A program made the position numbers and the translations under genes. The notes under the pieces were generated by a model. It was not told the DNA's origin. It ran no database searches and worked only from the letters and a program-made list of their open reading frames with translations. Shown one piece after another: positions 1 through 64,000 of a stretch of 64,000 bases of DNA. The stretch is taken from IMG/VR virus record IMGVR_UViG_3300046779_001841, positions 32,001 through 96,000 of that record, one strand, 5' to 3'. This DNA comes from a virus. Its lineage: Duplodnaviria > Caudoviricetes. How positions within the stretch are numbered: the stretch's first letter is position 1; each line of letters starts with the position of its first letter.

Positions 1-237
1 AAACTTATATTCAGATAAGTTTTTCTTAATGGTTTCTTTTTTAAAGAATGGATTGGACGAATTGCCATAGTAATCATTAGCTTGACTTAATGATGTTGCA
101 GTCTTTTGACCAGAATATCCTAAATGGAAAGAACCATCTGCATTATGGTGAGTAATGACATAAAGAAATCTAACTTTATGATCATCACTAAAATCTAGCA
201 TTTGTTGAAAATCTTGTTTGGAAATATTAAAAGACAT
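1..237 (-). CDS. 5' part of a GIY-YIG-like protein, tandem paralog of 317..1222 (runs off window)
   Basis: nt 1-283 closely match nt ~990-1266. Translates MSFNISKQDFQQMLDFSDDHKVRFLYVITHHNADGSFHLGYSGQK with the same AAGGA RBS. Confidence 0.8.
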   Translation of the reverse strand, partial: MSFNISKQDFQQMLDFSDDHKVRFLYVITHHNADGSFHLGYSGQKTATSLSQANDYYGNSSNPFFKKETIKKNLSEYKF

Positions 238-316
238 AAAGGTCAATCCTTGAGATGAGATTTATAAAAACTATCTTATATTATTTTTGTTCTACCATAT
301 ATTAAAATAAGCAACA

Positions 317-1222
317 CTATTGCAATCGTTTCTTGTATTTCTTTCCTTTGTTATTACCACCTTTAATCCAGCCTTCAGATAAATAAGTTTCTAATTCTTC
401 TTTCTTTATTTTTTTAAAAGCACCGTCTTTAGTAATAGAGATAAGACTTTTAGCATTACTGCCTTTAATCCAGCCATCAGATAAATAAGTTTCTAGTTCT
501 TCTTTTCTTACTCTTTTTTCAATATCATTTTTAGTGATAGAGATAAGACCTTTACTGTGATTGCTTTGAAACCATCCTTGAGATAAATAAGTATCTAGTT
601 CTTCTTTCTTTATCATTTTAAATTCATCATCTTTAGAGATCCAAATAAGACCTTTACTGTGAGTACCTAAAATCCATCCATTAGATAAATAAGTATCTAG
701 TTCTTCTTTCTTTATTTTTTTAAAAATATCTTCTTTAGAGATCCAAATAAGACCTTTATTATGATTTCCCAAAATCCATCCTTGAGATAAATATTGATCT
801 AGTTCATCATTCTTCACTCTTTTAAAAGCATCATCTTTATTAATACAAATAAGACCTTCTGGAGAAGAACCAGCACCAAGATTTTTATTTGTCCATTGAT
901 CTTTAAAAAAATCTTTTAAGTATTTGTTTAATGCAAGTTCACTTGCACATAACTCTTCTTTGTTTTTGCAATATCCTACAATACACATCTTGTATTCAGA
1001 TAAGTTTTTCTTAATGGTTTCTTTTTTGAAAAAAGGATTGGTCGAATTGCCATAGTAGTCATTTGCTTGACTTAATGAAGATGCAGTTTTTTGACCAGAA
1101 TAACCTAAATGGAAAGAACCATCTGGATTATGATGAGTGATGATATAAAGAAATCTAACTTTACAATCTTCGCTGAAATTTAGCATTTGTTGGAAATCTT
1201 GTTTGGAAATATTGAAAGACAT
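317..1222 (-). CDS. Divergent GIY-YIG (Seg-like) endonuclease with five 34-aa C-terminal repeats
   Basis: N-terminal FLYIITH...LGYSG...DYYGNS...ELAL...NKNLG resembles the Seg-type GIY-YIG layout. ATG at 1222 follows AAGGA. Confidence 0.6.
   Translation of the reverse strand: MSFNISKQDFQQMLNFSEDCKVRFLYIITHHNPDGSFHLGYSGQKTASSLSQANDYYGNSTNPFFKKETIKKNLSEYKMCIVGYCKNKEELCASELALNKYLKDFFKDQWTNKNLGAGSSPEGLICINKDDAFKRVKNDELDQYLSQGWILGNHNKGLIWISKEDIFKKIKKEELDTYLSNGWILGTHSKGLIWISKDDEFKMIKKEELDTYLSQGWFQSNHSKGLISITKNDIEKRVRKEELETYLSDGWIKGSNAKSLISITKDGAFKKIKKEELETYLSEGWIKGGNNKGKKYKKRLQ
347..856 (-). repeat. Five tandem 102-bp (34-aa) coding repeats GLIxIxKxxxxKxxKxxELxxYLSxGWxxxxxxK
   Basis: Visible directly in both DNA and translation. 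Confidence 0.95.
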
Positions 1223-1263
1223 AAAGGTCAATCCTTGAGATAAGATCTAAAATCTATCTTATA

Positions 1264-1428
1264 TTATTTACAAGGATTATTTTCTTTATCTTTATCAGTT
1301 TTAATTAGTTTTAAGTCTTTATCATAGATACCAGTGTTAATAAGAACTCTTTTAAATCTTTCTTTATCAGCAACAACAATCTTGATGCTTTCTAAGATGA
1401 TTTCACAATCAGTTTTTTTATTATTCAT
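1264..1428 (-). CDS. Small hypothetical protein
   Basis: ORF with AAGGA RBS before MNNKK. Confidence 0.55.
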   Translation of the reverse strand: MNNKKTDCEIILESIKIVVADKERFKRVLINTGIYDKDLKLIKTDKDKENNPCK

Positions 1429-1489
1429 AGTGAAAATCCTTTTCATATATTATAATACTCTTTGTCTATAGTCATTATGGAGTATAATA

Positions 1490-2578
1490 ATGAATGAACA
1501 AGAAATAGCAAAAGAAATCGCTAAAAAATATGGTTTGAAATTCTTATCTGAAAGTTATAGAGATAACAAAGAAGTAATAATAGAAGCCTTAATGCAAGAT
1601 GCTAGTGATTTTGCATATCTTAGAAAAGACTTGAAAGATGATTGGGAGATCTTACTCACTGCATTAAGATCATCTAATGATCGAAATAAAAAATCTTTCT
1701 TCTCTATTGGAGAACATAGTAGAGATGAAAGATTTTTTAAAAATTTATATGTTCTAAGCTATTTAGAACATAATTCTAAATATTTAGATGCAGATTCAAT
1801 AACAAAATTCTGTTGTACAGAATCTCTTTTGGAAGTCTTTTTACATTTACCACGATGTGTAATAGATACTTTAAAATATGAAAAAGCTATTTTTGATAAT
1901 CCCTTGATGAAAATCCGATACTCTAAGACAAGAGAAGATGTTCTTAAACTTAAAAATAAAATTTGGTGTGATAGATTTAAAGAAAGAAGATATTGGAGAG
2001 AAAATTATCAAGAATATATGTCACCAGATATAGAAACATATTGTTCTATCTTTAGTGATGATAGAGATGTTGCTGAAGTTTTGGTTCTAGGTGCAGGTAG
2101 CTGGATAAGTCATTTCTCAAGTGAAATATCAAGTGATCCTGAAATTTATGCTTTAGCTTCTTATGAATATGAAGATTTAATACATAAAATAGATGTTGAA
2201 GATCGTGGAAGGATATATCAAACTGAAAATTGGAGATTCTTTAATAATAAAGAAATATACCTGAAGAACCTAGATCAATGGTTAAAAATAGAATTTTCAT
2301 CAAAAGATTTATATCTAATACAATCTAAAAATATAGGTAGTATTAAAATAGGTATTGCACAAGATTGTAATGCTAGACTTAAACAATTACAAACAGCCAA
2401 TCCTTATGAACTAAAATTAGTTCATGTTTTTAAAGGTATGGGGAACTTAGAAAAATACTTGCATAAAGAATTAGATGCCTTCAAATTACAAGGAGAGTGG
2501 TTTTCTTTTGATTGTAAAGAACATTTACCCAAAGTTTTATTAAATTTAATACCAGAAAATCAATGGTGTATTCTTTAA
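1490..2578 (+). CDS. DUF4116-like repeat protein fused to a C-terminal T5orf172/MUG113-type GIY-YIG domain
   Basis: N-terminal LSESYRDNKEVIIEAL...LKDDWEILLTAL repeats. C-terminal LYLIQS...IKIGIA..CNARLKQLQTANP...EKYLH......QGEWF. Confidence 0.75.
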   Translation: MNEQEIAKEIAKKYGLKFLSESYRDNKEVIIEALMQDASDFAYLRKDLKDDWEILLTALRSSNDRNKKSFFSIGEHSRDERFFKNLYVLSYLEHNSKYLDADSITKFCCTESLLEVFLHLPRCVIDTLKYEKAIFDNPLMKIRYSKTREDVLKLKNKIWCDRFKERRYWRENYQEYMSPDIETYCSIFSDDRDVAEVLVLGAGSWISHFSSEISSDPEIYALASYEYEDLIHKIDVEDRGRIYQTENWRFFNNKEIYLKNLDQWLKIEFSSKDLYLIQSKNIGSIKIGIAQDCNARLKQLQTANPYELKLVHVFKGMGNLEKYLHKELDAFKLQGEWFSFDCKEHLPKVLLNLIPENQWCIL

Positions 2579-3588
2579 AATAAAGAATACATTTGCCTTT
2601 TTTCACAAAAAAAAAGATCTTTCACTTTATCTTCTAAAAGACTTTGACATCCTATTATATAACCATTCTCTAAATGTTTTATTAGAGTTTTATGTTGTCT
2701 TTCTATATCAAGATCCTTTCTATTTAAGATTAGTAATTTAACATCTTTATTGATTGGATGTTTTAATGTTATGGTTCTAGCTTTTAATTTCCAACATAAA
2801 TATAATTTTTCAAGCATATTGTCTTTATGCACCAAAATAGTATTACCAGCTAAATCTATCATAGGCTTATTTGATTTTCCTAATATCACTGAATTTCTTA
2901 GTTTTTCTTTTACTTCAAGTCTAGCTAAAGATTTTCTTGATGCTTGTCTTTGTCTTTCTTTTACTTCAGATGTAGCTAATGCTTCTTTCATTCTTTTCTT
3001 TTTTAATTCTCTATGTTCAATATTTTCCCAACTTTTTTTAGTAGCATTTGATCTTTTTAACTTATGTTCTTCTGTGGCAAAAGCCTTTTTTTGACTTAAA
3101 GTTTTTTTCTTTTTAGTTTCTTCACTTTGTTTAAAACCACTCATGCCACCTTTTCCACCTACCTTAATATTATAACAAATCTTAAGACCCTTAACAACAC
3201 AACCATATTGTTGAATAAAGTTAATATCTAAAAGAGTAGCTTCTTCTTGATATGCAGATACCGAATCTTTAAAGAATTTTAAGATAAACTTTTTGAAATT
3301 CTTTTTTCCATATTTCTCAATAGCTAAATTAAAAGGGCAAATGTCTTTTCTATTCCTATTACCACTGCCTATATAAGAATTGACATTATTAACATGGGTG
3401 TGTTTACCTATATAGAACTTCTTAGTGATTAAGTTTTGTGTTAAGTAAATATAATGGTATCTACCATCATCACCTTTTTTAGGTTTAAGATTTTCTACAT
3501 CATACTTAGTAAAAATCTCATTTACTATTTGATTTGCTTTTTCTTCTTGACCATCAATAGAAATAGATGTATCTTGAGCATAACTCAT
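2575..3588 (-). CDS. Seg-like GIY-YIG homing endonuclease with NUMOD3-like repeats
   Basis: HYIYLTQNLITKKFYIGKH...YIGSG, YNIKVGGKGG, then GFKQSEETKKK and a basic helical repeat region. Confidence 0.8.
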   Translation of the reverse strand: MSYAQDTSISIDGQEEKANQIVNEIFTKYDVENLKPKKGDDGRYHYIYLTQNLITKKFYIGKHTHVNNVNSYIGSGNRNRKDICPFNLAIEKYGKKNFKKFILKFFKDSVSAYQEEATLLDINFIQQYGCVVKGLKICYNIKVGGKGGMSGFKQSEETKKKKTLSQKKAFATEEHKLKRSNATKKSWENIEHRELKKKRMKEALATSEVKERQRQASRKSLARLEVKEKLRNSVILGKSNKPMIDLAGNTILVHKDNMLEKLYLCWKLKARTITLKHPINKDVKLLILNRKDLDIERQHKTLIKHLENGYIIGCQSLLEDKVKDLFFCEKRQMYSLF

Positions 3589-3707
3589 ATAGACCTCGCT
3601 TTGTTTTTAAGGTTTATTTGGGATGTGCCTATATAGGTTCTCGCAAAACTTATTTAGGCTTCTTTTAATTCTTATACTCTAATAAAAATTATAAAACAAT
3701 TATTAAA

Positions 3708-4166
3708 CTAACCATTCCATCTAGCACGACCAGTTGGAAATCCTTCGACTTTAATTGCTGTCCTCGAATCATAGTGAACCCAACCTTCCTCTGGAGTGGA
3801 TCTTGGATAAATTCCCAATCCGCCTTCAGTCATTTTACCTTCTTTAATTAACTTCTCAATTAAAGAAGCAACATCTTCAGGTTTCATACCTTTGACTTTA
3901 ATATCGGCCGCACCTGCTGTTTGGTGAATGGATTTCTCAGCACCACCCACTGCTTTATTTCTATCAGGACTTCTATATCCACTCATGATGGTGATAGGTT
4001 TGCCACAAGCATCTCTTAATACTTGAAGATTTTTCAATAGCTTTTCAGCATTTGGTAATAATTCAGCAGGAATACGGTCATAGTATTCACATTCTGCATA
4101 GGAGAAATTGGTGACACCAGCTGGTTTACCTGGTGTCTTTTCATTAGCAGTCAATAACTTTGCCAT
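3708..4166 (-). CDS. Peptidase M15 (Zn D-Ala-D-Ala/L-Ala-D-Glu type) endolysin
   Basis: LRDACGKPITIMSGYRS...SIHQTAGAADI...WVHYD motifs. Confidence 0.88.
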   Translation of the reverse strand: MAKLLTANEKTPGKPAGVTNFSYAECEYYDRIPAELLPNAEKLLKNLQVLRDACGKPITIMSGYRSPDRNKAVGGAEKSIHQTAGAADIKVKGMKPEDVASLIEKLIKEGKMTEGGLGIYPRSTPEEGWVHYDSRTAIKVEGFPTGRARWNG

Positions 4167-4171
4167 GATGC

Positions 4172-4423
4172 TTATCCTTTCATAGATCTTTGAATGAGAT
4201 TACATTTCTTTTCTAAGTTCTTTGCCATTTCATATATATCATAGAGATCAGAATCTATTTGTTTCTTCAAAGAACGAATTGATGAATTTTCTACCAATTC
4301 TGTTTTGAGTTCTTTATCTCTTTCAATAATATTAGAACCTTGTTCTACCATAGCTTGAATTTTTTCTGCCATATCGGAAACTTTGGCATAGGTGTCCATT
4401 GGACTTGCAAATCGTCTAAACAT
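4172..4423 (-). CDS. Hypothetical helical protein
   Basis: ORF directly upstream of the endolysin. Begins MFRRFAS. Confidence 0.6.
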   Translation of the reverse strand: MFRRFASPMDTYAKVSDMAEKIQAMVEQGSNIIERDKELKTELVENSSIRSLKKQIDSDLYDIYEMAKNLEKKCNLIQRSMKG

Positions 4424-4493
4424 TTTTATATCTCTTTGTTAGATTTTATTAAAACATAGTAAAATATAAATGGATTATTAAAGAGAACAGAAC

Positions 4494-5807
4494 ATGATGA
4501 AAAATTTAGATAAAGACATTAAAGAAATCGCAACACTACTCGCAATATCTCATGGTTCAAACCATAAAAATATTGCTCTTTATAGAAACGATGAGATTTT
4601 TCTAAATCCATCTGCAAAGAGTACGATACTCGCTTGGAAATCTAATCCTATTCTTCAATATTTTCTTTTTCAAACTTGTGGTGAAGGTGATGGTTCAAAA
4701 ACTGCAGTCTTTATTTTAGCTAGTCTTATCCTATCTTATATCAAATGTCCTTTTGATAATTTGCCAGTGCATGACATAGATTTACCTGCAACATATCCAA
4801 ACAAAGATGATCTGAAAGTAATGACTAAAGAAGTGTTGAATGATGAATTGCCAGAAATCGTATATGACTTTTTACTTGGTGATAGTAATGCACATATCTC
4901 AATAGAAATAGGTGAGAATACAAGTTTTGAAGTTCTACATAGTGAAGCATTTATAACAAAGACTACATATAGTGGATATACAGAAGATAAGAATGTTAAA
5001 GGTGCAATGTTGGCTTTCTTTACTTATCCACTTTTAACAATAGATGATGTTAAAGATTGTTTAGAAAATCAAATTGAAGGACGACCTGTTATCATCATTG
5101 CACCTATAATATTAGGTGAAGCATTAAAGACAATAAATCTAAATCGCAACAAAGGTATTATTGAATGTTATGCAGTCGAGTGTCCAAAAATATTTGATCA
5201 AGGTGCATGGCTTGAAGATTTGGCATCTTTCACTGGTGGGAAAATTGTAACAAGACTAAAGAAATTTGATTACCAAGAAGATTTTGGATCTGCATTAGAA
5301 ATTTGTTTTAAAGAAAAAGAAATGCTTGTTGAACAATATGAAGATCATTTAGAGAATACAGTGAAAAGAATAGAGCAACTACAATATGAATTATCGCAAG
5401 AGAAAATCTTTTATAAAGCAGAGCAACTTCAACAAAGAATAAGTAATCTACAAGGCAGTTTATTAAGATTAAAGGTAGGTGGAATAACACAACTTGAAGC
5501 AAAACATAGGAGATCAATTTGTGAAAAGTTAATCATTTCATTAGTGCAGTCAGTAAGGTCTGGCATTTTACCAGATGGTTTGATTTTAAGTTTGGCAAGA
5601 ATAGAAACAGAAAATGAGATATTGAATAAAGCATTGAGATCGAGTTTAGAGATTGTGAAAAAGAATAGCAATATGAAAGTAGATGAAAGTAAATTGAAAA
5701 TACCATTTCCAAAAAGTAGAGCAATCGAAATAATCAATAATGCAGTTTCTATAGCTACTCTTTTAACAAGTGTAGAAAGAGTAGTGAATGGAAAGACTAA
5801 GATTTAA
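4494..5807 (+). CDS. groEL: Divergent GroEL/Cpn60-like chaperonin
   Basis: GEGDGSKTAVFILA (GDGTTTAT-like), CYAVECP...LEDLASFTGGKIV, QLQQRISNLQGSLLRLKVGGITQLEAK, NNAVSIATLLTSVE, all in GroEL order. Confidence 0.8.
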   Translation: MMKNLDKDIKEIATLLAISHGSNHKNIALYRNDEIFLNPSAKSTILAWKSNPILQYFLFQTCGEGDGSKTAVFILASLILSYIKCPFDNLPVHDIDLPATYPNKDDLKVMTKEVLNDELPEIVYDFLLGDSNAHISIEIGENTSFEVLHSEAFITKTTYSGYTEDKNVKGAMLAFFTYPLLTIDDVKDCLENQIEGRPVIIIAPIILGEALKTINLNRNKGIIECYAVECPKIFDQGAWLEDLASFTGGKIVTRLKKFDYQEDFGSALEICFKEKEMLVEQYEDHLENTVKRIEQLQYELSQEKIFYKAEQLQQRISNLQGSLLRLKVGGITQLEAKHRRSICEKLIISLVQSVRSGILPDGLILSLARIETENEILNKALRSSLEIVKKNSNMKVDESKLKIPFPKSRAIEIINNAVSIATLLTSVERVVNGKTKI

Positions 5808-6204
5808 GTTTTTTCAATTCTTCATTGAAATCTAAGATATTGGTGTTTTCTGTTACACTATCAAAAAGATCACCAAGTTTCTTTGCAAAATCTCTAAGTT
5901 TGATAGGAAACTCATTTTCCCAATACATGAAGTTATCTATGTTATCACATTCTAACACACCATAGATACTATGGTAGGGAATAAAAACATCTTTGATCCT
6001 ACCACCAAAACTTAATTTGGTTTGAATGCCATCATCAGTAAAGAAGATAGGATTAGGATATTTATTGCTTAATGTAATTCTAACAACATCTTTATGTTGC
6101 AAATGTGTTGGAAGGATAACACCATCTTGAGTACCATCAATAAGTACAAGAATTTTGCCAAAAGACAAGAAAGATTGGATTGTTGTTTGTTTTGTGTTTT
6201 GCAT
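5797..6204 (-). CDS. sspB: SspB-like ClpXP adaptor (stringent starvation protein B family)
   Basis: VLIDGTQDGVILPTHL...ITLSNKY...FTDDGIQTKLSFGG...VFIPYHSIYGV. Confidence 0.7.
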   Translation of the reverse strand: MQNTKQTTIQSFLSFGKILVLIDGTQDGVILPTHLQHKDVVRITLSNKYPNPIFFTDDGIQTKLSFGGRIKDVFIPYHSIYGVLECDNIDNFMYWENEFPIKLRDFAKKLGDLFDSVTENTNILDFNEELKKLKS

Positions 6205-6248
6205 TTGGTTTTTCCTTTTTTGTTAGGTTTAGTTTTTTCTTACAATCA

Positions 6249-6280
6249 TATAACACTTGTCATCATGCTATCTTTGCAAC
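6249..6280 (-). promoter_or_regulatory. Class I (sigma70-like, early) promoter motif GTTGCAAAG-N3-GC-N6-A-N-AAGTGTTATA
   Basis: gttgcaaagatagcatgatgacaagtgttata. One of 10 copies; upstream of the sspB-like gene. Confidence 0.8.
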
Positions 6281-6717
6281 AGACTTGAAATATTTTCTAA
6301 AATAGCATTAAAGCCTTCTTCATAATTGATAGCTTTAACTTCTTCAATGGTATCTGTATCTATAAGAAAAGCATTTTCAGATCCAGATTTAGTTCCCATT
6401 TTCCATAATCTAAAATCTTCATTCCAAAGACCATTATCTGATTTAGTGCATACAGAAAGACTGGAATCACCTTCTTCAAACAAGCCACCAACTTCTATAA
6501 TAGAAATTTTTGGATTATCTTTAGATGTATAGATTTGAGTTAAAGCACCATTCTCATTTGTAGATTCTGTTACAAGTTCAAAATCAATTTCTTTTAAGAA
6601 ATCAGAAATGCAAACATCAATATTGTTATGTTCAACATTCTTAGCTTGTACATATTCATAATCAATGATGAAATTTGCCAAAGACATTCTTTTACCATTT
6701 TCAATTTTTGTAATCAT
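6268..6717 (-). CDS. Hypothetical early protein
   Basis: ORF with AAGGA RBS downstream of a class I promoter. Confidence 0.7.
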   Translation of the reverse strand: MITKIENGKRMSLANFIIDYEYVQAKNVEHNNIDVCISDFLKEIDFELVTESTNENGALTQIYTSKDNPKISIIEVGGLFEEGDSSLSVCTKSDNGLWNEDFRLWKMGTKSGSENAFLIDTDTIEEVKAINYEEGFNAILENISSLLQR

Positions 6718-6759
6718 GGTTTCTTTTCCTTTTTTAGGTTAAGTCGTTATCGACAAAGT

Positions 6760-6791
6760 TATAACACTTCTGGATAAGCTATCTTTGCAAC
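6760..6791 (-). promoter_or_regulatory. Class I promoter motif followed by hairpin GTCG-ATAA-CGAC (6743-6754)
   Basis: gttgcaaagatagcttatccagaagtgttata. Confidence 0.8.
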
Positions 6792-6796
6792 CAACA

Positions 6797-7114
6797 TTAA
6801 TCTTTTTTGTTGGTTTCATTGAGATCATTGATAGCAAACTGGATTTGTGTTTTAATCCAATTAAAGATTGTATTTTCAAGATCTTGATCATTTTTTGAGA
6901 AAGCATAAGTGCCTTCAACAATAGTTTCTTCATCATAATTCACTTGAATATCTGATTGAACACTTTTTTCTCTTTCAACAATAGAAAGAAAAACATCAAG
7001 ACCATTTTCTAAACAATAAATTTGTGCAGTCAAATGACCATGCTCTACATGGATTTCACATTCCCAACCTTTTTGAGATTGGATTATGTTTTTAATTGTG
7101 TCAAAGTTATACAT
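6797..7114 (-). CDS. Hypothetical early protein
   Basis: Start re-assigned to MYNFDT on the basis of an AAAGGA RBS. Confidence 0.65.
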   Translation of the reverse strand: MYNFDTIKNIIQSQKGWECEIHVEHGHLTAQIYCLENGLDVFLSIVEREKSVQSDIQVNYDEETIVEGTYAFSKNDQDLENTIFNWIKTQIQFAINDLNETNKKD

Positions 7115-7133
7115 GGATAATTTCCTTTCTTTG

Positions 7134-7319
7134 TTAAGAACATTTTCTATTGATGATTTCAACATCTCTAGTAGGTTCAATGTAAAAGGTGTCAATAAGA
7201 ACACCTTGAGAAGACCAAACTTTGTATCCAGCTTGGTTAAGGATTAAAGACAAACCACCTTTGGCAAACAAGTTATCACCAAAAGAAGTCCAACCACTTG
7301 CAATCAATAAGTCTTTCAT
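7134..7319 (-). CDS. Small hypothetical early protein
   Basis: RBS present; first gene after a class I promoter. Confidence 0.65.
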   Translation of the reverse strand: MKDLLIASGWTSFGDNLFAKGGLSLILNQAGYKVWSSQGVLIDTFYIEPTRDVEIINRKCS

Positions 7320-7360
7320 TTGATTTTCCTTTCAAGAAAACTTTTCACTACCGACATAAC

Positions 7361-7392
7361 TATAACACTTGTCATTAAGCTACCTTTGCAAC
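7361..7392 (-). promoter_or_regulatory. Class I promoter motif
   Basis: gttgcaaaggtagcttaatgacaagtgttata. Confidence 0.8.
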
Positions 7393-7450
7393 GAATGTAA
7401 AAAATTTTATAATCTTTTTATAAAGTATTGTTTTTAAAAAGGATTGAAAC

Positions 7451-7723
7451 ATGAAACACAAATTCAATAAGAAACAAAAAGAGTATCATCTAAAACGAGG
7501 TGAGTATTTATATATACCATGTAATTTATCAAACTACTTATCGGAATATAAGATAAGCAGTAATCGTTCTTTAGGTTGCATATATATAAAGATGAATGGT
7601 CGAATAGAAAAAGTGCAATGTGGTTTAGAGATAACATTAAAAAGAACAGATGATAAATTTGAGATTGTGTATAATATATTTACAGATGTAACAGAAGATG
7701 AAGTAAGATTTGATATAGAATAA
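7451..7723 (+). CDS. Hypothetical protein
   Basis: ORF with AAGGA RBS. Confidence 0.6.
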   Translation: MKHKFNKKQKEYHLKRGEYLYIPCNLSNYLSEYKISSNRSLGCIYIKMNGRIEKVQCGLEITLKRTDDKFEIVYNIFTDVTEDEVRFDIE

Positions 7724-7729
7724 TATAAG
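7721..7729 (+). promoter_or_regulatory. Class II upstream motif TAATATAAG
   Basis: About 35 nt before the macrodomain ATG. One of 9 exact copies located 29-43 nt upstream of starts. Confidence 0.55.
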
Positions 7730-7763
7730 ATAGGTAGTGTTTTTATTTTTAAAAGGAAAAACT

Positions 7764-8348
7764 ATGTATGAGATAACAAACAAGTCGATCTTTAATGCTG
7801 GAACTCAAGTGATTGTTAATGCAGTGAATACAGTTGGTGTAATGAGTGCAGGAATTGCATTAGAATTTAAATTAAGATACCCAGAAATGTATAAAGATTA
7901 TTATGATCGTTGTGCAAAGGGTCAAGTAGAACTTGGTAAAGTTTATCTGTATGAAAATATCTTAAATTTTCCAACCAAAGATCATTGGCGAACACCATCT
8001 AAAACAGAATGGATAGATCAAGGATTACATCATTTTGCCAGAAACTATAAAGCACTTGGTATCAAATCCATAGCATTTCCCAAATTAGGTTGTGGTCATG
8101 GTGGTTTAGATTGGGTTAAAATTCAAAAGATGATGATCCATTATTTTGAACCACTGCAAGATATAGATATTAAGATTTGTCTGGATAGTGCAGAACCAGA
8201 AGGTTTAGAAAAGAAGATGATTGATTATGTAGTGAGTAAAAATCCAACACTACAATTAGAAAGATTTAAAGATTTAAGATTCATTTTAAATGATCGCAAT
8301 GCTTACGAACAGATTTTTCAAAAAGCATATGAAAAGAGTATTATTTAA
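7764..8348 (+). CDS. Macrodomain ADP-ribose glycohydrolase, DarG/Poa1p-like
   Basis: IVNAVNTVGVMSAGIALEFKLRYPEMY...ILNFPTKDHWRTPS...SIAFPKLGCGHGGLDW. Confidence 0.85.
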   Translation: MYEITNKSIFNAGTQVIVNAVNTVGVMSAGIALEFKLRYPEMYKDYYDRCAKGQVELGKVYLYENILNFPTKDHWRTPSKTEWIDQGLHHFARNYKALGIKSIAFPKLGCGHGGLDWVKIQKMMIHYFEPLQDIDIKICLDSAEPEGLEKKMIDYVVSKNPTLQLERFKDLRFILNDRNAYEQIFQKAYEKSII

Positions 8349-8766
8349 TCCAAACATATTCCAAATTGGCTGGTGTTTCTTTAAATAAGTCTGCATAGTG
8401 TTCTGGTTTCTTTTGAATAAGTTTTGATCTATGGCTTAAATGAAATTCTTCATTGCCTAACCATGATGGCATATTTTTATTGTCAAAACTTTCCATTTTA
8501 GAAACAAAGAAATTCTTTAAATTATCTTTATAACCTCTTGCAATCCATTCATCACAAATCGCAATAGCATATAGACAAAGAGCATATTCATAACCATTCC
8601 ACATAAGAACAATAGGATGGTTGAACCAAGCACCAGTATTTTCAGTTTGTCTTTTAAGATTTGTTAAAAGAATTTGATATGCTTCAACTCTTTGTTTTCC
8701 AAGTCTTTGTCTATCAAGAGATTTAGCAGTAGCAGTAAAATCTGCATAAGGTAAAAAAGTTTGCAT
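8341..8766 (-). CDS. Pyrimidine-dimer DNA glycosylase/endonuclease V-like (MSMEG_6728 family)
   Basis: MQTFLPYADF...LDRQRLGKQRVEAYQIL...HPIVLMW...P.WLG.EEFHLSHRSKLIQK.P.HY. Confidence 0.85.
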   Translation of the reverse strand: MQTFLPYADFTATAKSLDRQRLGKQRVEAYQILLTNLKRQTENTGAWFNHPIVLMWNGYEYALCLYAIAICDEWIARGYKDNLKNFFVSKMESFDNKNMPSWLGNEEFHLSHRSKLIQKKPEHYADLFKETPANLEYVWIK

Positions 8767-8780
8767 AATATTTTCCTTTA

Positions 8781-9110
8781 TTAAGCATTAAACTTTGCAT
8801 AGGTATCTAATAAGTAGGTTCTCATTTCAGAGATTTGCCTAATATCAAACTCTTTACTATCTGATTTCTTATTAAAAAAGATTTCAAAATGTAGAATATG
8901 TGGTTTAACAAAAGAAAACATCACATATCCATTTTCACTGGCAATAAATTTTGCTCTAGCAAGATCTTGATTAAAAATTGGTGATTCTGCATCTGTGAGA
9001 ATATCACCTAATTTATCTTTGATAAAAGATAATAAGACAATAAATTTGCCATTGTATGTATACATAGCATCAAATTTGGCATTGATCTTTTTTATCTGGT
9101 TTTCATCCAT
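8781..9110 (-). CDS. Hypothetical early protein
   Basis: RBS present; downstream of a class I promoter. Confidence 0.65.
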   Translation of the reverse strand: MDENQIKKINAKFDAMYTYNGKFIVLLSFIKDKLGDILTDAESPIFNQDLARAKFIASENGYVMFSFVKPHILHFEIFFNKKSDSKEFDIRQISEMRTYLLDTYAKFNA

Positions 9111-9148
9111 TTGTGTTTTCCTTTTGGATTAGTCATTATTGACAATCA

Positions 9149-9180
9149 TATAACACTTCTCATTAAGCAACCTTTGCAAC
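9149..9180 (-). promoter_or_regulatory. Class I promoter motif followed by hairpin GTCA-ATAA-TGAC (9132-9143)
   Basis: gttgcaaaggttgcttaatgagaagtgttata. Confidence 0.8.
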
Positions 9181-9193
9181 ATAGGATAAAAAA

Positions 9194-9571
9194 ATGAAAT
9201 TCAAACATTGTTTAGAAATCATACTTTCAAATCTCAATCTGGATTATGTAATTTCTTTAGAAGCCAATCCTATTCCAAAAGATGAAGTCCAAGACTTAGA
9301 AAAATTTTATAAAGATGAGATAGATGAAGAAGAAACAATACCTACATATTTGGTTCTGTTTGAAGATATTCCAATTCAAATATATTGTACATCTCATGTA
9401 GATATGTTTAAAGATGATGAAGCAGAAGAAGGTCAAATTCCATATTTATTTCAAAACATTTATGAGATTAGTATATATGATTATAGCAATAATTTTATAG
9501 ATGGTATGATAAGTTATAGTATAGATGAGATTGAAACTTTAATAAAGAAAAGTGTAAGGACTGACAAATGA
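9194..9571 (+). CDS. Hypothetical acidic protein
   Basis: ORF with AGGA RBS. Confidence 0.65.
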   Translation: MKFKHCLEIILSNLNLDYVISLEANPIPKDEVQDLEKFYKDEIDEEETIPTYLVLFEDIPIQIYCTSHVDMFKDDEAEEGQIPYLFQNIYEISIYDYSNNFIDGMISYSIDEIETLIKKSVRTDK

Positions 9572-9939
9572 AAAAGAAAATCATTGAAGTAAATAATAAG
9601 AAAGAGATGGATGCTTGGACAACATATTCTTATGTAACAGAACCATCACATGAAATTAAATATTTAAAGGGTGTAGAAGACACAGTGTTTTTTCAAGGTA
9701 GTGGTGCAAGTAGGAGGAGAGTAGCACCTTATTATATACCACCACTTAAAAATACAGATCCAGAAGTTTTAAATTTGATAGATGAATATCATGCGAGTGT
9801 TTTTAAATTAGAAGAAGCATATAAAGAATGGGATCTGAAAAGAGTAGAGATGTTAGGCAAATTGCGAGTGATGTCTGGCATTTTACCAAAGCCATATGAA
9901 GATATAGCAGTGATGATGAAAGACATCACTAAATCTTAA
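9568..9939 (+). CDS. Hypothetical protein
   Basis: 4-nt overlap with the upstream ORF. Confidence 0.65.
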   Translation: MKKKIIEVNNKKEMDAWTTYSYVTEPSHEIKYLKGVEDTVFFQGSGASRRRVAPYYIPPLKNTDPEVLNLIDEYHASVFKLEEAYKEWDLKRVEMLGKLRVMSGILPKPYEDIAVMMKDITKS

Positions 9940-9951
9940 TAAATCATTTAT
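9939..9951. promoter_or_regulatory. Palindrome ATAAAT-S-ATTTAT (class III upstream motif)
   Basis: ataaatcatttat. Also at 13780, 14427 and 59642. Confidence 0.5.
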
Positions 9952-9984
9952 ACTTATAGTATTAAGGAATGTAATAATTTTCTA

Positions 9985-10062
9985 AACAAAAGGATCATTA
10001 AAATGATTAGTCAAAAATTAGCTTCTTTAGAAGCAAGAATCGCTAAGTTAGAGCAATCTAGT
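9985..10062 (+). repeat. Leader plus N-terminal-tag cassette, copy 1
   Basis: 78 bp identical to 10389-10466. Near-identical copies precede 12926, 13846 and 14492. Confidence 0.95.
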
Positions 10063-10380
10063 GTATCCACTAAAAAAGCATCTACTTCTTTAGATCTTCG
10101 ATCTATTATAGTTGCTCTTAAGAGTGTAACTAAAGGTAAAAACTGGAAATGGAAGATTCAAGGTAGTGATAAAATCACAGGATTTTATTTCGATGAGATG
10201 ATAGATGGTGCAGTATTTGTTGAGTTTAAAGATCAAGGTACAAAAACCTTAATCGTTCTTGATACAGGTGATTACGACCAACATACTGTGCTTGTAGATA
10301 CTGATGCTGATGTAATGGTTATTGCTAAAACAATTATTAAAGCTATTTACAACTATGATCTGTTGGGTAAATTCTTTTAA
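10003..10380 (+). CDS. Tagged protein (MISQKLASLEARIAKLE), unknown cargo; putative virion-internal protein
   Basis: Shared N-terminus followed by KKAS, then unique sequence. Confidence 0.8.
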   Translation: MISQKLASLEARIAKLEQSSVSTKKASTSLDLRSIIVALKSVTKGKNWKWKIQGSDKITGFYFDEMIDGAVFVEFKDQGTKTLIVLDTGDYDQHTVLVDTDADVMVIAKTIIKAIYNYDLLGKFF

Positions 10381-10388
10381 TAAGTCAT

Positions 10389-10466
10389 AACAAAAGGATC
10401 ATTAAAATGATTAGTCAAAAATTAGCTTCTTTAGAAGCAAGAATCGCTAAGTTAGAGCAATCTAGT
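10389..10466 (+). repeat. Leader plus N-terminal-tag cassette, copy 2
   Basis: 78 bp identical to 9985-10062. Confidence 0.95.
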
Positions 10467-10814
10467 TTAACCACTAAAAAAGCATCCGCTTTTAATATTC
10501 GTGAAGTTAAAGATTATGTGAAAAACCAAATCAAGAATTGGGGATTTAGTGTTTCACAACCTTCAAAAAATGAAATCTATGCTACAAATGAAGGTAGCAG
10601 AATCAGTGCAGGTATTCCAAAAGAATATTGGTCTTTTACCTTTACTCCAAAACAGGATGGCATTAAGATGGATTATGTAACTGAAGGTTTAAATGATTAC
10701 GATAATTCAAGTTATGATGAGAGTATTTTATTTGAATTTGACGATCCAGAAATTTCTGCTGATATTAATATGTATATTGGTGAATATATTGTTTTAAGAG
10801 TGACTAGATCCTAG
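10407..10814 (+). CDS. Tagged protein (MISQKLASLEARIAKLE), unknown cargo
   Basis: Shared N-terminus followed by KKAS, then unique sequence. Confidence 0.8.
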   Translation: MISQKLASLEARIAKLEQSSLTTKKASAFNIREVKDYVKNQIKNWGFSVSQPSKNEIYATNEGSRISAGIPKEYWSFTFTPKQDGIKMDYVTEGLNDYDNSSYDESILFEFDDPEISADINMYIGEYIVLRVTRS

Positions 10815-11790
10815 TATACTTATAAAACCATGTAAAAAATTCATGATATGCTTTCATATTTACAGATAGACCATCTATACTATCTTTTGTAATTAAGACA
10901 CCAGTACCTTCCATTACTTTCAAAAAAACATTTCGATATTCAATTTTATTGTCATTACTCATAAAAATGTTTTTAAGCCACCACTTATACATCTCTTTCA
11001 ATTCTTGTTCTTTCATTTCTACTGAAAGTGCATCAATATACTTATCAAATAAAGTAAAGTTGTAAGGTGCATAAGTTAAGACCTTGTTCTCATTGAAATA
11101 AGCAAAATCACATTTTCTTGCGAGTGTGAAAAGTGTTGGCAATTCGGATTTGAATTTTAAATCACCAGTCAAAAAGAGTTTAAAGTTTTCAGCTTTGTCT
11201 TTTAAGAAATTAAGTCCATCCAGATTATTGATAGAAACATTTAAAACTTTCTCTTGATAGTATGTAAAGATATATTTCTTATTGTCATAACCTTGTCTGT
11301 AATCATTGATCATAGATATTAAAGCAGTAAATGGATCTTGATCTATTTGAAAGACAAAGTACAGATATTTCTTGATCAATGGTATCAATTCTTGATATAG
11401 CTTACCTTCTTTTTTAAACATATCAGATGGTGCTTTACCCCAATCAATATCAACTTTCATGAGTAGATGTAAAAAAATGGTAGTTGGGAAAAGAACAAAA
11501 GTATTCTTCTCAACCAAAAGAACAAGATCTGGAATATGATCAAATCGTTTTAAATAGAAAAGAACTTGTTGTAGAACAGAAGCAATATTTTCTCTATTTA
11601 AGAGAGAGTAATCTGCTTTAGCTTCGATAAGAATTTTATAACCATCATCTAAAGTTAAAAGACCATCACATTGATGTGGTTTAGACCATTCACCACCAAG
11701 ATGGTGTCTTAATTCATTACGATAAACAGTTTCAATAAGAGATTCATTATTAGATGCAGATTCAATTTGTTTGATAAGTTGAGTGTTCAT
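10804..11790 (-). CDS. PD-(D/E)xK nuclease-domain protein (restriction-like N-terminus)
   Basis: QCDGLL...ILIEAK motif followed by LQQVLFYLKRF. Confidence 0.55.
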   Translation of the reverse strand: MNTQLIKQIESASNNESLIETVYRNELRHHLGGEWSKPHQCDGLLTLDDGYKILIEAKADYSLLNRENIASVLQQVLFYLKRFDHIPDLVLLVEKNTFVLFPTTIFLHLLMKVDIDWGKAPSDMFKKEGKLYQELIPLIKKYLYFVFQIDQDPFTALISMINDYRQGYDNKKYIFTYYQEKVLNVSINNLDGLNFLKDKAENFKLFLTGDLKFKSELPTLFTLARKCDFAYFNENKVLTYAPYNFTLFDKYIDALSVEMKEQELKEMYKWWLKNIFMSNDNKIEYRNVFLKVMEGTGVLITKDSIDGLSVNMKAYHEFFTWFYKYTRI

Positions 11791-11855
11791 TGGTTTCCTT
11801 ATGAAAGAGAATATCTTTCTTATATTATTTTATATACCAATGAACTTAATTTTTT

Positions 11856-12353
11856 TTATTCTTCATCATCAATCAAAGATGTTTGTTTGCCCTTTTTAGC
11901 TTTCTTTTCTTCATCTTTCTTCTTTTGATCTTCATCAAATAAAGCATAGACTTCAGATTTCCAATTACCATTGCGATCAATTTCTTCAGAAAAATAAGAA
12001 ACATCTGGTGTTCGCATACTATATGTCATTTCACCATTTTGATCATTTTCTTCAGCAACGATATGACAAAGTAAATGATCAATCAAAGAGATTTGATGTT
12101 TTTGATCTAAACTGCACCAAAGATCATAACCAATTTCAAGAATGAATTGATATTCTTTATCACCAAGAACAGTAAGAATACCAGGTGCTTTAATGATCTT
12201 GCCAAGATTATATTTGCCACCTGTTTTACCTGCTTTGTCTTTAAAGACAATTTGAATTTCGGAAAGAATATCTACTAATTTTGGATGACAGTTGCCAACC
12301 ACATATTCGACTACACTTTGATCTTCTTTTTCTGCTTTCCATTTATTTTGCAT
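11856..12353 (-). CDS. Phage metallopeptidase-like protein lacking the catalytic Glu (HLLCH)
   Basis: FILEIGYDLWCSLD..HQISLIDHLLCHI...PDVSYFSEEIDRNGNW resembles the putative phage metallopeptidase family (normally HELxH). Confidence 0.6.
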   Translation of the reverse strand: MQNKWKAEKEDQSVVEYVVGNCHPKLVDILSEIQIVFKDKAGKTGGKYNLGKIIKAPGILTVLGDKEYQFILEIGYDLWCSLDQKHQISLIDHLLCHIVAEENDQNGEMTYSMRTPDVSYFSEEIDRNGNWKSEVYALFDEDQKKKDEEKKAKKGKQTSLIDDEE

Positions 12354-12432
12354 AATGCACAATCCTTTTTTTAATTTGGAAAAGTATGAATGAACAATAC
12401 ACAATATCTTATAAGATCTTTAACAAGATTTA

Positions 12433-12798
12433 CTATCTAATTCTTCTTTTTGCATTTCTCATGATTTTATTTTGAATATATTGATCTACACTTTCTTGTT
12501 CTTCTTCTAATGCGCGATCACTCATATTTTGAATGAAGAATTTTTTGGTTTCTGCAATATCTTTTAGTGCTTTCTTTTTTCCCATATTATAATAGATTTG
12601 ATCATCTAAAACGAGTTTAGATGTAGAAACTAAAGCACTAAAGAAACGAAGTCTAAAGAATTGTGGAATTTGGCTTTTCATTTCATTAAAATAAGAGATA
12701 CCAATTTCATTCGCATCTTCAAATTGACCTGCGATAATAAGTTTCTCAATGTCATTTAAAGCACTGAGTATTTTTTTAAGTATGATACTTGTTTTCAT
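12433..12798 (-). CDS. Hypothetical helical protein
   Basis: AAGGA RBS before MKTSII. Confidence 0.6.
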   Translation of the reverse strand: MKTSIILKKILSALNDIEKLIIAGQFEDANEIGISYFNEMKSQIPQFFRLRFFSALVSTSKLVLDDQIYYNMGKKKALKDIAETKKFFIQNMSDRALEEEQESVDQYIQNKIMRNAKRRIR

Positions 12799-12925
12799 TT
12801 TTTTGTCCTTGTATCTTGAATGGAACACATACATAGAACAGAGATATAAATTTAATATTTATTAAATAGATAGATAGGTAGATAGATGAGTGTTTAATAT
12901 TTTTCTAAACAAAAGGATCATTAAA

Positions 12926-13429
12926 ATGATTAGTCAAAAATTAGCTTCTTTAGAAGCAAGAATCGTCAAGTTAGAACAATCTGGCAACAAACAAGCAAGT
13001 CAAACTCGAAATGCAGGTTGGACACCAGGTTCTGGTGCTATGCCAACAGCTAAAGATCTTTTTAAGAGTATTGGTTTATATTTAGACAAAAGACATAACA
13101 TTAGCTGGGAATTAAAACATGATAAGTCACAAGGTAATTCTGGCAATGGTATGATTGAAATCAAATTTGGTGAAGACTATTCTGTTGGTGATCCTGGTTA
13201 TACTGCAAGTGCAATATATGACTTTCGAGTAAGAACAGATTTGATGTCAGGTGAAACACAACTTATTTTTAATATTACACCAACAAAAGAATTTAGAGGA
13301 TTTGCTTCTAGTAAGACTTTTGTCCTTGATTTTTATCAAGGACAACCACAAAGAGAATGGGATATGCAAATCATTCAAATTACAGAATGGCTACAAAAAT
13401 TTCATGATAATTTAGAATCAAACTATTGA
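12926..13429 (+). CDS. Tagged protein (MISQKLASLEARIVKLE), unknown cargo
   Basis: Start at the cassette ATG. Tag followed by KQAS and RNAG. Confidence 0.8.
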   Translation: MISQKLASLEARIVKLEQSGNKQASQTRNAGWTPGSGAMPTAKDLFKSIGLYLDKRHNISWELKHDKSQGNSGNGMIEIKFGEDYSVGDPGYTASAIYDFRVRTDLMSGETQLIFNITPTKEFRGFASSKTFVLDFYQGQPQREWDMQIIQITEWLQKFHDNLESNY

Positions 13430-13761
13430 TATTTTTTAATCCATTCATGTTCTGTACCTAGACCACAACAATATTTACTATCTTCTATCGTCCATTGTGT
13501 TCTTGATTTTCCTCTTTTAGATTTAAGTGCTTTCTCAGCTTTCATTGCAGTTGAACGATCTGGATATGTTCCATATAATGCTTTTGGCACCCAAGGTCTA
13601 TATTTAGAGGTATAGGTGGCTCCACCATGTATCTCTCCATTATGTTGCCTTAATCTTCTTTCATAATCTGTAGTGCATCCTACATAATAAAAGCCTTCAA
13701 GTTCTTTACCTGTTTTACTATATCTCTTCTGTTGAGATTGAAGTACATATACATACCACAT
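13423..13761 (-). CDS. SLX1/UPF0213-like GIY-YIG nuclease
   Basis: WYVYVLQS...YYVGCTTDYERRLRQHNGEIHGGATYT..YRPW...AMKAEKALK. Confidence 0.85.
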   Translation of the reverse strand: MWYVYVLQSQQKRYSKTGKELEGFYYVGCTTDYERRLRQHNGEIHGGATYTSKYRPWVPKALYGTYPDRSTAMKAEKALKSKRGKSRTQWTIEDSKYCCGLGTEHEWIKKYQ

Positions 13762-13845
13762 AGTCCATATCCTTTGTGAATAAATGATTTATACTTATAT
13801 CATTTGTGTGAATGTTTAATAATTTTTCTAAAAAGGATCAATAAA

Positions 13846-14388
13846 ATGATTAGTCAAAAACTCGCTTCTTTAGAAGCAAGGATCGCTAAACTCGAAAGTA
13901 AAAAAGCAGGTGTTGGATTAAGACCTAAGTCACCATCTCAAATTAATTATGTAACACCAAATGTTGAAGATGTTGCACACATGATTCAACTTATTCTTGG
14001 CAATACTTTTCATCGTTTTATGTCTAAACAAAATAGTGGTAGTGGTCTAATAGTTATTATGGATAGTTCATTCTATAAAGATGAAGATTTTTTCTTTCAT
14101 CCAGAAGATACTATCGAACAACACAATAATGTCATAGCAAATATGACTGTTAATATTGTTCTTGAAGAAGGTGTGATGGATGATGAAATGTCTTACATTA
14201 GTCCTTATGGAGATGAAATGGATGATTATGCCTTAGAACTAAAACCTGTTACTACTTTTGCTACTATCACTTTTAAAGCCTTAGGTAAAGTTAAAACAGT
14301 TGAAGTTTCTTTTGGAATTGGAAGTACTTTAAAAAAAGTTCAAGCACAAATGAAACCACTTGTAGCTTTTTATAATTCATTTAGATAA
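13846..14388 (+). CDS. Tagged protein (MISQKLASLEARIAKLE), unknown cargo
   Basis: Tag followed by KKAG. Confidence 0.8.
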   Translation: MISQKLASLEARIAKLESKKAGVGLRPKSPSQINYVTPNVEDVAHMIQLILGNTFHRFMSKQNSGSGLIVIMDSSFYKDEDFFFHPEDTIEQHNNVIANMTVNIVLEEGVMDDEMSYISPYGDEMDDYALELKPVTTFATITFKALGKVKTVEVSFGIGSTLKKVQAQMKPLVAFYNSFR

Positions 14389-14491
14389 AAATCTCTATTG
14401 AAAAAGCTATTATCTTTTGTTTGTGAATAAATCATTTATACTTGATGATTTATATGAATGTTTAATAATTTTAATAAAAGGATAATCTAAA

Positions 14492-15016
14492 ATGATTAGT
14501 CAAAAAATCGCTTCTCTTGAAGACCGTCTTGCTAGATTAGATCGATCTAACTTAACAAACAAAAAATCTTCTTTTCGTGATAAGACTTCTTCAAGTTTTA
14601 CACCTCCAGATATTTACAATATTTGTCATATTGATTTTGATTTCTTAAAGAAAGAATTAGAAAAAACTTATTCAGATTATGACCTTACACTTTCTAAGCT
14701 AGAATCTAATTTTCCTGGACATTACGATGTTCTTTTTTTCCTAGAATATGGAAAACATGAATTTTTACAGGTTCTTATTTCTTTAAGAGTGGGAAAAGGT
14801 GATGAAAAAATTACTGTTGGTGTTGATCTAAAATTTGAACATGACGATCCAGATGCTCAATTCTCAGAAAGTACTGCGAAAGATTATAAATTAAAGGATA
14901 TAGATTCTACTATAAATCATAAAATAATTAAGTATGTAAAAGAAACATATACTGATAGTTTGAATCTTTTAAATTTCAAAATTGAACTCGCAGAAGAATA
15001 CCATCCTAAATATTGA
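14492..15016 (+). CDS. Tagged protein (MISQKIASLEDRLARLD), unknown cargo
   Basis: Variant tag followed by KKSS. Confidence 0.8.
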   Translation: MISQKIASLEDRLARLDRSNLTNKKSSFRDKTSSSFTPPDIYNICHIDFDFLKKELEKTYSDYDLTLSKLESNFPGHYDVLFFLEYGKHEFLQVLISLRVGKGDEKITVGVDLKFEHDDPDAQFSESTAKDYKLKDIDSTINHKIIKYVKETYTDSLNLLNFKIELAEEYHPKY

Positions 15017-15064
15017 TTTTATAATCATCTCTATTAAAAAATCTATATATCATTGGAGATGATT

Positions 15065-16852
15065 ATGAAACCTACTTTATCAGAATTTATTGATTCAGCT
15101 AAAGAATCACTACTTGCTATTATTGAACAATCTAAAAGATTAAAGAAAACTTTCAACACTGAAAGAACTTTTGTTGCAGAATTGAAAACAAAAGCAAATT
15201 TTAAGAAATTTATGAAAGACTATGCAGGTAAAAAAAACCTAGAAACTAGAATCAATCCACTATCATATATTGTTAGAGATGCTTTATTTGACCCAACTTA
15301 TGATTTAAATGCTAAACTTATTGATTTGGAATCTTTCCTAAGAATGTCTTATAAAGAAACTTATCCAGAAGATACAAAAGCAGAAAGAGAAAGAGAAAAA
15401 AGAAGTAAAGCATTTGAAAAAGATGTTCGTGGAACACAAAAAGCAGAAACACAAGCTAAGAAAGATTATGTTGCGATCTTTACTACAATGAACTCTGTAT
15501 TACAAACAGATTTTACACAATCAAATGGTAACAGTCGAGTATTTACAAGTAAATTGAAAGCCTATGGTCAAAGTTCAAATAATGCTATTGGCAAATTCAT
15601 TGAAACATATTTTGCAGGTAGTGATAATGCAGAAAGCAGGATTAACACTTTTATCTATGCAATAAGAGATAACTACTTTCCATCCACATCACCAGATGCA
15701 CCTAAAAATCCAAGAGCAATGTTTGATAAAAAACTTGCAGGTATTGTTAAGTCATCACATAAAAATAGAGTGTTAAATGAAGAAAGAGAAGCACTAGAAT
15801 CTGTTATTCCAGAATCCTTTTTGCAATATTTACCAAGTACTTTAATCGTTGAAGTAGATAAGAACAGTAAAATCACAAAGATCCGATCTAAATTTGCAGA
15901 AAGAATTAATGACATTGGTGCAAAAATTGAAAGACAAAAAGATTTACTCAAGAACTTAACTAAACTTGAATTGAAAATCAAAAAAGATCTTAAAAGCACT
16001 GATCATGATACTAAGATGAAAGCACTTATTATCTATTTAATGCTAGATACTGGTATTCGACCTGGTGCAGAACAAAATAAGATTAGAAATCCTGATTTTG
16101 AAGTCGATGCTCTTACAGATGAAGATGATGAAGATGAATATGATGAATTTTTAGAAACTTATGGTGCGACCACTCTTAATAAACAACATATTCTTTTTGT
16201 TAGAGAGAATTTTATATCTTTAAAGTTTAGAGGTAAAAAAGGTACAATCAATTTGGCAGATATAAGTGATGCAACTTTAGTTAAAGCCATTAAAGATCTT
16301 GTAGAGAAAACACGAAATGTGGAAAGAAGTAATTATCTTTTCTTAGATAGTGCAGGTCAAATTTTTGACCAACCAAAAATCACTGCATATTTAAGAGCAA
16401 TTATTCCTGGTCTTAATTTAACAGATTTTAGAAAATTGAAATCATCAAGAGTTCTTTTAGATGCTTTAAGAGAGAAACAAGAAATTCTTTTACAAAAGAT
16501 TTATGATTTGAACCAACAACAAGTAGAAGATTTAAAAGAACAAGTCATTTCTTTAATTGAAGAAGTTGTTGAAGAATCTTTTGAACAATCTATGGTTGCA
16601 TTAAGTCATCAGAATATGAACACTACTATTAAATCTTATATCAATCCACAAGTCTTACTTAATTTCTTATCCACTGGTAAAGTAGCAGATAAACTTGAAG
16701 ATATTGTTTTAAATCAACAAAATTTGAAATTTGACCCACAAGTCTTTATTACATCTGCAATAGCTTATGGTAGTGCTATTGGTGAATTGACACAAGGTGC
16801 ATCAACAACAAGGACTGCATCTTTAAGAGAATTGTTTAGAATGATAGCTTAA
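15065..16852 (+). CDS. DNA topoisomerase IB (bacterial/poxvirus-like) with a long N-terminal extension
   Basis: Catalytic residues in order: TGIRPG (R), FRGKKG (K), DFRK (R), LSH (H), KSYINP (Y). Confidence 0.8.
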   Translation: MKPTLSEFIDSAKESLLAIIEQSKRLKKTFNTERTFVAELKTKANFKKFMKDYAGKKNLETRINPLSYIVRDALFDPTYDLNAKLIDLESFLRMSYKETYPEDTKAEREREKRSKAFEKDVRGTQKAETQAKKDYVAIFTTMNSVLQTDFTQSNGNSRVFTSKLKAYGQSSNNAIGKFIETYFAGSDNAESRINTFIYAIRDNYFPSTSPDAPKNPRAMFDKKLAGIVKSSHKNRVLNEEREALESVIPESFLQYLPSTLIVEVDKNSKITKIRSKFAERINDIGAKIERQKDLLKNLTKLELKIKKDLKSTDHDTKMKALIIYLMLDTGIRPGAEQNKIRNPDFEVDALTDEDDEDEYDEFLETYGATTLNKQHILFVRENFISLKFRGKKGTINLADISDATLVKAIKDLVEKTRNVERSNYLFLDSAGQIFDQPKITAYLRAIIPGLNLTDFRKLKSSRVLLDALREKQEILLQKIYDLNQQQVEDLKEQVISLIEEVVEESFEQSMVALSHQNMNTTIKSYINPQVLLNFLSTGKVADKLEDIVLNQQNLKFDPQVFITSAIAYGSAIGELTQGASTTRTASLRELFRMIA

Positions 16853-16924
16853 TAAAATTTTTGTAAAAATAAAAAAGAAAACTTATAAGCATAAGTGCAT
16901 TCTCACAACAAAAGGAAAAATGAA

Positions 16925-17500
16925 ATGCACTCATTAATCAAAATCAAAAAAGATCGTGTGTCTTTAGATGTTACTGGCAAGACATTGACATTAGGATTTA
17001 ATTCTTTTCGTATTGGTGTTAATATGAATATTCCATCATCATTGGATATTATTGATAACAATATTTGTGTGTCTTTTGAAAATCAAACATATTCGTTCGC
17101 TGGTTTAAATTTAAAAGAGATTGAGATCAGTCCAACACCTGTTAAACAAGAACCACCTAAAATTGTAAAAAAACAAAAGCCTACTCTCAATGCAAAAAGA
17201 TATTGTTTAGATGTTGAAAGATTACATCCTTTGACTGCATCTGTATTACTCGCTTGTTCAAAAGAAAACTTATCAAGAACTGAAATTTTTCAAAAAATCT
17301 TAGATAAGAAGAATTATGAGAAATTTCTAAATTTGGAAAAGTATCGTAGAAGTTATGATTACTATCGTCCACTACTTTGGGCTTTGGAAAAAGAAGGTAT
17401 GTTAGCTTGTGATTATACTGCTGGCAGACAAGCGAAGCAACATCGTTTTGCGACTACACAAAAAGGTATGGATTTTCTTCTTCAAATTAGATCAAAATAA
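16925..17500 (+). CDS. Hypothetical protein, possible C-terminal winged helix
   Basis: RBS before MHSLIK. C-terminal LWALEKEGML...HRFATTQKG is typical of a wHTH wing. Confidence 0.55.
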   Translation: MHSLIKIKKDRVSLDVTGKTLTLGFNSFRIGVNMNIPSSLDIIDNNICVSFENQTYSFAGLNLKEIEISPTPVKQEPPKIVKKQKPTLNAKRYCLDVERLHPLTASVLLACSKENLSRTEIFQKILDKKNYEKFLNLEKYRRSYDYYRPLLWALEKEGMLACDYTAGRQAKQHRFATTQKGMDFLLQIRSK

Positions 17501-17511
17501 ATTTCATAATC

Positions 17512-17543
17512 GTTGCAAAGATTGCTAATCCATAAGTGTTATA
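17512..17543 (+). promoter_or_regulatory. Class I promoter motif followed by hairpin GTCA-ATAA-TGAC (17549-17560)
   Basis: gttgcaaagattgctaatccataagtgttata. Confidence 0.8.
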
Positions 17544-17582
17544 TGTATGTCAATAATGACTAACACTTAAAGGATTTGAAAA

Positions 17583-18125
17583 ATGAATATTCAAGATTTC
17601 AAAAATAATGCTAATGCTCTTCTCATGGTAACAAGTGATGATTGGTCTAAAAATTTTATCCAATCTTTACTTGATCAAGTAAATGCAGGTAGGACTTTAA
17701 GTGAAAAACAATTAAATCTCTTTAACAAGAAGTTGGATAATATGTTAAATCCACCAGAACCTGTAGAAGTAGATCAAGAGTTCTTAAAGCAAATAAATCT
17801 CTTGAAAACAAAAACAAAGTCTGCATGGCTTTTAGGTTTTTGTGATTCAATCACTACTCAACTTAAAGGTGGTAAAACATTAAGTGGAAAACAAATGGAT
17901 ATTTTTAAAGCTAAATATGACAAATTGGTTTTAAAGATTAAACCACCAAAAGAAATCCAATCTCTTGAAGAAGAAAGAAGAAATGATAGTGGTTGGAATG
18001 TATCCATTTCCACTGAATGGAATCATAGTTGGATTTGTGAAAGAGAAGATAGTGGTTGGGGTGGTGAGAGAGAAGATTCTGGTTGGGAAGGTGATGGTTG
18101 GGGTGGTAGTGATGGTGAATGGTAA
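17583..18125 (+). CDS. Early protein with a duplicated W..F..S......G.TLS.KQ domain and a DSGW-repeat tail
   Basis: Two internal repeats plus an acidic Gly/Trp C-terminus. Confidence 0.75.
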   Translation: MNIQDFKNNANALLMVTSDDWSKNFIQSLLDQVNAGRTLSEKQLNLFNKKLDNMLNPPEPVEVDQEFLKQINLLKTKTKSAWLLGFCDSITTQLKGGKTLSGKQMDIFKAKYDKLVLKIKPPKEIQSLEEERRNDSGWNVSISTEWNHSWICEREDSGWGGEREDSGWEGDGWGGSDGEW

Positions 18126-18158
18126 AAACAAAACACTTTCAAAACAAAGGAAAAACAA

Positions 18159-18491
18159 ATGACAAATTTAGTAAATTGCACACCACATGATGTTAAAATT
18201 CTTGTAAATGATAAAGAATTGGTTATCAAACCATCTGGTATTTTACCAAGAGTAGATCAAAAGAAAGAAGTTGGTCAAACACTTTCTTTTGGTGGTTTAG
18301 ATATTCCTACTATCACTACAAAAATAGGTGGTATTGTAGGATTGCCAGATCAAACAGAAAACACTTACTTAATTGTATCTGTTTTTGTTTTAGAAGAAGG
18401 CAAGAAAGCTGGTAGAACAGATTTACTTGCTCCAGATACTCTAAGAGATAGTGCAGGTAATATAATTGGTTGTAAAGGTTTCATATCTTAA
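18159..18491 (+). CDS. Conserved NxTPH-family small protein (possible ring-nuclease/anti-CRISPR-like)
   Basis: LVNCTPHDV...PSGILPRV...GLP.....YLIVS...GRTDLLAP...RDSAGNIIGCKGF. Confidence 0.6.
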   Translation: MTNLVNCTPHDVKILVNDKELVIKPSGILPRVDQKKEVGQTLSFGGLDIPTITTKIGGIVGLPDQTENTYLIVSVFVLEEGKKAGRTDLLAPDTLRDSAGNIIGCKGFIS

Positions 18492-18527
18492 TATAAGTAT
18501 ATACCTACACATAAAAGGGAAAAACAC

Positions 18528-19271
18528 ATGGAAGATTTTATCTGCAGTATTTGTGGTGAAAAACCACAAGAGATAGCAATCAAATGGAATCAAGACCTTA
18601 AAAAAGGTTGGTGTCTTTGTACAGAATGTAGAGATAAATATCGTGGTGTTAAACAACATAAAAATAGAATAGAGAAAGATAGCTATAATTATTTCACAAC
18701 CACTATCAGACAATTATTGCTTAGACATGGCTTTACTTTAAATGAAAGAACCACTGGCAGTTTAAGAATGGAAAATTTTGTTGCATGGTCTTTAAGAGCA
18801 ACTGCACCTAATGATTACTTTCTTAAAATCTCTTTAAATGTAGAAAGAAAAGAAGAAAGAGATTATCTTTATCAATGGACTATCAAGACATTTGATCCAA
18901 ATGATAATTATCTTAAACAGATAGAATCTGATAGACCAAATGTACCTATGATGAAAGATTTTTTAAATGAGTTTTTAACATATATCGGTAGCAATCCATA
19001 TGAATATTTTAGATCAACATTTAAATCCATTTTGACTAAACATAACATACCCATAGATGAAAAATCTGAAGATAGTGAAGTATCTACATATAAAGGAATG
19101 TATACAAGTAATCGGTATCGTTGGGAAGCAAAAATAGAAAAAGATTTTAAATGGAATGTAAAATTCTATGCACTCAAAGGAAAATCAAAGATACTAGAAG
19201 AATATTCTGGCAATTCCTTTGTCATTACACCATTGAAAGAATTTTTTAACAAGGTCGTTAAAAAATATTGA
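18528..19271 (+). CDS. Hypothetical protein with an N-terminal Zn-ribbon
   Basis: CSICG...CLCTEC. Preceded by TAATATAAG (18489-18497). Confidence 0.65.
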   Translation: MEDFICSICGEKPQEIAIKWNQDLKKGWCLCTECRDKYRGVKQHKNRIEKDSYNYFTTTIRQLLLRHGFTLNERTTGSLRMENFVAWSLRATAPNDYFLKISLNVERKEERDYLYQWTIKTFDPNDNYLKQIESDRPNVPMMKDFLNEFLTYIGSNPYEYFRSTFKSILTKHNIPIDEKSEDSEVSTYKGMYTSNRYRWEAKIEKDFKWNVKFYALKGKSKILEEYSGNSFVITPLKEFFNKVVKKY

Positions 19272-19281
19272 GAGATTTTAA

Positions 19282-19527
19282 ATGTTAAAAGTTTTGTTTG
19301 TTGTGAAGAATGAAGAAATCATATCTATTCTAAATGAATCCATAGAAATGGTCTTACCTGTAGAATATGATTATATTGTATGGTTGCCTATGAATATTTG
19401 GTTTGGCAATCATGTTCGATTTATTAGTGATCGTAAAGTAGAAAGAATAAAAGATTTAAATCCAAAGAGATACATATATATCAAAGAAGTATGGGATAAA
19501 TTTAAAGAAGATATAAAACAAGATTAA
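19282..19527 (+). CDS. Hypothetical protein
   Basis: ORF continuing the operon. Confidence 0.55.
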   Translation: MLKVLFVVKNEEIISILNESIEMVLPVEYDYIVWLPMNIWFGNHVRFISDRKVERIKDLNPKRYIYIKEVWDKFKEDIKQD

Positions 19528-19529
19528 AC

Positions 19530-19904
19530 TTATCCAATAAAACTTTCCCAAGTATCTACAATATCTTCTAAAAATTTTTTAGCAACATCTAGCTTAATTT
19601 CTGTTGTTTTACTTGCTTTAAAATTATGATTTAGATCTTTAGTTTTACCTTCTGCATTCTTAAAGATAACTTTAATAACACCATCACGATGTTTTTTCAT
19701 AGAAATAACAGCAGAACCTGAACCATCTTTAGCAATAATTTCATAATCTCTTTCTGCTTTAATATCATAGTTTTTTTTAGGAAACTTAGTAGGTAGAAAT
19801 TCATCAAAAAATTCAATATAGTCTTCATATTCTTCTTTTGCAATACGAAGTGTTTGAATTTTTGCAAGACGGGCTTCAAGAGATGCGAGTTTACGATTAA
19901 ACAT
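19530..19904 (-). CDS. Tagged protein (MFNRKLASLEARLAKI), unknown cargo
   Basis: Divergent version of the tag, followed by RIAK. Confidence 0.75.
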   Translation of the reverse strand: MFNRKLASLEARLAKIQTLRIAKEEYEDYIEFFDEFLPTKFPKKNYDIKAERDYEIIAKDGSGSAVISMKKHRDGVIKVIFKNAEGKTKDLNHNFKASKTTEIKLDVAKKFLEDIVDTWESFIG

Positions 19905-19959
19905 TTTTTATGTCCTATTAAAGAGTTTGTTTATTAAGAAGAAAAAAATTAAATAAATA

Positions 19960-20664
19960 TTAAACCATAGTTTGTGCAAACGCTTGCCAAGTCACATTAC
20001 TAAAAGTACCTGTTCTACCTGTAGCAGTATCTGTAGTTAAAGTTCCACTACTTGTAGCGAGTAATAATAATCTTGAACCAGAGATATTAGATAATGGTGA
20101 AGAAGGTCTAGTGAAAGCAGTAGTATAAACAGGATCACCTTTAACCCATCTAAAATTAGTCATCCATCCACCAAAAGAAGCACCTGCTGATGGTGTAGAT
20201 TCATTACCGATAACAAGATTGTTGCTTGTATTGTTGAAGTTATAGCTATTAACTACGGTACTACCTAATTGAGTACCATCTTTCCAAACTTTAATATTAT
20301 TACTAGCATCTCTAGTCACTGCGAAATGAACCCATTTATTTTTATATGCAGAATCAGCCATAGCACTACCAAAAGTATTAGCACCACCATTAATCCAAAA
20401 ATAGAATTGACCTCCTTCAATACTAACACCCATAAAAGTAGATGGATAATTACCTATCGCCCAACATCTAGGAAAGCTATTGCTATCTGTTTGATATTGA
20501 AACCATTCAATACAAAAAGCACCTGTTTGTGGATACATATTACTATCTTGAGCATACGAAATATTAGAAGTGGAAAGACCTGTAAATTTCATAGTTCCTA
20601 CAAGAGCAAGATCAAAAGCTGGTGCAGAAGAAGGTTTTAAAATACCATGAGTGGCTTTAAACAT
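19960..20664 (-). CDS. LamG/concanavalin-A-like tail or adhesin protein
   Basis: FCIEWF...WVHFAVTRD...VWKDG...LVIG...FGGWMTNFRWVKG..VYT..FT.P. Confidence 0.8.
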   Translation of the reverse strand: MFKATHGILKPSSAPAFDLALVGTMKFTGLSTSNISYAQDSNMYPQTGAFCIEWFQYQTDSNSFPRCWAIGNYPSTFMGVSIEGGQFYFWINGGANTFGSAMADSAYKNKWVHFAVTRDASNNIKVWKDGTQLGSTVVNSYNFNNTSNNLVIGNESTPSAGASFGGWMTNFRWVKGDPVYTTAFTRPSSPLSNISGSRLLLLATSSGTLTTDTATGRTGTFSNVTWQAFAQTMV

Positions 20665-20676
20665 AAAAAAATCCTA

Positions 20677-23670
20677 TCAAGTAGCAGAAAGATCACCAAA
20701 AAGATACCATTCAGTAGATGTTCTTTTAACAAGAGTTGCACCTGAATATTGACTTGCTAAAAATCTATTACTTGAAGCTGATCGTAAAGTATCTGTAGTT
20801 ATCAATACTTGAACTGTACCTGTACCATACCTAGAAATCAAGATTTGTGTTCCAACAGGGAAAGCAACAGATGAATTAGCAGGTATTGTTAAAGTCAAAT
20901 TACTTGCAGAGTTAAACTCAATCATTTTACCTTCATCACCAATAACAAGAGTATAACTTGTAGTTTGAGTATTAACAGCAACTCTAGTCGCAGTTTGAAC
21001 ATAAGCAGTCGTTGCGATCTTTGTTGAATTATCTAATGCAGTTTGTGTAGTAGCAGTTGATGTTGAAGATAGTGTAATAGCACCACTACCACTAAAAGCA
21101 ATACTACCTGTAAAAGTCTTAGTTCCTCCTATGGATTGACTACTTGAAGTATCTACTGCATCAGTTATTCCATATCCAGATAAAGTAGTAGGATTTGTTC
21201 CAGCAGTAACACGACCATAAGTATCTACTGTAACAGATTTATATGTTCCTGCAGTAGCAATACCACTTGTTAAAGCAATAGTTGGTGTAGCACCTTCACC
21301 TGTATTATTAGTTAATGTGATACCCGCACCAGCAACAAGATTTGTAACATAATCACCAGTGGTATCTGTACCTAAAGCAACACTATTACTTGCAATAGTT
21401 GCAGTTATGGTTATATCTGCACTACCATTAAAAGATGCAGATCCAGATAAATCACCACCTAAAGAAATTGTTCTTGATGTTGTTAATGTAGATGCAGAAC
21501 CACTTACCGATCCAGAAATAGTATTTGATACTGTTAAATCTGTAAAAGTTCCACTACCAAATTTAACATTACCAACAGTACCACTAAAGACTTCACTTGT
21601 ATTAGTAGCATCAGGAATAAAGGTAAAGACACTTAAACTATCATCATAACCAAAGAAACCAACTTTGGCAGAAGTACCATTATGCCATCTAAATTCAACA
21701 CCACGATCTTTATTATCATCAGTAGAAGGTGCAGTATCACCACCTAAAGTAATAATAGGATCATCTAAAGTCATTGTAGTGCTATTTACTGTAGTTGTTG
21801 TACCATTCACTGTTAAATTGCCAGTGATTGCAACATTGTCAGATAAAGTAGTCGTCCCACCTGTAGAACTGATTGTTAAATTACCTGATGAAGTAGAAAT
21901 ATTTGCATTAGCATATAAAATACTAGAAAAAGTTTTTTCACCACTAATAGATTGATTACCTGTAGTAGCAACGAAAGTAGATGTATCTAAAGACCAAGTG
22001 TTTGCACCAGTCTTTTGTAAATAACCTGTACCACCATCAGCCAAAGAAGCAATAGCATTTAAATCACCATCATATGCTTGAACATCAGTGCCAATAACAA
22101 GACTTAAATTAGTTTTAAGTGCAGAAGCATCTGCAAGACCAATAAGAGTTCTACCATAAGAAGTTAAATCGGTAGTAGTGAAAGTATCATCACCAGTGGC
22201 ATAAATCACTTTATTCGCACTTGTTGAAACACCAGCTAAAGCAGTTAATGTTGCATCTAAAGGTTGTCCATCAATGATATTATATCCAGATAAAGTAGTA
22301 GGATTTGAACCAGCAGTTACTCTACCATAAGTATCCACTGTAACAGATTGATAAGTGCCAATAGTAGCAACATTACTTTCAAGACCAATCGTGTGAATAG
22401 CACCTTCACCACTATCACCACTTAAAGAAATACCATTACCTGCAGAAATACTTGCAACATAATCACCAGTGGTATCATTACCTAAAGCAATAATAATTTC
22501 ATCAAGAGAAGTAGCAATATCAACATCAGCAGAACCATCAAAAGCAACAGAACCTGTAAGAACACCACTTAAAGAAATAGTTCTTGAATTAGTTAAAGTA
22601 TCAGCACTTTGAATAGAACCTGTAATAGTGTTGGTAACAGAAAGATCAGTAAATTCACCACCACCAAAAATAACATTTCCAGCATTACCACTAAAAACAT
22701 CATTGAGATTAGTAGCATCTTCAATAAAAATGAATTTACCTGTGCTATTGTCATAACCAAAGAAACCTATTTTAGATGCACTAGAAATAACACCAGTACC
22801 TGTTGTACCAGCTTGGGAAAGATCACCATTATATGTAAAACTTAAACCTACTGTATTAGAATCTGCACCAATTTGAGTGAAGTCAGTATTGCCTATTGTT
22901 ACGATATAGTAAGATTGACCCATGACCATAGTGTCTGGAGTAATAGCAGAAGTACCATCATGCCATCTAAATTCGATACCACGATCTTTGCTATCATTAA
23001 GTAAAGGAGGATTATCACCACCAAGAACAAAGATAGGATCATCAATAACAACAACATTGCTATTAATAGTAGCAGTTTCACCTTGAATAGTAAAATTACC
23101 AGTAATGTTAATATCACCTTCGATATTCATATTATCTTGAATAGTGATTTGACCTGTTTGGCTGGATAAGACAAGATCACCATTATGTGTACTGATACCA
23201 ATATCTGCATAAACAGTACCATCAACATGAGCGCTACCAGCAACATATAAATCACCATCAGTATTAATATCACCAGAAGCACTATCAACAGAAAAAGTAG
23301 TATTAGAATCATGTATAGTGGAAATGGAATAAGAATCTGATGTTTCACTAACAAGTTGAATATTATTTTGAGCAACAAGACCACTTAGGAAAGTAGCGAG
23401 TTGATCAAAATCTGTATCACTAAGCATAATAAGATTACCACCATTAGATGAAATATTATTAACACCAGTAATGTCATTGCCATTGAGATCAATATTTGTG
23501 ATAGGTGCAGTATTACTTAGGTTAGCAAGAGCAACTTCAAAACCACCAATGGTTGTACCATCATGTATTCTTAGTGTCTTTAAAGTGGTATCAATGGTAA
23601 GTTCACCATTTTGACCTTTATATAGATTATTTTGAGCAGTAGTGCCTTTTTTAAAAGTGACAATAGCCAT
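20677..23670 (-). CDS. Tail fibre (Mtd_N-like N-terminus, duplicated shaft modules)
   Basis: AIVTFKKGTTAQ...GELTIDTTLKTLRIHDGTTIGG. Two DDP..LGGD..P..D.KDRG.EFRWH modules; TLSGYGITDA repeats. Confidence 0.85.
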   Translation of the reverse strand: MAIVTFKKGTTAQNNLYKGQNGELTIDTTLKTLRIHDGTTIGGFEVALANLSNTAPITNIDLNGNDITGVNNISSNGGNLIMLSDTDFDQLATFLSGLVAQNNIQLVSETSDSYSISTIHDSNTTFSVDSASGDINTDGDLYVAGSAHVDGTVYADIGISTHNGDLVLSSQTGQITIQDNMNIEGDINITGNFTIQGETATINSNVVVIDDPIFVLGGDNPPLLNDSKDRGIEFRWHDGTSAITPDTMVMGQSYYIVTIGNTDFTQIGADSNTVGLSFTYNGDLSQAGTTGTGVISSASKIGFFGYDNSTGKFIFIEDATNLNDVFSGNAGNVIFGGGEFTDLSVTNTITGSIQSADTLTNSRTISLSGVLTGSVAFDGSADVDIATSLDEIIIALGNDTTGDYVASISAGNGISLSGDSGEGAIHTIGLESNVATIGTYQSVTVDTYGRVTAGSNPTTLSGYNIIDGQPLDATLTALAGVSTSANKVIYATGDDTFTTTDLTSYGRTLIGLADASALKTNLSLVIGTDVQAYDGDLNAIASLADGGTGYLQKTGANTWSLDTSTFVATTGNQSISGEKTFSSILYANANISTSSGNLTISSTGGTTTLSDNVAITGNLTVNGTTTTVNSTTMTLDDPIITLGGDTAPSTDDNKDRGVEFRWHNGTSAKVGFFGYDDSLSVFTFIPDATNTSEVFSGTVGNVKFGSGTFTDLTVSNTISGSVSGSASTLTTSRTISLGGDLSGSASFNGSADITITATIASNSVALGTDTTGDYVTNLVAGAGITLTNNTGEGATPTIALTSGIATAGTYKSVTVDTYGRVTAGTNPTTLSGYGITDAVDTSSSQSIGGTKTFTGSIAFSGSGAITLSSTSTATTQTALDNSTKIATTAYVQTATRVAVNTQTTSYTLVIGDEGKMIEFNSASNLTLTIPANSSVAFPVGTQILISRYGTGTVQVLITTDTLRSASSNRFLASQYSGATLVKRTSTEWYLFGDLSAT

Positions 23671-23727
23671 TTAGATGTCCTTGTTTGTAAAAATATGAAT
23701 ACTAAACAAGATAAACATATTTAATAT

Positions 23728-24060
23728 TTAAAGAATGGTTTTATTTATAATGAACCAAGTATTGCCAAGTGGTGATGTACTGCAAATTAAGGATGTTGAA
23801 CTATACAATCCAAGTTCAAGAGATATAACACTATTATCAATTAAAGTGTTTCCCACACCTGCTTGTACATTAAGGATGTTTGGTGTTGACCATTCTTCAA
23901 CATTTACTTTTATAATAAATAGCTTACCTATGAGATTATCATCCGATGGATTAGGTAGTGTAATTGTTGCACCATTAACAGTGACTAGATAAATAGTATC
24001 ATCTTTGGTTAGTGTGTAAGCACCACCATATTTAACAGGGTATCTAAAATATGCACTCAT
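23728..24060 (-). CDS. Small beta-sandwich fibre-tip-like protein
   Basis: YTLT.DDTIY...ITLPNP....GKLFIIK; paralog of 24117..24446 and of fibre termini. Confidence 0.7.
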   Translation of the reverse strand: MSAYFRYPVKYGGAYTLTKDDTIYLVTVNGATITLPNPSDDNLIGKLFIIKVNVEEWSTPNILNVQAGVGNTLIDNSVISLELGLYSSTSLICSTSPLGNTWFIINKTIL

Positions 24061-24116
24061 TTTTTTTCATCTCTTTGTAAATTTACTTATAAAGAAGAGA
24101 TTTTATATAAAAAATA

Positions 24117-24446
24117 TTAAACAATGATCATCCAAGTGGCAGATCCTGCATTATTTTTACCTGCAATGAACCTATGAAATCCCCAACTTGTATTGATAGT
24201 ATGTGTTGCATTACTTTCAATATTTCCACCACCAGCAACATTAATAGTGACATCATCACCACTACCACCATGTGTAGATCCTAATTTAATTGTATATGTT
24301 TGACCAATACAAGTAGATGGATTTGGTAATGTGATAGTTTGACCTGCATATGCAACATAGATAGAATCATCTAAAGTCAAGACATAGGTTGTAGTATTTG
24401 TTGCTGATTTAATGGTGTTTCTACCATTTCTAAAAAATAAAGACAT
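24117..24446 (-). CDS. Small beta-sandwich fibre-tip-like protein
   Basis: YVLT.DDSIY...ITLPNP...GQTYTIK...WMII. Confidence 0.7.
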   Translation of the reverse strand: MSLFFRNGRNTIKSATNTTTYVLTLDDSIYVAYAGQTITLPNPSTCIGQTYTIKLGSTHGGSGDDVTINVAGGGNIESNATHTINTSWGFHRFIAGKNNAGSATWMIIV

Positions 24447-24518
24447 ATTATTACCCTTTATGTAAAAATAATAAGACATGGGTTATAATAAGTGTAAATA
24501 TATTAAATAGTTATTAAA

Positions 24519-27500
24519 TTAAAGAACCCACCATCCAATACCATTTGCAACTAAAGTAACACTACCAAAAGCAGTAGATATTGTTAAATCATCAGTAGAT
24601 CCTTCAATCGTATTACTATGTGTGCTATTTGGATGAATTGTGATAGTACCAGTACCATCATCGATTTTCTTGATAATAACTTTATAACCGTTGTAGTCGC
24701 TATTAATATCAAAAAGATTAATCACAATCGCAGTATTACTATTGGCAACAAGATAAATCTTTTCAAATTCACCTTTAGCATTGCCTGTTAAGGTAACAGG
24801 TGTTGAAGTAGTAATGCTAGTATCAATAGGACTAGCTAAAACTAAAGGTCTAGCAGTACCTGTAGCATTATCAGCAGACCATAAAGTATTAGTATTATCC
24901 CATTTTAATTGAGCATCAGTACCACTACCTCGTTCAACAGAAATCACAGCATCTTGGTGTCCTGTAGATGTAGTATCACTATTAAGGATAATTAAAGGAT
25001 CAGAAGCACTTGTTGCTTTGTTAATAAGTAAACTGCTATCTGTTTGGATAGTGGTATCACCTTTAATAGTAGTATTACCTGTTACATTATCAATAGAGAA
25101 AGTAGTCATAGAACTTACAGGATCAGAAACTCTATTATAAATAGTCACTGGTGCATCTGTAGCAGTATAAGCCCAAGAAGTACTATCAACTAGAAGAGTA
25201 TATTTATTATCTTCACCATCAGAAGAGAAACCACCACCATAAGGCAAAACATCATTATATGTAAAACCATTATGTGCATTACTTGTAGAAACATATGCTT
25301 GGAAATCTTTATTTGGTGTAGTATCATCAGAATCTGTTCTAATAATAAAATAATAAGTTTTACTTGGATCTATAATAAAAGAAGCATTTGGAGTACCTGG
25401 AAGAGTATTTGCATAAGCAGATGCTTGATTAGCAATATATCTCTTAAAACCTAAGCTAGTATCTTCTTGAAGATGATCAAGATTTGTTAAAGGAACTACT
25501 TCTCTAGTAGCACCACCATCAGAAGAACTGAATACATAAAAATATTCATTATCTGTTTGAGATGTGGCATTATATTTAACATATAAATATAAAGTTTGAA
25601 CTACAAGATCTGCTTTGTCTTGAACAACAATATCATCTATGGTTTTTAGTGTTTTACTAAAAAGAACTTTTTCAGAACTATTAGTGGTAATAAACTTCAA
25701 ATATGAGTTAGAACCTTCAGTAATATCTAAAGCACTAGATTGGTTATCTACTAGACTAATAGTAGTCGCAAGACCTAAAGTAGAACCTGTAATAGCTAAA
25801 TTAGATAAAGCTAAAGTCCCACCTAATGCTAAATCATAAGAACCGCCAATAGAAACAGAATCATATTGAAGTTTAGCATTAGCAATAGTTCCAAGACTTG
25901 CACTTAAAGTAGAACCTGTTACTCCTAGAGTAATATAACTATCTCCAGCTACATTTAAAGTACCACCTAAAGCTAGACTATAACCATCAATATTAACAGA
26001 ATCATATTCAAGACTAGCATTAGAAACTGTACCTAAAGTTGTGTTTAATGTTACTGCACTTGTTTGATTATTAAGATCAATAGTTCCAGTAATTGCACCT
26101 GCAAGATTAATGGTCTTAGCTAAAGCAATCGCACCTGCAGAATAAACAGATAAAGTACCACCTAAAACAAGAGTACCACCATCAAGAGCAAAATCGTTAG
26201 ATAAAGCTAAAGTACCACCTAAAGCAAAATCACTAGTGCCAATATGAATAGAATCATATTGTAATTGAGCATTAGTGATTGTGCCTAAAGTAGCATTTAA
26301 AGTAACTGCACTAGACCCATTAAATGCAACAGAACCTGTTAAATCTCCACCAAGATTTAAAGTCATTGCAGTTAACCATGCAGAAGAAGTATCAGCATTA
26401 CCTATTAAGTTACCAGTAACAGATAAAGTACTCGCACCAATACCACCAATAGAATTGGCTTCTAAACTACCAAGTCTAACAGCACTATAAGTAATAGTTC
26501 CACCAGCAGTTAAGATATTACCAGAGAAATCTGAGTTTAAGCTAGTAGCAGTCGCAAAGACAAATTTATCATTAGCTTCATTCCAAAACAAACTTGCATT
26601 GTTTTCATCACCACGAGCAATAATAAAACCAGCATCATTAGTTGGTGCGCCTGTAGTACCATCAGCTAATTGAATAAGACTATCAGTCACATTAAGATTA
26701 ACAGTGTTAATAGTAGTAGTAGAACCATTAACGATAAGGCTACCTGTAACAGTTAAATCTCCACTAATAGTAGTATCTCCATTATTGCTATCAATAGTGA
26801 ATACTGTATTTAGATCTGCATCTTTAACATTGAAAGCTAAAGTTCCTCCAATAACAGATAAATCACTAAGGACTTCAACTTTTTGACTAGCAACAATCTT
26901 TTCTGCATTATCAGTAGTGACAAAATTCAAATAAGAATCATTATAGACTTTAAAATCTAAGGCTGATGCTTGATTATCAGTCATACTAATAACAGGAACA
27001 CTCAAGCTCTCTGTAACATTAAAATAACCTTGAACTTCAACATACCCAGCACCTGCATCATTACCTGCATCACCTGGATTAAGAATAATGTTTCCTGCAT
27101 TATTACCTGCTCCAAAACCAGTACCTGTTTGAAGAGTTAAATTCCCACCATTACCTGCAGTCATAGCAGAACCTGTTTGTATACCAATACTACCACCATT
27201 GCCTGTGTATGTTGAACCTGCATTAATATTAACATTACCACCTGTGCCAGTATTACCCACACCAGCAGTAATATCCACAGTACCACCATCTGTACCATTT
27301 GTAGATGTTCCTGCAAGTAAATTGATACCACCACCTGCACTATTTACAGAAGCACCAGCAGTTAGATTAATAGCACCGCCGTCACCATTTGTAGATGTTC
27401 CTGCAGTAGCGTCAAAAGAACCACCCAGACCACCATTAGAACTACCCATATCAAATACAATACTACCACCATCACCTGTACCACCTTGACCAAGAGTAAA

Positions 27501-29570
27501 AGTTATTTGACCACCATCAATAGTGCCTGATCCTGTATTAATATTTACATTACCACCATTACCACTAATAAGAGAATTGCCTGTAGTTAAAGAAAAAGCA
27601 CCACCATTAGCAGTATCGGGTCCTGCAACATTTGTACTTGCATTACCTGTGTTAAGAGTAATAGCACCACCATTACTATTGGCTTGATCGGAATTACTAT
27701 CACCTGCAGTAAGAGTGATAGCACCGCCAAGTCTAGCACCATTCATAGTAACAGTATTACCAGAAGCACCAGCAGTAATATCAATATTACCTGCATTACC
27801 ATCATTATCAGCATTAGGTGTTGTTATAACAACACTACCTACAATAGCACCAGCTATTGCACCTATTTCACCTGATGAAATATATACAGAACCGCTAGTA
27901 TTTCCTGCACCACTTCCATAACCGCCTTCAATAGTTACACTACCACCATCAGAATTAGTTCCAGTACCACCATGAATAGTTACACTACCACCACTTGTAT
28001 TACCTGTACCAGCAGTAAGACTAAAATCACCACCTTGACCATTACCACCATCGCCTAAAACAATAGTCATATCACCACCATTGCCATTATCAATACTTTG
28101 TCCTGTAGTAATAGTTAAAGCACCACCATCACCAAGAAGACCAACACCAAGAACAATATCTAAATTACCACCATGTCCTAGATCTGAACTTTGTCCTGTG
28201 GTGATACTAATACCACCTGCATCACCTTCAAGTGCATCACCAGTGATAATATCTAAATTACCACCATGTCCAAGACTAGAACTTTGACCTGTGGTTAAGC
28301 TAAAACCACCACCATTTCCTGCACTCGCCAAACCTGTTTGGATAACTAGATTACCACCATCACCTGTAGCATTGCTATTACCTGTATTGAGAGTGAAACC
28401 ACCACCATTTCCATTGTCACCTAAACCAAGACTAATAGTCATATTACCACCATGACCATTATCAATACTTTGTCCTGTAGTGATACTAATATCACCACCA
28501 TTACCACTAGTGCCACCACCTGTTTGAATAGTGAATAGACCACCATTACCTGTAGTGGTAGAATCACCAGTGGTTAAAGTCATAGAACCACCATTATCTA
28601 TTCCACCATTACCTGTTGTAAGGTCTAAATTACCACCTGCATTGTCACTATTTGTAGTTAAAGAAAGATCATTTACATTAGCTACAAAATAAGAATCACC
28701 TTTAGAAGCGATCAAAGTCCAATCAGCATTTTCAAAGGGAGGTGAATTATTATTAGCACCTACTGCATACCAAGTTTGTCCTTGATATGTAACAATATCA
28801 CCAGTTACATAATTATCTACATTTGACCAAGCACCTTGAAAATACCATACAGCATCAGCACCATTAGTACCATCTGCACCTACAACATGACCCACATTCG
28901 TTGGATTGAGTGGGTCATTAGAAAATTCAATAAGAAGGTCACCATTAAGATCAATAGTTGCAGATAAAATAGAAATACCATCAGCACCTGGTAAACCATC
29001 AGCACCAGTCGCACCATCCATACCAGGTAGACCATCAGCACCAGGCGCACCATCAGCACCTTGTAGACCATCTTGACCTTTAGCAACAATCAAAGTCCAA
29101 TCAGCACTTTCAGCAGGTGTTGAATTTGTACTTGTTTGTAATGCTAACCATGATGAACCATCATAAACAACAACATCATTTGCAACATATTCAGTAGCAC
29201 CATTCCAAGTGCCTTGATGTGTCCAAGTTGCTTCAGTAACATAAGTAGTAGTTGCAATTTGAGATACTTGAATAGCATCAGCAAGAACAACCCAGTCAGT
29301 ACCATTAGAAATGATATTGACTGTACCATAATCTTTATTGATTGTGTAATAAGTGGTTTGTTGATCTAAAGACTGAACAAGAATACCATTGGTAAAAGCA
29401 CCATTAAGTTTAATTGTATATGTTCTACCTGTTGCAGTAGTTGGATCGGGTAATAAAACAGATTGATTATCTTGTGCAAGATAAATCTCATCTGTAGCAG
29501 TTAAAATATAAGTGTTTGTATTTTCAGATACTTTCACATTATTGACATTGACATCTATTAAATATGACAT
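24519..29570 (-). CDS. Large tail fibre/adhesin (1683 aa) with CBM-like repeats, collagen and Gly-rich solenoid
   Basis: Two W....Y...DVV.Y.G..W modules, (Gly-X-Y)11, GG.I.(L/I)TTG repeats and a C-terminal beta-sandwich. Confidence 0.85.
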   Translation of the reverse strand: MSYLIDVNVNNVKVSENTNTYILTATDEIYLAQDNQSVLLPDPTTATGRTYTIKLNGAFTNGILVQSLDQQTTYYTINKDYGTVNIISNGTDWVVLADAIQVSQIATTTYVTEATWTHQGTWNGATEYVANDVVVYDGSSWLALQTSTNSTPAESADWTLIVAKGQDGLQGADGAPGADGLPGMDGATGADGLPGADGISILSATIDLNGDLLIEFSNDPLNPTNVGHVVGADGTNGADAVWYFQGAWSNVDNYVTGDIVTYQGQTWYAVGANNNSPPFENADWTLIASKGDSYFVANVNDLSLTTNSDNAGGNLDLTTGNGGIDNGGSMTLTTGDSTTTGNGGLFTIQTGGGTSGNGGDISITTGQSIDNGHGGNMTISLGLGDNGNGGGFTLNTGNSNATGDGGNLVIQTGLASAGNGGGFSLTTGQSSSLGHGGNLDIITGDALEGDAGGISITTGQSSDLGHGGNLDIVLGVGLLGDGGALTITTGQSIDNGNGGDMTIVLGDGGNGQGGDFSLTAGTGNTSGGSVTIHGGTGTNSDGGSVTIEGGYGSGAGNTSGSVYISSGEIGAIAGAIVGSVVITTPNADNDGNAGNIDITAGASGNTVTMNGARLGGAITLTAGDSNSDQANSNGGAITLNTGNASTNVAGPDTANGGAFSLTTGNSLISGNGGNVNINTGSGTIDGGQITFTLGQGGTGDGGSIVFDMGSSNGGLGGSFDATAGTSTNGDGGAINLTAGASVNSAGGGINLLAGTSTNGTDGGTVDITAGVGNTGTGGNVNINAGSTYTGNGGSIGIQTGSAMTAGNGGNLTLQTGTGFGAGNNAGNIILNPGDAGNDAGAGYVEVQGYFNVTESLSVPVISMTDNQASALDFKVYNDSYLNFVTTDNAEKIVASQKVEVLSDLSVIGGTLAFNVKDADLNTVFTIDSNNGDTTISGDLTVTGSLIVNGSTTTINTVNLNVTDSLIQLADGTTGAPTNDAGFIIARGDENNASLFWNEANDKFVFATATSLNSDFSGNILTAGGTITYSAVRLGSLEANSIGGIGASTLSVTGNLIGNADTSSAWLTAMTLNLGGDLTGSVAFNGSSAVTLNATLGTITNAQLQYDSIHIGTSDFALGGTLALSNDFALDGGTLVLGGTLSVYSAGAIALAKTINLAGAITGTIDLNNQTSAVTLNTTLGTVSNASLEYDSVNIDGYSLALGGTLNVAGDSYITLGVTGSTLSASLGTIANAKLQYDSVSIGGSYDLALGGTLALSNLAITGSTLGLATTISLVDNQSSALDITEGSNSYLKFITTNSSEKVLFSKTLKTIDDIVVQDKADLVVQTLYLYVKYNATSQTDNEYFYVFSSSDGGATREVVPLTNLDHLQEDTSLGFKRYIANQASAYANTLPGTPNASFIIDPSKTYYFIIRTDSDDTTPNKDFQAYVSTSNAHNGFTYNDVLPYGGGFSSDGEDNKYTLLVDSTSWAYTATDAPVTIYNRVSDPVSSMTTFSIDNVTGNTTIKGDTTIQTDSSLLINKATSASDPLIILNSDTTSTGHQDAVISVERGSGTDAQLKWDNTNTLWSADNATGTARPLVLASPIDTSITTSTPVTLTGNAKGEFEKIYLVANSNTAIVINLFDINSDYNGYKVIIKKIDDGTGTITIHPNSTHSNTIEGSTDDLTISTAFGSVTLVANGIGWWVL
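27050..28625 (-). repeat. Gly-rich 13-15-aa coding repeats (GG-x-hydrophobic-x-hydrophobic-TTG)
   Basis: Dozens of copies visible in the translation; boundaries approximate. Confidence 0.85.
28977..29078 (-). repeat. Collagen-like (Gly-X-Y)11 repeat
   Basis: GQDGLQGADGAPGADGLPGMDGATGADGLPGADG. Confidence 0.95.
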
Positions 29571-29578
29571 TTCAAGCC

Positions 29579-29614
29579 TCTCTTGATATAAAGTTGGTCT
29601 TTCATATCAAGAGA
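29579..29614 (-). promoter_or_regulatory. 15-bp stem-loop overlapping the RBS of the 1683-aa fibre gene
   Basis: Minus strand TCTCTTGATAT-G-AAAG-ACCAA-CTTT-ATATCAAGAGA, immediately followed by GGCTTGAA ATG. Confidence 0.65.
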
Positions 29615-29639
29615 TTTAATAAAATAAATATTGCAGAGA

Positions 29640-32600
29640 TTACATAATATACCAAGAAGTTCCTCTTGCCATAATGGTCAAACAACCACCAGGTAAAATA
29701 CTCTTACTATTAGAACCACCGATAGTTTGAATACCATCACCAAAAATAGTCATAGATGCAGTAAGATCAGTATTAAATAAAGCTAAAACATAACCATCAT
29801 AGTCATTATTTGTTAAAGCAAAAAGATAAACATCACCAGCCACACCACCATTTTCAATAAAATAAGCATCTTTAGAAACACTAACTAAAGGTGCATCGAT
29901 AGTCCATTCATCATTTAAGAAGTCTGAATCTGTGGTAGTATAACGAGTTTCACCAGCACCTGCGACTGCAAGATCAACATAAGCAGTAGTAGCAAGTTTA
30001 GTAGAATTATCATTAGGATCTTGTGTAGTAGCAACAACATTACCACTTAAAGTTAAAGTACCTCCAATAAAAGAAGAAATTTCAACAGCTTCTAAAATAC
30101 CACTAGCATTATTAAGTTTTAATTTATCAACAAGATTGGTATCTTGTATAGAAAAATCACCACCTAGAATTGTAACATTTGCTTGGTTATCGACATTAAA
30201 AGTATTATCGTTAATAACACCATTATTCCAAACTTTTAAAAGTCCATTAATGTAAAGAATACCATCACCACCTAGATCATTAGGTTGTGCCATAAAGAAA
30301 TTTTCATTTCCATTAACACCACCATTGATATAGAAACCATCTGTATTACCATTCGCACCATAAATGTTAATATTAACATTATTAGATGCAACATTTAAGA
30401 AACTAGCACCATTAGAATTTTTTACATCTAAATCATAAGATGAAACTGCACCAGCAACATCAACATCACCAGTAGAAGAATTTACTGAAACAACAGGTGA
30501 AACTTGATTGAAAGTAGAGATCGCACCAAAATTAACTGCATTTTGTAAAGCATCATCATAAGAAATAAGATATTCAGTGTTATAAGCACTAGCATCATTT
30601 GCAGTATATAAAATATTATATGTAGGTGCAGGATTAGCATTATCTAAAGAAAATGCCATTTCAAATTCAACACCATCATCATTGCTAGTATATGCTCTTA
30701 ATTGATATGTATATGTACCACCTTCTGTATCTACTACAAAAGAAGCATTAGGAACATTATCTACATTAGAATAAGCACCTGCGACTGCTTGGTATTCATA
30801 AATACCACTAGGTTTAACAGCAAGTTTATTCAAACCAGCATCTTGTAATAAAGTCAAAGGAATGACTTGTCTTATATTACCATTATCTGATGTTTTAAAG
30901 ACATGAAAGTATTCACCATTAGCAAGAGAATCCGCACCATATTTTACATAAATGTAAACAGTAGTCCCATTTACCAAAGCACCTGTAGGATTAAGAATGG
31001 TAAGATCGGAATAAACAGAAGTATTATCTTGAAGATTAATACCAGCACCATTAGATGCTTCAGCTATAGTGCTTACATTTAAAGAACCTGTAACAGTGGT
31101 ATCGCCTGTACTAGAATCTACAGAGAAAGTGTAAGCATTTTCATGTTGAACACCTAAAATAAAACTATCTGGATTAAAACTTGAAACAATAGCATTGCCA
31201 TTAAAAGTAGTATTCTCATTAATAGATAAAGCACTATCTATTGTGAGTTGAGCATCAGCAGAAATAGATAGTGTACTACCTGTAATCAAATTAGCAATAA
31301 TAGAATTAGCTTTGAAATCTGCATAAGCTAAATTATTTGCTTGTGTAACAACATTACTTGTAGTTGAACCAATACTATCAGCAGTAATAACTGCAAAATG
31401 AGATTCGCTTTCATCCCAGAAAAGAGATGCGGATGGTTGAGTATTACCTCTTTCAATAATAAAACCTGCATCATTTGTTGCAGTAGGATTAGCACTTGTA
31501 CCAGATCCTAAAAGAATAATGCTATCTGTAACATCTAAATTAACAGTATTGATAGATGTAATCGAACCATTAACAGTAAGAGTACCACCTACGATTAAAT
31601 TACCTTGAATGTCAACATTTTCTGCAAGTCCAATATTAACTTCACCACCTAAAACAAAGACTGAAGTTTCATTCTCTACACCTAAGAAAGTAATTGTTCC
31701 ACCTAAAGGTATATTTTCTGAACTATCTGAATCAGAGAAAGCTATCGTCTTAGTAGAGAGATTATCTACACTAATAGTTCCTAAACCAATAGTCATAGTA
31801 CTATTGGGTTCATCCATTGTTACAGATACACCATTAGCACCTACAACATCAAGATTATTACCAAGATCGATTTGGAAATCATTGATTGCAATAAAGCTAT
31901 GTTGTAATTGACCATTGGTGATAGTTCCCAAAGTAGCAGTCAAAGTAACAGAAGCTAAGGCATTATCTAAACTTACTGATCCTGTTAAATTACCTGCAAG
32001 ATTAATAGTTTTAGCAAGAGCAATCGCAGAAGTAGCTACAATAGTACCTGCAAGACCAATAGTAATAACACCAAGATTTGAAGAAACGGAGATTTCTCCA
32101 TCAGTGCCTTCAATCGTAACTTCTTCACCAAGATGAACTTCATGATTATTAAAAGCAATAAAATCATGTTCTAGTTTAGAATTAGTGATAGTACTATTAG
32201 CAATCATACCACCTGTAATACTTTCTAGTACAATATCAGCTAAAATCTCTACAGATTGAGAACCATCAAAAGCAACAGAACCTGTAATGACTGACCCACC
32301 AATACTTAAAGTAACAGGAGAAACTAAAGCACTAGCAGTTTGGGCATTACCAAAAAAATCACCAGTAAGGGTCAAGTTATTAAATTTGGCATCACCTAAA
32401 GTAGCTTCATTGTTATATGTGTTATACATAGTAAAGACATGATCTGATTTATCATGACCAAAGAAACCAGTCTTTAATGAAGCATTAGGATAAACTTTAC
32501 CTGTAGTACCAGCGAGTAAAACAGCACCATCATCAGTGGCAGTGAATATCCAATTTTGTTGATTGAATAAAGCACCAACAAGAGTAAAATTTGTATTACC

Positions 32601-33683
32601 AACATCTTTGATAATATATTGAGTACCATTAACAATCGCTTCAGCATCAAGTAAAGGTGAATCATAATAATCAAAACGAACACCAACATTATTGGATTCG
32701 CCTTCTTGAGTATTATGACCAAGTTTTAATGTACCACTAATAGCAACAGAATCATCAATAGTGACATTTCCACCATTTGTATTGATAGCTAGATCACCAC
32801 TAGAAACATAGATATAACCTGTTTGAAATTCTAAGTCTGCAATTTTACTTTCAGTAGGTGCCTCAAATTTCTTACCAAATGTTACTTTTTCCGAACCATT
32901 AGTAGTGATAAACTTTAAATAAGAATTACCATTTTCATTAATATCTAAAGCACTAACTTGATCATCTACAAGATTGATAGAAGTCGCAAGACTTAATGTA
33001 GAACCAGTGATTGCCAAATTAGATAGATTTAAAGTACCACCTAAAGCAAGATCATAAGAACCGCCAATAGATACGGAATCATTAACAAGTTTAGCATTCT
33101 CAATAGAGTTATCATTTAATGAAGCATTAAGATCAACACTTGCAGAACCATCAAAAGAAACAGAACCTGTAAGAACAGTGCCTGTTAAATTTAAAGTCAT
33201 TGGACTAAGCCATGCAGAAGAAGTTAAAGCATTCCCATCAAGATTAGCAGTGATTGTACCACCAACAATCATAGCAATATCAGCACCATCAGTTAAATCT
33301 TCAGTGGATAAAGAATCGTTTATCCATTCAGTCCCAGAATATTTAAGATATTCACCTGGTGCAACACCAGCAACATCTACATCACTTAAAGTAGCTAAAG
33401 AACCACCACTAACATTAGCATCAACATATGCTTTAGTAGCAACATCTTGAGCATCTTCTGGGTCAGCAACATTGATAATTTTTTGAGCATTAAAATCAAC
33501 AGTGGTAATAGGTAAAATGTTAGAAAGATCTGATCTTGCAGTTTCAGAACCACCTAAAGTTTCACCATCATGAACTCGTATAGAGTTGCTAGATGTATTG
33601 ACTGTAATTTCACCAACAGCACCTGTGAAAGCATTGTTTTCAGCAGTAGTGCCTCTTCTTAATTGTATTCTACGAACAGACAT
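29640..33683 (-). CDS. Tail fibre (1347 aa, Mtd_N-like N-terminus)
   Basis: RRIQLRRGTTAENNAFTGAVGEITVNT....RVHDG. Shares shaft modules with the 1683-aa and 997-aa fibres. Confidence 0.85.
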   Translation of the reverse strand: MSVRRIQLRRGTTAENNAFTGAVGEITVNTSSNSIRVHDGETLGGSETARSDLSNILPITTVDFNAQKIINVADPEDAQDVATKAYVDANVSGGSLATLSDVDVAGVAPGEYLKYSGTEWINDSLSTEDLTDGADIAMIVGGTITANLDGNALTSSAWLSPMTLNLTGTVLTGSVSFDGSASVDLNASLNDNSIENAKLVNDSVSIGGSYDLALGGTLNLSNLAITGSTLSLATSINLVDDQVSALDINENGNSYLKFITTNGSEKVTFGKKFEAPTESKIADLEFQTGYIYVSSGDLAINTNGGNVTIDDSVAISGTLKLGHNTQEGESNNVGVRFDYYDSPLLDAEAIVNGTQYIIKDVGNTNFTLVGALFNQQNWIFTATDDGAVLLAGTTGKVYPNASLKTGFFGHDKSDHVFTMYNTYNNEATLGDAKFNNLTLTGDFFGNAQTASALVSPVTLSIGGSVITGSVAFDGSQSVEILADIVLESITGGMIANSTITNSKLEHDFIAFNNHEVHLGEEVTIEGTDGEISVSSNLGVITIGLAGTIVATSAIALAKTINLAGNLTGSVSLDNALASVTLTATLGTITNGQLQHSFIAINDFQIDLGNNLDVVGANGVSVTMDEPNSTMTIGLGTISVDNLSTKTIAFSDSDSSENIPLGGTITFLGVENETSVFVLGGEVNIGLAENVDIQGNLIVGGTLTVNGSITSINTVNLDVTDSIILLGSGTSANPTATNDAGFIIERGNTQPSASLFWDESESHFAVITADSIGSTTSNVVTQANNLAYADFKANSIIANLITGSTLSISADAQLTIDSALSINENTTFNGNAIVSSFNPDSFILGVQHENAYTFSVDSSTGDTTVTGSLNVSTIAEASNGAGINLQDNTSVYSDLTILNPTGALVNGTTVYIYVKYGADSLANGEYFHVFKTSDNGNIRQVIPLTLLQDAGLNKLAVKPSGIYEYQAVAGAYSNVDNVPNASFVVDTEGGTYTYQLRAYTSNDDGVEFEMAFSLDNANPAPTYNILYTANDASAYNTEYLISYDDALQNAVNFGAISTFNQVSPVVSVNSSTGDVDVAGAVSSYDLDVKNSNGASFLNVASNNVNINIYGANGNTDGFYINGGVNGNENFFMAQPNDLGGDGILYINGLLKVWNNGVINDNTFNVDNQANVTILGGDFSIQDTNLVDKLKLNNASGILEAVEISSFIGGTLTLSGNVVATTQDPNDNSTKLATTAYVDLAVAGAGETRYTTTDSDFLNDEWTIDAPLVSVSKDAYFIENGGVAGDVYLFALTNNDYDGYVLALFNTDLTASMTIFGDGIQTIGGSNSKSILPGGCLTIMARGTSWYIM

Positions 33684-33752
33684 TTATTTTCTCCTAATGA
33701 AAAAAGATAACTATATGAAAAAGAAAAATAGATAGAAAAATTATTCATTTTT

Positions 33753-35789
33753 TTATCCAAGTAGGGGTCCATAATCTTCTAAAGAAAAATAAGATATAGG
33801 TAAAAACAAATCTTCAGCATTTAAAGGTGTTTCTCCATTACCATTACTATTTTGACAATCTATGATAGAACCTATGACTAAATCGGTAACAGAACCACAA
33901 TCAAAAGTTTCAATAACTCGACCTTGATTATCAATCTCTATATTGAGATTTGTATTCGCTGGATTGAATTGTGAAGTATTACTATCCCAAACAAGTGTTT
34001 GACCATCTTGTATTGCATTTATATTTACATCTGTTAGATCATTGATAGACATATTCAAATTATTTACATCTACTAATGATGTGATGTCATCATTGATTGT
34101 TAAAATATCACCAATATTGACACCACCTATTGTAGTTGCCAAATTCAAAATGGTAGAACTAATAGCACCTGTATTATCAAGCAATAAAACTTCATTTGCA
34201 TCTGTTCCTGCATCATAAGTAACACTAGAACCTGTTCCTGTTATGATAGAAATATCAATAACACTATTGATCCAGCTAGTTCCATTAAATAAAAGAACAT
34301 CATTCTCATTTGGTGTAGGTGCATTAACATCTGTTAATTGGTCTAAACTTGTAGCACCACCACCACCATTTGCATCTACATAATCTACAACCCATTCGGT
34401 AGTAGCAACTCTAGTGCTATCATCATTTGCCAAAGGTGTTGTTGCAGTAGCTTGTGCCAAAGATGAAGAAGTAGTGATTGTTAAACTATCACTTGCGATT
34501 TCACCAATAAAAGAATTTGTGACTGCATCAAGTCTAGGTAGATTTTCGCTATCTGTAAGATCTGTACTTGCTAATTCCAAATCACCTTTTAAAGTATTTA
34601 TATCAATAAGAGCATTTATATCAGTCGATGTTGTTAATATATCTCCGATACTAACACCACCTATGGTAGTAGCTAAGTTTAAAATTGCACTATCAATAGC
34701 ACCATTATTATCTAATAATAAGACTTCATTGGCTTGAGTACCTGCATCATAACCAACACTATCACCATAACCACTAATAGTAGTGTCAATATTTGCCAAA
34801 GCAGTATCAAGTTTACCTAAAGCAACATGATGACTATCATTATCAGCAATAAAATTAGTAGATGAATAAATAGGTCTAGCACCATCTGGATCTAAACCTA
34901 AACTAGATTGTGTAGTATCGAGTTCTGTTTGTAAATCTGCGATTTGAGTAGCACTAGGATTTAAGATTTCTAACCATTCAGTACCTGTTGAGATAAAAGT
35001 TTGGAAAGTATCTATAGTGATATAAACATCACCAACATTATCAAGACTAGGTGCAGGTCTATCTGCTAATAACCCTGATTCTACATGGGTTATAGCTAAA
35101 TCAGGTAATTGACTAGATTTAATATGACCATTTTCATCTAAAGTAGGAATAGCACCTTGAATATTACCAGCAGTAGTATCCAGAGCAGTAATTTGAACAA
35201 AGTCAGTGGAATCTAAACCATCAAGTTTATCAGCATCAAGATTTGAGTTATCTTCTGCAATAATATTTTTAATGTTCGTGTTATTAAAATCAGCACTATC
35301 TAATTTATCATTGATCGCAGTTTGTAGATTATCAGTAATAGTAGTCGTTGCTAAAGTATTGACATCACTTAAATCAGCAGATGATAAAACAACATTAACA
35401 AAATTTGCACCATCATATTGTAAAACTTCACCACTAACAACATCTGTAATCGTGACATCTGTTAATTGATCTAGTGATGTTGCACCACCACCACCACCAT
35501 TAGCAAGAACCCATGCTTTGGTAGCAACATCTTGATCATCAATAGGATCAGCAACATTAGTAATTCTAACTGTTTGACCACCAAGATTGTCTAAAAGACT
35601 AAAAGTACCATTAGAAGAAATCAAAACATTTGATAAGTTTGATTTCAACATTTCATGACCACCAACAGTCACATTATCGTGTAATCTTAAAGAATTATTG
35701 CTGGTATTCATTGTCAATTCACCAACAAGACCTGTAAAGGTTTGATGTTGAACTGCAGTACCTCTTCTTAATTGGACTTGCCTAGACAT
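33753..35789 (-). CDS. Tail fibre (678 aa, Mtd_N-like N-terminus, LxDV repeats)
   Basis: RQVQLRRGT...GELTMNT....RLHD; GGGGATSLDQLTDV repeats. Confidence 0.85.
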   Translation of the reverse strand: MSRQVQLRRGTAVQHQTFTGLVGELTMNTSNNSLRLHDNVTVGGHEMLKSNLSNVLISSNGTFSLLDNLGGQTVRITNVADPIDDQDVATKAWVLANGGGGGATSLDQLTDVTITDVVSGEVLQYDGANFVNVVLSSADLSDVNTLATTTITDNLQTAINDKLDSADFNNTNIKNIIAEDNSNLDADKLDGLDSTDFVQITALDTTAGNIQGAIPTLDENGHIKSSQLPDLAITHVESGLLADRPAPSLDNVGDVYITIDTFQTFISTGTEWLEILNPSATQIADLQTELDTTQSSLGLDPDGARPIYSSTNFIADNDSHHVALGKLDTALANIDTTISGYGDSVGYDAGTQANEVLLLDNNGAIDSAILNLATTIGGVSIGDILTTSTDINALIDINTLKGDLELASTDLTDSENLPRLDAVTNSFIGEIASDSLTITTSSSLAQATATTPLANDDSTRVATTEWVVDYVDANGGGGATSLDQLTDVNAPTPNENDVLLFNGTSWINSVIDISIITGTGSSVTYDAGTDANEVLLLDNTGAISSTILNLATTIGGVNIGDILTINDDITSLVDVNNLNMSINDLTDVNINAIQDGQTLVWDSNTSQFNPANTNLNIEIDNQGRVIETFDCGSVTDLVIGSIIDCQNSNGNGETPLNAEDLFLPISYFSLEDYGPLLG

Positions 35790-35848
35790 ATTATACTCCT
35801 CTTTTATATAGATTTCATAAAGAAGGAATACATTTAAAAATTATTGCA

Positions 35849-38800
35849 TTAAATAGAACCAAAATCAAAAGATTGCTCAATAGGATCATCAATAATAAAT
35901 CCATAATCCCAATTAGTAGCACCTACTAATTGACCATCGGGACCCCAAACAGCGACTTCTCCTTCATTTGTGCCAACATCATAAGTAGCGGCCGAACCTA
36001 ATCCACTTACCATTGTCACATCTATCGCACCACTCACCCATTCATTACCATCATAAAATAAAACATCATCTGTATTTGGTGCAGGTGCATTTACATCAAT
36101 CAGTTCATCTATACTTAAATTTAAAATGCCTTTCAAAGTTTCTATATCAATAAGTGAAGTTATATCGGAATTTGAAGTCAATATATCAGTGATTAAAAGA
36201 CCTCCAATACTCGTAGCACGATCTAAAATTACCGAACTAATTGCACCCGTGTTATCTAACAAAACAATATTTTCTGATCCAGTGCCTACATTATAAGTAG
36301 CACTTGTACCCAATCCAGAAATTATTGTTGTAGATATTGCACTATTAATCCATTCTTCACCATCATATAATAAAACTTGATTTTCTAAAGGTAGTGGTGC
36401 ATTTACATCACTTAATTCATCTAAACTTAAATTACTTATAGAAGAACCAATCGTATCTACAACCCAAGCAGTAGTAGCAACTCTAGTACTATCATCATTG
36501 AGATTAGGTGTTGTTGCATAGGCTTCAGCTAAAGAAGAAGTAGTGGTTACTGTTAAACTATCACTTGCCAAAGATGTAGTGACTTCTAAACTATCTGCAT
36601 TAATATCACCAATAAAAGAATTGAGAACTGCATCAAGTCTTGGCAAATTATCACTATCTGTTAAATCAGTACTTGCTAATTCCAAATCATTTTTTAAAGT
36701 AGGAATGTCTATGAGATTATTAACATTGTCATTAACAGTAATAATATCATCAATATTAACACCACCTATTGAACCAGCTTTATCTAAGATAGTGGCATCA
36801 ATCGCACCATTACCATCAAGAAGTAAAACAGTATCTGCAGTAGTACCTGCATTATAAGTAGCACTTGTACCCAAACCTAAATTAGTTCTTGCACTACCTT
36901 GAGCAAGAGCATTACCTGCGATTTCACTAAAAGTATTGGCAACTTGGAAAACATCAGTAGTGTCTAAAGTAACGATATTTCCAAAACTATCTAAAGTATC
37001 TGTATTTGATTTAATTTGAGTATCTAAGAGTGTTAAAGCACCTGTGATAGTTTCTGATAGATTAAGATAATTTGTACCTACAAAAGGAATGAAACTACCA
37101 TTGATTGCAAGACCTACTGCAGTTTCAATACTATCAATCTCAGCTTGTGCAGAAGCTATTGCCAAATCACTTGCACTTAGCAATTCAATCCAAGCATTAC
37201 CATCAGAGATATAACTCTTACTTGTAGAAGTAACAATATAGACATAACCAATATTCGTTTCATCAGCAACAGGTTTATCTTCTTCATTAACAACGACAAC
37301 AACAGTAGTCAAAGCAAAAGCAGGAATTTGATCTGCACTAAGTTTACCTATTGCATCAAGAGTAGCAATACCATTAATAGCACCTGCTTGAGTAGTCTTT
37401 AAAACACCTGTTAAATTTACACCAGATAGAATAGGTAGAGTATCATTAACACTCATTAATAAAACATTACCTGCTTGTGTACCTGCATCAAGAGTTGCAC
37501 TTGTACCTAATTCAAGATTATCTCTTGCAGTCGCAACATTATTTAAATCACTAAGATTATTTGCTACAAGCAAAACATCAGTAGTATCTAAAGTAGCAAC
37601 TGTTCCCAAACCTTGAATGATATTGGTATCAATAACACTATTGATCCATTCTGTTCCATTATATAAAAGAACTTCATTAGCAACAGGATCTGTTAAAATA
37701 ACATCAGATAAAGTATTAAGAGCAGGTGAGAAAGAACTTAATTCATTTTGAACAAAAGCAGTGGTAGCAACTCTAGTAGAATTATCACCAGCATTTGGAG
37801 TATTCGCAGAAGCAGTACCTAAAGAAGAAGTAGTAGTGATTGTTAAGCTATTGCCAGATAAAATACCACTAGCAGTAATATCATGTGCATTAAGATTACC
37901 AGTAGTAGTGATACCACCAGCACCAAAAGAAACTTGACCACCAAGAAGATTTTGGATTGTGCGACCAGGTTGTAAAACGATATTACTTAAATTAGATGTA
38001 CCACTAACTTGTAAAGTTCCTTCAGATAAAACATTCCCATTTCCACTAACAGAAAACATTGGGAAAACACCATTAAATAAACTTAAAGATTGTGTACCAT
38101 CACCAGCAATTTTAATAGAACCAGTAAAGCTATTGATTGCACGACCCAATAAAGCAACATCTTGTGCTAAAGGTAAATGATTATTCGCAGTGCCAATATC
38201 ATAAGCACTCGCAGTACCTAAATTATCAATAACATTATTTAAAGAAGTTTCCGTGTTAAAAAGAGCAGTATCAATTTTACCAATAGCAGTATGATGACTA
38301 TCAATATCTTCTATATAATGTGTAGATGAATAAACAGGTCTTGAACCATCACCATTTAAACCTAAACTTGTTTGTGTAGTATCTATTTCATCTTGGATAT
38401 TGATAAAATCATCTGTTTTAACAAGATCTGCAACATCACTAAGATCAGCACTAGAAAGTTGGGAATTAGTAAAAGCACCACCACCATTATATTTTAAGAC
38501 ATCACTATTGCCTACAGGATTATTGATAATAACACCAGCAATATTATTTAAAGCAACAGAAACAGATGCTTCTATATTACCAGCATTTAGAGAAAAAGTA
38601 ATATCATTGTGGTTTAAATTATTATCAACAAGATTTTGACCGACTGCGTTTATAGCATCTTCATCTGTATATGAAACAGGCAAATCTGATGGTATAAATT
38701 TATTATTTACACCATCAAAGATGAGAATTTTACCATTAGCATTACCAGAAAGATCAACATCAGATAAATCATCAATGCTAAGTCTATCATTAACAAAAGC

Positions 38801-41638
38801 ATTGATTTCGTGATTATATTTTAATGTTTGACCTTGAGATAATTGTAATTCGGTAATGACAACATCTGTGAGATCGTCTAATTGTGTAACACCACCAGCA
38901 AGATTAATTAAAGTTCTTACAAAAGAAGCATTAGCAACTTCACTACCATTAGCATCAATATCAGTATTGACTAAAACAGAATTAGAACCTGTAAAGTCTA
39001 TGTTGCCAGTGAAAGTCTTATTACCTGTAATTGTTTGATTTTGATCAAGGAAAACAAGATTATTAGCATCTGTAAGTAAAGAAGTAGATAAAGAAGATGG
39101 ATTCCAGATACCTGCATTATAAACAAGTGCTTGATTATTTACAGGTGGATTTGTAGTAGTATCTACATCAGATAATTTATCAATACTTGGTAAAGCAGTA
39201 AGATTTTGACCACTGATCGCAGGTAAGCCATTAACACCTATTTGAACAACATTAGTATTAGCAGTGCCAACATTATAAATAGCACTTGTACCTAAACCTA
39301 AATTAGTTCTTGCATTAGATCTTGCGATATTATCACCAGCAATTTCATTAAAAGCATTGGCAACTAAGAAAACATCTGTATCATCTAAAAGACTAGCAGT
39401 GCCTAAATTATCTAAACTATTACTATTCGCTTTAATTTCAGCATCAAGTTTACCTAAAGCAACATGATGACTATCAGTATTTAGAATATAATTGTTAGAT
39501 GAATAAATAGGTCTTGAACCATTAGCATTTAAACCTAAACTTGTTTGAGTAGTATTTACTTCAGCTTGATTAGATGATGCTTGAGTATCTAATTTACCAA
39601 TAGCAGATAACAAGCTATCTGTATTTAGGATATATGCAGTGGATGAGTAATTTGGTTTAGAACCATCATTATTGAAACCAGCACTAGAGATGATAGCATC
39701 AATCGTATCACCATTAATATTACCAATAGCAGTTTGAACAAAAGCAGTAGTGGCAACTTTAGTGGAATTATCACCTTGTGCTTGAGTGATAAAAGTAGGT
39801 GCAGTATTTACTAAGACAACATTTGCACTATTGCTCAAATCGGATGATGCTAATTTAGAATTAACATATTCCACACCATTAAATCTTAGTGTTTGACCAG
39901 CGACTTGAGTATTTGTATCAATACTCACATCTAATAAATCATTTAATTCAACAGCACCTCCACCACCACCACCACCTTCAGCAATAAGAGTTCTTACAAA
40001 AGAAGTGGTAGCAATTTGATTGTTATTGCTATTGTTTGCAGGTGCAGGTGCAGTTGGTGTTCCAGTGAAAGCAGGACTATTGATAGGTGCATAAATACCA
40101 CTAACACCTTCAATATCAGTGCTTTTAATTTTAGCATTTGACCATCTATTTGTAGCAAGATCATATTTAAGAAATTGATTACTTTCCAAATTAGAAAATG
40201 AAATATCACTAAGATCACTCAAAGGACTATTCTTTGTTAAGACATCACTATCACTTAATAAAGATGCAGAACCTAAACCTAAGTTAGTTCGAGCAGTTGC
40301 CAAATTAGTAAGTCCAGCTAAGTTATCTGTTTTCTTTAATAGACCATCAGTGCCTGTAATATCTGTAAAAGCTATTTTAGCATTAACAAATTTAGCACCA
40401 TCATATTTTAAAACTTGATCAATCTGTAATGCACTAACTTGTACATCTGTTAAGTCATTAAGTTGAGAAGCACCACCTAAACCACCACCTTGAGAAAAAA
40501 TTTGTCTAACCCAGCCTGTAGTCGCAATGGTATTATCATTACTATTAAATAATGGTTCAGTGGATTTTGCACTACCAGTGAAAGTAGGATTATTGATAGG
40601 AGCATAAATTTTATTAATATCGGAAATATCAGCAACAGAGAGAGAACGATTAGTCCATTTACCAGTGGTGCTATCATAACTTAAAAGATTTTTATTTTGA
40701 AGATTAACAAAAGTAACATTTGCCAAAGAATTTAATGTAGAACCAATCGGTAAAAAATCACTTGTACTAGATGTAGATGCAGAACCTAAACCAAGATTAG
40801 TTCGAGCAGTCGCTAAATTAGTAAGTCCAGCTAGATTATCTGTTTTTTTCATCAAAGAATTTATATCAGATAAGTTTGTCGAACTAAGAGTGCTATTAAT
40901 CCATTTGCCATTAGAATATTTTAAGAAATGATTATTTTGTAAAGCAAGACCACCTAATAAGACATCACCTAAATCACCAATAGAAAAAGAACTTAAAGAA
41001 ACAGTCGCATTGATTTTATCTTGAGCATCTGCATTAACAAAAGAAATACCTGTATGATTACCATTTTGTAAAGCAAGACCGACTGCATCTCTTGCATCTT
41101 CATCTGTATATTGAGTGAGAGTAGTGCCAATAGTACCATCAACTAGAGTGATAGGTGCATTTACAGAAAAAGAATCAATCGCTCTTTGTTCAGTGAAATA
41201 TAAATTGTTTTCACCTTCAGGAATATCATCAGTGGAATTGATATTTTCTGGATTGACAAGACCAAGTAAACCTACTTGTGGATTTTCTTCAAGACCTTGA
41301 TTGATAGGCATTTCAGTAATATAAGGTGTCCAATAGGTATTGATTAATCTTTTATAAGATTTCAATTCCATTTCAGTTTGATCTTCTAAAGTAAAAGTGT
41401 AGACCAAACTGCTATTTAATTCAGGTTTATAAGTAGTGCCTTTAATGATACCTATTGTTCTTTGTGTTTCATTAGGATAAGTGAATTTTAGACTAATATT
41501 GATAACACCAGAAACTTTAATTTTGATCGTGTTTTTTATTTGTGAAGCAGGCAGGACAAAAGTAGTATCTGCAAAGACAAGATATTCGGTAGATTCTTGT
41601 GCTTGAATTTCACCACCATTAAGAATTTCAACAATCAT
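35849..41638 (-). CDS. Very long fibre protein (1929 aa) with LxDLxDV and ARTNLGLG repeats
   Basis: Many L.DL.DV...W.N modules, ATARTNLGLGSAS repeats and D.ST(R/K)VATT.FV repeats. Confidence 0.85.
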   Translation of the reverse strand: MIVEILNGGEIQAQESTEYLVFADTTFVLPASQIKNTIKIKVSGVINISLKFTYPNETQRTIGIIKGTTYKPELNSSLVYTFTLEDQTEMELKSYKRLINTYWTPYITEMPINQGLEENPQVGLLGLVNPENINSTDDIPEGENNLYFTEQRAIDSFSVNAPITLVDGTIGTTLTQYTDEDARDAVGLALQNGNHTGISFVNADAQDKINATVSLSSFSIGDLGDVLLGGLALQNNHFLKYSNGKWINSTLSSTNLSDINSLMKKTDNLAGLTNLATARTNLGLGSASTSSTSDFLPIGSTLNSLANVTFVNLQNKNLLSYDSTTGKWTNRSLSVADISDINKIYAPINNPTFTGSAKSTEPLFNSNDNTIATTGWVRQIFSQGGGLGGASQLNDLTDVQVSALQIDQVLKYDGAKFVNAKIAFTDITGTDGLLKKTDNLAGLTNLATARTNLGLGSASLLSDSDVLTKNSPLSDLSDISFSNLESNQFLKYDLATNRWSNAKIKSTDIEGVSGIYAPINSPAFTGTPTAPAPANNSNNNQIATTSFVRTLIAEGGGGGGGAVELNDLLDVSIDTNTQVAGQTLRFNGVEYVNSKLASSDLSNSANVVLVNTAPTFITQAQGDNSTKVATTAFVQTAIGNINGDTIDAIISSAGFNNDGSKPNYSSTAYILNTDSLLSAIGKLDTQASSNQAEVNTTQTSLGLNANGSRPIYSSNNYILNTDSHHVALGKLDAEIKANSNSLDNLGTASLLDDTDVFLVANAFNEIAGDNIARSNARTNLGLGTSAIYNVGTANTNVVQIGVNGLPAISGQNLTALPSIDKLSDVDTTTNPPVNNQALVYNAGIWNPSSLSTSLLTDANNLVFLDQNQTITGNKTFTGNIDFTGSNSVLVNTDIDANGSEVANASFVRTLINLAGGVTQLDDLTDVVITELQLSQGQTLKYNHEINAFVNDRLSIDDLSDVDLSGNANGKILIFDGVNNKFIPSDLPVSYTDEDAINAVGQNLVDNNLNHNDITFSLNAGNIEASVSVALNNIAGVIINNPVGNSDVLKYNGGGAFTNSQLSSADLSDVADLVKTDDFINIQDEIDTTQTSLGLNGDGSRPVYSSTHYIEDIDSHHTAIGKIDTALFNTETSLNNVIDNLGTASAYDIGTANNHLPLAQDVALLGRAINSFTGSIKIAGDGTQSLSLFNGVFPMFSVSGNGNVLSEGTLQVSGTSNLSNIVLQPGRTIQNLLGGQVSFGAGGITTTGNLNAHDITASGILSGNSLTITTTSSLGTASANTPNAGDNSTRVATTAFVQNELSSFSPALNTLSDVILTDPVANEVLLYNGTEWINSVIDTNIIQGLGTVATLDTTDVLLVANNLSDLNNVATARDNLELGTSATLDAGTQAGNVLLMSVNDTLPILSGVNLTGVLKTTQAGAINGIATLDAIGKLSADQIPAFALTTVVVVVNEEDKPVADETNIGYVYIVTSTSKSYISDGNAWIELLSASDLAIASAQAEIDSIETAVGLAINGSFIPFVGTNYLNLSETITGALTLLDTQIKSNTDTLDSFGNIVTLDTTDVFQVANTFSEIAGNALAQGSARTNLGLGTSATYNAGTTADTVLLLDGNGAIDATILDKAGSIGGVNIDDIITVNDNVNNLIDIPTLKNDLELASTDLTDSDNLPRLDAVLNSFIGDINADSLEVTTSLASDSLTVTTTSSLAEAYATTPNLNDDSTRVATTAWVVDTIGSSISNLSLDELSDVNAPLPLENQVLLYDGEEWINSAISTTIISGLGTSATYNVGTGSENIVLLDNTGAISSVILDRATSIGGLLITDILTSNSDITSLIDIETLKGILNLSIDELIDVNAPAPNTDDVLFYDGNEWVSGAIDVTMVSGLGSAATYDVGTNEGEVAVWGPDGQLVGATNWDYGFIIDDPIEQSFDFGSI

Positions 41639-41692
41639 AGTATGCTCTCTTTTTCTATATATCTAAGAAAAAGAAAGCATATTTAATGAAAA

Positions 41693-42799
41693 TTAAGAAC
41701 CTTGATTCATAATCTCTAGGAACTTATCTGTAATCCAATCTTTAACATTATTTTGATTTAAAGTGATCATTGTACACATTTCAGCAAACCATTCGTAAAA
41801 AGAACTTTTAGCATATCGACTTGGGAAATAATCATATCCACCTAAACCTGCTTTAAAAATAGGATATAGATCACCATCATAATAAAAACCAGAATCAAAA
41901 GATTCAAACACAAGTTCTTTTTGTTTGGCTTTAAATCTAGTTTTATTTTTAAAGATACCTATTGTAAAATTTTCATCAATACGATGATGGCTATCCAAAA
42001 TATAATACATAGGCAAAAAATCACCTTTCTTTAAGTCAACATCTTTGGTATTGTCTTTATAGGTGCAAACCTTGTTATATAAGGAAATAAGTCTTTTTCT
42101 TTTCTTTTCTGTAAGAAAAAACTCATCGTATCTATGTGCTAATTCATGAATTAGCATAGATTCTGCTTTAATTCTTGTGTCTTTGACAATAGCAATTTGA
42201 TCAAAATCATGATCATAATAACCACCTATTGTCTTTGACAAAGATTTTTTATACTGGATACCACCATTTAAATAAAATAAAGATTCTTTAGTGCCAAATG
42301 CAATATTAGCATTTGGTAAACATTTATGAAAATTTAAGATTTTAGATTGTTTGATGCTCTCAATGGCTTTAAAACATTCTGTTTGAATATCTAATTTTGC
42401 TTTTGTTGAGTAGAAAGATAAAAATTCAATATTAAAATAAGGCTTTAAAGACATCGTAACATCATGTTCTACTATAGAAGTATTCATTGATGTTTTTTCT
42501 TGAGAAAGATCTAAGATCACTTGATCTATAAGTTTTAAAAACTTTTTTAAATTGGTTTTCTTTTCTTCAGATTCTCCTTCGCATAAATCATGATCACTAA
42601 TTTCTAGTAATCTTTTTAAAGATTCAGGTGGGTTTTTAATTTCAGCACTTTTCTTTAAAAGAAGAATCCAATATCCTCTAATATGAACATTTGGAATGTT
42701 TTTAAATAGTCTATAGATGCCATTTTTTGTGATCTTTAAGATTCGCAAAAAATTTTGAAGTCGAGTAATAAGACTTAAATTTGAAATTACTTCAGTCAT
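41693..42799 (-). CDS. Zincin-like HEXXH metallopeptidase-domain protein, paralog A
   Basis: LIHELAHRY...FPSRYAKSSFYEWFAEM. Confidence 0.65.
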   Translation of the reverse strand: MTEVISNLSLITRLQNFLRILKITKNGIYRLFKNIPNVHIRGYWILLLKKSAEIKNPPESLKRLLEISDHDLCEGESEEKKTNLKKFLKLIDQVILDLSQEKTSMNTSIVEHDVTMSLKPYFNIEFLSFYSTKAKLDIQTECFKAIESIKQSKILNFHKCLPNANIAFGTKESLFYLNGGIQYKKSLSKTIGGYYDHDFDQIAIVKDTRIKAESMLIHELAHRYDEFFLTEKKRKRLISLYNKVCTYKDNTKDVDLKKGDFLPMYYILDSHHRIDENFTIGIFKNKTRFKAKQKELVFESFDSGFYYDGDLYPIFKAGLGGYDYFPSRYAKSSFYEWFAEMCTMITLNQNNVKDWITDKFLEIMNQGS

Positions 42800-42837
42800 G
42801 GTATGTATCCTTTGTTGGAAGAGATACCATCCTTATA

Positions 42838-43884
42838 TTAATCTTCTTTAAGATTACCTTGATTTACAATTTTTAAAAACTTATTTTTATTCCAATCTTT
42901 AACATTATTTTGATTTAAAGTGGTCATCGTACACATCTCAGCAAACCATTCGCCAAAACAATTTTTAGCATATCGACTTGGGAAATAGTTATATCCTTTA
43001 AGATATTTTTTATCTGAAAAACCATCTTCACTATCATAAGTTTCAAAACTTTCAGCCTGATTTACACAAGAATGTGCATAATAATTAGGCATTAGATCAC
43101 CATCTTTTAGATTTAGTTTTTTGAACCCTTTAATAGTATTTTTATACTTAGAAACTTTTTTATATAAAATTTTAAGTTCTTTTTTTTGTTTTCTCTTGAG
43201 AGAGTAAAAGAACCTATGTGAAAATTCATGTATTAAGATTGAGATGTCACTAAAACTTTTAGTAACCACTCCAAGTATATCATTATGATAGTAATAAAAT
43301 CCAGTTAGATCCTGCTCCAAATATTCATCATCTTCATTGATTTTTTGTAGATAAACTAATAGACTTTTAGTGCCAAAAGCAACATGAGCATCTAATAAAC
43401 ATTTATCAAAATTTAAGATTTTAGATTGTTTGATCTTATCTATCACATCTAAACATTTTCTTTCAACTTCTAATTTCTCTTGAATAGTACAATAAGATAA
43501 AAATTCAATCTTAAAATATGGTTGCAATGTAGTTTTAATTTGATTTTCCACCACAGCAGACTTCTTAGTAGTTTTTTCTTGAGAAAGATCTAAGACGACT
43601 TGATCTATAAGTTTTAAAAACTTTTTTAAATTGGTTTTCTTTTCTCCAGATTTACCATGACATAAATCATGATCACTAATTTCTAGTAATCTTTTTAAAG
43701 ATTCGGGCTGATTTTTAATTTCAGCACTTTTCTTTAAGATGAGAAACCATAATCCTGCAATTTGATGGTTGGGTAAAGTTTTATTAAAAGATTTGTAGAT
43801 AGAACTTTTAGATCGAACTTTTAAAGTTTGGACAAAACTTTCAAGACGGCTGATAAGACTTAAATTTGAAACTACTTCAGTCAT
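42838..43884 (-). CDS. Zincin-like HEXXH metallopeptidase-domain protein, paralog B
   Basis: LIHEFSHRF...FPSRYAKNCFGEWFAEM; tandem duplicate of paralog A. Confidence 0.65.
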   Translation of the reverse strand: MTEVVSNLSLISRLESFVQTLKVRSKSSIYKSFNKTLPNHQIAGLWFLILKKSAEIKNQPESLKRLLEISDHDLCHGKSGEKKTNLKKFLKLIDQVVLDLSQEKTTKKSAVVENQIKTTLQPYFKIEFLSYCTIQEKLEVERKCLDVIDKIKQSKILNFDKCLLDAHVAFGTKSLLVYLQKINEDDEYLEQDLTGFYYYHNDILGVVTKSFSDISILIHEFSHRFFYSLKRKQKKELKILYKKVSKYKNTIKGFKKLNLKDGDLMPNYYAHSCVNQAESFETYDSEDGFSDKKYLKGYNYFPSRYAKNCFGEWFAEMCTMTTLNQNNVKDWNKNKFLKIVNQGNLKED

Positions 43885-43919
43885 GATAAGTATCCTTTGT
43901 TGAAGTTACGATACTTATA

Positions 43920-44174
43920 TTAATCTTCAATAAAATATCCTTGTTTCTCTATATCAAGAATAAGTGATGCGAGTTTTAATGGGTCTTTACCTTTAACAAG
44001 TATTTTATCTTCGACTTGTGAAAATTGAACATCTTTAGATCTAAGATATGAAAAAAATTTTTCACCAAATGGTCTGTCCTTTGGATATATTGTAAATGAA
44101 TATTCCCTTTGCATCGTTTTTTCAATCCAAGATTTTACTAAATCTTTCGGAATGATTGTATTTTTCTCAGTCAT
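43920..44174 (-). CDS. Hypothetical protein
   Basis: ORF abutting the sigma-like gene; start re-assigned to MTEKN. Confidence 0.6.
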   Translation of the reverse strand: MTEKNTIIPKDLVKSWIEKTMQREYSFTIYPKDRPFGEKFFSYLRSKDVQFSQVEDKILVKGKDPLKLASLILDIEKQGYFIED

Positions 44175-44175
44175 T

Positions 44176-44739
44176 TTAATATATCGCTTTATATCCAAAT
44201 TCTTGTTTGTGTGTTCCTCTTAATAATGAGATGTTATCTTTTATATATGAAAGGTTTTCATATATATCTTTCAAATCTGGAATGTGTTTCATTTCATTTA
44301 AAGATTTGATTAAAGTATATCTCACTTTGCCTTGTGTTTCACCAATAAGAGTAGCAACTCTTGATTGACTAGACCATAAATATATATAAACAAGAATAGT
44401 CAAAGTTCTATCTGTATAATATTTAGATAATCGTTCTTCTAGTTCTTCTTTAGTATATTTAGTGATCTTAACCATTTTAGATAAACGATCAATACTTTTT
44501 TGGATGCGATAATGAATATTTGGTTGTGTAAAACCAAATATTTTACCAAGCACTGCTTGTGGAATACCTTTAAGAAAAAGTTCTATAATATCAGCTTCTA
44601 AAGGACTTATTAAATCTAATTGTTCTAAAACAATTTTAAATTTTTCTTCATCTTCTTCAGACATATCTTTTTGTATAGCGATATTATCAAAAAAAGAATC
44701 TTTATCGGAAAAAAGACTTTCCATTAATCGTGGATCCAT
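44176..44739 (-). CDS. Sigma70 region-4-like protein with two HTH modules
   Basis: LISPLEADIIELFLKGIPQAVLGKIFGFTQPNIHYRIQKSIDRL plus a second SQSRVATLIGETQGKVRYTLIKSL HTH. Confidence 0.65.
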   Translation of the reverse strand: MDPRLMESLFSDKDSFFDNIAIQKDMSEEDEEKFKIVLEQLDLISPLEADIIELFLKGIPQAVLGKIFGFTQPNIHYRIQKSIDRLSKMVKITKYTKEELEERLSKYYTDRTLTILVYIYLWSSQSRVATLIGETQGKVRYTLIKSLNEMKHIPDLKDIYENLSYIKDNISLLRGTHKQEFGYKAIY

Positions 44740-44743
44740 GTTT

Positions 44744-45382
44744 TTACTCCAAACAGAAATTGTCTAATAAAGTTAAGATTTCGATAGATCGCATCTTGAT
44801 CATCACTATGTAATATTGAACTTCTTCATTAAGCTGTGTTCCTTTTTTACTCTTGGTTGTTCTGCAACCATTTTCAATCCATTTGCGAACCATAGCTTTT
44901 CTTAATTCTATTATATCTGGTTTTTCGTATGGAAACCAATCATCATCATTTGTGTTTAAGATGTCTATGATTTCACATTCCATGCCATTAAAATCACCAT
45001 CTTTTATTTTTACGATATTTCCAATTTTAAATTTGCCACCTTTATCACTGGCTTTTTTAACCATTGCTTTCAAATCACTATCTAGGATAACACCACTACC
45101 CGTTAATCCAGATCTTTCATCATATTCACTGACTATTCTCAAAACATATTGTGTTCTAGTCAATGAATAGTAATTATTAAAAGGATAACAATTTTTTATA
45201 AATATGTAACCTTCTAAAAGATTTGTTGAACACTCACCAGTCTTTATGATAGGAATAAAAACATCTGTTGGTTTAAATCTATTATTTCTACAGACAATAG
45301 AAAGAAGATTGCCATGTCTAGCTTCATCTTCACCTTTTTCTGTAAGTTCTAAGATAACCCAATTTTCTTCTTTTAATGCCAT
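44744..45382 (-). CDS. nusG: NusG-family transcription elongation factor (NGN plus KOW)
   Basis: WVIL...VFIP...LLEGYIFI...V..IV and FKIGNIVKIKDGDFNG KOW. Confidence 0.8.
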   Translation of the reverse strand: MALKEENWVILELTEKGEDEARHGNLLSIVCRNNRFKPTDVFIPIIKTGECSTNLLEGYIFIKNCYPFNNYYSLTRTQYVLRIVSEYDERSGLTGSGVILDSDLKAMVKKASDKGGKFKIGNIVKIKDGDFNGMECEIIDILNTNDDDWFPYEKPDIIELRKAMVRKWIENGCRTTKSKKGTQLNEEVQYYIVMIKMRSIEILTLLDNFCLE

Positions 45383-45399
45383 ATATATACCTATGGTGT

Positions 45400-46560
45400 T
45401 TATTTGTTTTTCATTTTATCCTTTACTATACTAAAAAACATCGGTAAGTTTAGCGATTCTTTCTTTTTTTCATCAATATTATTTTTTTCTTCTTGCATGA
45501 CAATATTCTTAAAGCCTATCTTCCATTTCATCACATCACAAATTAACATAGCATTTGTCGGTCTAATTGGCTTGGATGCGAGTTCATCAGCTAATTGCAA
45601 CAAATTATTCCCATTTTTTAACCATGCTTCTTTTAAAATCTCTGTATTCCAGTATGGAGGTATGTTCGTCAAACCAAGTCCAATATTTAATGCTAACATA
45701 CTTGCTTCTATTAAACGATCATAAGCAACACCTACTGGTGTTGTTTCTAAAATCTTAGAAAGTAGTTCACTTGCTTGTCTGGCATCTGCATTTAAAACAT
45801 TTGCCAACAAGTCATTTCTATCTATGTGTAAATAAGACCTTACTGATTTCATATCTATATGTTTATTAAATCCAGATGAAATACCTTCCACTGCTTTCAA
45901 GGCATCTCTAATATGATATTCAGTAATATTCGCTATCAATTTCAATGCTTGATAATCATAAGTAATACTTTCTTTTTCACAAACATGAACAAGACGGTTT
46001 GCAATTTGATCATCAGATGCAGGTTTAATAATAAAAGACATTGCCCTAGATAAAATGGTTTGTCTTAGCTTTTGAATTTCAGTAGTGCAAAAAATACAAA
46101 CAAGTTTCTTTTCTAAACTATTTGGTCTATTATCTTCTAAAGACTTTAATAACAAATCTAAAGATTGTGTAGATAAAGCGTGTGCTTCATCAAAACAATA
46201 TAATCTTCTTCTACCACTAAAAGTAGTGTAGTCGATTTCTTCTAAAACTTTCTTTAAATCTTCTTTACCACTATTCGTTGCACTATCTACTTCGATATAA
46301 GAATCGGATGTACCTTCAAGCATAGAAATACAAGAATAGCATTTATCACAGGCTTCTCCATTAACAGGTGCTTCACAAAGCAATGCTCTAGCAAGTATTC
46401 TTGCAGTGGTTGTTTTACCTGTACCATAACCACCACTAAAAACATAACTAGAAGTCCATCCTTTGCCATTAGAAACAACACCTTTTAAAACTTGAACAAT
46501 AGGTTCTTGACCAATCAAGTCTTGATATGTTCTTGGTCTGTATTTAGTATCAAAAGACAT
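45400..46560 (-). CDS. dnaX: DNA polymerase III gamma/tau clamp-loader ATPase
   Basis: KYRPRTY.DLIGQE, GGYGTGKTT, C4 zinc module, DEAH, LSRA, RDAL. Confidence 0.9.
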   Translation of the reverse strand: MSFDTKYRPRTYQDLIGQEPIVQVLKGVVSNGKGWTSSYVFSGGYGTGKTTTARILARALLCEAPVNGEACDKCYSCISMLEGTSDSYIEVDSATNSGKEDLKKVLEEIDYTTFSGRRRLYCFDEAHALSTQSLDLLLKSLEDNRPNSLEKKLVCIFCTTEIQKLRQTILSRAMSFIIKPASDDQIANRLVHVCEKESITYDYQALKLIANITEYHIRDALKAVEGISSGFNKHIDMKSVRSYLHIDRNDLLANVLNADARQASELLSKILETTPVGVAYDRLIEASMLALNIGLGLTNIPPYWNTEILKEAWLKNGNNLLQLADELASKPIRPTNAMLICDVMKWKIGFKNIVMQEEKNNIDEKKKESLNLPMFFSIVKDKMKNK

Positions 46561-46561
46561 C

Positions 46562-46804
46562 TTATCTTTTTCCTTGAAAGATAAATTGACGAGTTGCACG
46601 CATTAATGCAAAACAAATAAAGAAAAACATAGCAGTTGGAAATTCTTTGATCATTGCGAACAAGATCAGAAAAATACAAAAAGCAAATATTCCAAAATAC
46701 AACAAACTCTTATCTAAGTCTTTTAATAGTTGCTCTTTGTTATTGTATGTATTCAACAAGAGGAATACTAAATATAAAATGATGTCTACATGAAATAAAG
46801 TCAT
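46562..46804 (-). CDS. Small membrane protein
   Basis: Hydrophobic segments. First gene after TAATATAAG (46847-46855). Confidence 0.55.
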   Translation of the reverse strand: MTLFHVDIILYLVFLLLNTYNNKEQLLKDLDKSLLYFGIFAFCIFLILFAMIKEFPTAMFFFICFALMRATRQFIFQGKR

Positions 46805-46877
46805 GGTTAGCTATCCTTTAAAGGTGTTTTGTTTAAGAATACAAGACTTATATTATTCTTTAAAATATTTCAATCTT

Positions 46878-46909
46878 GTTGCAAAGATTGCTTAATCACA
46901 AGTGTTATA
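46878..46909 (+). promoter_or_regulatory. Class I promoter motif
   Basis: gttgcaaagattgcttaatcacaagtgttata. Confidence 0.8.
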
Positions 46910-46947
46910 TATATGTAAGAAATGAACTTCAAACAAAGGAAAAACAA

Positions 46948-47244
46948 ATGATTGCTTATGTAAATGATGATTATGTAGATAACTTGATTGATAGACTTTC
47001 AAATGGTCTTAATGCAAATTCTGTTGAATTTGATGATGAGTATTTTACTTGTCATGTGACTTTTGAAAATCATGTTTTGACAATTAGATTTAATGAACCC
47101 ACTGATCATAGTGGTGTTTCTCAAAAAACAGAATTTTATTTAAACAATAAATTCTTAATACAAGGTATCATCAATCCTTGTGATTTACAAGATGCAAACA
47201 ATGATGCCTATGAAGCATTAAGAGAAGTTAGATTTAGTCTTTAA
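46948..47244 (+). CDS. Hypothetical early protein
   Basis: AAAGGA RBS before MIAYVN. Confidence 0.7.
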   Translation: MIAYVNDDYVDNLIDRLSNGLNANSVEFDDEYFTCHVTFENHVLTIRFNEPTDHSGVSQKTEFYLNNKFLIQGIINPCDLQDANNDAYEALREVRFSL

Positions 47245-47380
47245 AAAAGACAAGATAACAAGTTGTATAAAGACAAATTGCTACGATTGGATAATTCCAA
47301 AGTAACCAGCCAAGAACATAAAGAATAACACTACAAAATGCTAATAAGAAAAGAAAAAATAAGTTTCTTTCAGAAAACAT
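47234..47380 (-). CDS. 48-aa hydrophobic micro-protein (not in the ORF track)
   Basis: MFSERNLFFLFLLAFCSVILYVLGWLLWNYPIVAICLYTTCYLVFFKD. Starts 1 nt after the mazG stop. Confidence 0.5.
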   Translation of the reverse strand: MFSERNLFFLFLLAFCSVILYVLGWLLWNYPIVAICLYTTCYLVFFKD

Positions 47381-47381
47381 T

Positions 47382-47705
47382 TTATCTGTTATCACCATTG
47401 CCTTGAATTACACCACGATTTAATCTGTCCAGCAACTTGTTCATATTGTAGGTTGCAATTTCTTCAAGATCAATTCCTAATTCATCTGATAGTCTTGCAA
47501 CATACCAAAGCACATCACCAATTTCTGCTTTCATATCTGCCTTGAACGCATCATCCACTGGTCGATTGTCACGAATAACTTTCTTAACCTTGTTCGCAAT
47601 TTCTCCAGCTTCACCTACTAAACCAAGTGTGCAATAATTCATTCCTTGTTCTTTAGGATATTTTGCAGTCAATGCGGTTTGTTGTTGATATTCTTTAAAG
47701 TTCAT
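47382..47705 (-). CDS. mazG: MazG-like nucleoside triphosphate pyrophosphohydrolase
   Basis: LGLVGEAGEIANKVKK...EIGDVLWYVA. Confidence 0.9.
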   Translation of the reverse strand: MNFKEYQQQTALTAKYPKEQGMNYCTLGLVGEAGEIANKVKKVIRDNRPVDDAFKADMKAEIGDVLWYVARLSDELGIDLEEIATYNMNKLLDRLNRGVIQGNGDNR

Positions 47706-47787
47706 CTTTAAAACTCCATTTGTGAAAAAAACTTCGTAAACTTAATACAAGAAACTTATAAGTTTCTTGCAACAGAAAGGCAAAAAA

Positions 47788-48102
47788 ATGCAAAATATTT
47801 TAGATCTATTAGAAACCAATAACTTTAATGTTTCTATCCAAGATAATTCTATCTATTCCACTTCATCCAGATCTTTACTTGAAGATAGTATTTCTTTCCA
47901 AATTAATACACTCTCTGATGGTAAACTCTATGTCACAAAAATTTATCATTTGAAACATGATGATAATCTCTTCTTAGGTAATACTCTTTGCCATATTGAA
48001 GATGCTATACTAGAACCACAAGACTTGATCCAATTTTTAAATTCAGATTTTAAAAAAGATGGTTTCTTCATTGATCAATTTAATTACCATCTCACTTACT
48101 AA
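47788..48102 (+). CDS. Hypothetical protein
   Basis: ORF with AAAGG RBS. Confidence 0.55.
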   Translation: MQNILDLLETNNFNVSIQDNSIYSTSSRSLLEDSISFQINTLSDGKLYVTKIYHLKHDDNLFLGNTLCHIEDAILEPQDLIQFLNSDFKKDGFFIDQFNYHLTY

Positions 48103-48712
48103 TAATCTTATCTACCAATCCATTCTTCAAACATTCCGAACTGGATAACCAAATATCTCTTTTTAAAATCTTCTTAATATCTTTCTTTTTCATCTTAGAA
48201 TACTTTACATAAAAATCACTTAACACATTCATAAGTGTATGCAAGTTTTCTGTTTCATCTTTAATCTGTTCAAAATTACCTGTTGTCCAACCACTCACTT
48301 GATGAATAAGCATAAAAGACAAATCTGTAATAAATCTTTTCTTTCCAACCATGCTTAATAAAGTACCTGCACTCGCAACACCACCTTCAACATAAGTATA
48401 TACAGGCACTTTGCAATTAGCTATTGCAGATGCACCAGCTAATCCACTATATACATCACCACCATAAGAATGAATATGTAAATGAACAGGTGGTGGTTCT
48501 TCTAAATCATATTCGATTTGGATTTCTCTACTAAGTAGAGAAGCAGATTGCAAACTTAGGTTCAAATCTTGAATACTTTTTTGATCTACATTAGTGTAAT
48601 AATAGATATGTAAATGCTTATGTGTTATTGAACTAAAATTTGATTCGCTATTTGTAGCATAAGGTATCAAAACACGATCTTTGGATTTCTTGTTTTCAAA
48701 ATTCATTATCAT
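48092..48712 (-). CDS. clpP: ClpP-like serine protease subunit
   Basis: IHSYGGDV, VASAG (Ser), MLIHQ (His), RDIWLS (Asp), GLVDKI. Confidence 0.88.
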   Translation of the reverse strand: MIMNFENKKSKDRVLIPYATNSESNFSSITHKHLHIYYYTNVDQKSIQDLNLSLQSASLLSREIQIEYDLEEPPPVHLHIHSYGGDVYSGLAGASAIANCKVPVYTYVEGGVASAGTLLSMVGKKRFITDLSFMLIHQVSGWTTGNFEQIKDETENLHTLMNVLSDFYVKYSKMKKKDIKKILKRDIWLSSSECLKNGLVDKIISK

Positions 48713-48739
48713 ATCCTTTTGATGATAAAAGTTTGATTA

Positions 48740-49048
48740 TTATACAAGACATTCCGATAAAGATAAGTATGTTTTATTTTCACAAATGAAAAGACAAGAT
48801 TCGACCATATAATTAAGATATTCGGTATCTATCTTAAAATCTTCTATCTTAATGACTTTTATAACATCCAAGATACTTGGATGTCTTGCTTTAATAACAA
48901 TATGGATTTTTTTAGATGATCGCTTTTCCATATAGCTTGCCATAATGTCTATGCACAAATCCTGTACAGATATATAAGAAGTAAGTCTATGGCTTTTTAA
49001 AATAGCATTTACTTGTGCTTGAATATAAAGGTCTTCTAATGATTTCAT
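48740..49048 (-). CDS. Hypothetical protein
   Basis: ORF. Confidence 0.55.
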   Translation of the reverse strand: MKSLEDLYIQAQVNAILKSHRLTSYISVQDLCIDIMASYMEKRSSKKIHIVIKARHPSILDVIKVIKIEDFKIDTEYLNYMVESCLFICENKTYLSLSECLV

Positions 49049-49106
49049 CTGTGTTCCTATTGTTTTTTTATTTATATAATCTTAATACAAATAAAGGAGC
49101 ATTGAA

Positions 49107-49700
49107 ATGAAATATAACAATCCAAGAGATTATGTAGATTATATCACAGGTCATTTCTTAAACAGTCTTGATTACAATGTAGAACGGATAGAATCCCTTA
49201 TTGAGAAACAAAGTGAGAAATGGCTACATTGGAATCAGAATGTAGTAGGCATTAAAGATCCTGTTGTATTACCTGAAGAGCAATATCAAGTGATGAAAGG
49301 TTTCTTTAATAGGGTTGGCAAAGAGTTTGCACGATTAGATAAAATGATGAGTACAACCTTAAAGCTACTTTTAGAGATTGATATTGAAGAATACACAGAA
49401 GATTTAATTTTAGTAAAGACAGCACGGATTAAGAAAGCATTTCAAGAGAATGGCTGGCATTATGGTCGTACCTTATGGACGAATTTAAAGGCTTTGCTAG
49501 ATTTATTAAAATTGCATTTGGCAAAGCTAAGGTCTAAATATAATGAGATTATAGATGATGCAGTAGATAAGAGTTTAGTTTTAGAATGGCAACTTGCATT
49601 AAAAACACATTGTCAATCTATGCAAGGCTTGATTAAGAATGTTTTATTTACATTAGATAGTAGATTAGAAGAAGTCATCAAAGAGTTTAAAGATTTTTAA
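49107..49700 (+). CDS. Hypothetical helical protein
   Basis: AAGGAG RBS. Confidence 0.65.
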   Translation: MKYNNPRDYVDYITGHFLNSLDYNVERIESLIEKQSEKWLHWNQNVVGIKDPVVLPEEQYQVMKGFFNRVGKEFARLDKMMSTTLKLLLEIDIEEYTEDLILVKTARIKKAFQENGWHYGRTLWTNLKALLDLLKLHLAKLRSKYNEIIDDAVDKSLVLEWQLALKTHCQSMQGLIKNVLFTLDSRLEEVIKEFKDF

Positions 49701-49757
49701 TATTTTATTTATATCTACTTTCTTTAATATTAATCTCTTAAAAGAAGGATAAACATT

Positions 49758-50138
49758 ATGTTTAATCATTTAGAAAGTCGTTTAAATCGTCTTCGTAAGG
49801 CATCTCACCTTGATGCTCAAATCTCTAAATTCTCATCTGTGCAAAAACCCGGGACTGAAAAGCAATTCGCTGAGTGGTGTGTCTATGTTTTTGAGGCTGT
49901 TGGAAAGTGTAAAATCGAAGATTTTAAAATGGTGGGTGACGATGCTTTTACTTTTGAAGGTACAGATAAAAAAGGATTAGTCTTTAATGCAGGATTAGTT
50001 TATCATGGTCTTACTTTTGAATGGACTGTTAATGTAGGTAAGAGTAGTTATTCCGATAAACAAACTTTAAAAAGTCTTTTTAGTATGGCTCAAATCCCAA
50101 TGGAAATGGTTCGTCCAATTCAAATGGGGAAATTTTAG
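49758..50138 (+). CDS. Tagged protein (MFNHLESRLNRLRKAS), unknown cargo
   Basis: Divergent tag. Confidence 0.7.
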   Translation: MFNHLESRLNRLRKASHLDAQISKFSSVQKPGTEKQFAEWCVYVFEAVGKCKIEDFKMVGDDAFTFEGTDKKGLVFNAGLVYHGLTFEWTVNVGKSSYSDKQTLKSLFSMAQIPMEMVRPIQMGKF

Positions 50139-50157
50139 ACAATCTCTTTTCCAATAT

Positions 50158-51387
50158 TTAAAATACTCTTTTAAATATACCTTCTACATCTATATGCTGT
50201 TCTACATCACTTAGACCTAATACATCTGATAACTTTCTATTTTCTTTATATGCCTCAAAACTTGCTGATTGCACAAGCTGATAAGCATAATCTCTTGAAT
50301 ATCCTTGATCTACATATCTTGTTAAGATCGTCTGTGATAAATATAAATCATTCGCCTCTTCTATATTTGCCAGCATCCTAGCTTTATCTACTTCAATATT
50401 TAAAATCATCTCATTCAATCTCTTTAAAGCATAATCACATAAGCCTGTTGCATCTTCACTTATTACTCTCTCTACACTAGAATGAGATATATCTCTTTCA
50501 TGCCATAGAACTACATTCTCAAGAGCAGGTATTGTATATCCTCTTAATAGTCTTGCAATACCTGTTAAGTTTTCTGCACTAATAGGATTTCTTTTATGTG
50601 GCATTGCACTAGATCCTTTTTGACCTTTGCTAAATCCTTCAAACACTTCACCAACAGATGATTGATGTAAATTTCTAACCATGACTGCTATTCGTTCAAT
50701 AGAAGAACCCATTAAACCAATAATACTAAAAAATAAGCCATGTCTATCTCTTGGAATGATTTGAGTAGAAACAGGTTCTATTTTTAAATGAAATTTATCA
50801 GCAAGATGTTTTTCTACTTCGATAGGCACGATACTATAATTACCAACAGGACCCGATATTTGTAGAAAAGAGATTTCATCTATTGCTTGGATAAGTCTTT
50901 CTTTATTTCTTAACCATTCGGAATAGAAAGATAAAAGGACTAGACCAAAAGTAGTTTTTTCTGCATACATACCATGAGAGCGACCCATCATATAAGTGTA
51001 TTTATGTTCGAGTGCTTTGTCTTTAAGAGTTAAAAGAAGAGTATCTATTCTGGAAAGAATTTGGTTGCCAGCATTTCTTAATTGGATGGCAAAAGCAGTA
51101 TCTAAGACATCCGAACTTGTAAGACCACGATGTAGATATTTTTTAAGATTTTCAGTGGTGGAGAGAGATGCAAGGAAAGCCATAAATTCATGTTTAAGAG
51201 TGATTTCAAAAGATTTGATAGCATCTGGATTGATATTGAGATCAAGTTCATCAGCAGTACCTATAGGAATAATGCCAAGAGATTCGTATGCTTTACAGAC
51301 TTCAAATTCAATATCAAGCCAAAGATTAAATTTAGAAGTATCAGACCATATAGAAAGCATTTCATTAGTTTGGTATCTTGAAATCAT
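50158..51387 (-). CDS. purB: Adenylosuccinate lyase
   Basis: MISRY...GLTSSD, GRSHG, GSSAMPHKRNP signature, WHERDISHSSVER. Confidence 0.93.
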   Translation of the reverse strand: MISRYQTNEMLSIWSDTSKFNLWLDIEFEVCKAYESLGIIPIGTADELDLNINPDAIKSFEITLKHEFMAFLASLSTTENLKKYLHRGLTSSDVLDTAFAIQLRNAGNQILSRIDTLLLTLKDKALEHKYTYMMGRSHGMYAEKTTFGLVLLSFYSEWLRNKERLIQAIDEISFLQISGPVGNYSIVPIEVEKHLADKFHLKIEPVSTQIIPRDRHGLFFSIIGLMGSSIERIAVMVRNLHQSSVGEVFEGFSKGQKGSSAMPHKRNPISAENLTGIARLLRGYTIPALENVVLWHERDISHSSVERVISEDATGLCDYALKRLNEMILNIEVDKARMLANIEEANDLYLSQTILTRYVDQGYSRDYAYQLVQSASFEAYKENRKLSDVLGLSDVEQHIDVEGIFKRVF

Positions 51388-51502
51388 GTGTTATCCTTTA
51401 AAAAATAAATAATGCGAATTATACAAGTTTTTTGTTTGACACCTCAATTAAGTTTGAATAATGAATATGATGTTTTTTTACTCTTTCAAAAGGAAAAATA
51501 AA

Positions 51503-51736
51503 ATGGATAACGATGTTCAAAAAATGGTTGAGATCCAACAAGCTAAATCTCAGTGTTTGTTTTTTGGTATTCTTTCTTTAATCTCTTGGATTTTCCCAAT
51601 CGCTGGTTTTATGAATGCAGTTGTTGGTATTAAGTATTCTGTTAAAGCAGATAACACTTTCACTTTGGTTTTAAATATTATTGGTCTAGTGCTTACGATT
51701 GGAAATTCTGTTGCTGGTGCAATGATGAATATGTAA
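51503..51736 (+). CDS. Small membrane protein (DUF4190-like)
   Basis: LFFGILSLISWIFPIAG...IIGLVL; two to three hydrophobic segments. Confidence 0.6.
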   Translation: MDNDVQKMVEIQQAKSQCLFFGILSLISWIFPIAGFMNAVVGIKYSVKADNTFTLVLNIIGLVLTIGNSVAGAMMNM

Positions 51737-52123
51737 TTAAATCATAACAGGCAATGGACTGCCACTCCATGCTTCAAGTACTTTATTGCCAATTAAAATT
51801 TCTGATTTAAAATCAGGATCGTCAGATTCTTGAATAATACCTTTGATCGCAGAACCTGCAGATGAATGTAAATCAGGTACAACATATCTAATATTGGTTA
51901 TATTTTTTCTTCTAATCTTAGGTTCGATATTTGAATCGATTTGTTCTAATGGTTGTACAATCACAGTATGGTTTTCTAAATCTACATTTAAGACTTTATA
52001 GAATGTAAATTTAAAAGCACCAAGTTCACCGAAAACATAAATGTCATTCTTAGCAATATCTGTAATATGGTTTGCACTCTTGAGATTTGATAATCTCTTT
52101 TTTAAAGAAGCAAGTTTGTTCAT
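51737..52123 (-). CDS. Tagged protein (MNKLASLKKRLSNLKSA), unknown cargo
   Basis: AAAGGA RBS before MNKLAS; divergent tag. Confidence 0.7.
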   Translation of the reverse strand: MNKLASLKKRLSNLKSANHITDIAKNDIYVFGELGAFKFTFYKVLNVDLENHTVIVQPLEQIDSNIEPKIRRKNITNIRYVVPDLHSSAGSAIKGIIQESDDPDFKSEILIGNKVLEAWSGSPLPVMI

Positions 52124-52176
52124 TTGAATATCCTTTGTGCTGTTTATAACCATCACAAAAGAATATAAATAGAATA

Positions 52177-52827
52177 TTAAAGACCAAGCATTTTTAAAGT
52201 TTCTGGGAAATATTGTGCAGTAATAGTATGAATAGCTTGTGCATATTGTTGAATTTCAAGTTGAGCGCCTTTATCATTTCTTAATTGTAGAAAATGAAGA
52301 ACTGATTGTAGGCTGGCAGTCCAGATACACTCACTATAAGAAGCAACAGGTAATAAAATTCTAGCTTGTTCTCTACAAACACCTAATTTTAATAAATCAT
52401 CATAACATTGTTGGCAAGTATCATAAGCCTTATTTAAGATTTCAAATGCTTTCTGTGGTTCAAGAATTTCACCCGCACTGGATTGTTTATTTTTAGTGTC
52501 TTGTAATCTCCATGTTTCAGGAATATAAAAGCCATGTCTTAATTCTGTATATCGTGCAGATTGTTCATTCCAACTACAACCCACTTGATGTTTCATCCAC
52601 TGCCTAAGAACAAAGATAGGTGATCTTAATCTAAAAGTAATTTGTGGATGTCTAAATGGACTTGTATGTTCGTGTGTCCAAAGATAATTTAAGAGTTTAG
52701 CATCTGCATCCGACCATTCATTTGAAATTTTATTGTATGAAACACGAGCAACATTAACAACTCTTAGATCATCACCCATGTGATCGACATATTCAACAAA
52801 GCCTTCATTTTGAACATTGATTTTCAT
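52177..52827 (-). CDS. thyX: Flavin-dependent thymidylate synthase
   Basis: NVARVS, HTSPF, RQWMKHQVGCSWNEQSARY, EQARILLP, LRNDKGAQLEI. Confidence 0.93.
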   Translation of the reverse strand: MKINVQNEGFVEYVDHMGDDLRVVNVARVSYNKISNEWSDADAKLLNYLWTHEHTSPFRHPQITFRLRSPIFVLRQWMKHQVGCSWNEQSARYTELRHGFYIPETWRLQDTKNKQSSAGEILEPQKAFEILNKAYDTCQQCYDDLLKLGVCREQARILLPVASYSECIWTASLQSVLHFLQLRNDKGAQLEIQQYAQAIHTITAQYFPETLKMLGL

Positions 52828-52867
52828 TAAGTAATCCTTTATGTAAAATAGGTAAAGGATTATACAA

Positions 52868-53092
52868 CTAATTTTTGGAATTGTTTTTTACAATTTTTAA
52901 AGCAAATTCTCTTTTCTCTAAAAGATCTTGGATTTTTTCTTTAATAGAAGCAATTTCATCTGGGTGTGTATCACCAACATTATTTGCTTCAAGTATTTTG
53001 AGTTCACTATAAACTTGATTTAGAATGATTGCACTATTAGACAACCATTCACTCATCTTTTGAATGCCATTAAGATATTTTATATCATCCAT
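52868..53092 (-). CDS. Hypothetical early protein
   Basis: RBS present; downstream of a class I promoter. Confidence 0.65.
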   Translation of the reverse strand: MDDIKYLNGIQKMSEWLSNSAIILNQVYSELKILEANNVGDTHPDEIASIKEKIQDLLEKREFALKIVKNNSKN

Positions 53093-53129
53093 TTGATTTT
53101 CCTTTGTGTTAAGTCGCTATCGACATAAC

Positions 53130-53161
53130 TATAACACTTGTGGTAGTGCAGTCTTTGCAAT
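53130..53161 (-). promoter_or_regulatory. Class I promoter motif followed by hairpin GTCG-ATAG-CGAC (53113-53124)
   Basis: attgcaaagactgcactaccacaagtgttata. Confidence 0.75.
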
Positions 53162-53180
53162 CAAAATTTTTTTTTATTTA

Positions 53181-53198
53181 TATCTTTATATAAAGATA
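53181..53198. repeat. 18-bp perfect palindrome TATCTTTATATAAAGATA
   Basis: Lies in the divergent intergenic region upstream of a tagged gene. Confidence 0.8.
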
Positions 53199-53231
53199 AA
53201 TGTTCAAAACTTTTAATAAAGGACAATCAAA

Positions 53232-53639
53232 ATGATTAGACAAAGACTCGCTTCTTTAGAATCCCGTATCGCTGTAATAAAAACTAGAGGAACGGATTCA
53301 ATTACAGGAATTTATAATTTAAAAAATGTAGACTTTGATCAAATATTAAATTATATGGATGGTATTATAGGTGGTGTCTATGAATATTCATTTGAAAAAG
53401 TACCAAACAACAAATATGATGGTGTGAAGATCGTTGTTAAAAAGCCCAGAGAAACATTTGTGTTTCAAATTGATGTAAGACAAGATTTGAATGCTTTGCA
53501 AATCTTATATTTTCTTCCCCTTTCTTATGGTGGTAAATATCATTATTCTAAAGAGATTCCATTTGATAAACTTGGAAAGAATGTAAATTGGGTCATAGCT
53601 GAAAAACTTAGAGATTTTGTCAAGGTTTATGACTATTAA
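53232..53639 (+). CDS. Tagged protein (MIRQRLASLESRIAVI), unknown cargo
   Basis: Divergent tag. Confidence 0.75.
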   Translation: MIRQRLASLESRIAVIKTRGTDSITGIYNLKNVDFDQILNYMDGIIGGVYEYSFEKVPNNKYDGVKIVVKKPRETFVFQIDVRQDLNALQILYFLPLSYGGKYHYSKEIPFDKLGKNVNWVIAEKLRDFVKVYDY

Positions 53640-53829
53640 ATAATGAAGACGATAGTTTCTAAATTCTTAAATAAAAAAATTTTATTAAACAGTTTTAAGT
53701 ATATTTTTAATACTTTCTGCAAAAAAGACATTCACCATTGATATTGAATGATTTCTTAATCGATCAAGATAAATAATAAATTTATAAAGATTTTTTTAGT
53801 ATAGACACTTACCATATAGGAGAACAAAA

Positions 53830-54858
53830 ATGTCATGTGTTATTCCAGATGGTGCAAAAGTTAAACTAGTCAATGGTAAAATTGTTTGGCATGGTAAAGA
53901 ATACAACCAAACAGATTGCACCATTGGTGATGGTGTTGTTTTCACTACCGAAGTCAAAGAGATTGGTGTAGATGAAGAAGAACAACCAAAACCTAAGAAA
54001 AAGAAAACTGCACCTAAGACTGAACAGAAGTCAGTAGAACAAACTTCTGATAATATAGAGATAGATACAAATCAAGATACAACAAAGGACATTGATATGG
54101 GACTTCCTATTCAAGCACCACAAGAACATAATCCTGGTCAAGGTCAAGTGCAACCACCTGTTCAACAACAAATGCCAGTGCAACCACAACAAATGCAACC
54201 TGTTCAACAAATGCAGATGCCAGTGCAAATGCCACAAGGTTTGCCACAAGGTTTTACTGTACCACCACAATTCCAACAACAATATCAACAATTTCAACAA
54301 CAATTTCAGCAACCACAACAATTACATAATGAAGTTCAACATCCACCTGCAGATGGTATGGATATGAACATGATTAAAACCATTATGAGTATCGCTGGTG
54401 ATAATCCAGTGGTTCTTGTTGCTTTAATTGGTGCTTATCTAGGTTTCACTTGGATGAAGAAGATGGAAAAGATCAAAGAGAAAGAAGCTGAAAATGGTGG
54501 ACAACACGCAACAGCTTGTGATAATGATCGTAAAAATCTTAATTCCAAATTCACGGATATTGACTTTAAAGTTCAAAAAATAGATATGCTTGAGAATAAA
54601 GTTAAGCAAATGGGTGATGTTAATGGTCGTTTAACAAAACTTGAAGAAAATAGTAATGGCTTAACATTCAATGATACTTCTGATCTTGAAGAAACATTGG
54701 CAAAAGTGACTAAGAAAGTTGAATCTTTAGATAAGAAAATAGCATCTTTGGTAGCTAATGCACAAGCACCTGCTAAAGTGGAAATAGCTAAGAAACCAGC
54801 TAAAGGTAAAGATACAAAAACAATTTCTGAATTTTTACCTGAAGAAGATGAAGAATAA
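53830..54858 (+). CDS. Membrane-anchored protein with a Pro/Gln-rich linker and coiled coil
   Basis: Q/P low-complexity tract, TM PVVLVALIGAYLGFTWM, C-terminal heptads. Confidence 0.7.
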   Translation: MSCVIPDGAKVKLVNGKIVWHGKEYNQTDCTIGDGVVFTTEVKEIGVDEEEQPKPKKKKTAPKTEQKSVEQTSDNIEIDTNQDTTKDIDMGLPIQAPQEHNPGQGQVQPPVQQQMPVQPQQMQPVQQMQMPVQMPQGLPQGFTVPPQFQQQYQQFQQQFQQPQQLHNEVQHPPADGMDMNMIKTIMSIAGDNPVVLVALIGAYLGFTWMKKMEKIKEKEAENGGQHATACDNDRKNLNSKFTDIDFKVQKIDMLENKVKQMGDVNGRLTKLEENSNGLTFNDTSDLEETLAKVTKKVESLDKKIASLVANAQAPAKVEIAKKPAKGKDTKTISEFLPEEDEE

Positions 54859-54860
54859 GA

Positions 54861-55373
54861 TTATCTAAGTCTTAGTGTGTTTAAACGACTAGCTAATTTA
54901 CTAATATATTCTGGTGCTAGTGTTTCTATTGAATCTAAACCATAAGTAATACCTTTTGCAAAAACACTGGCTTTAGGTGTTGCTAACATTTCTACAAGAT
55001 CAGCACCTAAAACTGCTTGTGGAATTAATGGTATGCCTGATTCTTTTACTACAAATTTGGTATATGTATATGGATCATAGGTTATAGCTTGTGCTTCACT
55101 AAGACTTAGAGAAAAAGTTTCCTCTGAACCAACAGGTATATAATCAACAATAACACCTCTTACACCAGCATGGACATTCTTTTGCATTTCAAAATTTACT
55201 CTTTGTCTACCTTTCTCACCAACAGAAAAAGTAGCATTTTTTAATTTGATATATTTACAGTGCATTATAACAATCTGTGTTCTTGCAGATCTTACAGACC
55301 ATAATTTAGTGTGCAGATTGAAATATACAAACACTCTTTCACCAATAAGAGATTTTAAATCTAACACATCCAT
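54861..55373 (-). CDS. Conserved phage protein (VYFNLH...KNVHAG family) with a tag-like C-terminus
   Basis: VFVYFNLHTKLWSV...GRQRV...KNVHAGVRG. Ends SKLASRLNTLRLR. Confidence 0.7.
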   Translation of the reverse strand: MDVLDLKSLIGERVFVYFNLHTKLWSVRSARTQIVIMHCKYIKLKNATFSVGEKGRQRVNFEMQKNVHAGVRGVIVDYIPVGSEETFSLSLSEAQAITYDPYTYTKFVVKESGIPLIPQAVLGADLVEMLATPKASVFAKGITYGLDSIETLAPEYISKLASRLNTLRLR

Positions 55374-55427
55374 TTTTTACTCTCTTTTTTAAAGACATTT
55401 AATAAAAAAAGATTTATAAAGTATATA

Positions 55428-55670
55428 TCACAAGACACTAATCAGTAGTTTAAAATAGTTATTGTCTTTCTCATCTAAATTCTGGATCTTAGATTCGATA
55501 TAATCCAACCTGCGTTTTTCATCACTGCTATTTTCTTTACATAATGCAACATAGAACATTAAAAGACTTCGTGTAGATAACTCATCCAACTTTAAAAAAT
55601 GTTCTTCTTTCTTTCTTGCCATTCTTAAAATTTGTGCATGAAACTGAATTTGTCTTTCTCTTGTCAGCAT
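55428..55670 (-). CDS. Hypothetical protein
   Basis: AAGGA RBS. Confidence 0.6.
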   Translation of the reverse strand: MLTRERQIQFHAQILRMARKKEEHFLKLDELSTRSLLMFYVALCKENSSDEKRRLDYIESKIQNLDEKDNNYFKLLISVL

Positions 55671-55726
55671 TTTTTAATCCTTTATAAATTGGCAATATGT
55701 AGTAATCGTTATTGTGAGTATGCCAA

Positions 55727-57157
55727 ATGTATCGTTATCTTCTTATACAAATATTGCTTTTATTTTCAACATCTTATGCACAAGATGTTCAAAATTTTTC
55801 TCTAGCAAATGATAAGTTCAAATATTTTAGTGTAGACCATGCAGATGTTTTAGAAAAAGGTGAGTTCAATCTTAACAATTCTTTAAACTATGGCAAAAAT
55901 CCATTGATACTTACCAACCCAAAACAATATCTTGTAGATCAAATCACTACTTATCAAATCGCAGGTGCTTATGGTATCCTAGATAACAAATTCCAATTAA
56001 ACTTTGATTTTGGATATGGCTTTAGTACAGGTAAAAAACCAAATGCTTTGGATAGTGGTTCTGGATTTAATAATTTTAAAATAGCATCTAAAATTAAACT
56101 CTATGATCAGAACAAATTAAAAATATCTTTAATACTACCACTCGCTATACCTTTAAAAGATACCAAGACACTTGGTGCAAGTTCTTTTCTAGTATCTTTT
56201 AAAAGTATTGCCAGTTATCAAATTAAACCAACTTTTAATGTATCTATAAATCTTGGTTACAGATACAGATTAAATAAATCTAATGAATATTCTCTTGATG
56301 ATGCTATCTTATATGGTATTGGTTCGCAGTATAAACTTACTGATGATTTCATGTTAAAAGGTGAAGTGTTTGGTCGCTACTTTTTTATGGATAATATCAA
56401 TCCATTAGAATTTCTACTTGGTGCTAAAAGAAATGAAAAATCATGGTTTATAGAACTCGCATTAGGTCGTGGTATTACAAGTGACTACTCATCAGTAAAT
56501 TTTAGATTTCTTTTTAACTTTGGTCTTCTCTATGGTGTAGATACAGATAAAGATGGTTTATCAGATTCAGTAGATCAATGTCCAAATACTCCAGAAGATA
56601 AAGATGAACATTTAGATGAAGATGGTTGTCCTGATATGGATAATGACAAAGATGGTATTTTAGATGTTGTAGATAAATGTATAAATGAACCAGAAGATAA
56701 AGATAATTTTCAAGATGAAGATGGCTGTTCAGATTTAGATAATGATAATGACAATTTATCAGATGCACTAGATCAATGTCCATATTTTGCAGAAATCATA
56801 AATGGTATAGAAGATCATGATGGTTGTCCAGATGGTGTATCAAAGACAATAGATAGTTTGGATGCAAAGAATGAAATCTATTTTGAAAAAGATAAATCTA
56901 CGATCATGCCAATGAGTTATCCTTTTATATATGAACTAGCACAAATCATAAACAAGAATGATGCGATTACAGAAATAGTAATTGAAGCAACAAGTCAAAA
57001 TTTACAGATCGCATTTGATCGTGGTGATGCAGTAAAGAAATCATTAAAGAGTTTAAATGTAAAAGCAAATTTAGTGATCAAAGGAATTGAAGGTGCAGAA
57101 GAAAAGATTGAATTTAAAGTAATGATGAAAACTAAAGTTTTACTTCTTAGTCCCTAA
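55727..57157 (+). CDS. OmpA-family outer-membrane protein: signal peptide, beta-barrel, TSP type-3 repeats, degenerate OmpA-C domain
   Basis: Signal peptide, alternating aromatic strands, DTDKDG..D..DQCP repeats and IYFEKDKSTI. Confidence 0.8.
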   Translation: MYRYLLIQILLLFSTSYAQDVQNFSLANDKFKYFSVDHADVLEKGEFNLNNSLNYGKNPLILTNPKQYLVDQITTYQIAGAYGILDNKFQLNFDFGYGFSTGKKPNALDSGSGFNNFKIASKIKLYDQNKLKISLILPLAIPLKDTKTLGASSFLVSFKSIASYQIKPTFNVSINLGYRYRLNKSNEYSLDDAILYGIGSQYKLTDDFMLKGEVFGRYFFMDNINPLEFLLGAKRNEKSWFIELALGRGITSDYSSVNFRFLFNFGLLYGVDTDKDGLSDSVDQCPNTPEDKDEHLDEDGCPDMDNDKDGILDVVDKCINEPEDKDNFQDEDGCSDLDNDNDNLSDALDQCPYFAEIINGIEDHDGCPDGVSKTIDSLDAKNEIYFEKDKSTIMPMSYPFIYELAQIINKNDAITEIVIEATSQNLQIAFDRGDAVKKSLKSLNVKANLVIKGIEGAEEKIEFKVMMKTKVLLLSP

Positions 57158-58432
57158 TGCTTTTTCAATAAATACCATAGGATCAAATTTTAAAGTTTGT
57201 TGTTTGTTTAAAACAATATCTTCAAGTTTATCTGCGACTTCACCATTCGCAAGAAATGATAATAAGATTTGTGGATTGATATAAGAATTGATAGTGGTGT
57301 TCTTACTCTCATGGTTTAATGCTTTTTCGGATTCTTCAAAAGCATCTTTGACCATATCTAAAACTTTATCTACAATTTTATCTTTGGCAGTATCAACTTC
57401 AAGGTCTTTAATTTTTTCCAGATCTTTATGTAGTTTGCTTTCTCTTCTTTTTAAACTCTCTAGCAAGACTTGACTGGCTTTTAATTTTCTAAAATCTGTT
57501 AAGTTCAAAATCTCACCAGATGCTTCTCTTAGATATTTAGATAACACATCATTTGGAATAACACTATCATCAGATCGTAAAGTAGTACCACCAAGAGATT
57601 TTAAAACTTTGATAAGTTCACGATCTTGAACCACTGCTTTATTTAAAGTACCTTTTTTACCTCTAAATTTTAGAATTGCTTTGTTATAGCTGATGAATTT
57701 GATATGACCTGCTTCTAAAGTAGAAGCACCATAAGTTTCTTCTATATCTTTACTTTCAAGATTACCAGGTCGGATACCTGTTTCAAGCATCAATCCAATA
57801 ATGACTGCACAAAGTTTCTTTTCTTCATCTTTGGATTTCATATCTTTGGATAATTGTTTTTTCAAATCGTCTATGCAGTTTAATAATTTCTTTTGTCTAT
57901 CCATCTTTGCTTTCATGTCATTTATTTGTTCTGCATAGATGGTTTTCATTTCTTTAATTTTTCCATTTTCACCAACATTCACAACAAGACTTTTTGGCAA
58001 GTATGTTAAGAATGATTTTGGTATGATTTCTGTAAGTTCTTTTCTTTCTCTTTCTAAAACTTTTCTTTTCATTCCATTGATAACTTTATTTTTAATATTA
58101 TCTTCCCAAACATCTTCTACATCAGTTCCTTTAAATACTTCTACAATACCATTTACTAAACTCTTAGGTGTTAAGTTATGACTATCTAAAAATAATTGAA
58201 TAGCATCAGCTTTATCATCTTTCAATGCTTGTTTGATTTCCAGATAAAACATTTCATCATCTTGTTTGACTGCATTCCATAAACCTTTTAAAGAACCTTT
58301 ACCTTTAGAAAGACCTGTAGCGGATGAAAAGATATTTTTAAAGTCTTTTTTACCTTGTGTGCATTTTCTACTTTGTCTTCGTTTTTGTTTAAGTAGTTCT
58401 TTTTCTTTTTCATCTGCAATTCGAGTAAACAT
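57140..58432 (-). CDS. DNA topoisomerase IB, second paralog
   Basis: TGIRPG, FRGKKG, DFRK, LNH, NSYINP. Collinear with 15065..16852. Confidence 0.8.
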   Translation of the reverse strand: MFTRIADEKEKELLKQKRRQSRKCTQGKKDFKNIFSSATGLSKGKGSLKGLWNAVKQDDEMFYLEIKQALKDDKADAIQLFLDSHNLTPKSLVNGIVEVFKGTDVEDVWEDNIKNKVINGMKRKVLERERKELTEIIPKSFLTYLPKSLVVNVGENGKIKEMKTIYAEQINDMKAKMDRQKKLLNCIDDLKKQLSKDMKSKDEEKKLCAVIIGLMLETGIRPGNLESKDIEETYGASTLEAGHIKFISYNKAILKFRGKKGTLNKAVVQDRELIKVLKSLGGTTLRSDDSVIPNDVLSKYLREASGEILNLTDFRKLKASQVLLESLKRRESKLHKDLEKIKDLEVDTAKDKIVDKVLDMVKDAFEESEKALNHESKNTTINSYINPQILLSFLANGEVADKLEDIVLNKQQTLKFDPMVFIEKALGTKK

Positions 58433-58446
58433 CTTTATCCTACCTT

Positions 58447-59016
58447 TTACATATCATATTTAATGAGAGCGATTTTAAGAAAACTAATAAAACTTGTGAA
58501 GAGAATAAAAACATTTGGAATATTAAATGTCTGGAGTATCTTTTTCTCACCAACTAATTTCTTATCAAAGATAAATTCAAATGTTATATCATCTTCAGTT
58601 TTATCTTTGATAAGAACTTTAATGATACCATTATTAGTATAGCAATATAAAAACGATTGCCCTGCGACTACTCTTTTGACTATATTTTGATTTTTGATTT
58701 CTTTTCCAAGAAAACTTAATATCGATTCTTGGTCACCTATGGTTTTTAATTTCTTATTTATTTCTAACCATAATTCTAAAGATAGTTCCTTTTTATTTTT
58801 GTGTGTAATATCTAATTCTATCTTCCATTCTGGATTACTAGCACCATCTGTTTTTTCTACACTAAGAAACGGATCTGTCATCCAAGAGTATTGTATCAAG
58901 AGTGTTCCTAAATTATAAGCTAATTCTATCTGTTTTTCATAAGTATTATTTCTCAAATAAGCATCTAGCAAGTCATCCATATATGGTTCAAGATCTTTCA
59001 TTTTGCGAATAATCAT
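58447..59016 (-). CDS. Hypothetical protein, tandem paralog A
   Basis: Shares its N-terminus and FTSF.SFLKIA.IKYD C-terminus with 59032..59604. Confidence 0.7.
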   Translation of the reverse strand: MIIRKMKDLEPYMDDLLDAYLRNNTYEKQIELAYNLGTLLIQYSWMTDPFLSVEKTDGASNPEWKIELDITHKNKKELSLELWLEINKKLKTIGDQESILSFLGKEIKNQNIVKRVVAGQSFLYCYTNNGIIKVLIKDKTEDDITFEFIFDKKLVGEKKILQTFNIPNVFILFTSFISFLKIALIKYDM

Positions 59017-59031
59017 TTTCTTTAACCTATC

Positions 59032-59604
59032 TTACAGATCATACTTAATGATTGCGATTTTAAGAAAACTTAGAAAACTTGTGAAGAAAGAGAAGATATT
59101 TGTCAGATTAAAATTCTTGTCCATTGTGGGTCCTTCTTCTCCAATACCTTTCATAAATTCAAATTGAAATTCTAAATGATCTTTACCAGTATCTTGAACA
59201 TTTATAACTATAAAACTATTTCTTATTGCTACTGTTATTTCTTTATCCTCACCATAAAAATCTAGTTTAACTCGTTTAGGTTGAAGATGTCTATCAATTT
59301 GATCTGCTAAAGTACTATAGAATAGATCATTCTGATATAAGTAATACAAAACAGTCTGATTAAGTTTTAACCAAAATTCCATAAGAAGTTCGGATTTAGA
59401 AAGAGAACTAATATTTTTTATATTGAATTGAAAAGCATTTGGAATCCGAATAAATAAGTTATCGGATGTTGCATCTTTGATAATTGTAATTGTACCTAAA
59501 CCATAATCCAAGATTGCTCGTTCTTCATAAGAAGAACGATCTTCATAGTGTTGTTTGACTGAATCTACAATTTGTTCTAAATCACTCATTCTTTTAATTA
59601 GCAT
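59032..59604 (-). CDS. Hypothetical protein, tandem paralog B
   Basis: Paralog of 58447..59016. Confidence 0.7.
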   Translation of the reverse strand: MLIKRMSDLEQIVDSVKQHYEDRSSYEERAILDYGLGTITIIKDATSDNLFIRIPNAFQFNIKNISSLSKSELLMEFWLKLNQTVLYYLYQNDLFYSTLADQIDRHLQPKRVKLDFYGEDKEITVAIRNSFIVINVQDTGKDHLEFQFEFMKGIGEEGPTMDKNFNLTNIFSFFTSFLSFLKIAIIKYDL

Positions 59605-59653
59605 TTTTTACACCTTGTCTTTTTTTATAAAAGACAAGATTATAAATGATTTA

Positions 59654-59941
59654 TTAAGGCAATCTACCTGCACTGATATATCTAAGCACTCCTTTACACT
59701 CACTATACTTGGTTGCTTCTTCTATCGCTTGTTCTATCATCCATTGATGGTAATCACGATCATTTTCTTTTTTGGCTTGTGCAATCCATTCTGCCATTTT
59801 ATTATTATGCAACTCCATCTCCTTTCTTAGAAGAAGAAGTTTTTCATCTTTTTCTTTTTCTCTTTCTTGGTCTACTATTCGTATGTAAAACAAGAAACAG
59901 AGATTTGACATCATTAAAAATGACAAGAGATAATACTTCAT
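59654..59941 (-). CDS. N-terminally anchored coiled-coil protein
   Basis: Hydrophobic N-terminus followed by charged helices; AAGGA RBS. Confidence 0.6.
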   Translation of the reverse strand: MKYYLLSFLMMSNLCFLFYIRIVDQEREKEKDEKLLLLRKEMELHNNKMAEWIAQAKKENDRDYHQWMIEQAIEEATKYSECKGVLRYISAGRLP

Positions 59942-60093
59942 TTAAAATCCTTTCTTTTGTATGTTATACTTATAACATTAGAAACCATAGTTTCATTTTC
60001 AATGTTAAATTTTCAATACACTTTCAATATGGCTTTTTTGCCATTGCAGAAACCTTTTGAAAATTTAATCCAGCATTTCTACAGGAATGACTT

Positions 60094-60645
60094 ATGACTA
60101 GAGAACAATTATTACAATTATTAAAAGACCATCGATCTGTAAAAGGTATTTGTTTGGCAACAGGTCGTTCTTCTACACTCATTTACAAGTATCTTAAACA
60201 ATATCAAATCACTGTATTTAGTAAAAAGATTAACAAAGAAAAACTTAGCGAGTTATATCAAAACCTAAGCACTAGACAAATCGCAAGACAATTAGGTTGC
60301 ACACACCAATCTGTTGTGAATTGGATAAACGAATATCAAATAGAGAAAAAACAACAAGGTAGACCAGATCACCTGCTCAAATATGATATGGATAAAGAAA
60401 CATTAAGCAAGTATATGAAAGAATTTAGATCAATAAGACAAATAAGCATTCATACAAACATACCAGTGCGAGTGGTTAAGAAATTAATGGATAAATACGA
60501 TATTCAAAAGATGAAAATAGATAAAGACTATTTAGAGAATGAGTATATCAACAATAAGAAATCAATCAATCAAATTGCAACGGAATGTAAAGTTCTCAAT
60601 AAAACAATTTACTTTTACATGAAAAAATTCAAGATCAACCTTTAA
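60094..60645 (+). CDS. Multi-HTH DNA-binding protein (about 4 repeats)
   Basis: Repeats of KE.L..LY...S..QIA..LG.....V...(I/L)..Y.I. Confidence 0.7.
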   Translation: MTREQLLQLLKDHRSVKGICLATGRSSTLIYKYLKQYQITVFSKKINKEKLSELYQNLSTRQIARQLGCTHQSVVNWINEYQIEKKQQGRPDHLLKYDMDKETLSKYMKEFRSIRQISIHTNIPVRVVKKLMDKYDIQKMKIDKDYLENEYINNKKSINQIATECKVLNKTIYFYMKKFKINL

Positions 60646-61232
60646 GACCAAGCAAAAGGAACATATATATCTTTTAAGGTTAAATGACCTTTTTGGTTTA
60701 AGATATAGTTTTCAAGTAAGAGAAAATAATCACTATCTTCTTCTGTATCACATTCAAAGATTTCATCTTCATTAGCTGGATCAATTAGCATTTCTGCAAG
60801 TTGGACTAAATCATCAACTTTGTTTGGTGGTATAAGATTTTGCAATTCACTAAAGACTAAGACTTTATTCTCAATCAAATTTCTGAATGACTTGCTTTCA
60901 CTTTTGAGTAAATCTTTGTGTGGATATTTATCCATCCAAAAAGTTGTTTCTTTGGAATCATGCAAATCATCATCAAAAGTTTTCATGAGATAAATATCAT
61001 CTGTATTGAAAGTCCAAGCAATCTCTTGATCACTGGTAAACTCTTCACCATTTTCATCAATTTTGACACTTGACATAAGAATAGTGATGTTATTATCTTC
61101 AATAGATACAAGACCAAAGAGATTATGAATAGTCAATGCAGTAAGCATATCATCTTGATTAACAAGTACAAGTGCAGAACCTTCTAATAAGGCTTCTAGT
61201 AACATTTCTTTTTTGGATTGCATTTTAGACAT
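60642..61232 (-). CDS. Hypothetical acidic protein
   Basis: AAAGGA RBS before MSKMQS. Confidence 0.65.
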   Translation of the reverse strand: MSKMQSKKEMLLEALLEGSALVLVNQDDMLTALTIHNLFGLVSIEDNNITILMSSVKIDENGEEFTSDQEIAWTFNTDDIYLMKTFDDDLHDSKETTFWMDKYPHKDLLKSESKSFRNLIENKVLVFSELQNLIPPNKVDDLVQLAEMLIDPANEDEIFECDTEEDSDYFLLLENYILNQKGHLTLKDIYVPFAWS

Positions 61233-61698
61233 TTCCTTTTCTAATTGCTTTGAAAAAAGTGACTGGGTTGAATTTCTCACCAATGAAATTTAAGTGGCTT
61301 TCATTTTCAAGATATAGAGCTAGAGCATGATGATAAGCAACATTCTCATTATATTCATTGTATGAATTTAAGGAATAAAGTGCATCTCTAAACATAGCTT
61401 TTTCACTACCTGTTAGAAACTTTAACACTGGTGCTACAAACTTTTGAAAACCACTGAAAAAGACAACAACACTATCTAAAGTGTCTGTTGCTTTATCCAT
61501 GAGTTCTACATATTCTTTTGGTGCAGTGTATAGACACATTGTACCATCATTGTAAAAACACCATGATGCTGGCATAAGTAGATTTTCACCTTGAATAGTT
61601 AGGTTCATGATGCCAAGATCATTTACTTCTATTGGTTCATCTGAAACAATTCTAATCAATGTTTCATTCATAGGTACTTTAAAATAATAAAGGTGCAT
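61225..61698 (-). CDS. Hypothetical early protein
   Basis: First gene after a class I promoter; RBS before MHLYYF. Confidence 0.65.
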   Translation of the reverse strand: MHLYYFKVPMNETLIRIVSDEPIEVNDLGIMNLTIQGENLLMPASWCFYNDGTMCLYTAPKEYVELMDKATDTLDSVVVFFSGFQKFVAPVLKFLTGSEKAMFRDALYSLNSYNEYNENVAYHHALALYLENESHLNFIGEKFNPVTFFKAIRKGNV

Positions 61699-61734
61699 AT
61701 CGTTCCTTTTTGAGTTTATCAATATTGACAATCA

Positions 61735-61766
61735 TATAACACTTGTCATCATGCTTTCTTTGCAAC
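61735..61766 (-). promoter_or_regulatory. Class I promoter motif followed by hairpin TTGTCA-ATAT-TGATAA (61716-61731)
   Basis: gttgcaaagaaagcatgatgacaagtgttata. Confidence 0.8.
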
Positions 61767-61782
61767 GAACATTAAATTTTTT

Positions 61783-62400
61783 TTATTTTTTTACTTGAAC
61801 TGTAAATGTATATCTATCACCAGATTGATTTAAAATGATTTCTTCCATTGGATTGTTCGCAATAATATCCAATAATTGTTGTGTGACAACATTGAAAGCC
61901 ACTGCAGTTTTTTCTTTTAAAGAAGCATTTTCTTCTTGGATTTTCTTAGACTTCTCAATATTGATTTGAGATAACTGCCTAAAAACTTCCATTTCCATGT
62001 CTTTTTCTTCTAGCTTCTTTTCAAGTTCTGCAATCTTATCATTTAAAGGTGCAGTGATTTGCTTATCATAATCTGAAAAATAACCAGATACTTGATTGTA
62101 TAACCATCCAAAGTCTTTTGGTGGTTCTTTCATTTGTACACCATTCATAGGTAAATCAAGCATTGGTTTTGCAGATCTTTCAAATGAGTAACCATCTTTT
62201 AAAGATGAGATTACTTTACTAAGACCTAAAGCATAGTTTTCAAGTTTGATTTCTCTTTTTTTACCATTCTTAAACAAGAGAGCAAGTTTGGTTGGAATTG
62301 TGTAACCTTGTTCTAAGAAGGCAAGAACATCTGAATGTTCTACTCTAACAAAGTCACCATTTGGTGCCACTAAAGTTTTTAGTGTTTTATTTTTTCTCAT
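61783..62400 (-). CDS. Hypothetical coiled-coil protein
   Basis: RBS before MRKNKT. Confidence 0.65.
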   Translation of the reverse strand: MRKNKTLKTLVAPNGDFVRVEHSDVLAFLEQGYTIPTKLALLFKNGKKREIKLENYALGLSKVISSLKDGYSFERSAKPMLDLPMNGVQMKEPPKDFGWLYNQVSGYFSDYDKQITAPLNDKIAELEKKLEEKDMEMEVFRQLSQINIEKSKKIQEENASLKEKTAVAFNVVTQQLLDIIANNPMEEIILNQSGDRYTFTVQVKK

Positions 62401-62494
62401 ATCACTTTTCCTTTTGATGATGTGATGCGGTTTCAAATACCTTATATGAAAGGTGTAATTTTTTTACATAAAAAATAAAAAATATTTTCATTTG

Positions 62495-62527
62495 GTTGCA
62501 AAGATTGCTCAACCATAAGTGTTTATA
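62495..62527 (+). promoter_or_regulatory. Class I promoter motif (1-nt variant)
   Basis: gttgcaaagattgctcaaccataagtgtttata. Confidence 0.7.
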
Positions 62528-62565
62528 GTTTGTAAATAACAACACCCCAAAAAAGGATTTCAACT

Positions 62566-62631
62566 ATGTTAGATCAAGTTATCATTCAACATCTCTTAAA
62601 CAAAAAACACCTAGCTAAAAAAGACAAATAA
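62566..62631 (+). CDS. 21-aa micro-peptide (not in the ORF track)
   Basis: MLDQVIIQHLLNKKHLAKKDK. AAGGA RBS directly after a class I promoter. Confidence 0.5.
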   Translation: MLDQVIIQHLLNKKHLAKKDK

Positions 62632-62669
62632 TATAAGTCATTTCACATCATCTACAAAGGATTTGTGAT

Positions 62670-63818
62670 ATGACTAAAAATAGGATTTGTGAAATGGATA
62701 AAAATCTTTTAGTAAAACTTTATGCTGAAAAACCTGCAAGTGATATTGCTAAACAACATAATCTTAAACCTTTTCAAGTTCAAGAACTCTTAAGATTATA
62801 TGATATTCCTAAACCATACAGAAATAAAGATGGTAAAGCATTAGATATAAATCATATCCAAGATCTCTATCACAAGCAATCTATGTCTATTAAAGACATT
62901 TGCTTAATGCTTAATGCCAGTACAGATATGATAACCAATCTTTTATATACACAACAAGAGAAAACTAAACCTACTCTTGAACAATTAAAAGATTGCTTAA
63001 ATCTATCTAAAAGACAAATCGCTATCAAGTTTGGTCTTAAAGAATATGACATTCATAGATTGTTGTTAGAATATAACTTAATTTCTAATCCATACAATGT
63101 TTCTAAAGAACAAGCATCTAAAGAATATGAAACACTTTCTGTTGATCAAATCGCTAGAAAGCACCATATAGAACCTATTAATGTTTCTGTAAAACTTAAA
63201 GAATATGGTTTGATTAAAGATGTAAATATTGAGCAACTTAGAACTCTTTATTGTGATGAAAGAAAAACGATCAAAGAAATTCTTTCTATCTTAGAAACAT
63301 CTGAAACCACTTTATGGCGTTTGATTAAGAAACATAAACTTCAACGACCTTTTAATCCAGATCGCAAAGAGTTTTTTAAACTTTGGAATAATAACACCAA
63401 AACAGTAGGTGAGAATATCAAACTGATGGCTGATTATTATAAAGTATCTGTAAATGCAATTCGCTTGACTGCTAAAAAGTTAAATATCAGTAAAAAGACA
63501 ACTCCTATCAAGATCAAATATACTTCTGATGACTTACAAAAACTCCTCAACAAGCATGGTCTTTTTGGATTGTCTGTTATTCTTCAAATGACTGTGCCTA
63601 ATGTTAAGCGTGCTTTAAGAAGATATGACATCACGATTAAAAAAACACCTGTTAAAGAACCTGATATAGAAGCAATAACACATCTATATCAAACTAAACA
63701 TTTACATCTTAAAAAACAATATTCTATACTAGAGATTGCAAAAGAGTTGAACATGAAACCCACACCACTTCAAAAATTGATAAAAAAATATAAAATTTTG
63801 CGACCTTCGTTGCAATGA
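62670..63818 (+). CDS. Multi-HTH DNA-binding protein (about 8 repeats)
   Basis: Tandem ~45-aa L..LY....S...IA......V...L..Y.I repeats; no nuclease domain recognised. Confidence 0.7.
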   Translation: MTKNRICEMDKNLLVKLYAEKPASDIAKQHNLKPFQVQELLRLYDIPKPYRNKDGKALDINHIQDLYHKQSMSIKDICLMLNASTDMITNLLYTQQEKTKPTLEQLKDCLNLSKRQIAIKFGLKEYDIHRLLLEYNLISNPYNVSKEQASKEYETLSVDQIARKHHIEPINVSVKLKEYGLIKDVNIEQLRTLYCDERKTIKEILSILETSETTLWRLIKKHKLQRPFNPDRKEFFKLWNNNTKTVGENIKLMADYYKVSVNAIRLTAKKLNISKKTTPIKIKYTSDDLQKLLNKHGLFGLSVILQMTVPNVKRALRRYDITIKKTPVKEPDIEAITHLYQTKHLHLKKQYSILEIAKELNMKPTPLQKLIKKYKILRPSLQ

Positions 63819-63840
63819 ACTTATAACCACAAGTGTTATA
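63809..63840 (+). promoter_or_regulatory. Class I promoter motif
   Basis: gttgcaatgaacttataaccacaagtgttata. Confidence 0.7.
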
Positions 63841-63878
63841 GATATATAACACACTAAAACAAAAAAAGGATTACTGCC

Positions 63879-64000
63879 ATGTTAGAAGCACTTATTCATT
63901 CAACAGACACTTTCTGTTTTTTAGTAGATGAAAACTACTTAGATTTTCCCAACCATCTTATTGCTTTTGAAGAAGATATGTTTGGCAATTTATATCTAAT
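63879..64000 (+). CDS. Hypothetical early protein (runs off window)
   Basis: AAGGA RBS, MLEALIHSTDTF..., open to the window end. Confidence 0.55.
   Translation, partial: MLEALIHSTDTFCFLVDENYLDFPNHLIAFEEDMFGNLYL

Follow-up and report, generated by a model that had tools for sequence, protein, structure and literature searches.

Small genes that open with one and the same N-terminal peptide, the tag, are gained, lost and exchanged at their common start among relatives of a 316-kb freshwater jumbo phage and, as aligned contigs show, several of the breakpoints fall within the repeated cassette of leader, ribosome-binding site (RBS) and tag. The window, a stretch of 64,000 nt, is part of this genome, which contains ten tagged ORFs with the shared start M-I-S-Q-K-L-A-S-L-E-A-R-I-A-K-L-E, seven of them in the window (c1 to c7). 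Copies beyond those of a first-pass annotation of the same DNA lie at 19530-19904 (-) and 53232-53639 (+), and three more are outside the window. Related variants in the same genome (RLASLRK...) are without the Glu. The reading favoured here, which we regard as reasonably probable, is that of a multigene family of small proteins with two layers, a tag at the level of the peptide and recombination at the level of the DNA.

Organisation of the cassette

The c1 leader (9940-10002, +) comprises a TTTATACTTA box, a (G)ATGTAATAAT box and a AAAAGGATCA RBS, and is followed by an ORF of 125 aa (10003-10380, +) in which residues 1-17 are the tag, a linker extends to about residue 28 and the remainder is the cargo. 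The short leader of c2 (10381-10406, +) abuts the c1 stop codon and has the RBS only, with no promoter-like boxes, ahead of an ORF of 135 aa (10407-10814, +). Further along the same strand are c3 (leader 12884-12925, ORF of 167 aa 12926-13429), c4 (leader 13776-13845, ORF of 180 aa 13846-14388) and c5 (leader 14423-14491, ORF of 174 aa 14492-15016). A small GIY-YIG nuclease gene of 112 aa (13423-13761, -) lies between these tagged genes and forms the left edge of a variable slot, the constant right edge of which is the leader of the topoisomerase IB gene (15007-15064, +). The c6 module (19530-19958, -), an ORF of 124 aa with its leader, is situated behind the tail-fibre operon, and c7, a leader and an ORF of 135 aa (53188-53639, +), has an element of the early promoter class about 100 nt upstream.

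The two long repeats reported in the first-pass annotation are exact: 9985-10062 equals 10389-10466 over 78 nt (c1 and c2), followed by a 4-nt patch (GTAT vs TTAA) and 16 further identical nucleotides, and 9978-10042 equals 12901-12965 over 65 nt (c1 and c3), the latter repeat including 9978-10002 of the c1 leader. The longest repeat in shuffled windows (n = 5) was only 15-21 nt. The first 88 nt of c2 are 96% identical to c1 and there is no similarity beyond. The leader (G/T)ATGTTTAATAAT ... AAAAGGAT(C/A)A.TAAA-ATG is also present before 13846 and 14492, as had been claimed. The further claim that identity covers synonymous sites holds for c1, c2 and c3, which have the same codons in 18/18 and 16/17 cases (P ~1e-6 and 5e-5 against genome codon usage), but not for c4, c5 and the other copies, whose agreement at synonymous sites is close to what codon usage alone would give by chance.

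A scan of the genome for GAATGTTTAATAAT with up to two mismatches gave 24 sites, compared with 27-32 in shuffles, and revealed no genome-wide motif; the best matches are, every one, upstream of a tagged gene. Judged by eye, the conserved TTTATACTTA and TGTTTAATAAT boxes resemble promoter elements, and they are regarded as putative; a scan with a promoter consensus returned 27 promoter-like sites against 34 in shuffles, with only 9/12 matches near c4 and c5. No terminator-like hairpin was found on the + strand ahead of c1, c3, c4 or c5, and one is present ahead of the second tagged gene of a related contig, L028. Adjacent tagged copies in two other relatives, L024 and L025, have leader and tag DNA in common, as in the window, and in distant relatives the leaders diverge while the tag peptide is unchanged. 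The status of leader, RBS and tag as a unit specific to this family is supported.

The tag peptide and its cargos

Searches that yielded 50 representatives from 1.84 billion proteins and 94 clusters from 5.8 billion found about 100 database proteins with the tag at residue 1, nearly all of them 87-260 aa in length. ASLE begins at residue 7 in 90/102 sequences, and A7, S8, L9, E10 and R12 are invariant. The tag is helical and N-terminal, 17-25 residues long, with hydrophobic residues at 2, 6, 9, 13, 16 and 20 in a heptad pattern, E at e and R at g positions. Judging from substitution patterns, it is the peptide that constitutes the long-term conserved unit, the tag being under purifying selection on its amino-acid sequence (dN/dS 0.07-0.3).

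The cargos behind the tag fall into 46 BLASTP clusters, all hhalign links between which had a probability of 19% or less, and among their members three match parvulin-type Rotamase_2 and one DUF4116. Values of dN/dS for cargos were 0.52, 1.18 and 0.85; for adjacent genes they were 0.15-0.28 in nine of ten and 0.61 in the tenth. Structure models were of low confidence (pLDDT 56-64). The AF2 model of c1 runs tag helix, linker, helix, strands, helix, and the models of c2, c3 and c5 have structural neighbours in common and the order helix-sheet-helix. Since the latter three suggest one fold, the cargos look like diverged paralogues rather than foreign ORFs, and on these models they are probably very diverged paralogues of a single helix-sheet-helix fold and not arbitrary captured ORFs. 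Neither this genome nor the fetched loci yielded an untagged homologue of any cargo. The earlier proposal that the cassette equips any captured ORF is unsupported, because the cargos probably have one fold in common, and it also finds no untagged homologue to draw on.

Turnover among relatives and competing explanations

The slot between the GIY-YIG and topoisomerase IB genes contains c4 and c5 in the window and, in relatives, a c4-like gene alone, c5 alone, an unrelated cargo or a c1 orthologue. Homology between the window and L018 extends from the GIY-YIG gene across the leader as far as nt 52 of the tag, stops, and resumes at 15009. In L022 the same GIY-YIG flank as in the c4 slot is followed by a c1 cargo, the switch being inside the cassette, and the switch points in L018 and L022 are 43-52 nt after the ATG. 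One X3 contig joins 13798, in the c4 leader, to 14448, in the c5 leader, with removal of c4; the joint is seen in a single contig at a depth of 2.9, with 43 nt on one side, in contigs of public runs, which lose rare forms. As the longest exact match between the c4 and c5 leaders around the start codon is no more than 19 nt, repeat identity in a k-31 graph does not account for this joint. In L026 and L027, the flanks of the window recur at 99% identity around a single c4-like gene (80% nt identity to c4). The c5 gene is missing from both and from L018, and in all three homology resumes at 15007-15009. L028 carries tagged genes downstream of the topoisomerase gene.

Two further comparisons bear on exchange between copies. 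The c3 gene is 98.8% identical to its copy in L026, with seven differences, three of which lie within 18 nt of the tag (12941-12958), and at all three c3 carries the c1/c2 allele, as in a conversion tract. The c1 module is 88% identical at the nucleotide level to its orthologue in L022, with a dS of 0.2, compared with 0.71 for the LamG gene of the same contig.

The order of cargos is not fixed among relatives, and their gain, loss and replacement with breakpoints in the cassette, for which the first-pass annotation had advised a search, are seen in L018, L022 and the X3 contig. Its inference that recombination takes place at the cassette is borne out by these breakpoints and by the c3 conversion tract, but does not cover every event: the c6 module is an indel with the 7-nt direct repeat ATTAAAC at its flanks, indicative of microhomology, and the swap in L026 ends within the GIY-YIG gene. 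The right edge of the slot is without a cassette.

In the mechanism proposed, the 5' module of each copy comprises a promoter-like leader and a strong RBS, then 17-25 codons that specify an amphipathic heptad helix, then a disordered linker, and a hypervariable cargo of about 100-150 residues lies behind it. Because all copies begin with the same sequence, the cassette serves the homologous recombination of the phage as a portable patch of homology. The outcomes, as the comparison of relatives shows, are gene conversion among the adjacent copies c1, c2 and c3, whole tag-plus-cargo modules that are inserted, deleted or replaced at fixed slots, and the lateral movement of modules between related phages. 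Indels at microhomology and exchange of the homing type, due to the GIY-YIG gene, contribute additional turnover.

An important consideration is whether duplication could produce the same picture, the genes being ordinary tandem paralogues in which the helix is a structural or oligomerisation element, the identical stretches mark the youngest duplications and the cassette has no role in recombination. Most copy pairs are indeed at chance synonymous identity, like old duplicates, and the likeness of the c2, c3 and c5 models and the lack of untagged cargo homologues in the genome and fetched loci point the same way. However, the exact identity of 65-78 nt among c1-c3 ends abruptly at dissimilar cargos, a pattern that young whole-gene duplication cannot produce, one slot has five different contents among relatives, a conversion tract is present, and c1 has diverged from its L022 copy far less than the remainder of that contig has from the genome; we consider such an origin unlikely. 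Old divergence with constraint at the amino-acid level, which had been set against recombination from the start, describes most copies and fails for c1-c3, which are identical as DNA. Turnover might instead be mainly of the GIY-YIG homing type (cleavage, repair and co-conversion of flanks), with the tagged genes as passengers in a hyperplastic region. A small GIY-YIG gene edges the slot in the window, L018 and L022, another lies upstream of a tagged gene in L024, untagged genes in the region are also subject to indels (e.g. 17583-18125), and in L026 a 380-aa GIY-YIG ORF in place of the small gene coincides with the 80% version of c4 and the loss of c5 between 99% identical flanks. As the main cause it is nevertheless improbable, for arrays with no nearby GIY-YIG gene vary too (the sheath-side slot, c6, L025 and L028), the genome has only two GIY-YIG genes against ten or more tagged ones, and the switches in L018 and L022 are inside the cassette.

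Other explanations concern what the tag does. There is some chance, though a rather small one, that it is no packaging signal but a coiled-coil peg on the virion exterior (fibres, sheath, baseplate), or an adaptor or degron for timed ClpXP removal with SspB-like and ClpP-like proteins of the phage. The heptad pattern, weak Pfam matches of tagged proteins to trimerising coiled coils, the position of copies beside giant fibre and sheath genes, and the single ClpP-like gene and two weak SspB-like matches in the genome are all in keeping with this, and high cargo dN/dS would suit receptor binding. Conversely, the invariant A7 and S8, at b and c positions, are unusual in a plain self-associating coil, no large fibre-like protein of the genome bears the tag, and both SspB-like matches are below the curated cut-off. 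It is very hard to credit that the selected unit is a nucleic acid, such as an operator for translation or a site for a nuclease or a regulator, with the peptide as by-product. A-S-L-E-A in c1-c4 is encoded by a palindrome with a 5-bp stem (GCTTC-TTTA-GAAGC) and leader and tag are co-inherited locally, but the amino acids themselves fix four of the five stem pairs, the peptide persists in copies where GCA or GCG (Ala) or AGT (Ser) disrupts the stem, and distant copies are near random at synonymous sites, with leaders that are not conserved in distant relatives.

The role of the tag and known systems

The tag most likely serves for docking or targeting and would bring many different small proteins to one partner. 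The assembling virion is the preferred partner, by analogy with the capsid-targeting sequence (CTS) of T4, and the fast-evolving cargos may then be host-interaction or anti-defence factors. Although virion targeting is the preferred reading, the link of the tag to the virion, drawn as it is by analogy, must be called weak. Tagged copies adjoin tail-fibre and tail-sheath genes both here and in relatives. CpG observed/expected ratios of 0.22-0.88 place 16 of 17 tagged or tag-like genes outside the CG-free early class, the value for c8 being 0.09. Prohead-protease sites of the A-x-E type have S and G variants, and the invariant S-L-E of the tag fits the A/S/G-x-E type of site cut by such proteases of giant phages, for which an AXE cleavage motif has been described (PMC10052503). 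No match to a gp21-type (PF03420) or HK97-type (PF04586) prohead protease was found in the genome. A ClpP-family gene (48092-48712, -), which sits among replication genes and matches head-maturation-protease PHROGs, is a possible processing enzyme, and the sole candidate. The Glu-less RLASLRK... variants and the position of c7 near an early-class promoter element also weigh against the virion reading.

The tagged cassette resembles a combination of two known features of T4-type phages, PeSL and CTS, in a new variant form. Promoter-early stem-loops (PeSL; Arbiol, Comeau, Kutateladze, Adamia and Krisch 2010, PMC2839356; Comeau et al. 2014, PMC4122927) are likewise short repeated 5' regulatory units before ORFan genes in hyperplastic regions, where indels and replacements between close relatives break in the repeated unit and leave chimeric units at junctions. 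Here too a family-specific repeat lies beside ORFans in a region that is highly variable between relatives, with breakpoints in the unit. Unlike PeSL, the present unit reaches 17-29 codons into the ORF and is a protein tag as well, the window copies are not preceded by a G+C-rich stem-loop terminator, the phage is an unrelated freshwater jumbo phage, and promoter function and any role in timing are putative. The CTS is carried by the T4 internal proteins IPI, IPII, IPIII and Alt (Mullaney and Black 1996, as cited in PMC10052503; reviewed in PMC3012670), the internal proteins being diverse defence proteins with only the CTS in common (PMC3012670). It is, similarly, a short peptide at the exact N-terminus of small, otherwise dissimilar proteins of fast turnover in variable loci, and the Glu-ended motif of the tag (S-L-E, residues 8-10) is at about the same N-terminal distance as the T4 cleavage site. 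The present tag is longer (17-25 residues, a heptad helix with a linker), occurs in 10-17 copies per genome and, on the analogy, would be packaged and cleaved; a gp21-family protease was not detected. None of 97 tagged proteins matched an internal-protein family in Pfam or PHROGs, and a search of 50,697 phage records gave no match.

Ejection and inner-body proteins of giant phages also carry N-terminal propeptides (SPN3US gp245, AXE motif; PMC10052503, PMC5694885); there, too, jumbo phages have many head-internal proteins from which propeptides are removed after x-E motifs, but these are not one portable sequence, the proteins are larger and no homology was found here. Integron cassettes resemble the tagged genes as arrays of single-gene modules that are inserted or excised at a recurrent sequence and expressed in a new context; here, however, integrase and attC are both lacking, the recurrent sequence is 5' and partly coding, and exchange is presumably by general homologous recombination. 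A bolder version, which we hold only tentatively and think doubtful, is that the tag is a universal virion-loading signal in this freshwater jumbo phage lineage, so that any small protein with it at the start would be packaged and would enter the host together with the DNA. Because such a signal would belong to a promoter-RBS-tag cassette prone to recombination, injected anti-defence effectors of more than 45 families might be exchanged in an integron-like but integrase-free manner, with the slots that lie between conserved genes as landing pads.

Should the tag prove to act in loading or docking, 3-5% of all genes in these uncultured jumbo phages would form one functional class, dozens of fast-evolving candidate host-interaction proteins, hitherto unknown, would be listed ready for study, and foreign proteins could be sent to the same destination by means of a short peptide. 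Independently of what the tag does, the locus is a clear natural example of a 5' coding module that is expression signal, protein tag and recombination substrate in one, and it extends the idea of PeSL modular shuffling past the T4-type phages and into coding sequence.

Tagged genes and the search for relatives

The tag, an N-terminal peptide of 17-25 residues (M-I-S-Q-K-L-A-S-L-E-A-R-I-A-K-L-E), was found by motif scan and profile search at the start of ten open reading frames (ORFs) genome-wide, the rest of each protein being termed its cargo. Five of them lie in the locus considered here (c1 to c5, starting at 10003, 10407, 12926, 13846 and 14492 respectively), further copies in the window are c6 (19530-19904, minus strand) and c7 (53232-53639, plus strand), and those outside it are at genome positions 27702-28367 (minus strand), 151262 and 152536. 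Within 53111-53639, c7 lies approximately 100 nt downstream of a copy of a repeated promoter element, TTGACA..TATAACACTT..CTTTGCAAC (family D11), and the CpG observed/expected ratio of the gene is 0.59. Seven further small ORFs have apparent diverged tags, either RLASLRK..RLASLRKSS beside the sheath gene or SSLQARLA near 7-9 kb. A second type of tag, MYSQR/MFTQRQR..RLASLRK.RLASLRKSS, is carried by four small minus-strand ORFs (L007:64-2592, genome 149825-152353) that lie immediately upstream of the tail-sheath operon (sheath gene, genome 142277-147502), interleaved with the tagged genes c8 and c9. This tag has the look of a sister of the KLASLEARIAKLE tag, diverged from it and without the Glu. 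A third variant occurs outside the window, where three ORFs (G000:C1:7185-8865) begin MYFSKRSSLQARLAMINNQ or MFNRKLSSLQTRLAKLK and two of the three have about 27 identical N-terminal residues in common.

The source record, from which the window takes bases 32001-96000, is 316,221 bp long with 29% G+C and is rated complete. A blastn search of 50,697 deposited phage genomes revealed no nucleotide match, and tblastn and blastn searches of the 50,697 phage records gave no match or chance matches only (E of 5). The public runs containing the stretch are nearly all freshwater metagenomes. A topoisomerase query of a viral contig collection retrieved no relatives, a single-protein search with c2 returned c1 and c2 only, and a back-translated tag pattern used on the viral contig collection was rejected because it hit nothing but genes of coiled-coil or holin-like type, unrelated and located in DNA of 45-64% GC. 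Relatives were found through the adjacent topoisomerase IB in a protein collection and through the tagged proteins themselves. For a relative contig of 29.6 kb, on which a sheath gene adjoins three tagged genes, the gene table alone was used, and window stretches without contig cover in four public runs (X3-X6) lie at the repeats, where unitigs break, and were not used.

The cassette and its exchange between cargos

The first-pass annotation had described a nucleotide-identical cassette of leader, ribosome-binding site (RBS) and tag, and its repeats proved exact: 9985-10062 and 10389-10466 are identical over 78 nt, with another 16 identical nucleotides 4 bases on, and 9978-10042 matches 12901-12965 over 65 nt. 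The longest repeats in shuffled windows were 15-21 nt, as against 78 and 65 nt in the real one (families D6 and D8). Each repeat spans the last 18-25 bases of the leader, including the RBS AAAAGGATCA, the ATG and the first 13-29 codons of the ORF. One leader architecture, in which a TTTATACTTA box is followed after 12-14 nt by (G/T)ATGTTTAATAAT and then by the RBS, precedes c1, c4 and c5, with a weaker form at c3 and c7, so that the recurrence of the leader also held. The leader boxes are not a general promoter of the phage: their top matches genome-wide are all upstream of tagged genes, and at looser stringency the match count does not exceed that in shuffles. AT-rich dyads surround the TTTATACTT box in the leaders at 13783-13806 and 14430-14452. 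The G/C swap between the arms at c4 (AAATGAT/ATCATTT) and c5 (AAATCAT/ATGATTT) looks compensatory, as for a possible leader hairpin, but this was set aside because the dyads of other copies sit in other registers.

Between a small GIY-YIG gene on the minus strand (13423-13761) and the topoisomerase IB gene lies an interval that holds c4 and c5 in the window and differs in content among relatives. In two loci (L026 and L027) with 99% identity to the window in the flanks, this slot has a single c4-like gene of 80% nucleotide identity and c5 is absent. A contig from run X3 joins 13798 to 14448, with c4 gone and a hybrid leader ahead of c5. In L018, where the topoisomerase is 77% identical, the single tagged gene has a cargo that resembles neither c4 nor c5, and in L022 a c1 orthologue (88% nucleotide identity) stands behind the GIY-YIG flank with no topoisomerase nearby. 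L028 has a c4-like gene and another tagged gene, both downstream of the topoisomerase. L018 and L022 are homologous to the window slot across the GIY-YIG gene and the leader and for 43-52 nt after the ATG, where the match breaks off; in L022 the homology switches past that break to c1. On its right side the slot has a constant boundary near 15007, where the topoisomerase leader begins. Since orthologous cargos at comparable divergence are still 58-83% identical in protein, the unalike cargos in one slot are replacements and not products of divergence. Exchange at the cassette, as originally proposed, is thus borne out both by the differing slot content and by breakpoints that fall inside the cassette in L018 and L022. 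The X3 joint is supported by a single low-depth contig; the longest exact match between the c4 and c5 leaders around the start codon is no more than 19 nt, so that the joint is not a k-31 assembly artefact of repeat identity. Two other joints (7404 to 17512 and 7372 to 13843) were discarded as repeat artefacts, having sides of 26-33 nt within another repeated promoter element.

Some further observations concern the same contigs. A loose end of an X3 contig at 14487 tracks the c5 leader to 5 nt before the ATG and continues into unlike sequence with a different start (ATGAAATACAAT...); it may represent a leader without a tag before another ORF, or another phage. A block encoding a macrodomain protein, a pyrimidine-dimer glycosylase and a 109-aa protein (7447-9125 and L018:177-2307) is oriented one way to the topoisomerase in the window and the opposite way in L018, and in both about 5 kb of different genes separate it from the slot.

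Sequence identity among cassette copies has also been locally renewed. Only 7 of 608 positions differ between c3 and its L026 copy, three of them in an 18-nt stretch of the tag (positions 12941, 12943 and 12958), and since the window has the c1/c2 allele at each of these, the 65-nt identity reflects a recent conversion tract. Local homogenisation occurs elsewhere, between copies at 10001 and 11232 and at 13561, 14026 and 14604 in L024, and at 9617 and 10001 in L025. The c1 module, which appears to have moved laterally, shares 88% identity with its L022 copy (dS 0.2), as against 67-77% for the remaining segments of L022 that match the window (dS 0.71 for a LamG gene). In two contigs L019:4399-5044 and L018:9356-10001 are identical over 646 nt save for three substitutions in the tag (CAAAAAATCG and CATTAAATCT) that put a stop at codon 5 of the L019 tag, either through an assembly error at a repeat or in a knocked-out copy.

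The cassette is one among several recombination substrates of a hyperplastic region, as is evident from three other kinds of turnover. The c6 gene and its leader are absent from an X3 contig, with a 7-nt direct repeat (ATTAAAC) at the boundaries. An untagged gene of 180 aa (17583-18125) is an indel, cleanly missing from contigs in four runs (joints 17578 to 18157 in X3 and X6; 17550 to 18142 in X4 and X5); its paralogue lies at genome 156737-157159. In L026 a plus-strand ORF of 380 aa with a C-terminal GIY-YIG domain (L026:729-1871, compared with window 13491-13686) supplants most of the small minus-strand GIY-YIG gene, of which about 75 nt from the 5' end persist as a relic between flanks 99% identical to the window. 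This exchange accompanies the c4 swap and c5 loss, and looks like a homing-type replacement by a homing endonuclease.

Diversity and origin of the cargos

After removal of the first 26 residues, 106 tagged proteins fell into 46 BLASTP clusters, and comparison of 21 of the cargo clusters by hhalign gave a best probability of 19%. Pfam matches were confined to a parvulin-type Rotamase_2 domain in three members and DUF4116 in one, and a PHROGs search of the tagged proteins recognised nothing useful. The cargo models are weak throughout (pLDDT 56-64). That of c3 consists of a helix, a five-stranded sheet and a long C-terminal helix, and the elements follow in that order in the c1 model too, which is of low confidence. 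The nearest solved folds to c3 (FP domains, capping protein, PRELI, Nqo15 and frataxin) are generic helix-sheet-helix structures, and their Z of 7-9 falls in the range rated common; neighbours of the same kinds were obtained with an ESM Atlas model of c5, and the c2 model has one neighbour cluster in common with c5. Given this overlap and the common element order of c1 and c3, we think that the cargos in the window are probably very diverged members of one small fold and not arbitrary ORFs. The suggestion that pre-existing ORFs had been captured was not upheld, no untagged homologue of a cargo having been found in this genome or in the eight fetched loci. The dN/dS between orthologous cargos is 0.52 for c1, 1.18 for c4 against L026 and 0.85 for c4 against L028, compared with 0.15-0.28 in nine of ten neighbouring genes and 0.61 in one, and the cargos are thus under relaxed or diversifying selection. 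One tagged database protein (P0141, 258 aa) has two tandem cargo domains. An internal K-S-K-T-A-S linker stands before the second domain, which is related to the cargo of another protein (P0087), and the whole looks like two tagged genes fused with loss of the second tag.

The tag peptide and its putative function

A profile of the 32 N-terminal residues had 50 matches among 1.84 billion representative proteins, nearly all from residue 1 and of 92-202 aa, and a word-indexed search of 5.8 billion clusters gave 94, nearly all of 87-261 aa. In 100 sequences A7, S8, L9, E10 and R12 are invariant and K5, A11, A14, R15, L16 and E17 are present in 90% or more. Hydrophobic residues follow a heptad pattern (2, 6, 9, 13, 16 and 20), and a basic patch (K/R-K/R-A/T-A/S) follows at residues 22-25. 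AlphaFold models of c3 and c1 have a helix at residues 2-22, then a disordered linker and then the cargo. The best match of the tag profile in a PDB sequence search was a T5 fibre tail (E 0.37), and prediction of a c1 homotrimer (score 0.14 against a mark of 0.42) gave no verdict and was counted neither for nor against.

It had been claimed that identity extends to synonymous sites; this is true of c1, c2 and c3, but between most paralogues codon agreement at identical residues is at the level expected from codon usage. The dN/dS of the tag between orthologues is 0.07-0.3, and in distant relatives the leader DNA differs and the peptide is unchanged. These three features make a function as nucleic acid alone unlikely, and what is conserved is the peptide. 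A palindrome (GCTTC-TTTA-GAAGC) that encodes A-S-L-E-A occurs at 10021-10034, 10425-10438, 12944-12957 and 13861-13880, is mostly dictated by the amino acids and is disrupted in copies that retain the peptide; it probably arises as a by-product of the peptide. Read on the minus strand, it has a terminator-like score owing to the T run after it.

The internal proteins of T-even phages have been described as highly diverse defence proteins of which the conserved capsid-targeting sequence (CTS) is the only common feature (PMC3012670). The exact N-terminal position of the tag, the small size and fast evolution of the cargos and the variable loci match that pattern, and by this analogy virion targeting of the T4 CTS kind is the favoured reading, the alternative being that the tag is an external coiled-coil peg or an adaptor tag. 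Some slight support for virion targeting comes from tagged copies adjoining tail-fibre and sheath genes in this genome and in relatives, from the resemblance of the invariant S-L-E to the x-E sites of giant-phage prohead proteases (PMC10052503), and from base composition: 16 of 17 tagged or tag-like genes (CpG observed/expected 0.22-0.88; 0.09 in c8) fall outside the nearly CG-free ORFs that make up about a fifth of those in the genome. Against it, no gp21- or HK97-type protease was found in the genome, a ClpP-like head-maturation-protease homologue is located among replication genes, the tag variants are without the Glu, and c7 is downstream of an early-class promoter element.

In its DNA behaviour the cassette works as do the promoter-early stem-loop units of T4-type phages (PMC2839356), although it is without a stem-loop terminator and is partly coding. 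The tag, although not homologous to the CTS, has a CTS-like distribution and would by analogy be a putative packaging signal.

Follow-up and report, generated by a model that had tools for sequence, protein, structure and literature searches.

Among the closest described systems is capsid targeting in bacteriophage T4, in which the internal proteins IPI, IPII and IPIII together with Alt, gp67 and gp68 bear a capsid-targeting sequence (CTS). The variable internal-protein locus of T-even phages reportedly repeats the promoter, the ribosome-binding site and the CTS DNA before each gene (a description credited to Repoila et al., 1994), and IPI* is said, after Rifat et al., 2008, to be a small protein with sheets flanked by terminal helices. 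The N-terminal CTS propeptides of the T4 core proteins have 10-19 residues, and those of IPII and IPIII are identical; among T4 relatives the internal proteins vary and CTS-like sequences persist (PMC9026906). We analyzed an uncultivated 316-kb freshwater jumbo phage genome, of which a 64,000-nucleotide stretch (genome positions 32,001 to 96,000), called the window here and used for all coordinates unless the genome is named, contains a group of small genes with a common N-terminal leader.

This leader resembles the T4 CTS in being a short N-terminal peptide common to otherwise unrelated proteins of one phage, with a candidate head-protease site at its end, and in persisting while the cargo varies; the variable cargo set also lies behind conserved 5' sequences. 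It differs from the CTS in length (17-27 against 10-19 residues), in forming a predicted canonical heptad helix and in its much stricter conservation. Its candidate site for cleavage is [KR]-x-A-[SGN], with the scissile bond after Ala, rather than L/I-x-E; the tagged genes number 13-20 and are spread over several loci; and the cargos are mostly acidic, not basic. The head itself is also different, with a capsid protein of the phrog_2522 type, a separate scaffold and a protease of phrog_18299 that has no Pfam match. With a probability of about 0.5, we consider the leader to be a propeptide for capsid loading, like the T4 CTS but belonging to an unrelated head lineage.

The leader family

All five plus-strand open reading frames (ORFs) that the preliminary description had grouped by a common N-terminal peptide were confirmed, as were the linker motifs assigned to them. 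The N-terminus reads MISQKLASLEARI(A/V)KLE in four of the five. Leader gene 1 (10003..10380, +; 125 aa) encodes the leader helix at 10003-10053 and a KKAS junction at 10072-10083, followed by a 99-aa cargo with a pI of 5.2. Leader gene 2 (10407..10814, +; 135 aa; KKAS at 10476-10487) starts 26 nt after gene 1 and is probably co-transcribed with it. Leader gene 3 (12926..13429, +; 167 aa) has KQAS at 12989-13000 and RNAG after that, and its orthologue in the relative L029 keeps the leader intact. Leader gene 4 (13846..14388, +; 180 aa) carries a KKAG junction at 13900-13911. Leader gene 5 (14492..15016, +; 174 aa), which has an orthologue (P0005), opens with the variant leader MISQKIASLEDRLARLD and has KKSS at 14561-14572. 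ORF calling extends two ORFs to upstream GTG or TTG codons; the conserved start is the ATG at 12926 and at 13846, each behind an AAAGGA ribosome-binding site.

A hidden Markov model (HMM) of the leader, a scan suggested in the preliminary description, was run over every possible start of the 316-kb genome and retrieved 13 genes at E ≤ 3.5e-11. The next match had E = 0.003, so the sharing of the leader is not due to chance. The consensus start of the 13 genes is M-x-x-x-[KR]-[LI]-A-S-L-E-x-R-[IL]-A-x-[LI]. Two further members lie in the window: leader gene 6 (19530..19904, -; 124 aa), whose leader MFNRKLASLEARLAKIQ has the same residues in different codons, and leader gene 7 (53232..53639, +; 135 aa; leader MIRQRLASLESRIAVIK), whose orthologue P0009 has the junction NKKAS. 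The gene at 51737..52123 (-; 128 aa; leader MNKLASLKKRLSNLKSAN) scored below the HMM threshold and its membership is therefore tentative; looser leaders were seen on about six additional genes of the genome. In an unbiased all-against-all comparison of N-termini, excluding low-complexity and full-length-paralogue sets, the leader family formed the largest component. The family comprises at least 13 genes, with a helical leader of about 20 residues that ends in a likely head-protease cut site.

Comparison of distant leader copies gave pS = 0.56 and pN = 0.24, and codons for Leu, Arg and Ala are freely swapped. The orthologues P0010 and P0011, which over their whole length match gene 4 at 61% and 49% identity, leave 19 of the 21 N-terminal residues unchanged. 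By these substitution patterns, the leader is selected as a peptide. The invariant positions A7, S8, E10 and R12 map to the heptad surface and not to its core, suggesting a specific partner over plain self-association. The earlier notion of a modular tag held at the protein level, where the leader behaves as a portable module on unrelated cargos. In the genome gene 8865(-), a complete phrog_9437 domain, initiator Met included, directly follows 21 leader residues, and a leaderless paralogue of it is encoded at 245812-246102 of the same genome. This cargo alone finds relatives in the AlphaFold DB (E 6.5e-7, TM 0.7); many are cellular, and they align only from residue ~21 on.

Also as previously described, the cargos show no mutual similarity detectable by BLAST, jackhmmer or hhalign, the best hhalign probability across 136 cargo pairs being 19%. 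For the gene 4 cargo, neither a set of 1.84 billion representative proteins nor the AlphaFold DB yielded a homologue. The AF2 model of this cargo (pLDDT 71.8) consists of a helix, a four-stranded sheet and a helix. The two cargo models obtained (pLDDT about 70) both belong to the alpha-beta-alpha sandwich class and share overlapping weak PDB matches (Z 5-8). The proposed diversity of "effectors" was overstated, as both modellable cargos are predicted small alpha/beta sandwiches, not enzymes. Given that both fall into one broad class, some cargos may share very old common ancestry.

Upstream DNA and cassette exchange

A palindromic element, ATAAATCATTTATACTT, is located at 9939..9955 (+), 48-64 nt ahead of the start at 10003, and exact copies recur at 13780..13796 (+) and 14427..14443 (+), against 0.32 expected by chance. 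This element may serve as a non-early promoter or operator, and it may also mark a cassette boundary. A shared 5' leader with a ribosome-binding site, AAACAAAAGGATCATTAAA (9984..10002, +), is identical or nearly so ahead of 10003, 10407 and 12926 and similar ahead of 13846 and 14492. The motif ATAAAT(C/G)ATTTATACTT is present ahead of three of the five genes. The window contains nine putative class I promoter elements (TTGCAA-N18-TGTTAT), and no leader gene has one upstream, in agreement with the earlier view that these genes have no early class I promoter.

The DNA of genes 1 and 2 is 100% identical from -15 to +60 and at random-level identity beyond. Gene 4 and its cassette are missing from contigs of some populations, and in one metagenome a contig runs directly from 13798 to 14448, each point lying just after a copy of the palindromic element. 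The relatives L029 and L030 have no gene 5, and the gene 4 orthologue there adjoins topoisomerase IB. Relatives also carry a new cargo behind the leader. Cassettes are thus gained and lost between populations as well as between relatives.

Junction motif in the head proteins

Two cleavage sites had been proposed for the leader, one at [KR]-x-A and one after S-L-E. By sequence, [KR]-x-A-[SGN] behaves as a candidate head-protease site. Its proteome-wide count is 202, where 110 would be expected. The 694-residue scaffold contains 19 sites against 2.0-2.1 expected (z 12.6, about nine-fold), four of them LKKAN sites that stem from one internal repeat, and a 967-aa head-region protein has 12 candidate sites against about 2. 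The head maturation protease (genome 289836-291320), whose relatives are found in phage G, Bxz1-like phages, BcepSauron and Tunturi_5, has four sites against 0.7-0.8 expected, with single ones at residues 25 and 267; residue 267 is the exact end of homology to the catalytic domains of the relatives. The 293-residue capsid protein has a single N-terminal site at residues 27-31. In both the capsid protein and the protease, these are classic positions for processing. Two distant relatives, the 485-kb LR745208.1 and the cultured phage Tunturi_5, share the sites or show the enrichment as well. After the leader, with linkers that vary, the strict motif is present in 8 of the 13 members and absent in five, and 11 of 13 have it when Ser is allowed at the Ala position, by patterns defined partly after examples were seen; 19530-19904(-) and 53232-53639(+) have no junction motif even so.

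Cleavage after S-L-E, of T4 or phiKZ type, did not find comparable backing, since neither [SAG]-x-E nor [LI]-x-E is notably enriched in the head proteins. S/A/G-x-E cleavage of the phiKZ/SPN3US type found no support, with a z of only 2.5 in the acidic, repetitive scaffold and no enrichment in the 967-aa and capsid proteins. Cleavage of the gp21 type after L/I-x-E found none either, with [LI]-x-E unenriched and the protease lacking a Pfam match and falling in phrog_18299. To our knowledge, the head and ejection propeptides that the gp175/gp245 protease removes at S/A/G-x-E in phiKZ and SPN3US have no common sequence, whereas the leader here is nearly identical across cargos. The likeness to these jumbo phages, whose heads hold many processed internal proteins, lies in the large multi-site candidate substrate of 967 residues and 12 sites. 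Herpesvirus assemblin cleaves (V/L/I)-x-A-S between Ala and Ser. The candidate sites in the scaffold and the putative self-processing sites of the protease likewise have Ala ahead of the presumed cut and Ser behind it, a resemblance only, and the third residue before the cut is Lys or Arg here.

Both the scaffold, in its conserved N-terminal region, and the protease, at its N-terminus, contain the leader core again in the form [KR]-x-A-[SG]-x3-R-[LI], and the protease C-terminus ILVRLAKIL is similar to ARIAKLE of the leader. In HK97, the C-terminal tail of the maturation protease reportedly brings the enzyme into the procapsid through its binding to the delta domain, the equivalent of a scaffold (work attributed to Duda, Oh and Hendrix, 2013). 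The protease here and those of two relatives likewise end in a leader-like helix containing R-L-A; the HK97 element is C-terminal and on one protein, whereas the predicted helix of the leader is N-terminal and on many cargos. An unrelated HK97-type protease in IMG/VR has the C-terminal end KAKLASLEARLAELRKDI.

LR745208.1, which has a protease of the same family, has a leader of its own as well: a different 30-residue sequence, MTTLRSKLIRLAHENPALRPQLLPLLKEAG, is carried by 11 unrelated proteins with lengths of 93-351 aa. The 11 cargos have no mutual BLAST match, and each leader ends in K/R-x-A-G/A. The sequence LIRLA is common to the protease tail (TLIRLAS) and the leader (KLIRLAH) of this phage. 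In Tunturi_5, whose protease is of that family too, no comparable leader family was found.

Candidate capsid loading and competing readings

If the leader is a capsid-loading propeptide, the two-heptad amphipathic helix (K-L-A-S-L-E-A / R-I-A-K-L-E) would attach a small protein, soon after its synthesis, to some part of the prohead under assembly, most likely the scaffold and maybe at the site used by the C-terminal tail of the protease itself. The docked protein would be trapped inside when the shell closes. The protease would then cut [KR]-x-A-[SGN] after Ala, possibly also between Ala and Ser of K-L-A-S within the leader, and release a mostly acidic alpha/beta protein of 90-160 residues inside the head, which could leave with the DNA at ejection. 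Docking, enclosure, cleavage and ejection, as well as any anti-defence role, are steps that we infer. A single complex prediction with leader residues 1-45 and scaffold residues 95-400 returned no answer. Counting against capsid loading, the leader genes, at 42-47 kb of the genome, are distant from the head module at 286-300 kb. Encapsulin cargo-loading peptides, which bind the shell protein directly, are usually C-terminal, uncleaved and of a different consensus. They provide a functional analogy only, being short portable peptides that load diverse cargo into an HK97-fold shell, and they differ from the leader with its N-terminal position, other consensus and candidate cleavage site.

The helix might instead act outside the capsid interior as a docking or oligomerisation module, with [KR]-x-A-[SGN] a mere linker. 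It could be a short coiled coil through which the small variable binding domains attach to a fibre, a baseplate or some other complex of phage or host, or it could simply make them dimers or trimers. Such a role would fit the canonical a/d heptad pattern of a leader modelled as a helix, the binder-like appearance of the small alpha/beta sandwiches, the promoter-like AATAA-N4-TTTATA motif that leader genes share with some non-head genes and the location of the leader genes outside the head module. We nevertheless think it unlikely, because the conserved residues occupy surface positions (b, c, e and g) and vary much less than self-association would demand, the junction motif is the same as that abundant in the scaffold and at the putative capsid and protease processing sites, the leader core is found in scaffold and protease too, and the parallel leader of LR745208.1 also ends in K-x-A-G. 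It is improbable that the peptide is functionless and that the conserved unit is a DNA or RNA cassette of promoter, ribosome-binding site and first codons, serving strong expression and swapping. DNA conservation does start upstream of the ATG, block identity stops sharply, and a cassette-sized deletion lies between repeated upstream elements; but distant copies retain residues and change codons, their upstream DNA differs, and one relative has the same helix nine residues deeper in the protein (MFYRSAADNKLASLEARIAKLE). These three observations fit recombination as the way the module spreads rather than its purpose.

Two other readings concern removal of the protein or of the leader. A ClpP gene within 5 kb of leader genes in the relative L023 would suit an N-terminal degradation or adaptor tag for a phage ClpP-like protease and SspB-like adaptor, acting in timed removal of small proteins. 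Such a tag is hardly probable, given that the leader showed no likeness to the known recognition motifs of ClpX or SspB and that such a tag leaves unexplained the [KR]-x-A-[SGN] junction, the scaffold enrichment and the leader-like motifs in the scaffold and head protease. An amphipathic N-terminal leader of 15-30 residues with a small-residue cut motif is superficially like LSxxELxxIxGG, the double-glycine (bacteriocin/PCAT) export leader removed on secretion. This explanation is very improbable: the junctions are K-x-A-S/G and not G-G/A/S, no PCAT transporter or C39 peptidase was found among the proteins scanned (part of the genome), cargos of 100-200 residues are long for such a route, and the motif is also present in intracellular head proteins.

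Returning to capsid loading, a wider and more tentative version, which we regard as possible but doubtful, is that a clade of huge phages, marked by a common protease, scaffold and small capsid protein, loads its capsids by a programmable code. Its first part would be an Arg-hydrophobic-Ala helix specific to each lineage, either copied from the targeting tail of the protease or evolving together with it, and its second a K-x-A-S/G release site cut after Ala. If this is true, any small gene recombined behind the cassette would become a packaged, co-injected protein, and about 5% of the phage genes would be cargo, a fast-changing arsenal that arrives with the DNA.

The leader family and its cargos

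The five ORFs reported to share an N-terminus (starts at window 10003, 10407, 12926, 13846 and 14492; leader genes 1-5) were all present as described. Each begins with MISQK(L/I)ASLE(A/D)R(I/L)(A/V)(K/R)L(E/D), passes through a short polar linker and then reads KKAS, KKAS, KQAS (with RNAG), KKAG or KKSS. We refer to the helical N-terminal peptide of ~20 residues as the leader, to the [KR]-x-A-[SGN] sequence behind it as the junction motif and to the remainder of each protein as the cargo. A leader HMM run on every possible start codon of the genome took the family well beyond these five, to 13 genes at E <= 3.5e-11, with the next match at 0.003. The additional genes lie at 19530-19904(-) and 53232-53639(+) in the window and at 7185, 7904, 8865(-), 28367(-), 151262 and 152536 elsewhere in the genome. 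An unbiased all-against-all comparison of N-termini recovered the identical set, which was the largest N-terminus component when low-complexity sequence and full-length paralogue sets were put aside. Looser leaders of like style were found in about six further genes: window 51737-52123(-), genome 247629 and four adjacent 'class B' genes (genome 149825-152353; minus strand of locus L014, 13825-16353), which are interleaved with two class-A leader genes. The class B N-termini, M(Y/F)(S/T)QR..RLASLRK..(K)(A/S)S or, written out, M(Y/F)(S/T)QRQR(L)SRLASLRK(S)RLASLRK(K)(A/S)S, amount to the leader in tandem, strongly basic and ending in KKAS or RKSS, and their cargos are acidic (pI 4.5-4.9).

A search of viral contigs for related loci with family alignments returned pattern matches, none of them confirmed, and a metagenome scan for such loci gave no additional contig. 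One contig matched a degenerate DNA pattern encoding KLASLEAR[IL]A. It comes from an unrelated phage of 49% G+C (IMGVR_UViG_3300011005_000336, L009:9126-9737(-)), where the peptide is the C-terminal tail, KAKLASLEARLAELRKDI, of an HK97-type prohead protease; the gene next to the protease encodes a capsid protein whose delta domain is a coiled coil. We treat this match as anecdotal and give it no evidential weight.

The dissimilarity of the cargos, noted in the preliminary description, was borne out by BLAST, by jackhmmer within the proteome and by hhalign of small family profiles (the top of 136 pairs reached a probability of 19%), except for the pair 7185/7904, which are recent duplicates. 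Pfam and PHROGs searches of the cargos gave nothing except phrog_9437 for gene 8865(-), whose residues 25-116 align to positions 4-93 of the 98 in that profile. A leaderless phrog_9437 paralogue at genome 245812-246102 matches the entire profile, and in the alignment of 8865 homologues their start coincides exactly with the end of the leader plus KFAG. Many cellular relatives of this domain in AlphaFold DB (E down to 6.5e-7, TM ~0.7) are likewise aligned only from about residue 21. Judged by these alignments, gene 8865(-) is the decisive case for the portability of the leader. A profile search of 1.84 billion representative proteins with the leaderless 13846 cargo returned its own family and no other homologue; Foldseek of the 13846 model against PDB, BFVD and AlphaFold DB gave no significant match. 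Searching the ESM Atlas yielded nothing usable.

Predicted cargo structures were compared for two leader proteins, using the best AlphaFold2 model of each, which at pLDDT ~70 is provisional. The 13846 model consists of leader helix, linker, helix, four strands and a C-terminal helix, whereas in the 8865 model the leader helix is followed by two helices, five strands and a further helix at the C-terminus. Both gave overlapping weak PDB matches (Med17 C-domain, frataxin/CyaY, TriTu immunity protein, T4 MotA C-domain, FP domain, and YbjN or type III chaperone-like proteins) at Z 5-8, values that can mirror nothing beyond a common arrangement. On these models and matches, the cargos, which are mostly acidic, look like small binder-type alpha/beta sandwiches and not enzymes.

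From -15 to +60 the DNA of genes 10003 and 10407 is identical throughout (100%); past about +75 the two match no better than random sequence. This is a mosaic junction and not gradual divergence. Among relatives, L029 and L030 lack gene 14492 and L031 carries a new cargo behind the same leader. In one marine/aquatic metagenome contig window 13798 is joined to 14448 and the 13846 cassette is gone, a deletion lying between two copies of the palindromic upstream element ATAAAT(C/G)ATTTATACTT; since this is a single low-depth contig, support for cassette deletion is modest. Several runs had zero depth across window 14073-14339. The AT-rich motifs upstream of leader genes are also found upstream of genes of mixed kinds. 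Directly 3' of the leader cluster lies a topoisomerase IB gene (window 15053-16852(+), 599 aa; PF01028, E 1e-11), in the same order in L029 and L030. A small GIY-YIG nuclease gene (window 13423-13761(-)) sits between leader genes 3 and 4, and at the same place L029 has a 380-aa GIY-YIG gene on the opposite strand, which suggests that homing endonucleases come and go at this variable locus.

The head module and the junction motif

The window covers bases 32001-96000 of the source record, a single 316,221-bp sequence of 31% G+C, classed as a complete virus, from a tailed jumbo phage. Freshwater metagenomes of 13 studies contain near-identical DNA, which was found in no RNA run. Its head module (genome 286-301 kb) encodes a large terminase (299135-300973(-)), a portal (296496-298229(-)), a 1266-aa protein, a head maturation protease of phrog_18299 (289836-291320(-)), an acidic coiled-coil scaffold of 694 aa (287738-289822(-)), a 223-aa protein and a 293-aa major head protein of phrog_2522 (285973-286854(-)). 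A 967-aa protein with no assigned function is encoded beside the module (306638-309541(-)). The protease has no PDB relative by sequence and no Pfam family; members of its family occur in phage G, Bxz1-like mycobacteriophages, BcepSauron and the cultured Tunturiibacter phage Tunturi_5. Residues ~225-400 of the scaffold form four repeats of ~40 residues (AEEIAEEAVETAEELAEEVKALKKANAQLRMAKKS); in each, an acidic half precedes a basic one that is bZIP-like.

Across the proteome the junction motif is found 202 times, where shuffled sequence would give 110. The scaffold has 19 sites against 2.0-2.1 expected (z 12.6), four of them a single repeated LKKAN, and the protease has four against 0.7-0.8. 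One protease site, RIRVA|SG, is at residue 25; another, IQKVA|SQ at residue 267, is the exact end of similarity to the catalytic domains of relatives and the start of an acidic linker. The capsid protein has a single site, GRAKLA|SS, at residues 27-31. The 967-aa protein has 12 [KR]-x-A-[SN] sites against ~2 expected (z 6.8) and, as with Tunturi_5 gp328 (8 sites), may be an internal or ejection protein cut at several points. The 485-kb relative LR745208.1, with 47% protease identity in the aligned region, has equivalent sites: NKLA|AS in the capsid protein, IRIA|GG in the protease and GRKAS in the scaffold, the last with 9 sites against 1.5 expected. The Tunturi_5 protease has KKVA|S at residue 265, the presumed scaffold of that phage 6 sites against 1.3, and its ejection protein 8 against 2.0. 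[KR]-x-A-[SGN] looks like the cut site of the head protease. Two cleavage positions had been proposed in the preliminary description. The cut after S-L-E is unsupported and was rejected, because neither the T4 rule [LI]-x-E nor the phiKZ rule [SAG]-x-E is notably enriched; the alternative at [KR]-x-A agrees with the motif's enrichment in the scaffold, its presence in capsid protein and protease and its recurrence in relatives.

Leader-like wording also extends to head proteins. The pattern [KR]-x-[AS]-[SGNA]-x3-R-[LIV], set after examples had been seen, gave 24 matches against 2.5 expected; outside the leaders it matches the scaffold within its conserved N-terminal part (ERKAS-KCIRLAEQKLG-RKAS), the protease at its N-terminus (RVASGNNRLD) and a 454-aa protein at its C-terminus. 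At its own C-terminal end the protease reads ILVRLAKILSLK, and the proteases of relatives read TLIRLASLLSAHK... and QLRASFDRLLRK. A related motif at protein ends, [KR][ILV]Ax[LVRI]W?Y (KIAKLY, RIASVY, KLAKLY, RIANRY, KVARRWY, KIAELY and others), was found eight times, in each case within 30 residues of a terminus; shuffles give 1.3 in total. Its carriers, among them a ParB-like 411-aa protein, are encoded at genome 252871-310158 (the head region), 26217 and 243862, with five of the eight between 252 and 310 kb, inside the head module or close to it. Several LR745208.1 orthologues have similar tails.

A second leader in a related phage

LR745208.1 (loci L032 and L034-L043), an uncultured phage, has the same lineage of protease, scaffold and capsid protein; of the 694-aa scaffold described above, only the N-terminal 150 and last 45 residues are conserved there. 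The window's leader is absent from it and from Tunturi_5. A different 30-residue leader, MTTLRSKLIRLAHENPALRPQLLPLLKEAG, stands at the N-terminus of 11 dispersed LR745208.1 proteins (93-351 aa), whose cargos gave no mutual BLAST match; all of these leaders end in K/R-x-A-G/A, and LIRLA is common to the leader and the protease tail of the same phage. Two of the 11 are encoded in its head module. No other record of the phage collection contains this leader.

Tunturi_5 has no analogous N-terminal family. Translations reading STYKP(K/A)xxKDEFG occur at at least six places in PP885688.1, in short, probably non-coding frames, and are probably a repeated DNA element; four large Tunturi_5 proteins have in common an N-terminal TPAFKAWFGxSxVVD...VYHGT domain.

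What the leader may do

As judged from sequence, the leader is a peptide signal rather than a nucleic-acid signal. Distant copies use differing codons for equal residues (Leu TTA/CTT/CTC/CTA, Arg AGA/CGT/AGG, Ala GCA/GCC/GCT), and over leader codons 5-17 pS is 0.56 and pN 0.24. These codon data oppose a pure expression and recombination cassette, a reading we regard as improbable. Metagenomic orthologues of gene 13846 share 61% and 49% identity with it over the whole protein and have 19 of 21 residues invariant at the N-terminus. In the more distant relative L023, four genes start with MFYRSAADNKLASLEARIA(K/R)LENRISKRA(G/A/Y) or the variant MRLNKIASLESRIARLESRLAG, the helix being retained and its spacing from the N-terminus altered. 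A7, S8, L9, E10 and R12 are invariant, and A14 nearly so. With L6/L9/I13/L16 as the a/d core, most invariant positions lie on faces b, c, e and g, from which we infer that one specific partner reads the helix and that it does not merely self-associate. A docking or oligomerisation helix for some non-capsid assembly would be a doubtful alternative. If the HK97 protease tail and delta domain are taken as a guide, the scaffold would be the likeliest partner; a complex prediction that paired leader residues 1-45 with residues 95-400 of the scaffold scored 0.00, which neither favours nor disfavours binding.

Loading into the capsid by the leader, with cleavage at the junction, is the reading we put at a probability of about one half. 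A degron read by the phage's ClpP/SspB-like pair is improbable. An export (secretion) leader is scarcely credible and was rejected, given the junction motif and the absence of a transporter among the proteins scanned.

In T4, core and internal proteins are targeted by capsid-targeting propeptides of 10-19 residues, those of IPII and IPIII being identical; among T4 relatives the internal proteins vary while the targeting-like sequences persist, and the protease's own propeptides are suspected of targeting it likewise (PMC9026906). In its order of parts the system here resembles that of T4: a common N-terminal helix is followed by a candidate protease site and a variable small cargo, with the genes behind repeated 5' DNA and cargos turning over between relatives. 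The head machinery here has no sequence-level relation to that of T4 and the candidate cut rule differs, and for these reasons we do not place the system in the T4 family.

If capsid loading is correct, the phage would have a capsid-targeting system that lies outside T4 and is both large and cleanly delimited: 13-20 genes would be tagged, the tag of ~20-27 residues being sharply defined and followed by a candidate release site. The related 485-kb phage would have a second version, differently worded. The specificity of a widespread, uncharacterised head-protease family would be Ala before the cut, Ser/Gly/Asn after it and Lys/Arg three residues before. The tag would be a portable means of loading foreign proteins into large capsids. 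The injected proteome of huge phages that are uncultivated could then be predicted by a rule from sequence, and the small orphan proteins listed here would be prime candidates for host takeover or anti-defence in the first minute of infection.
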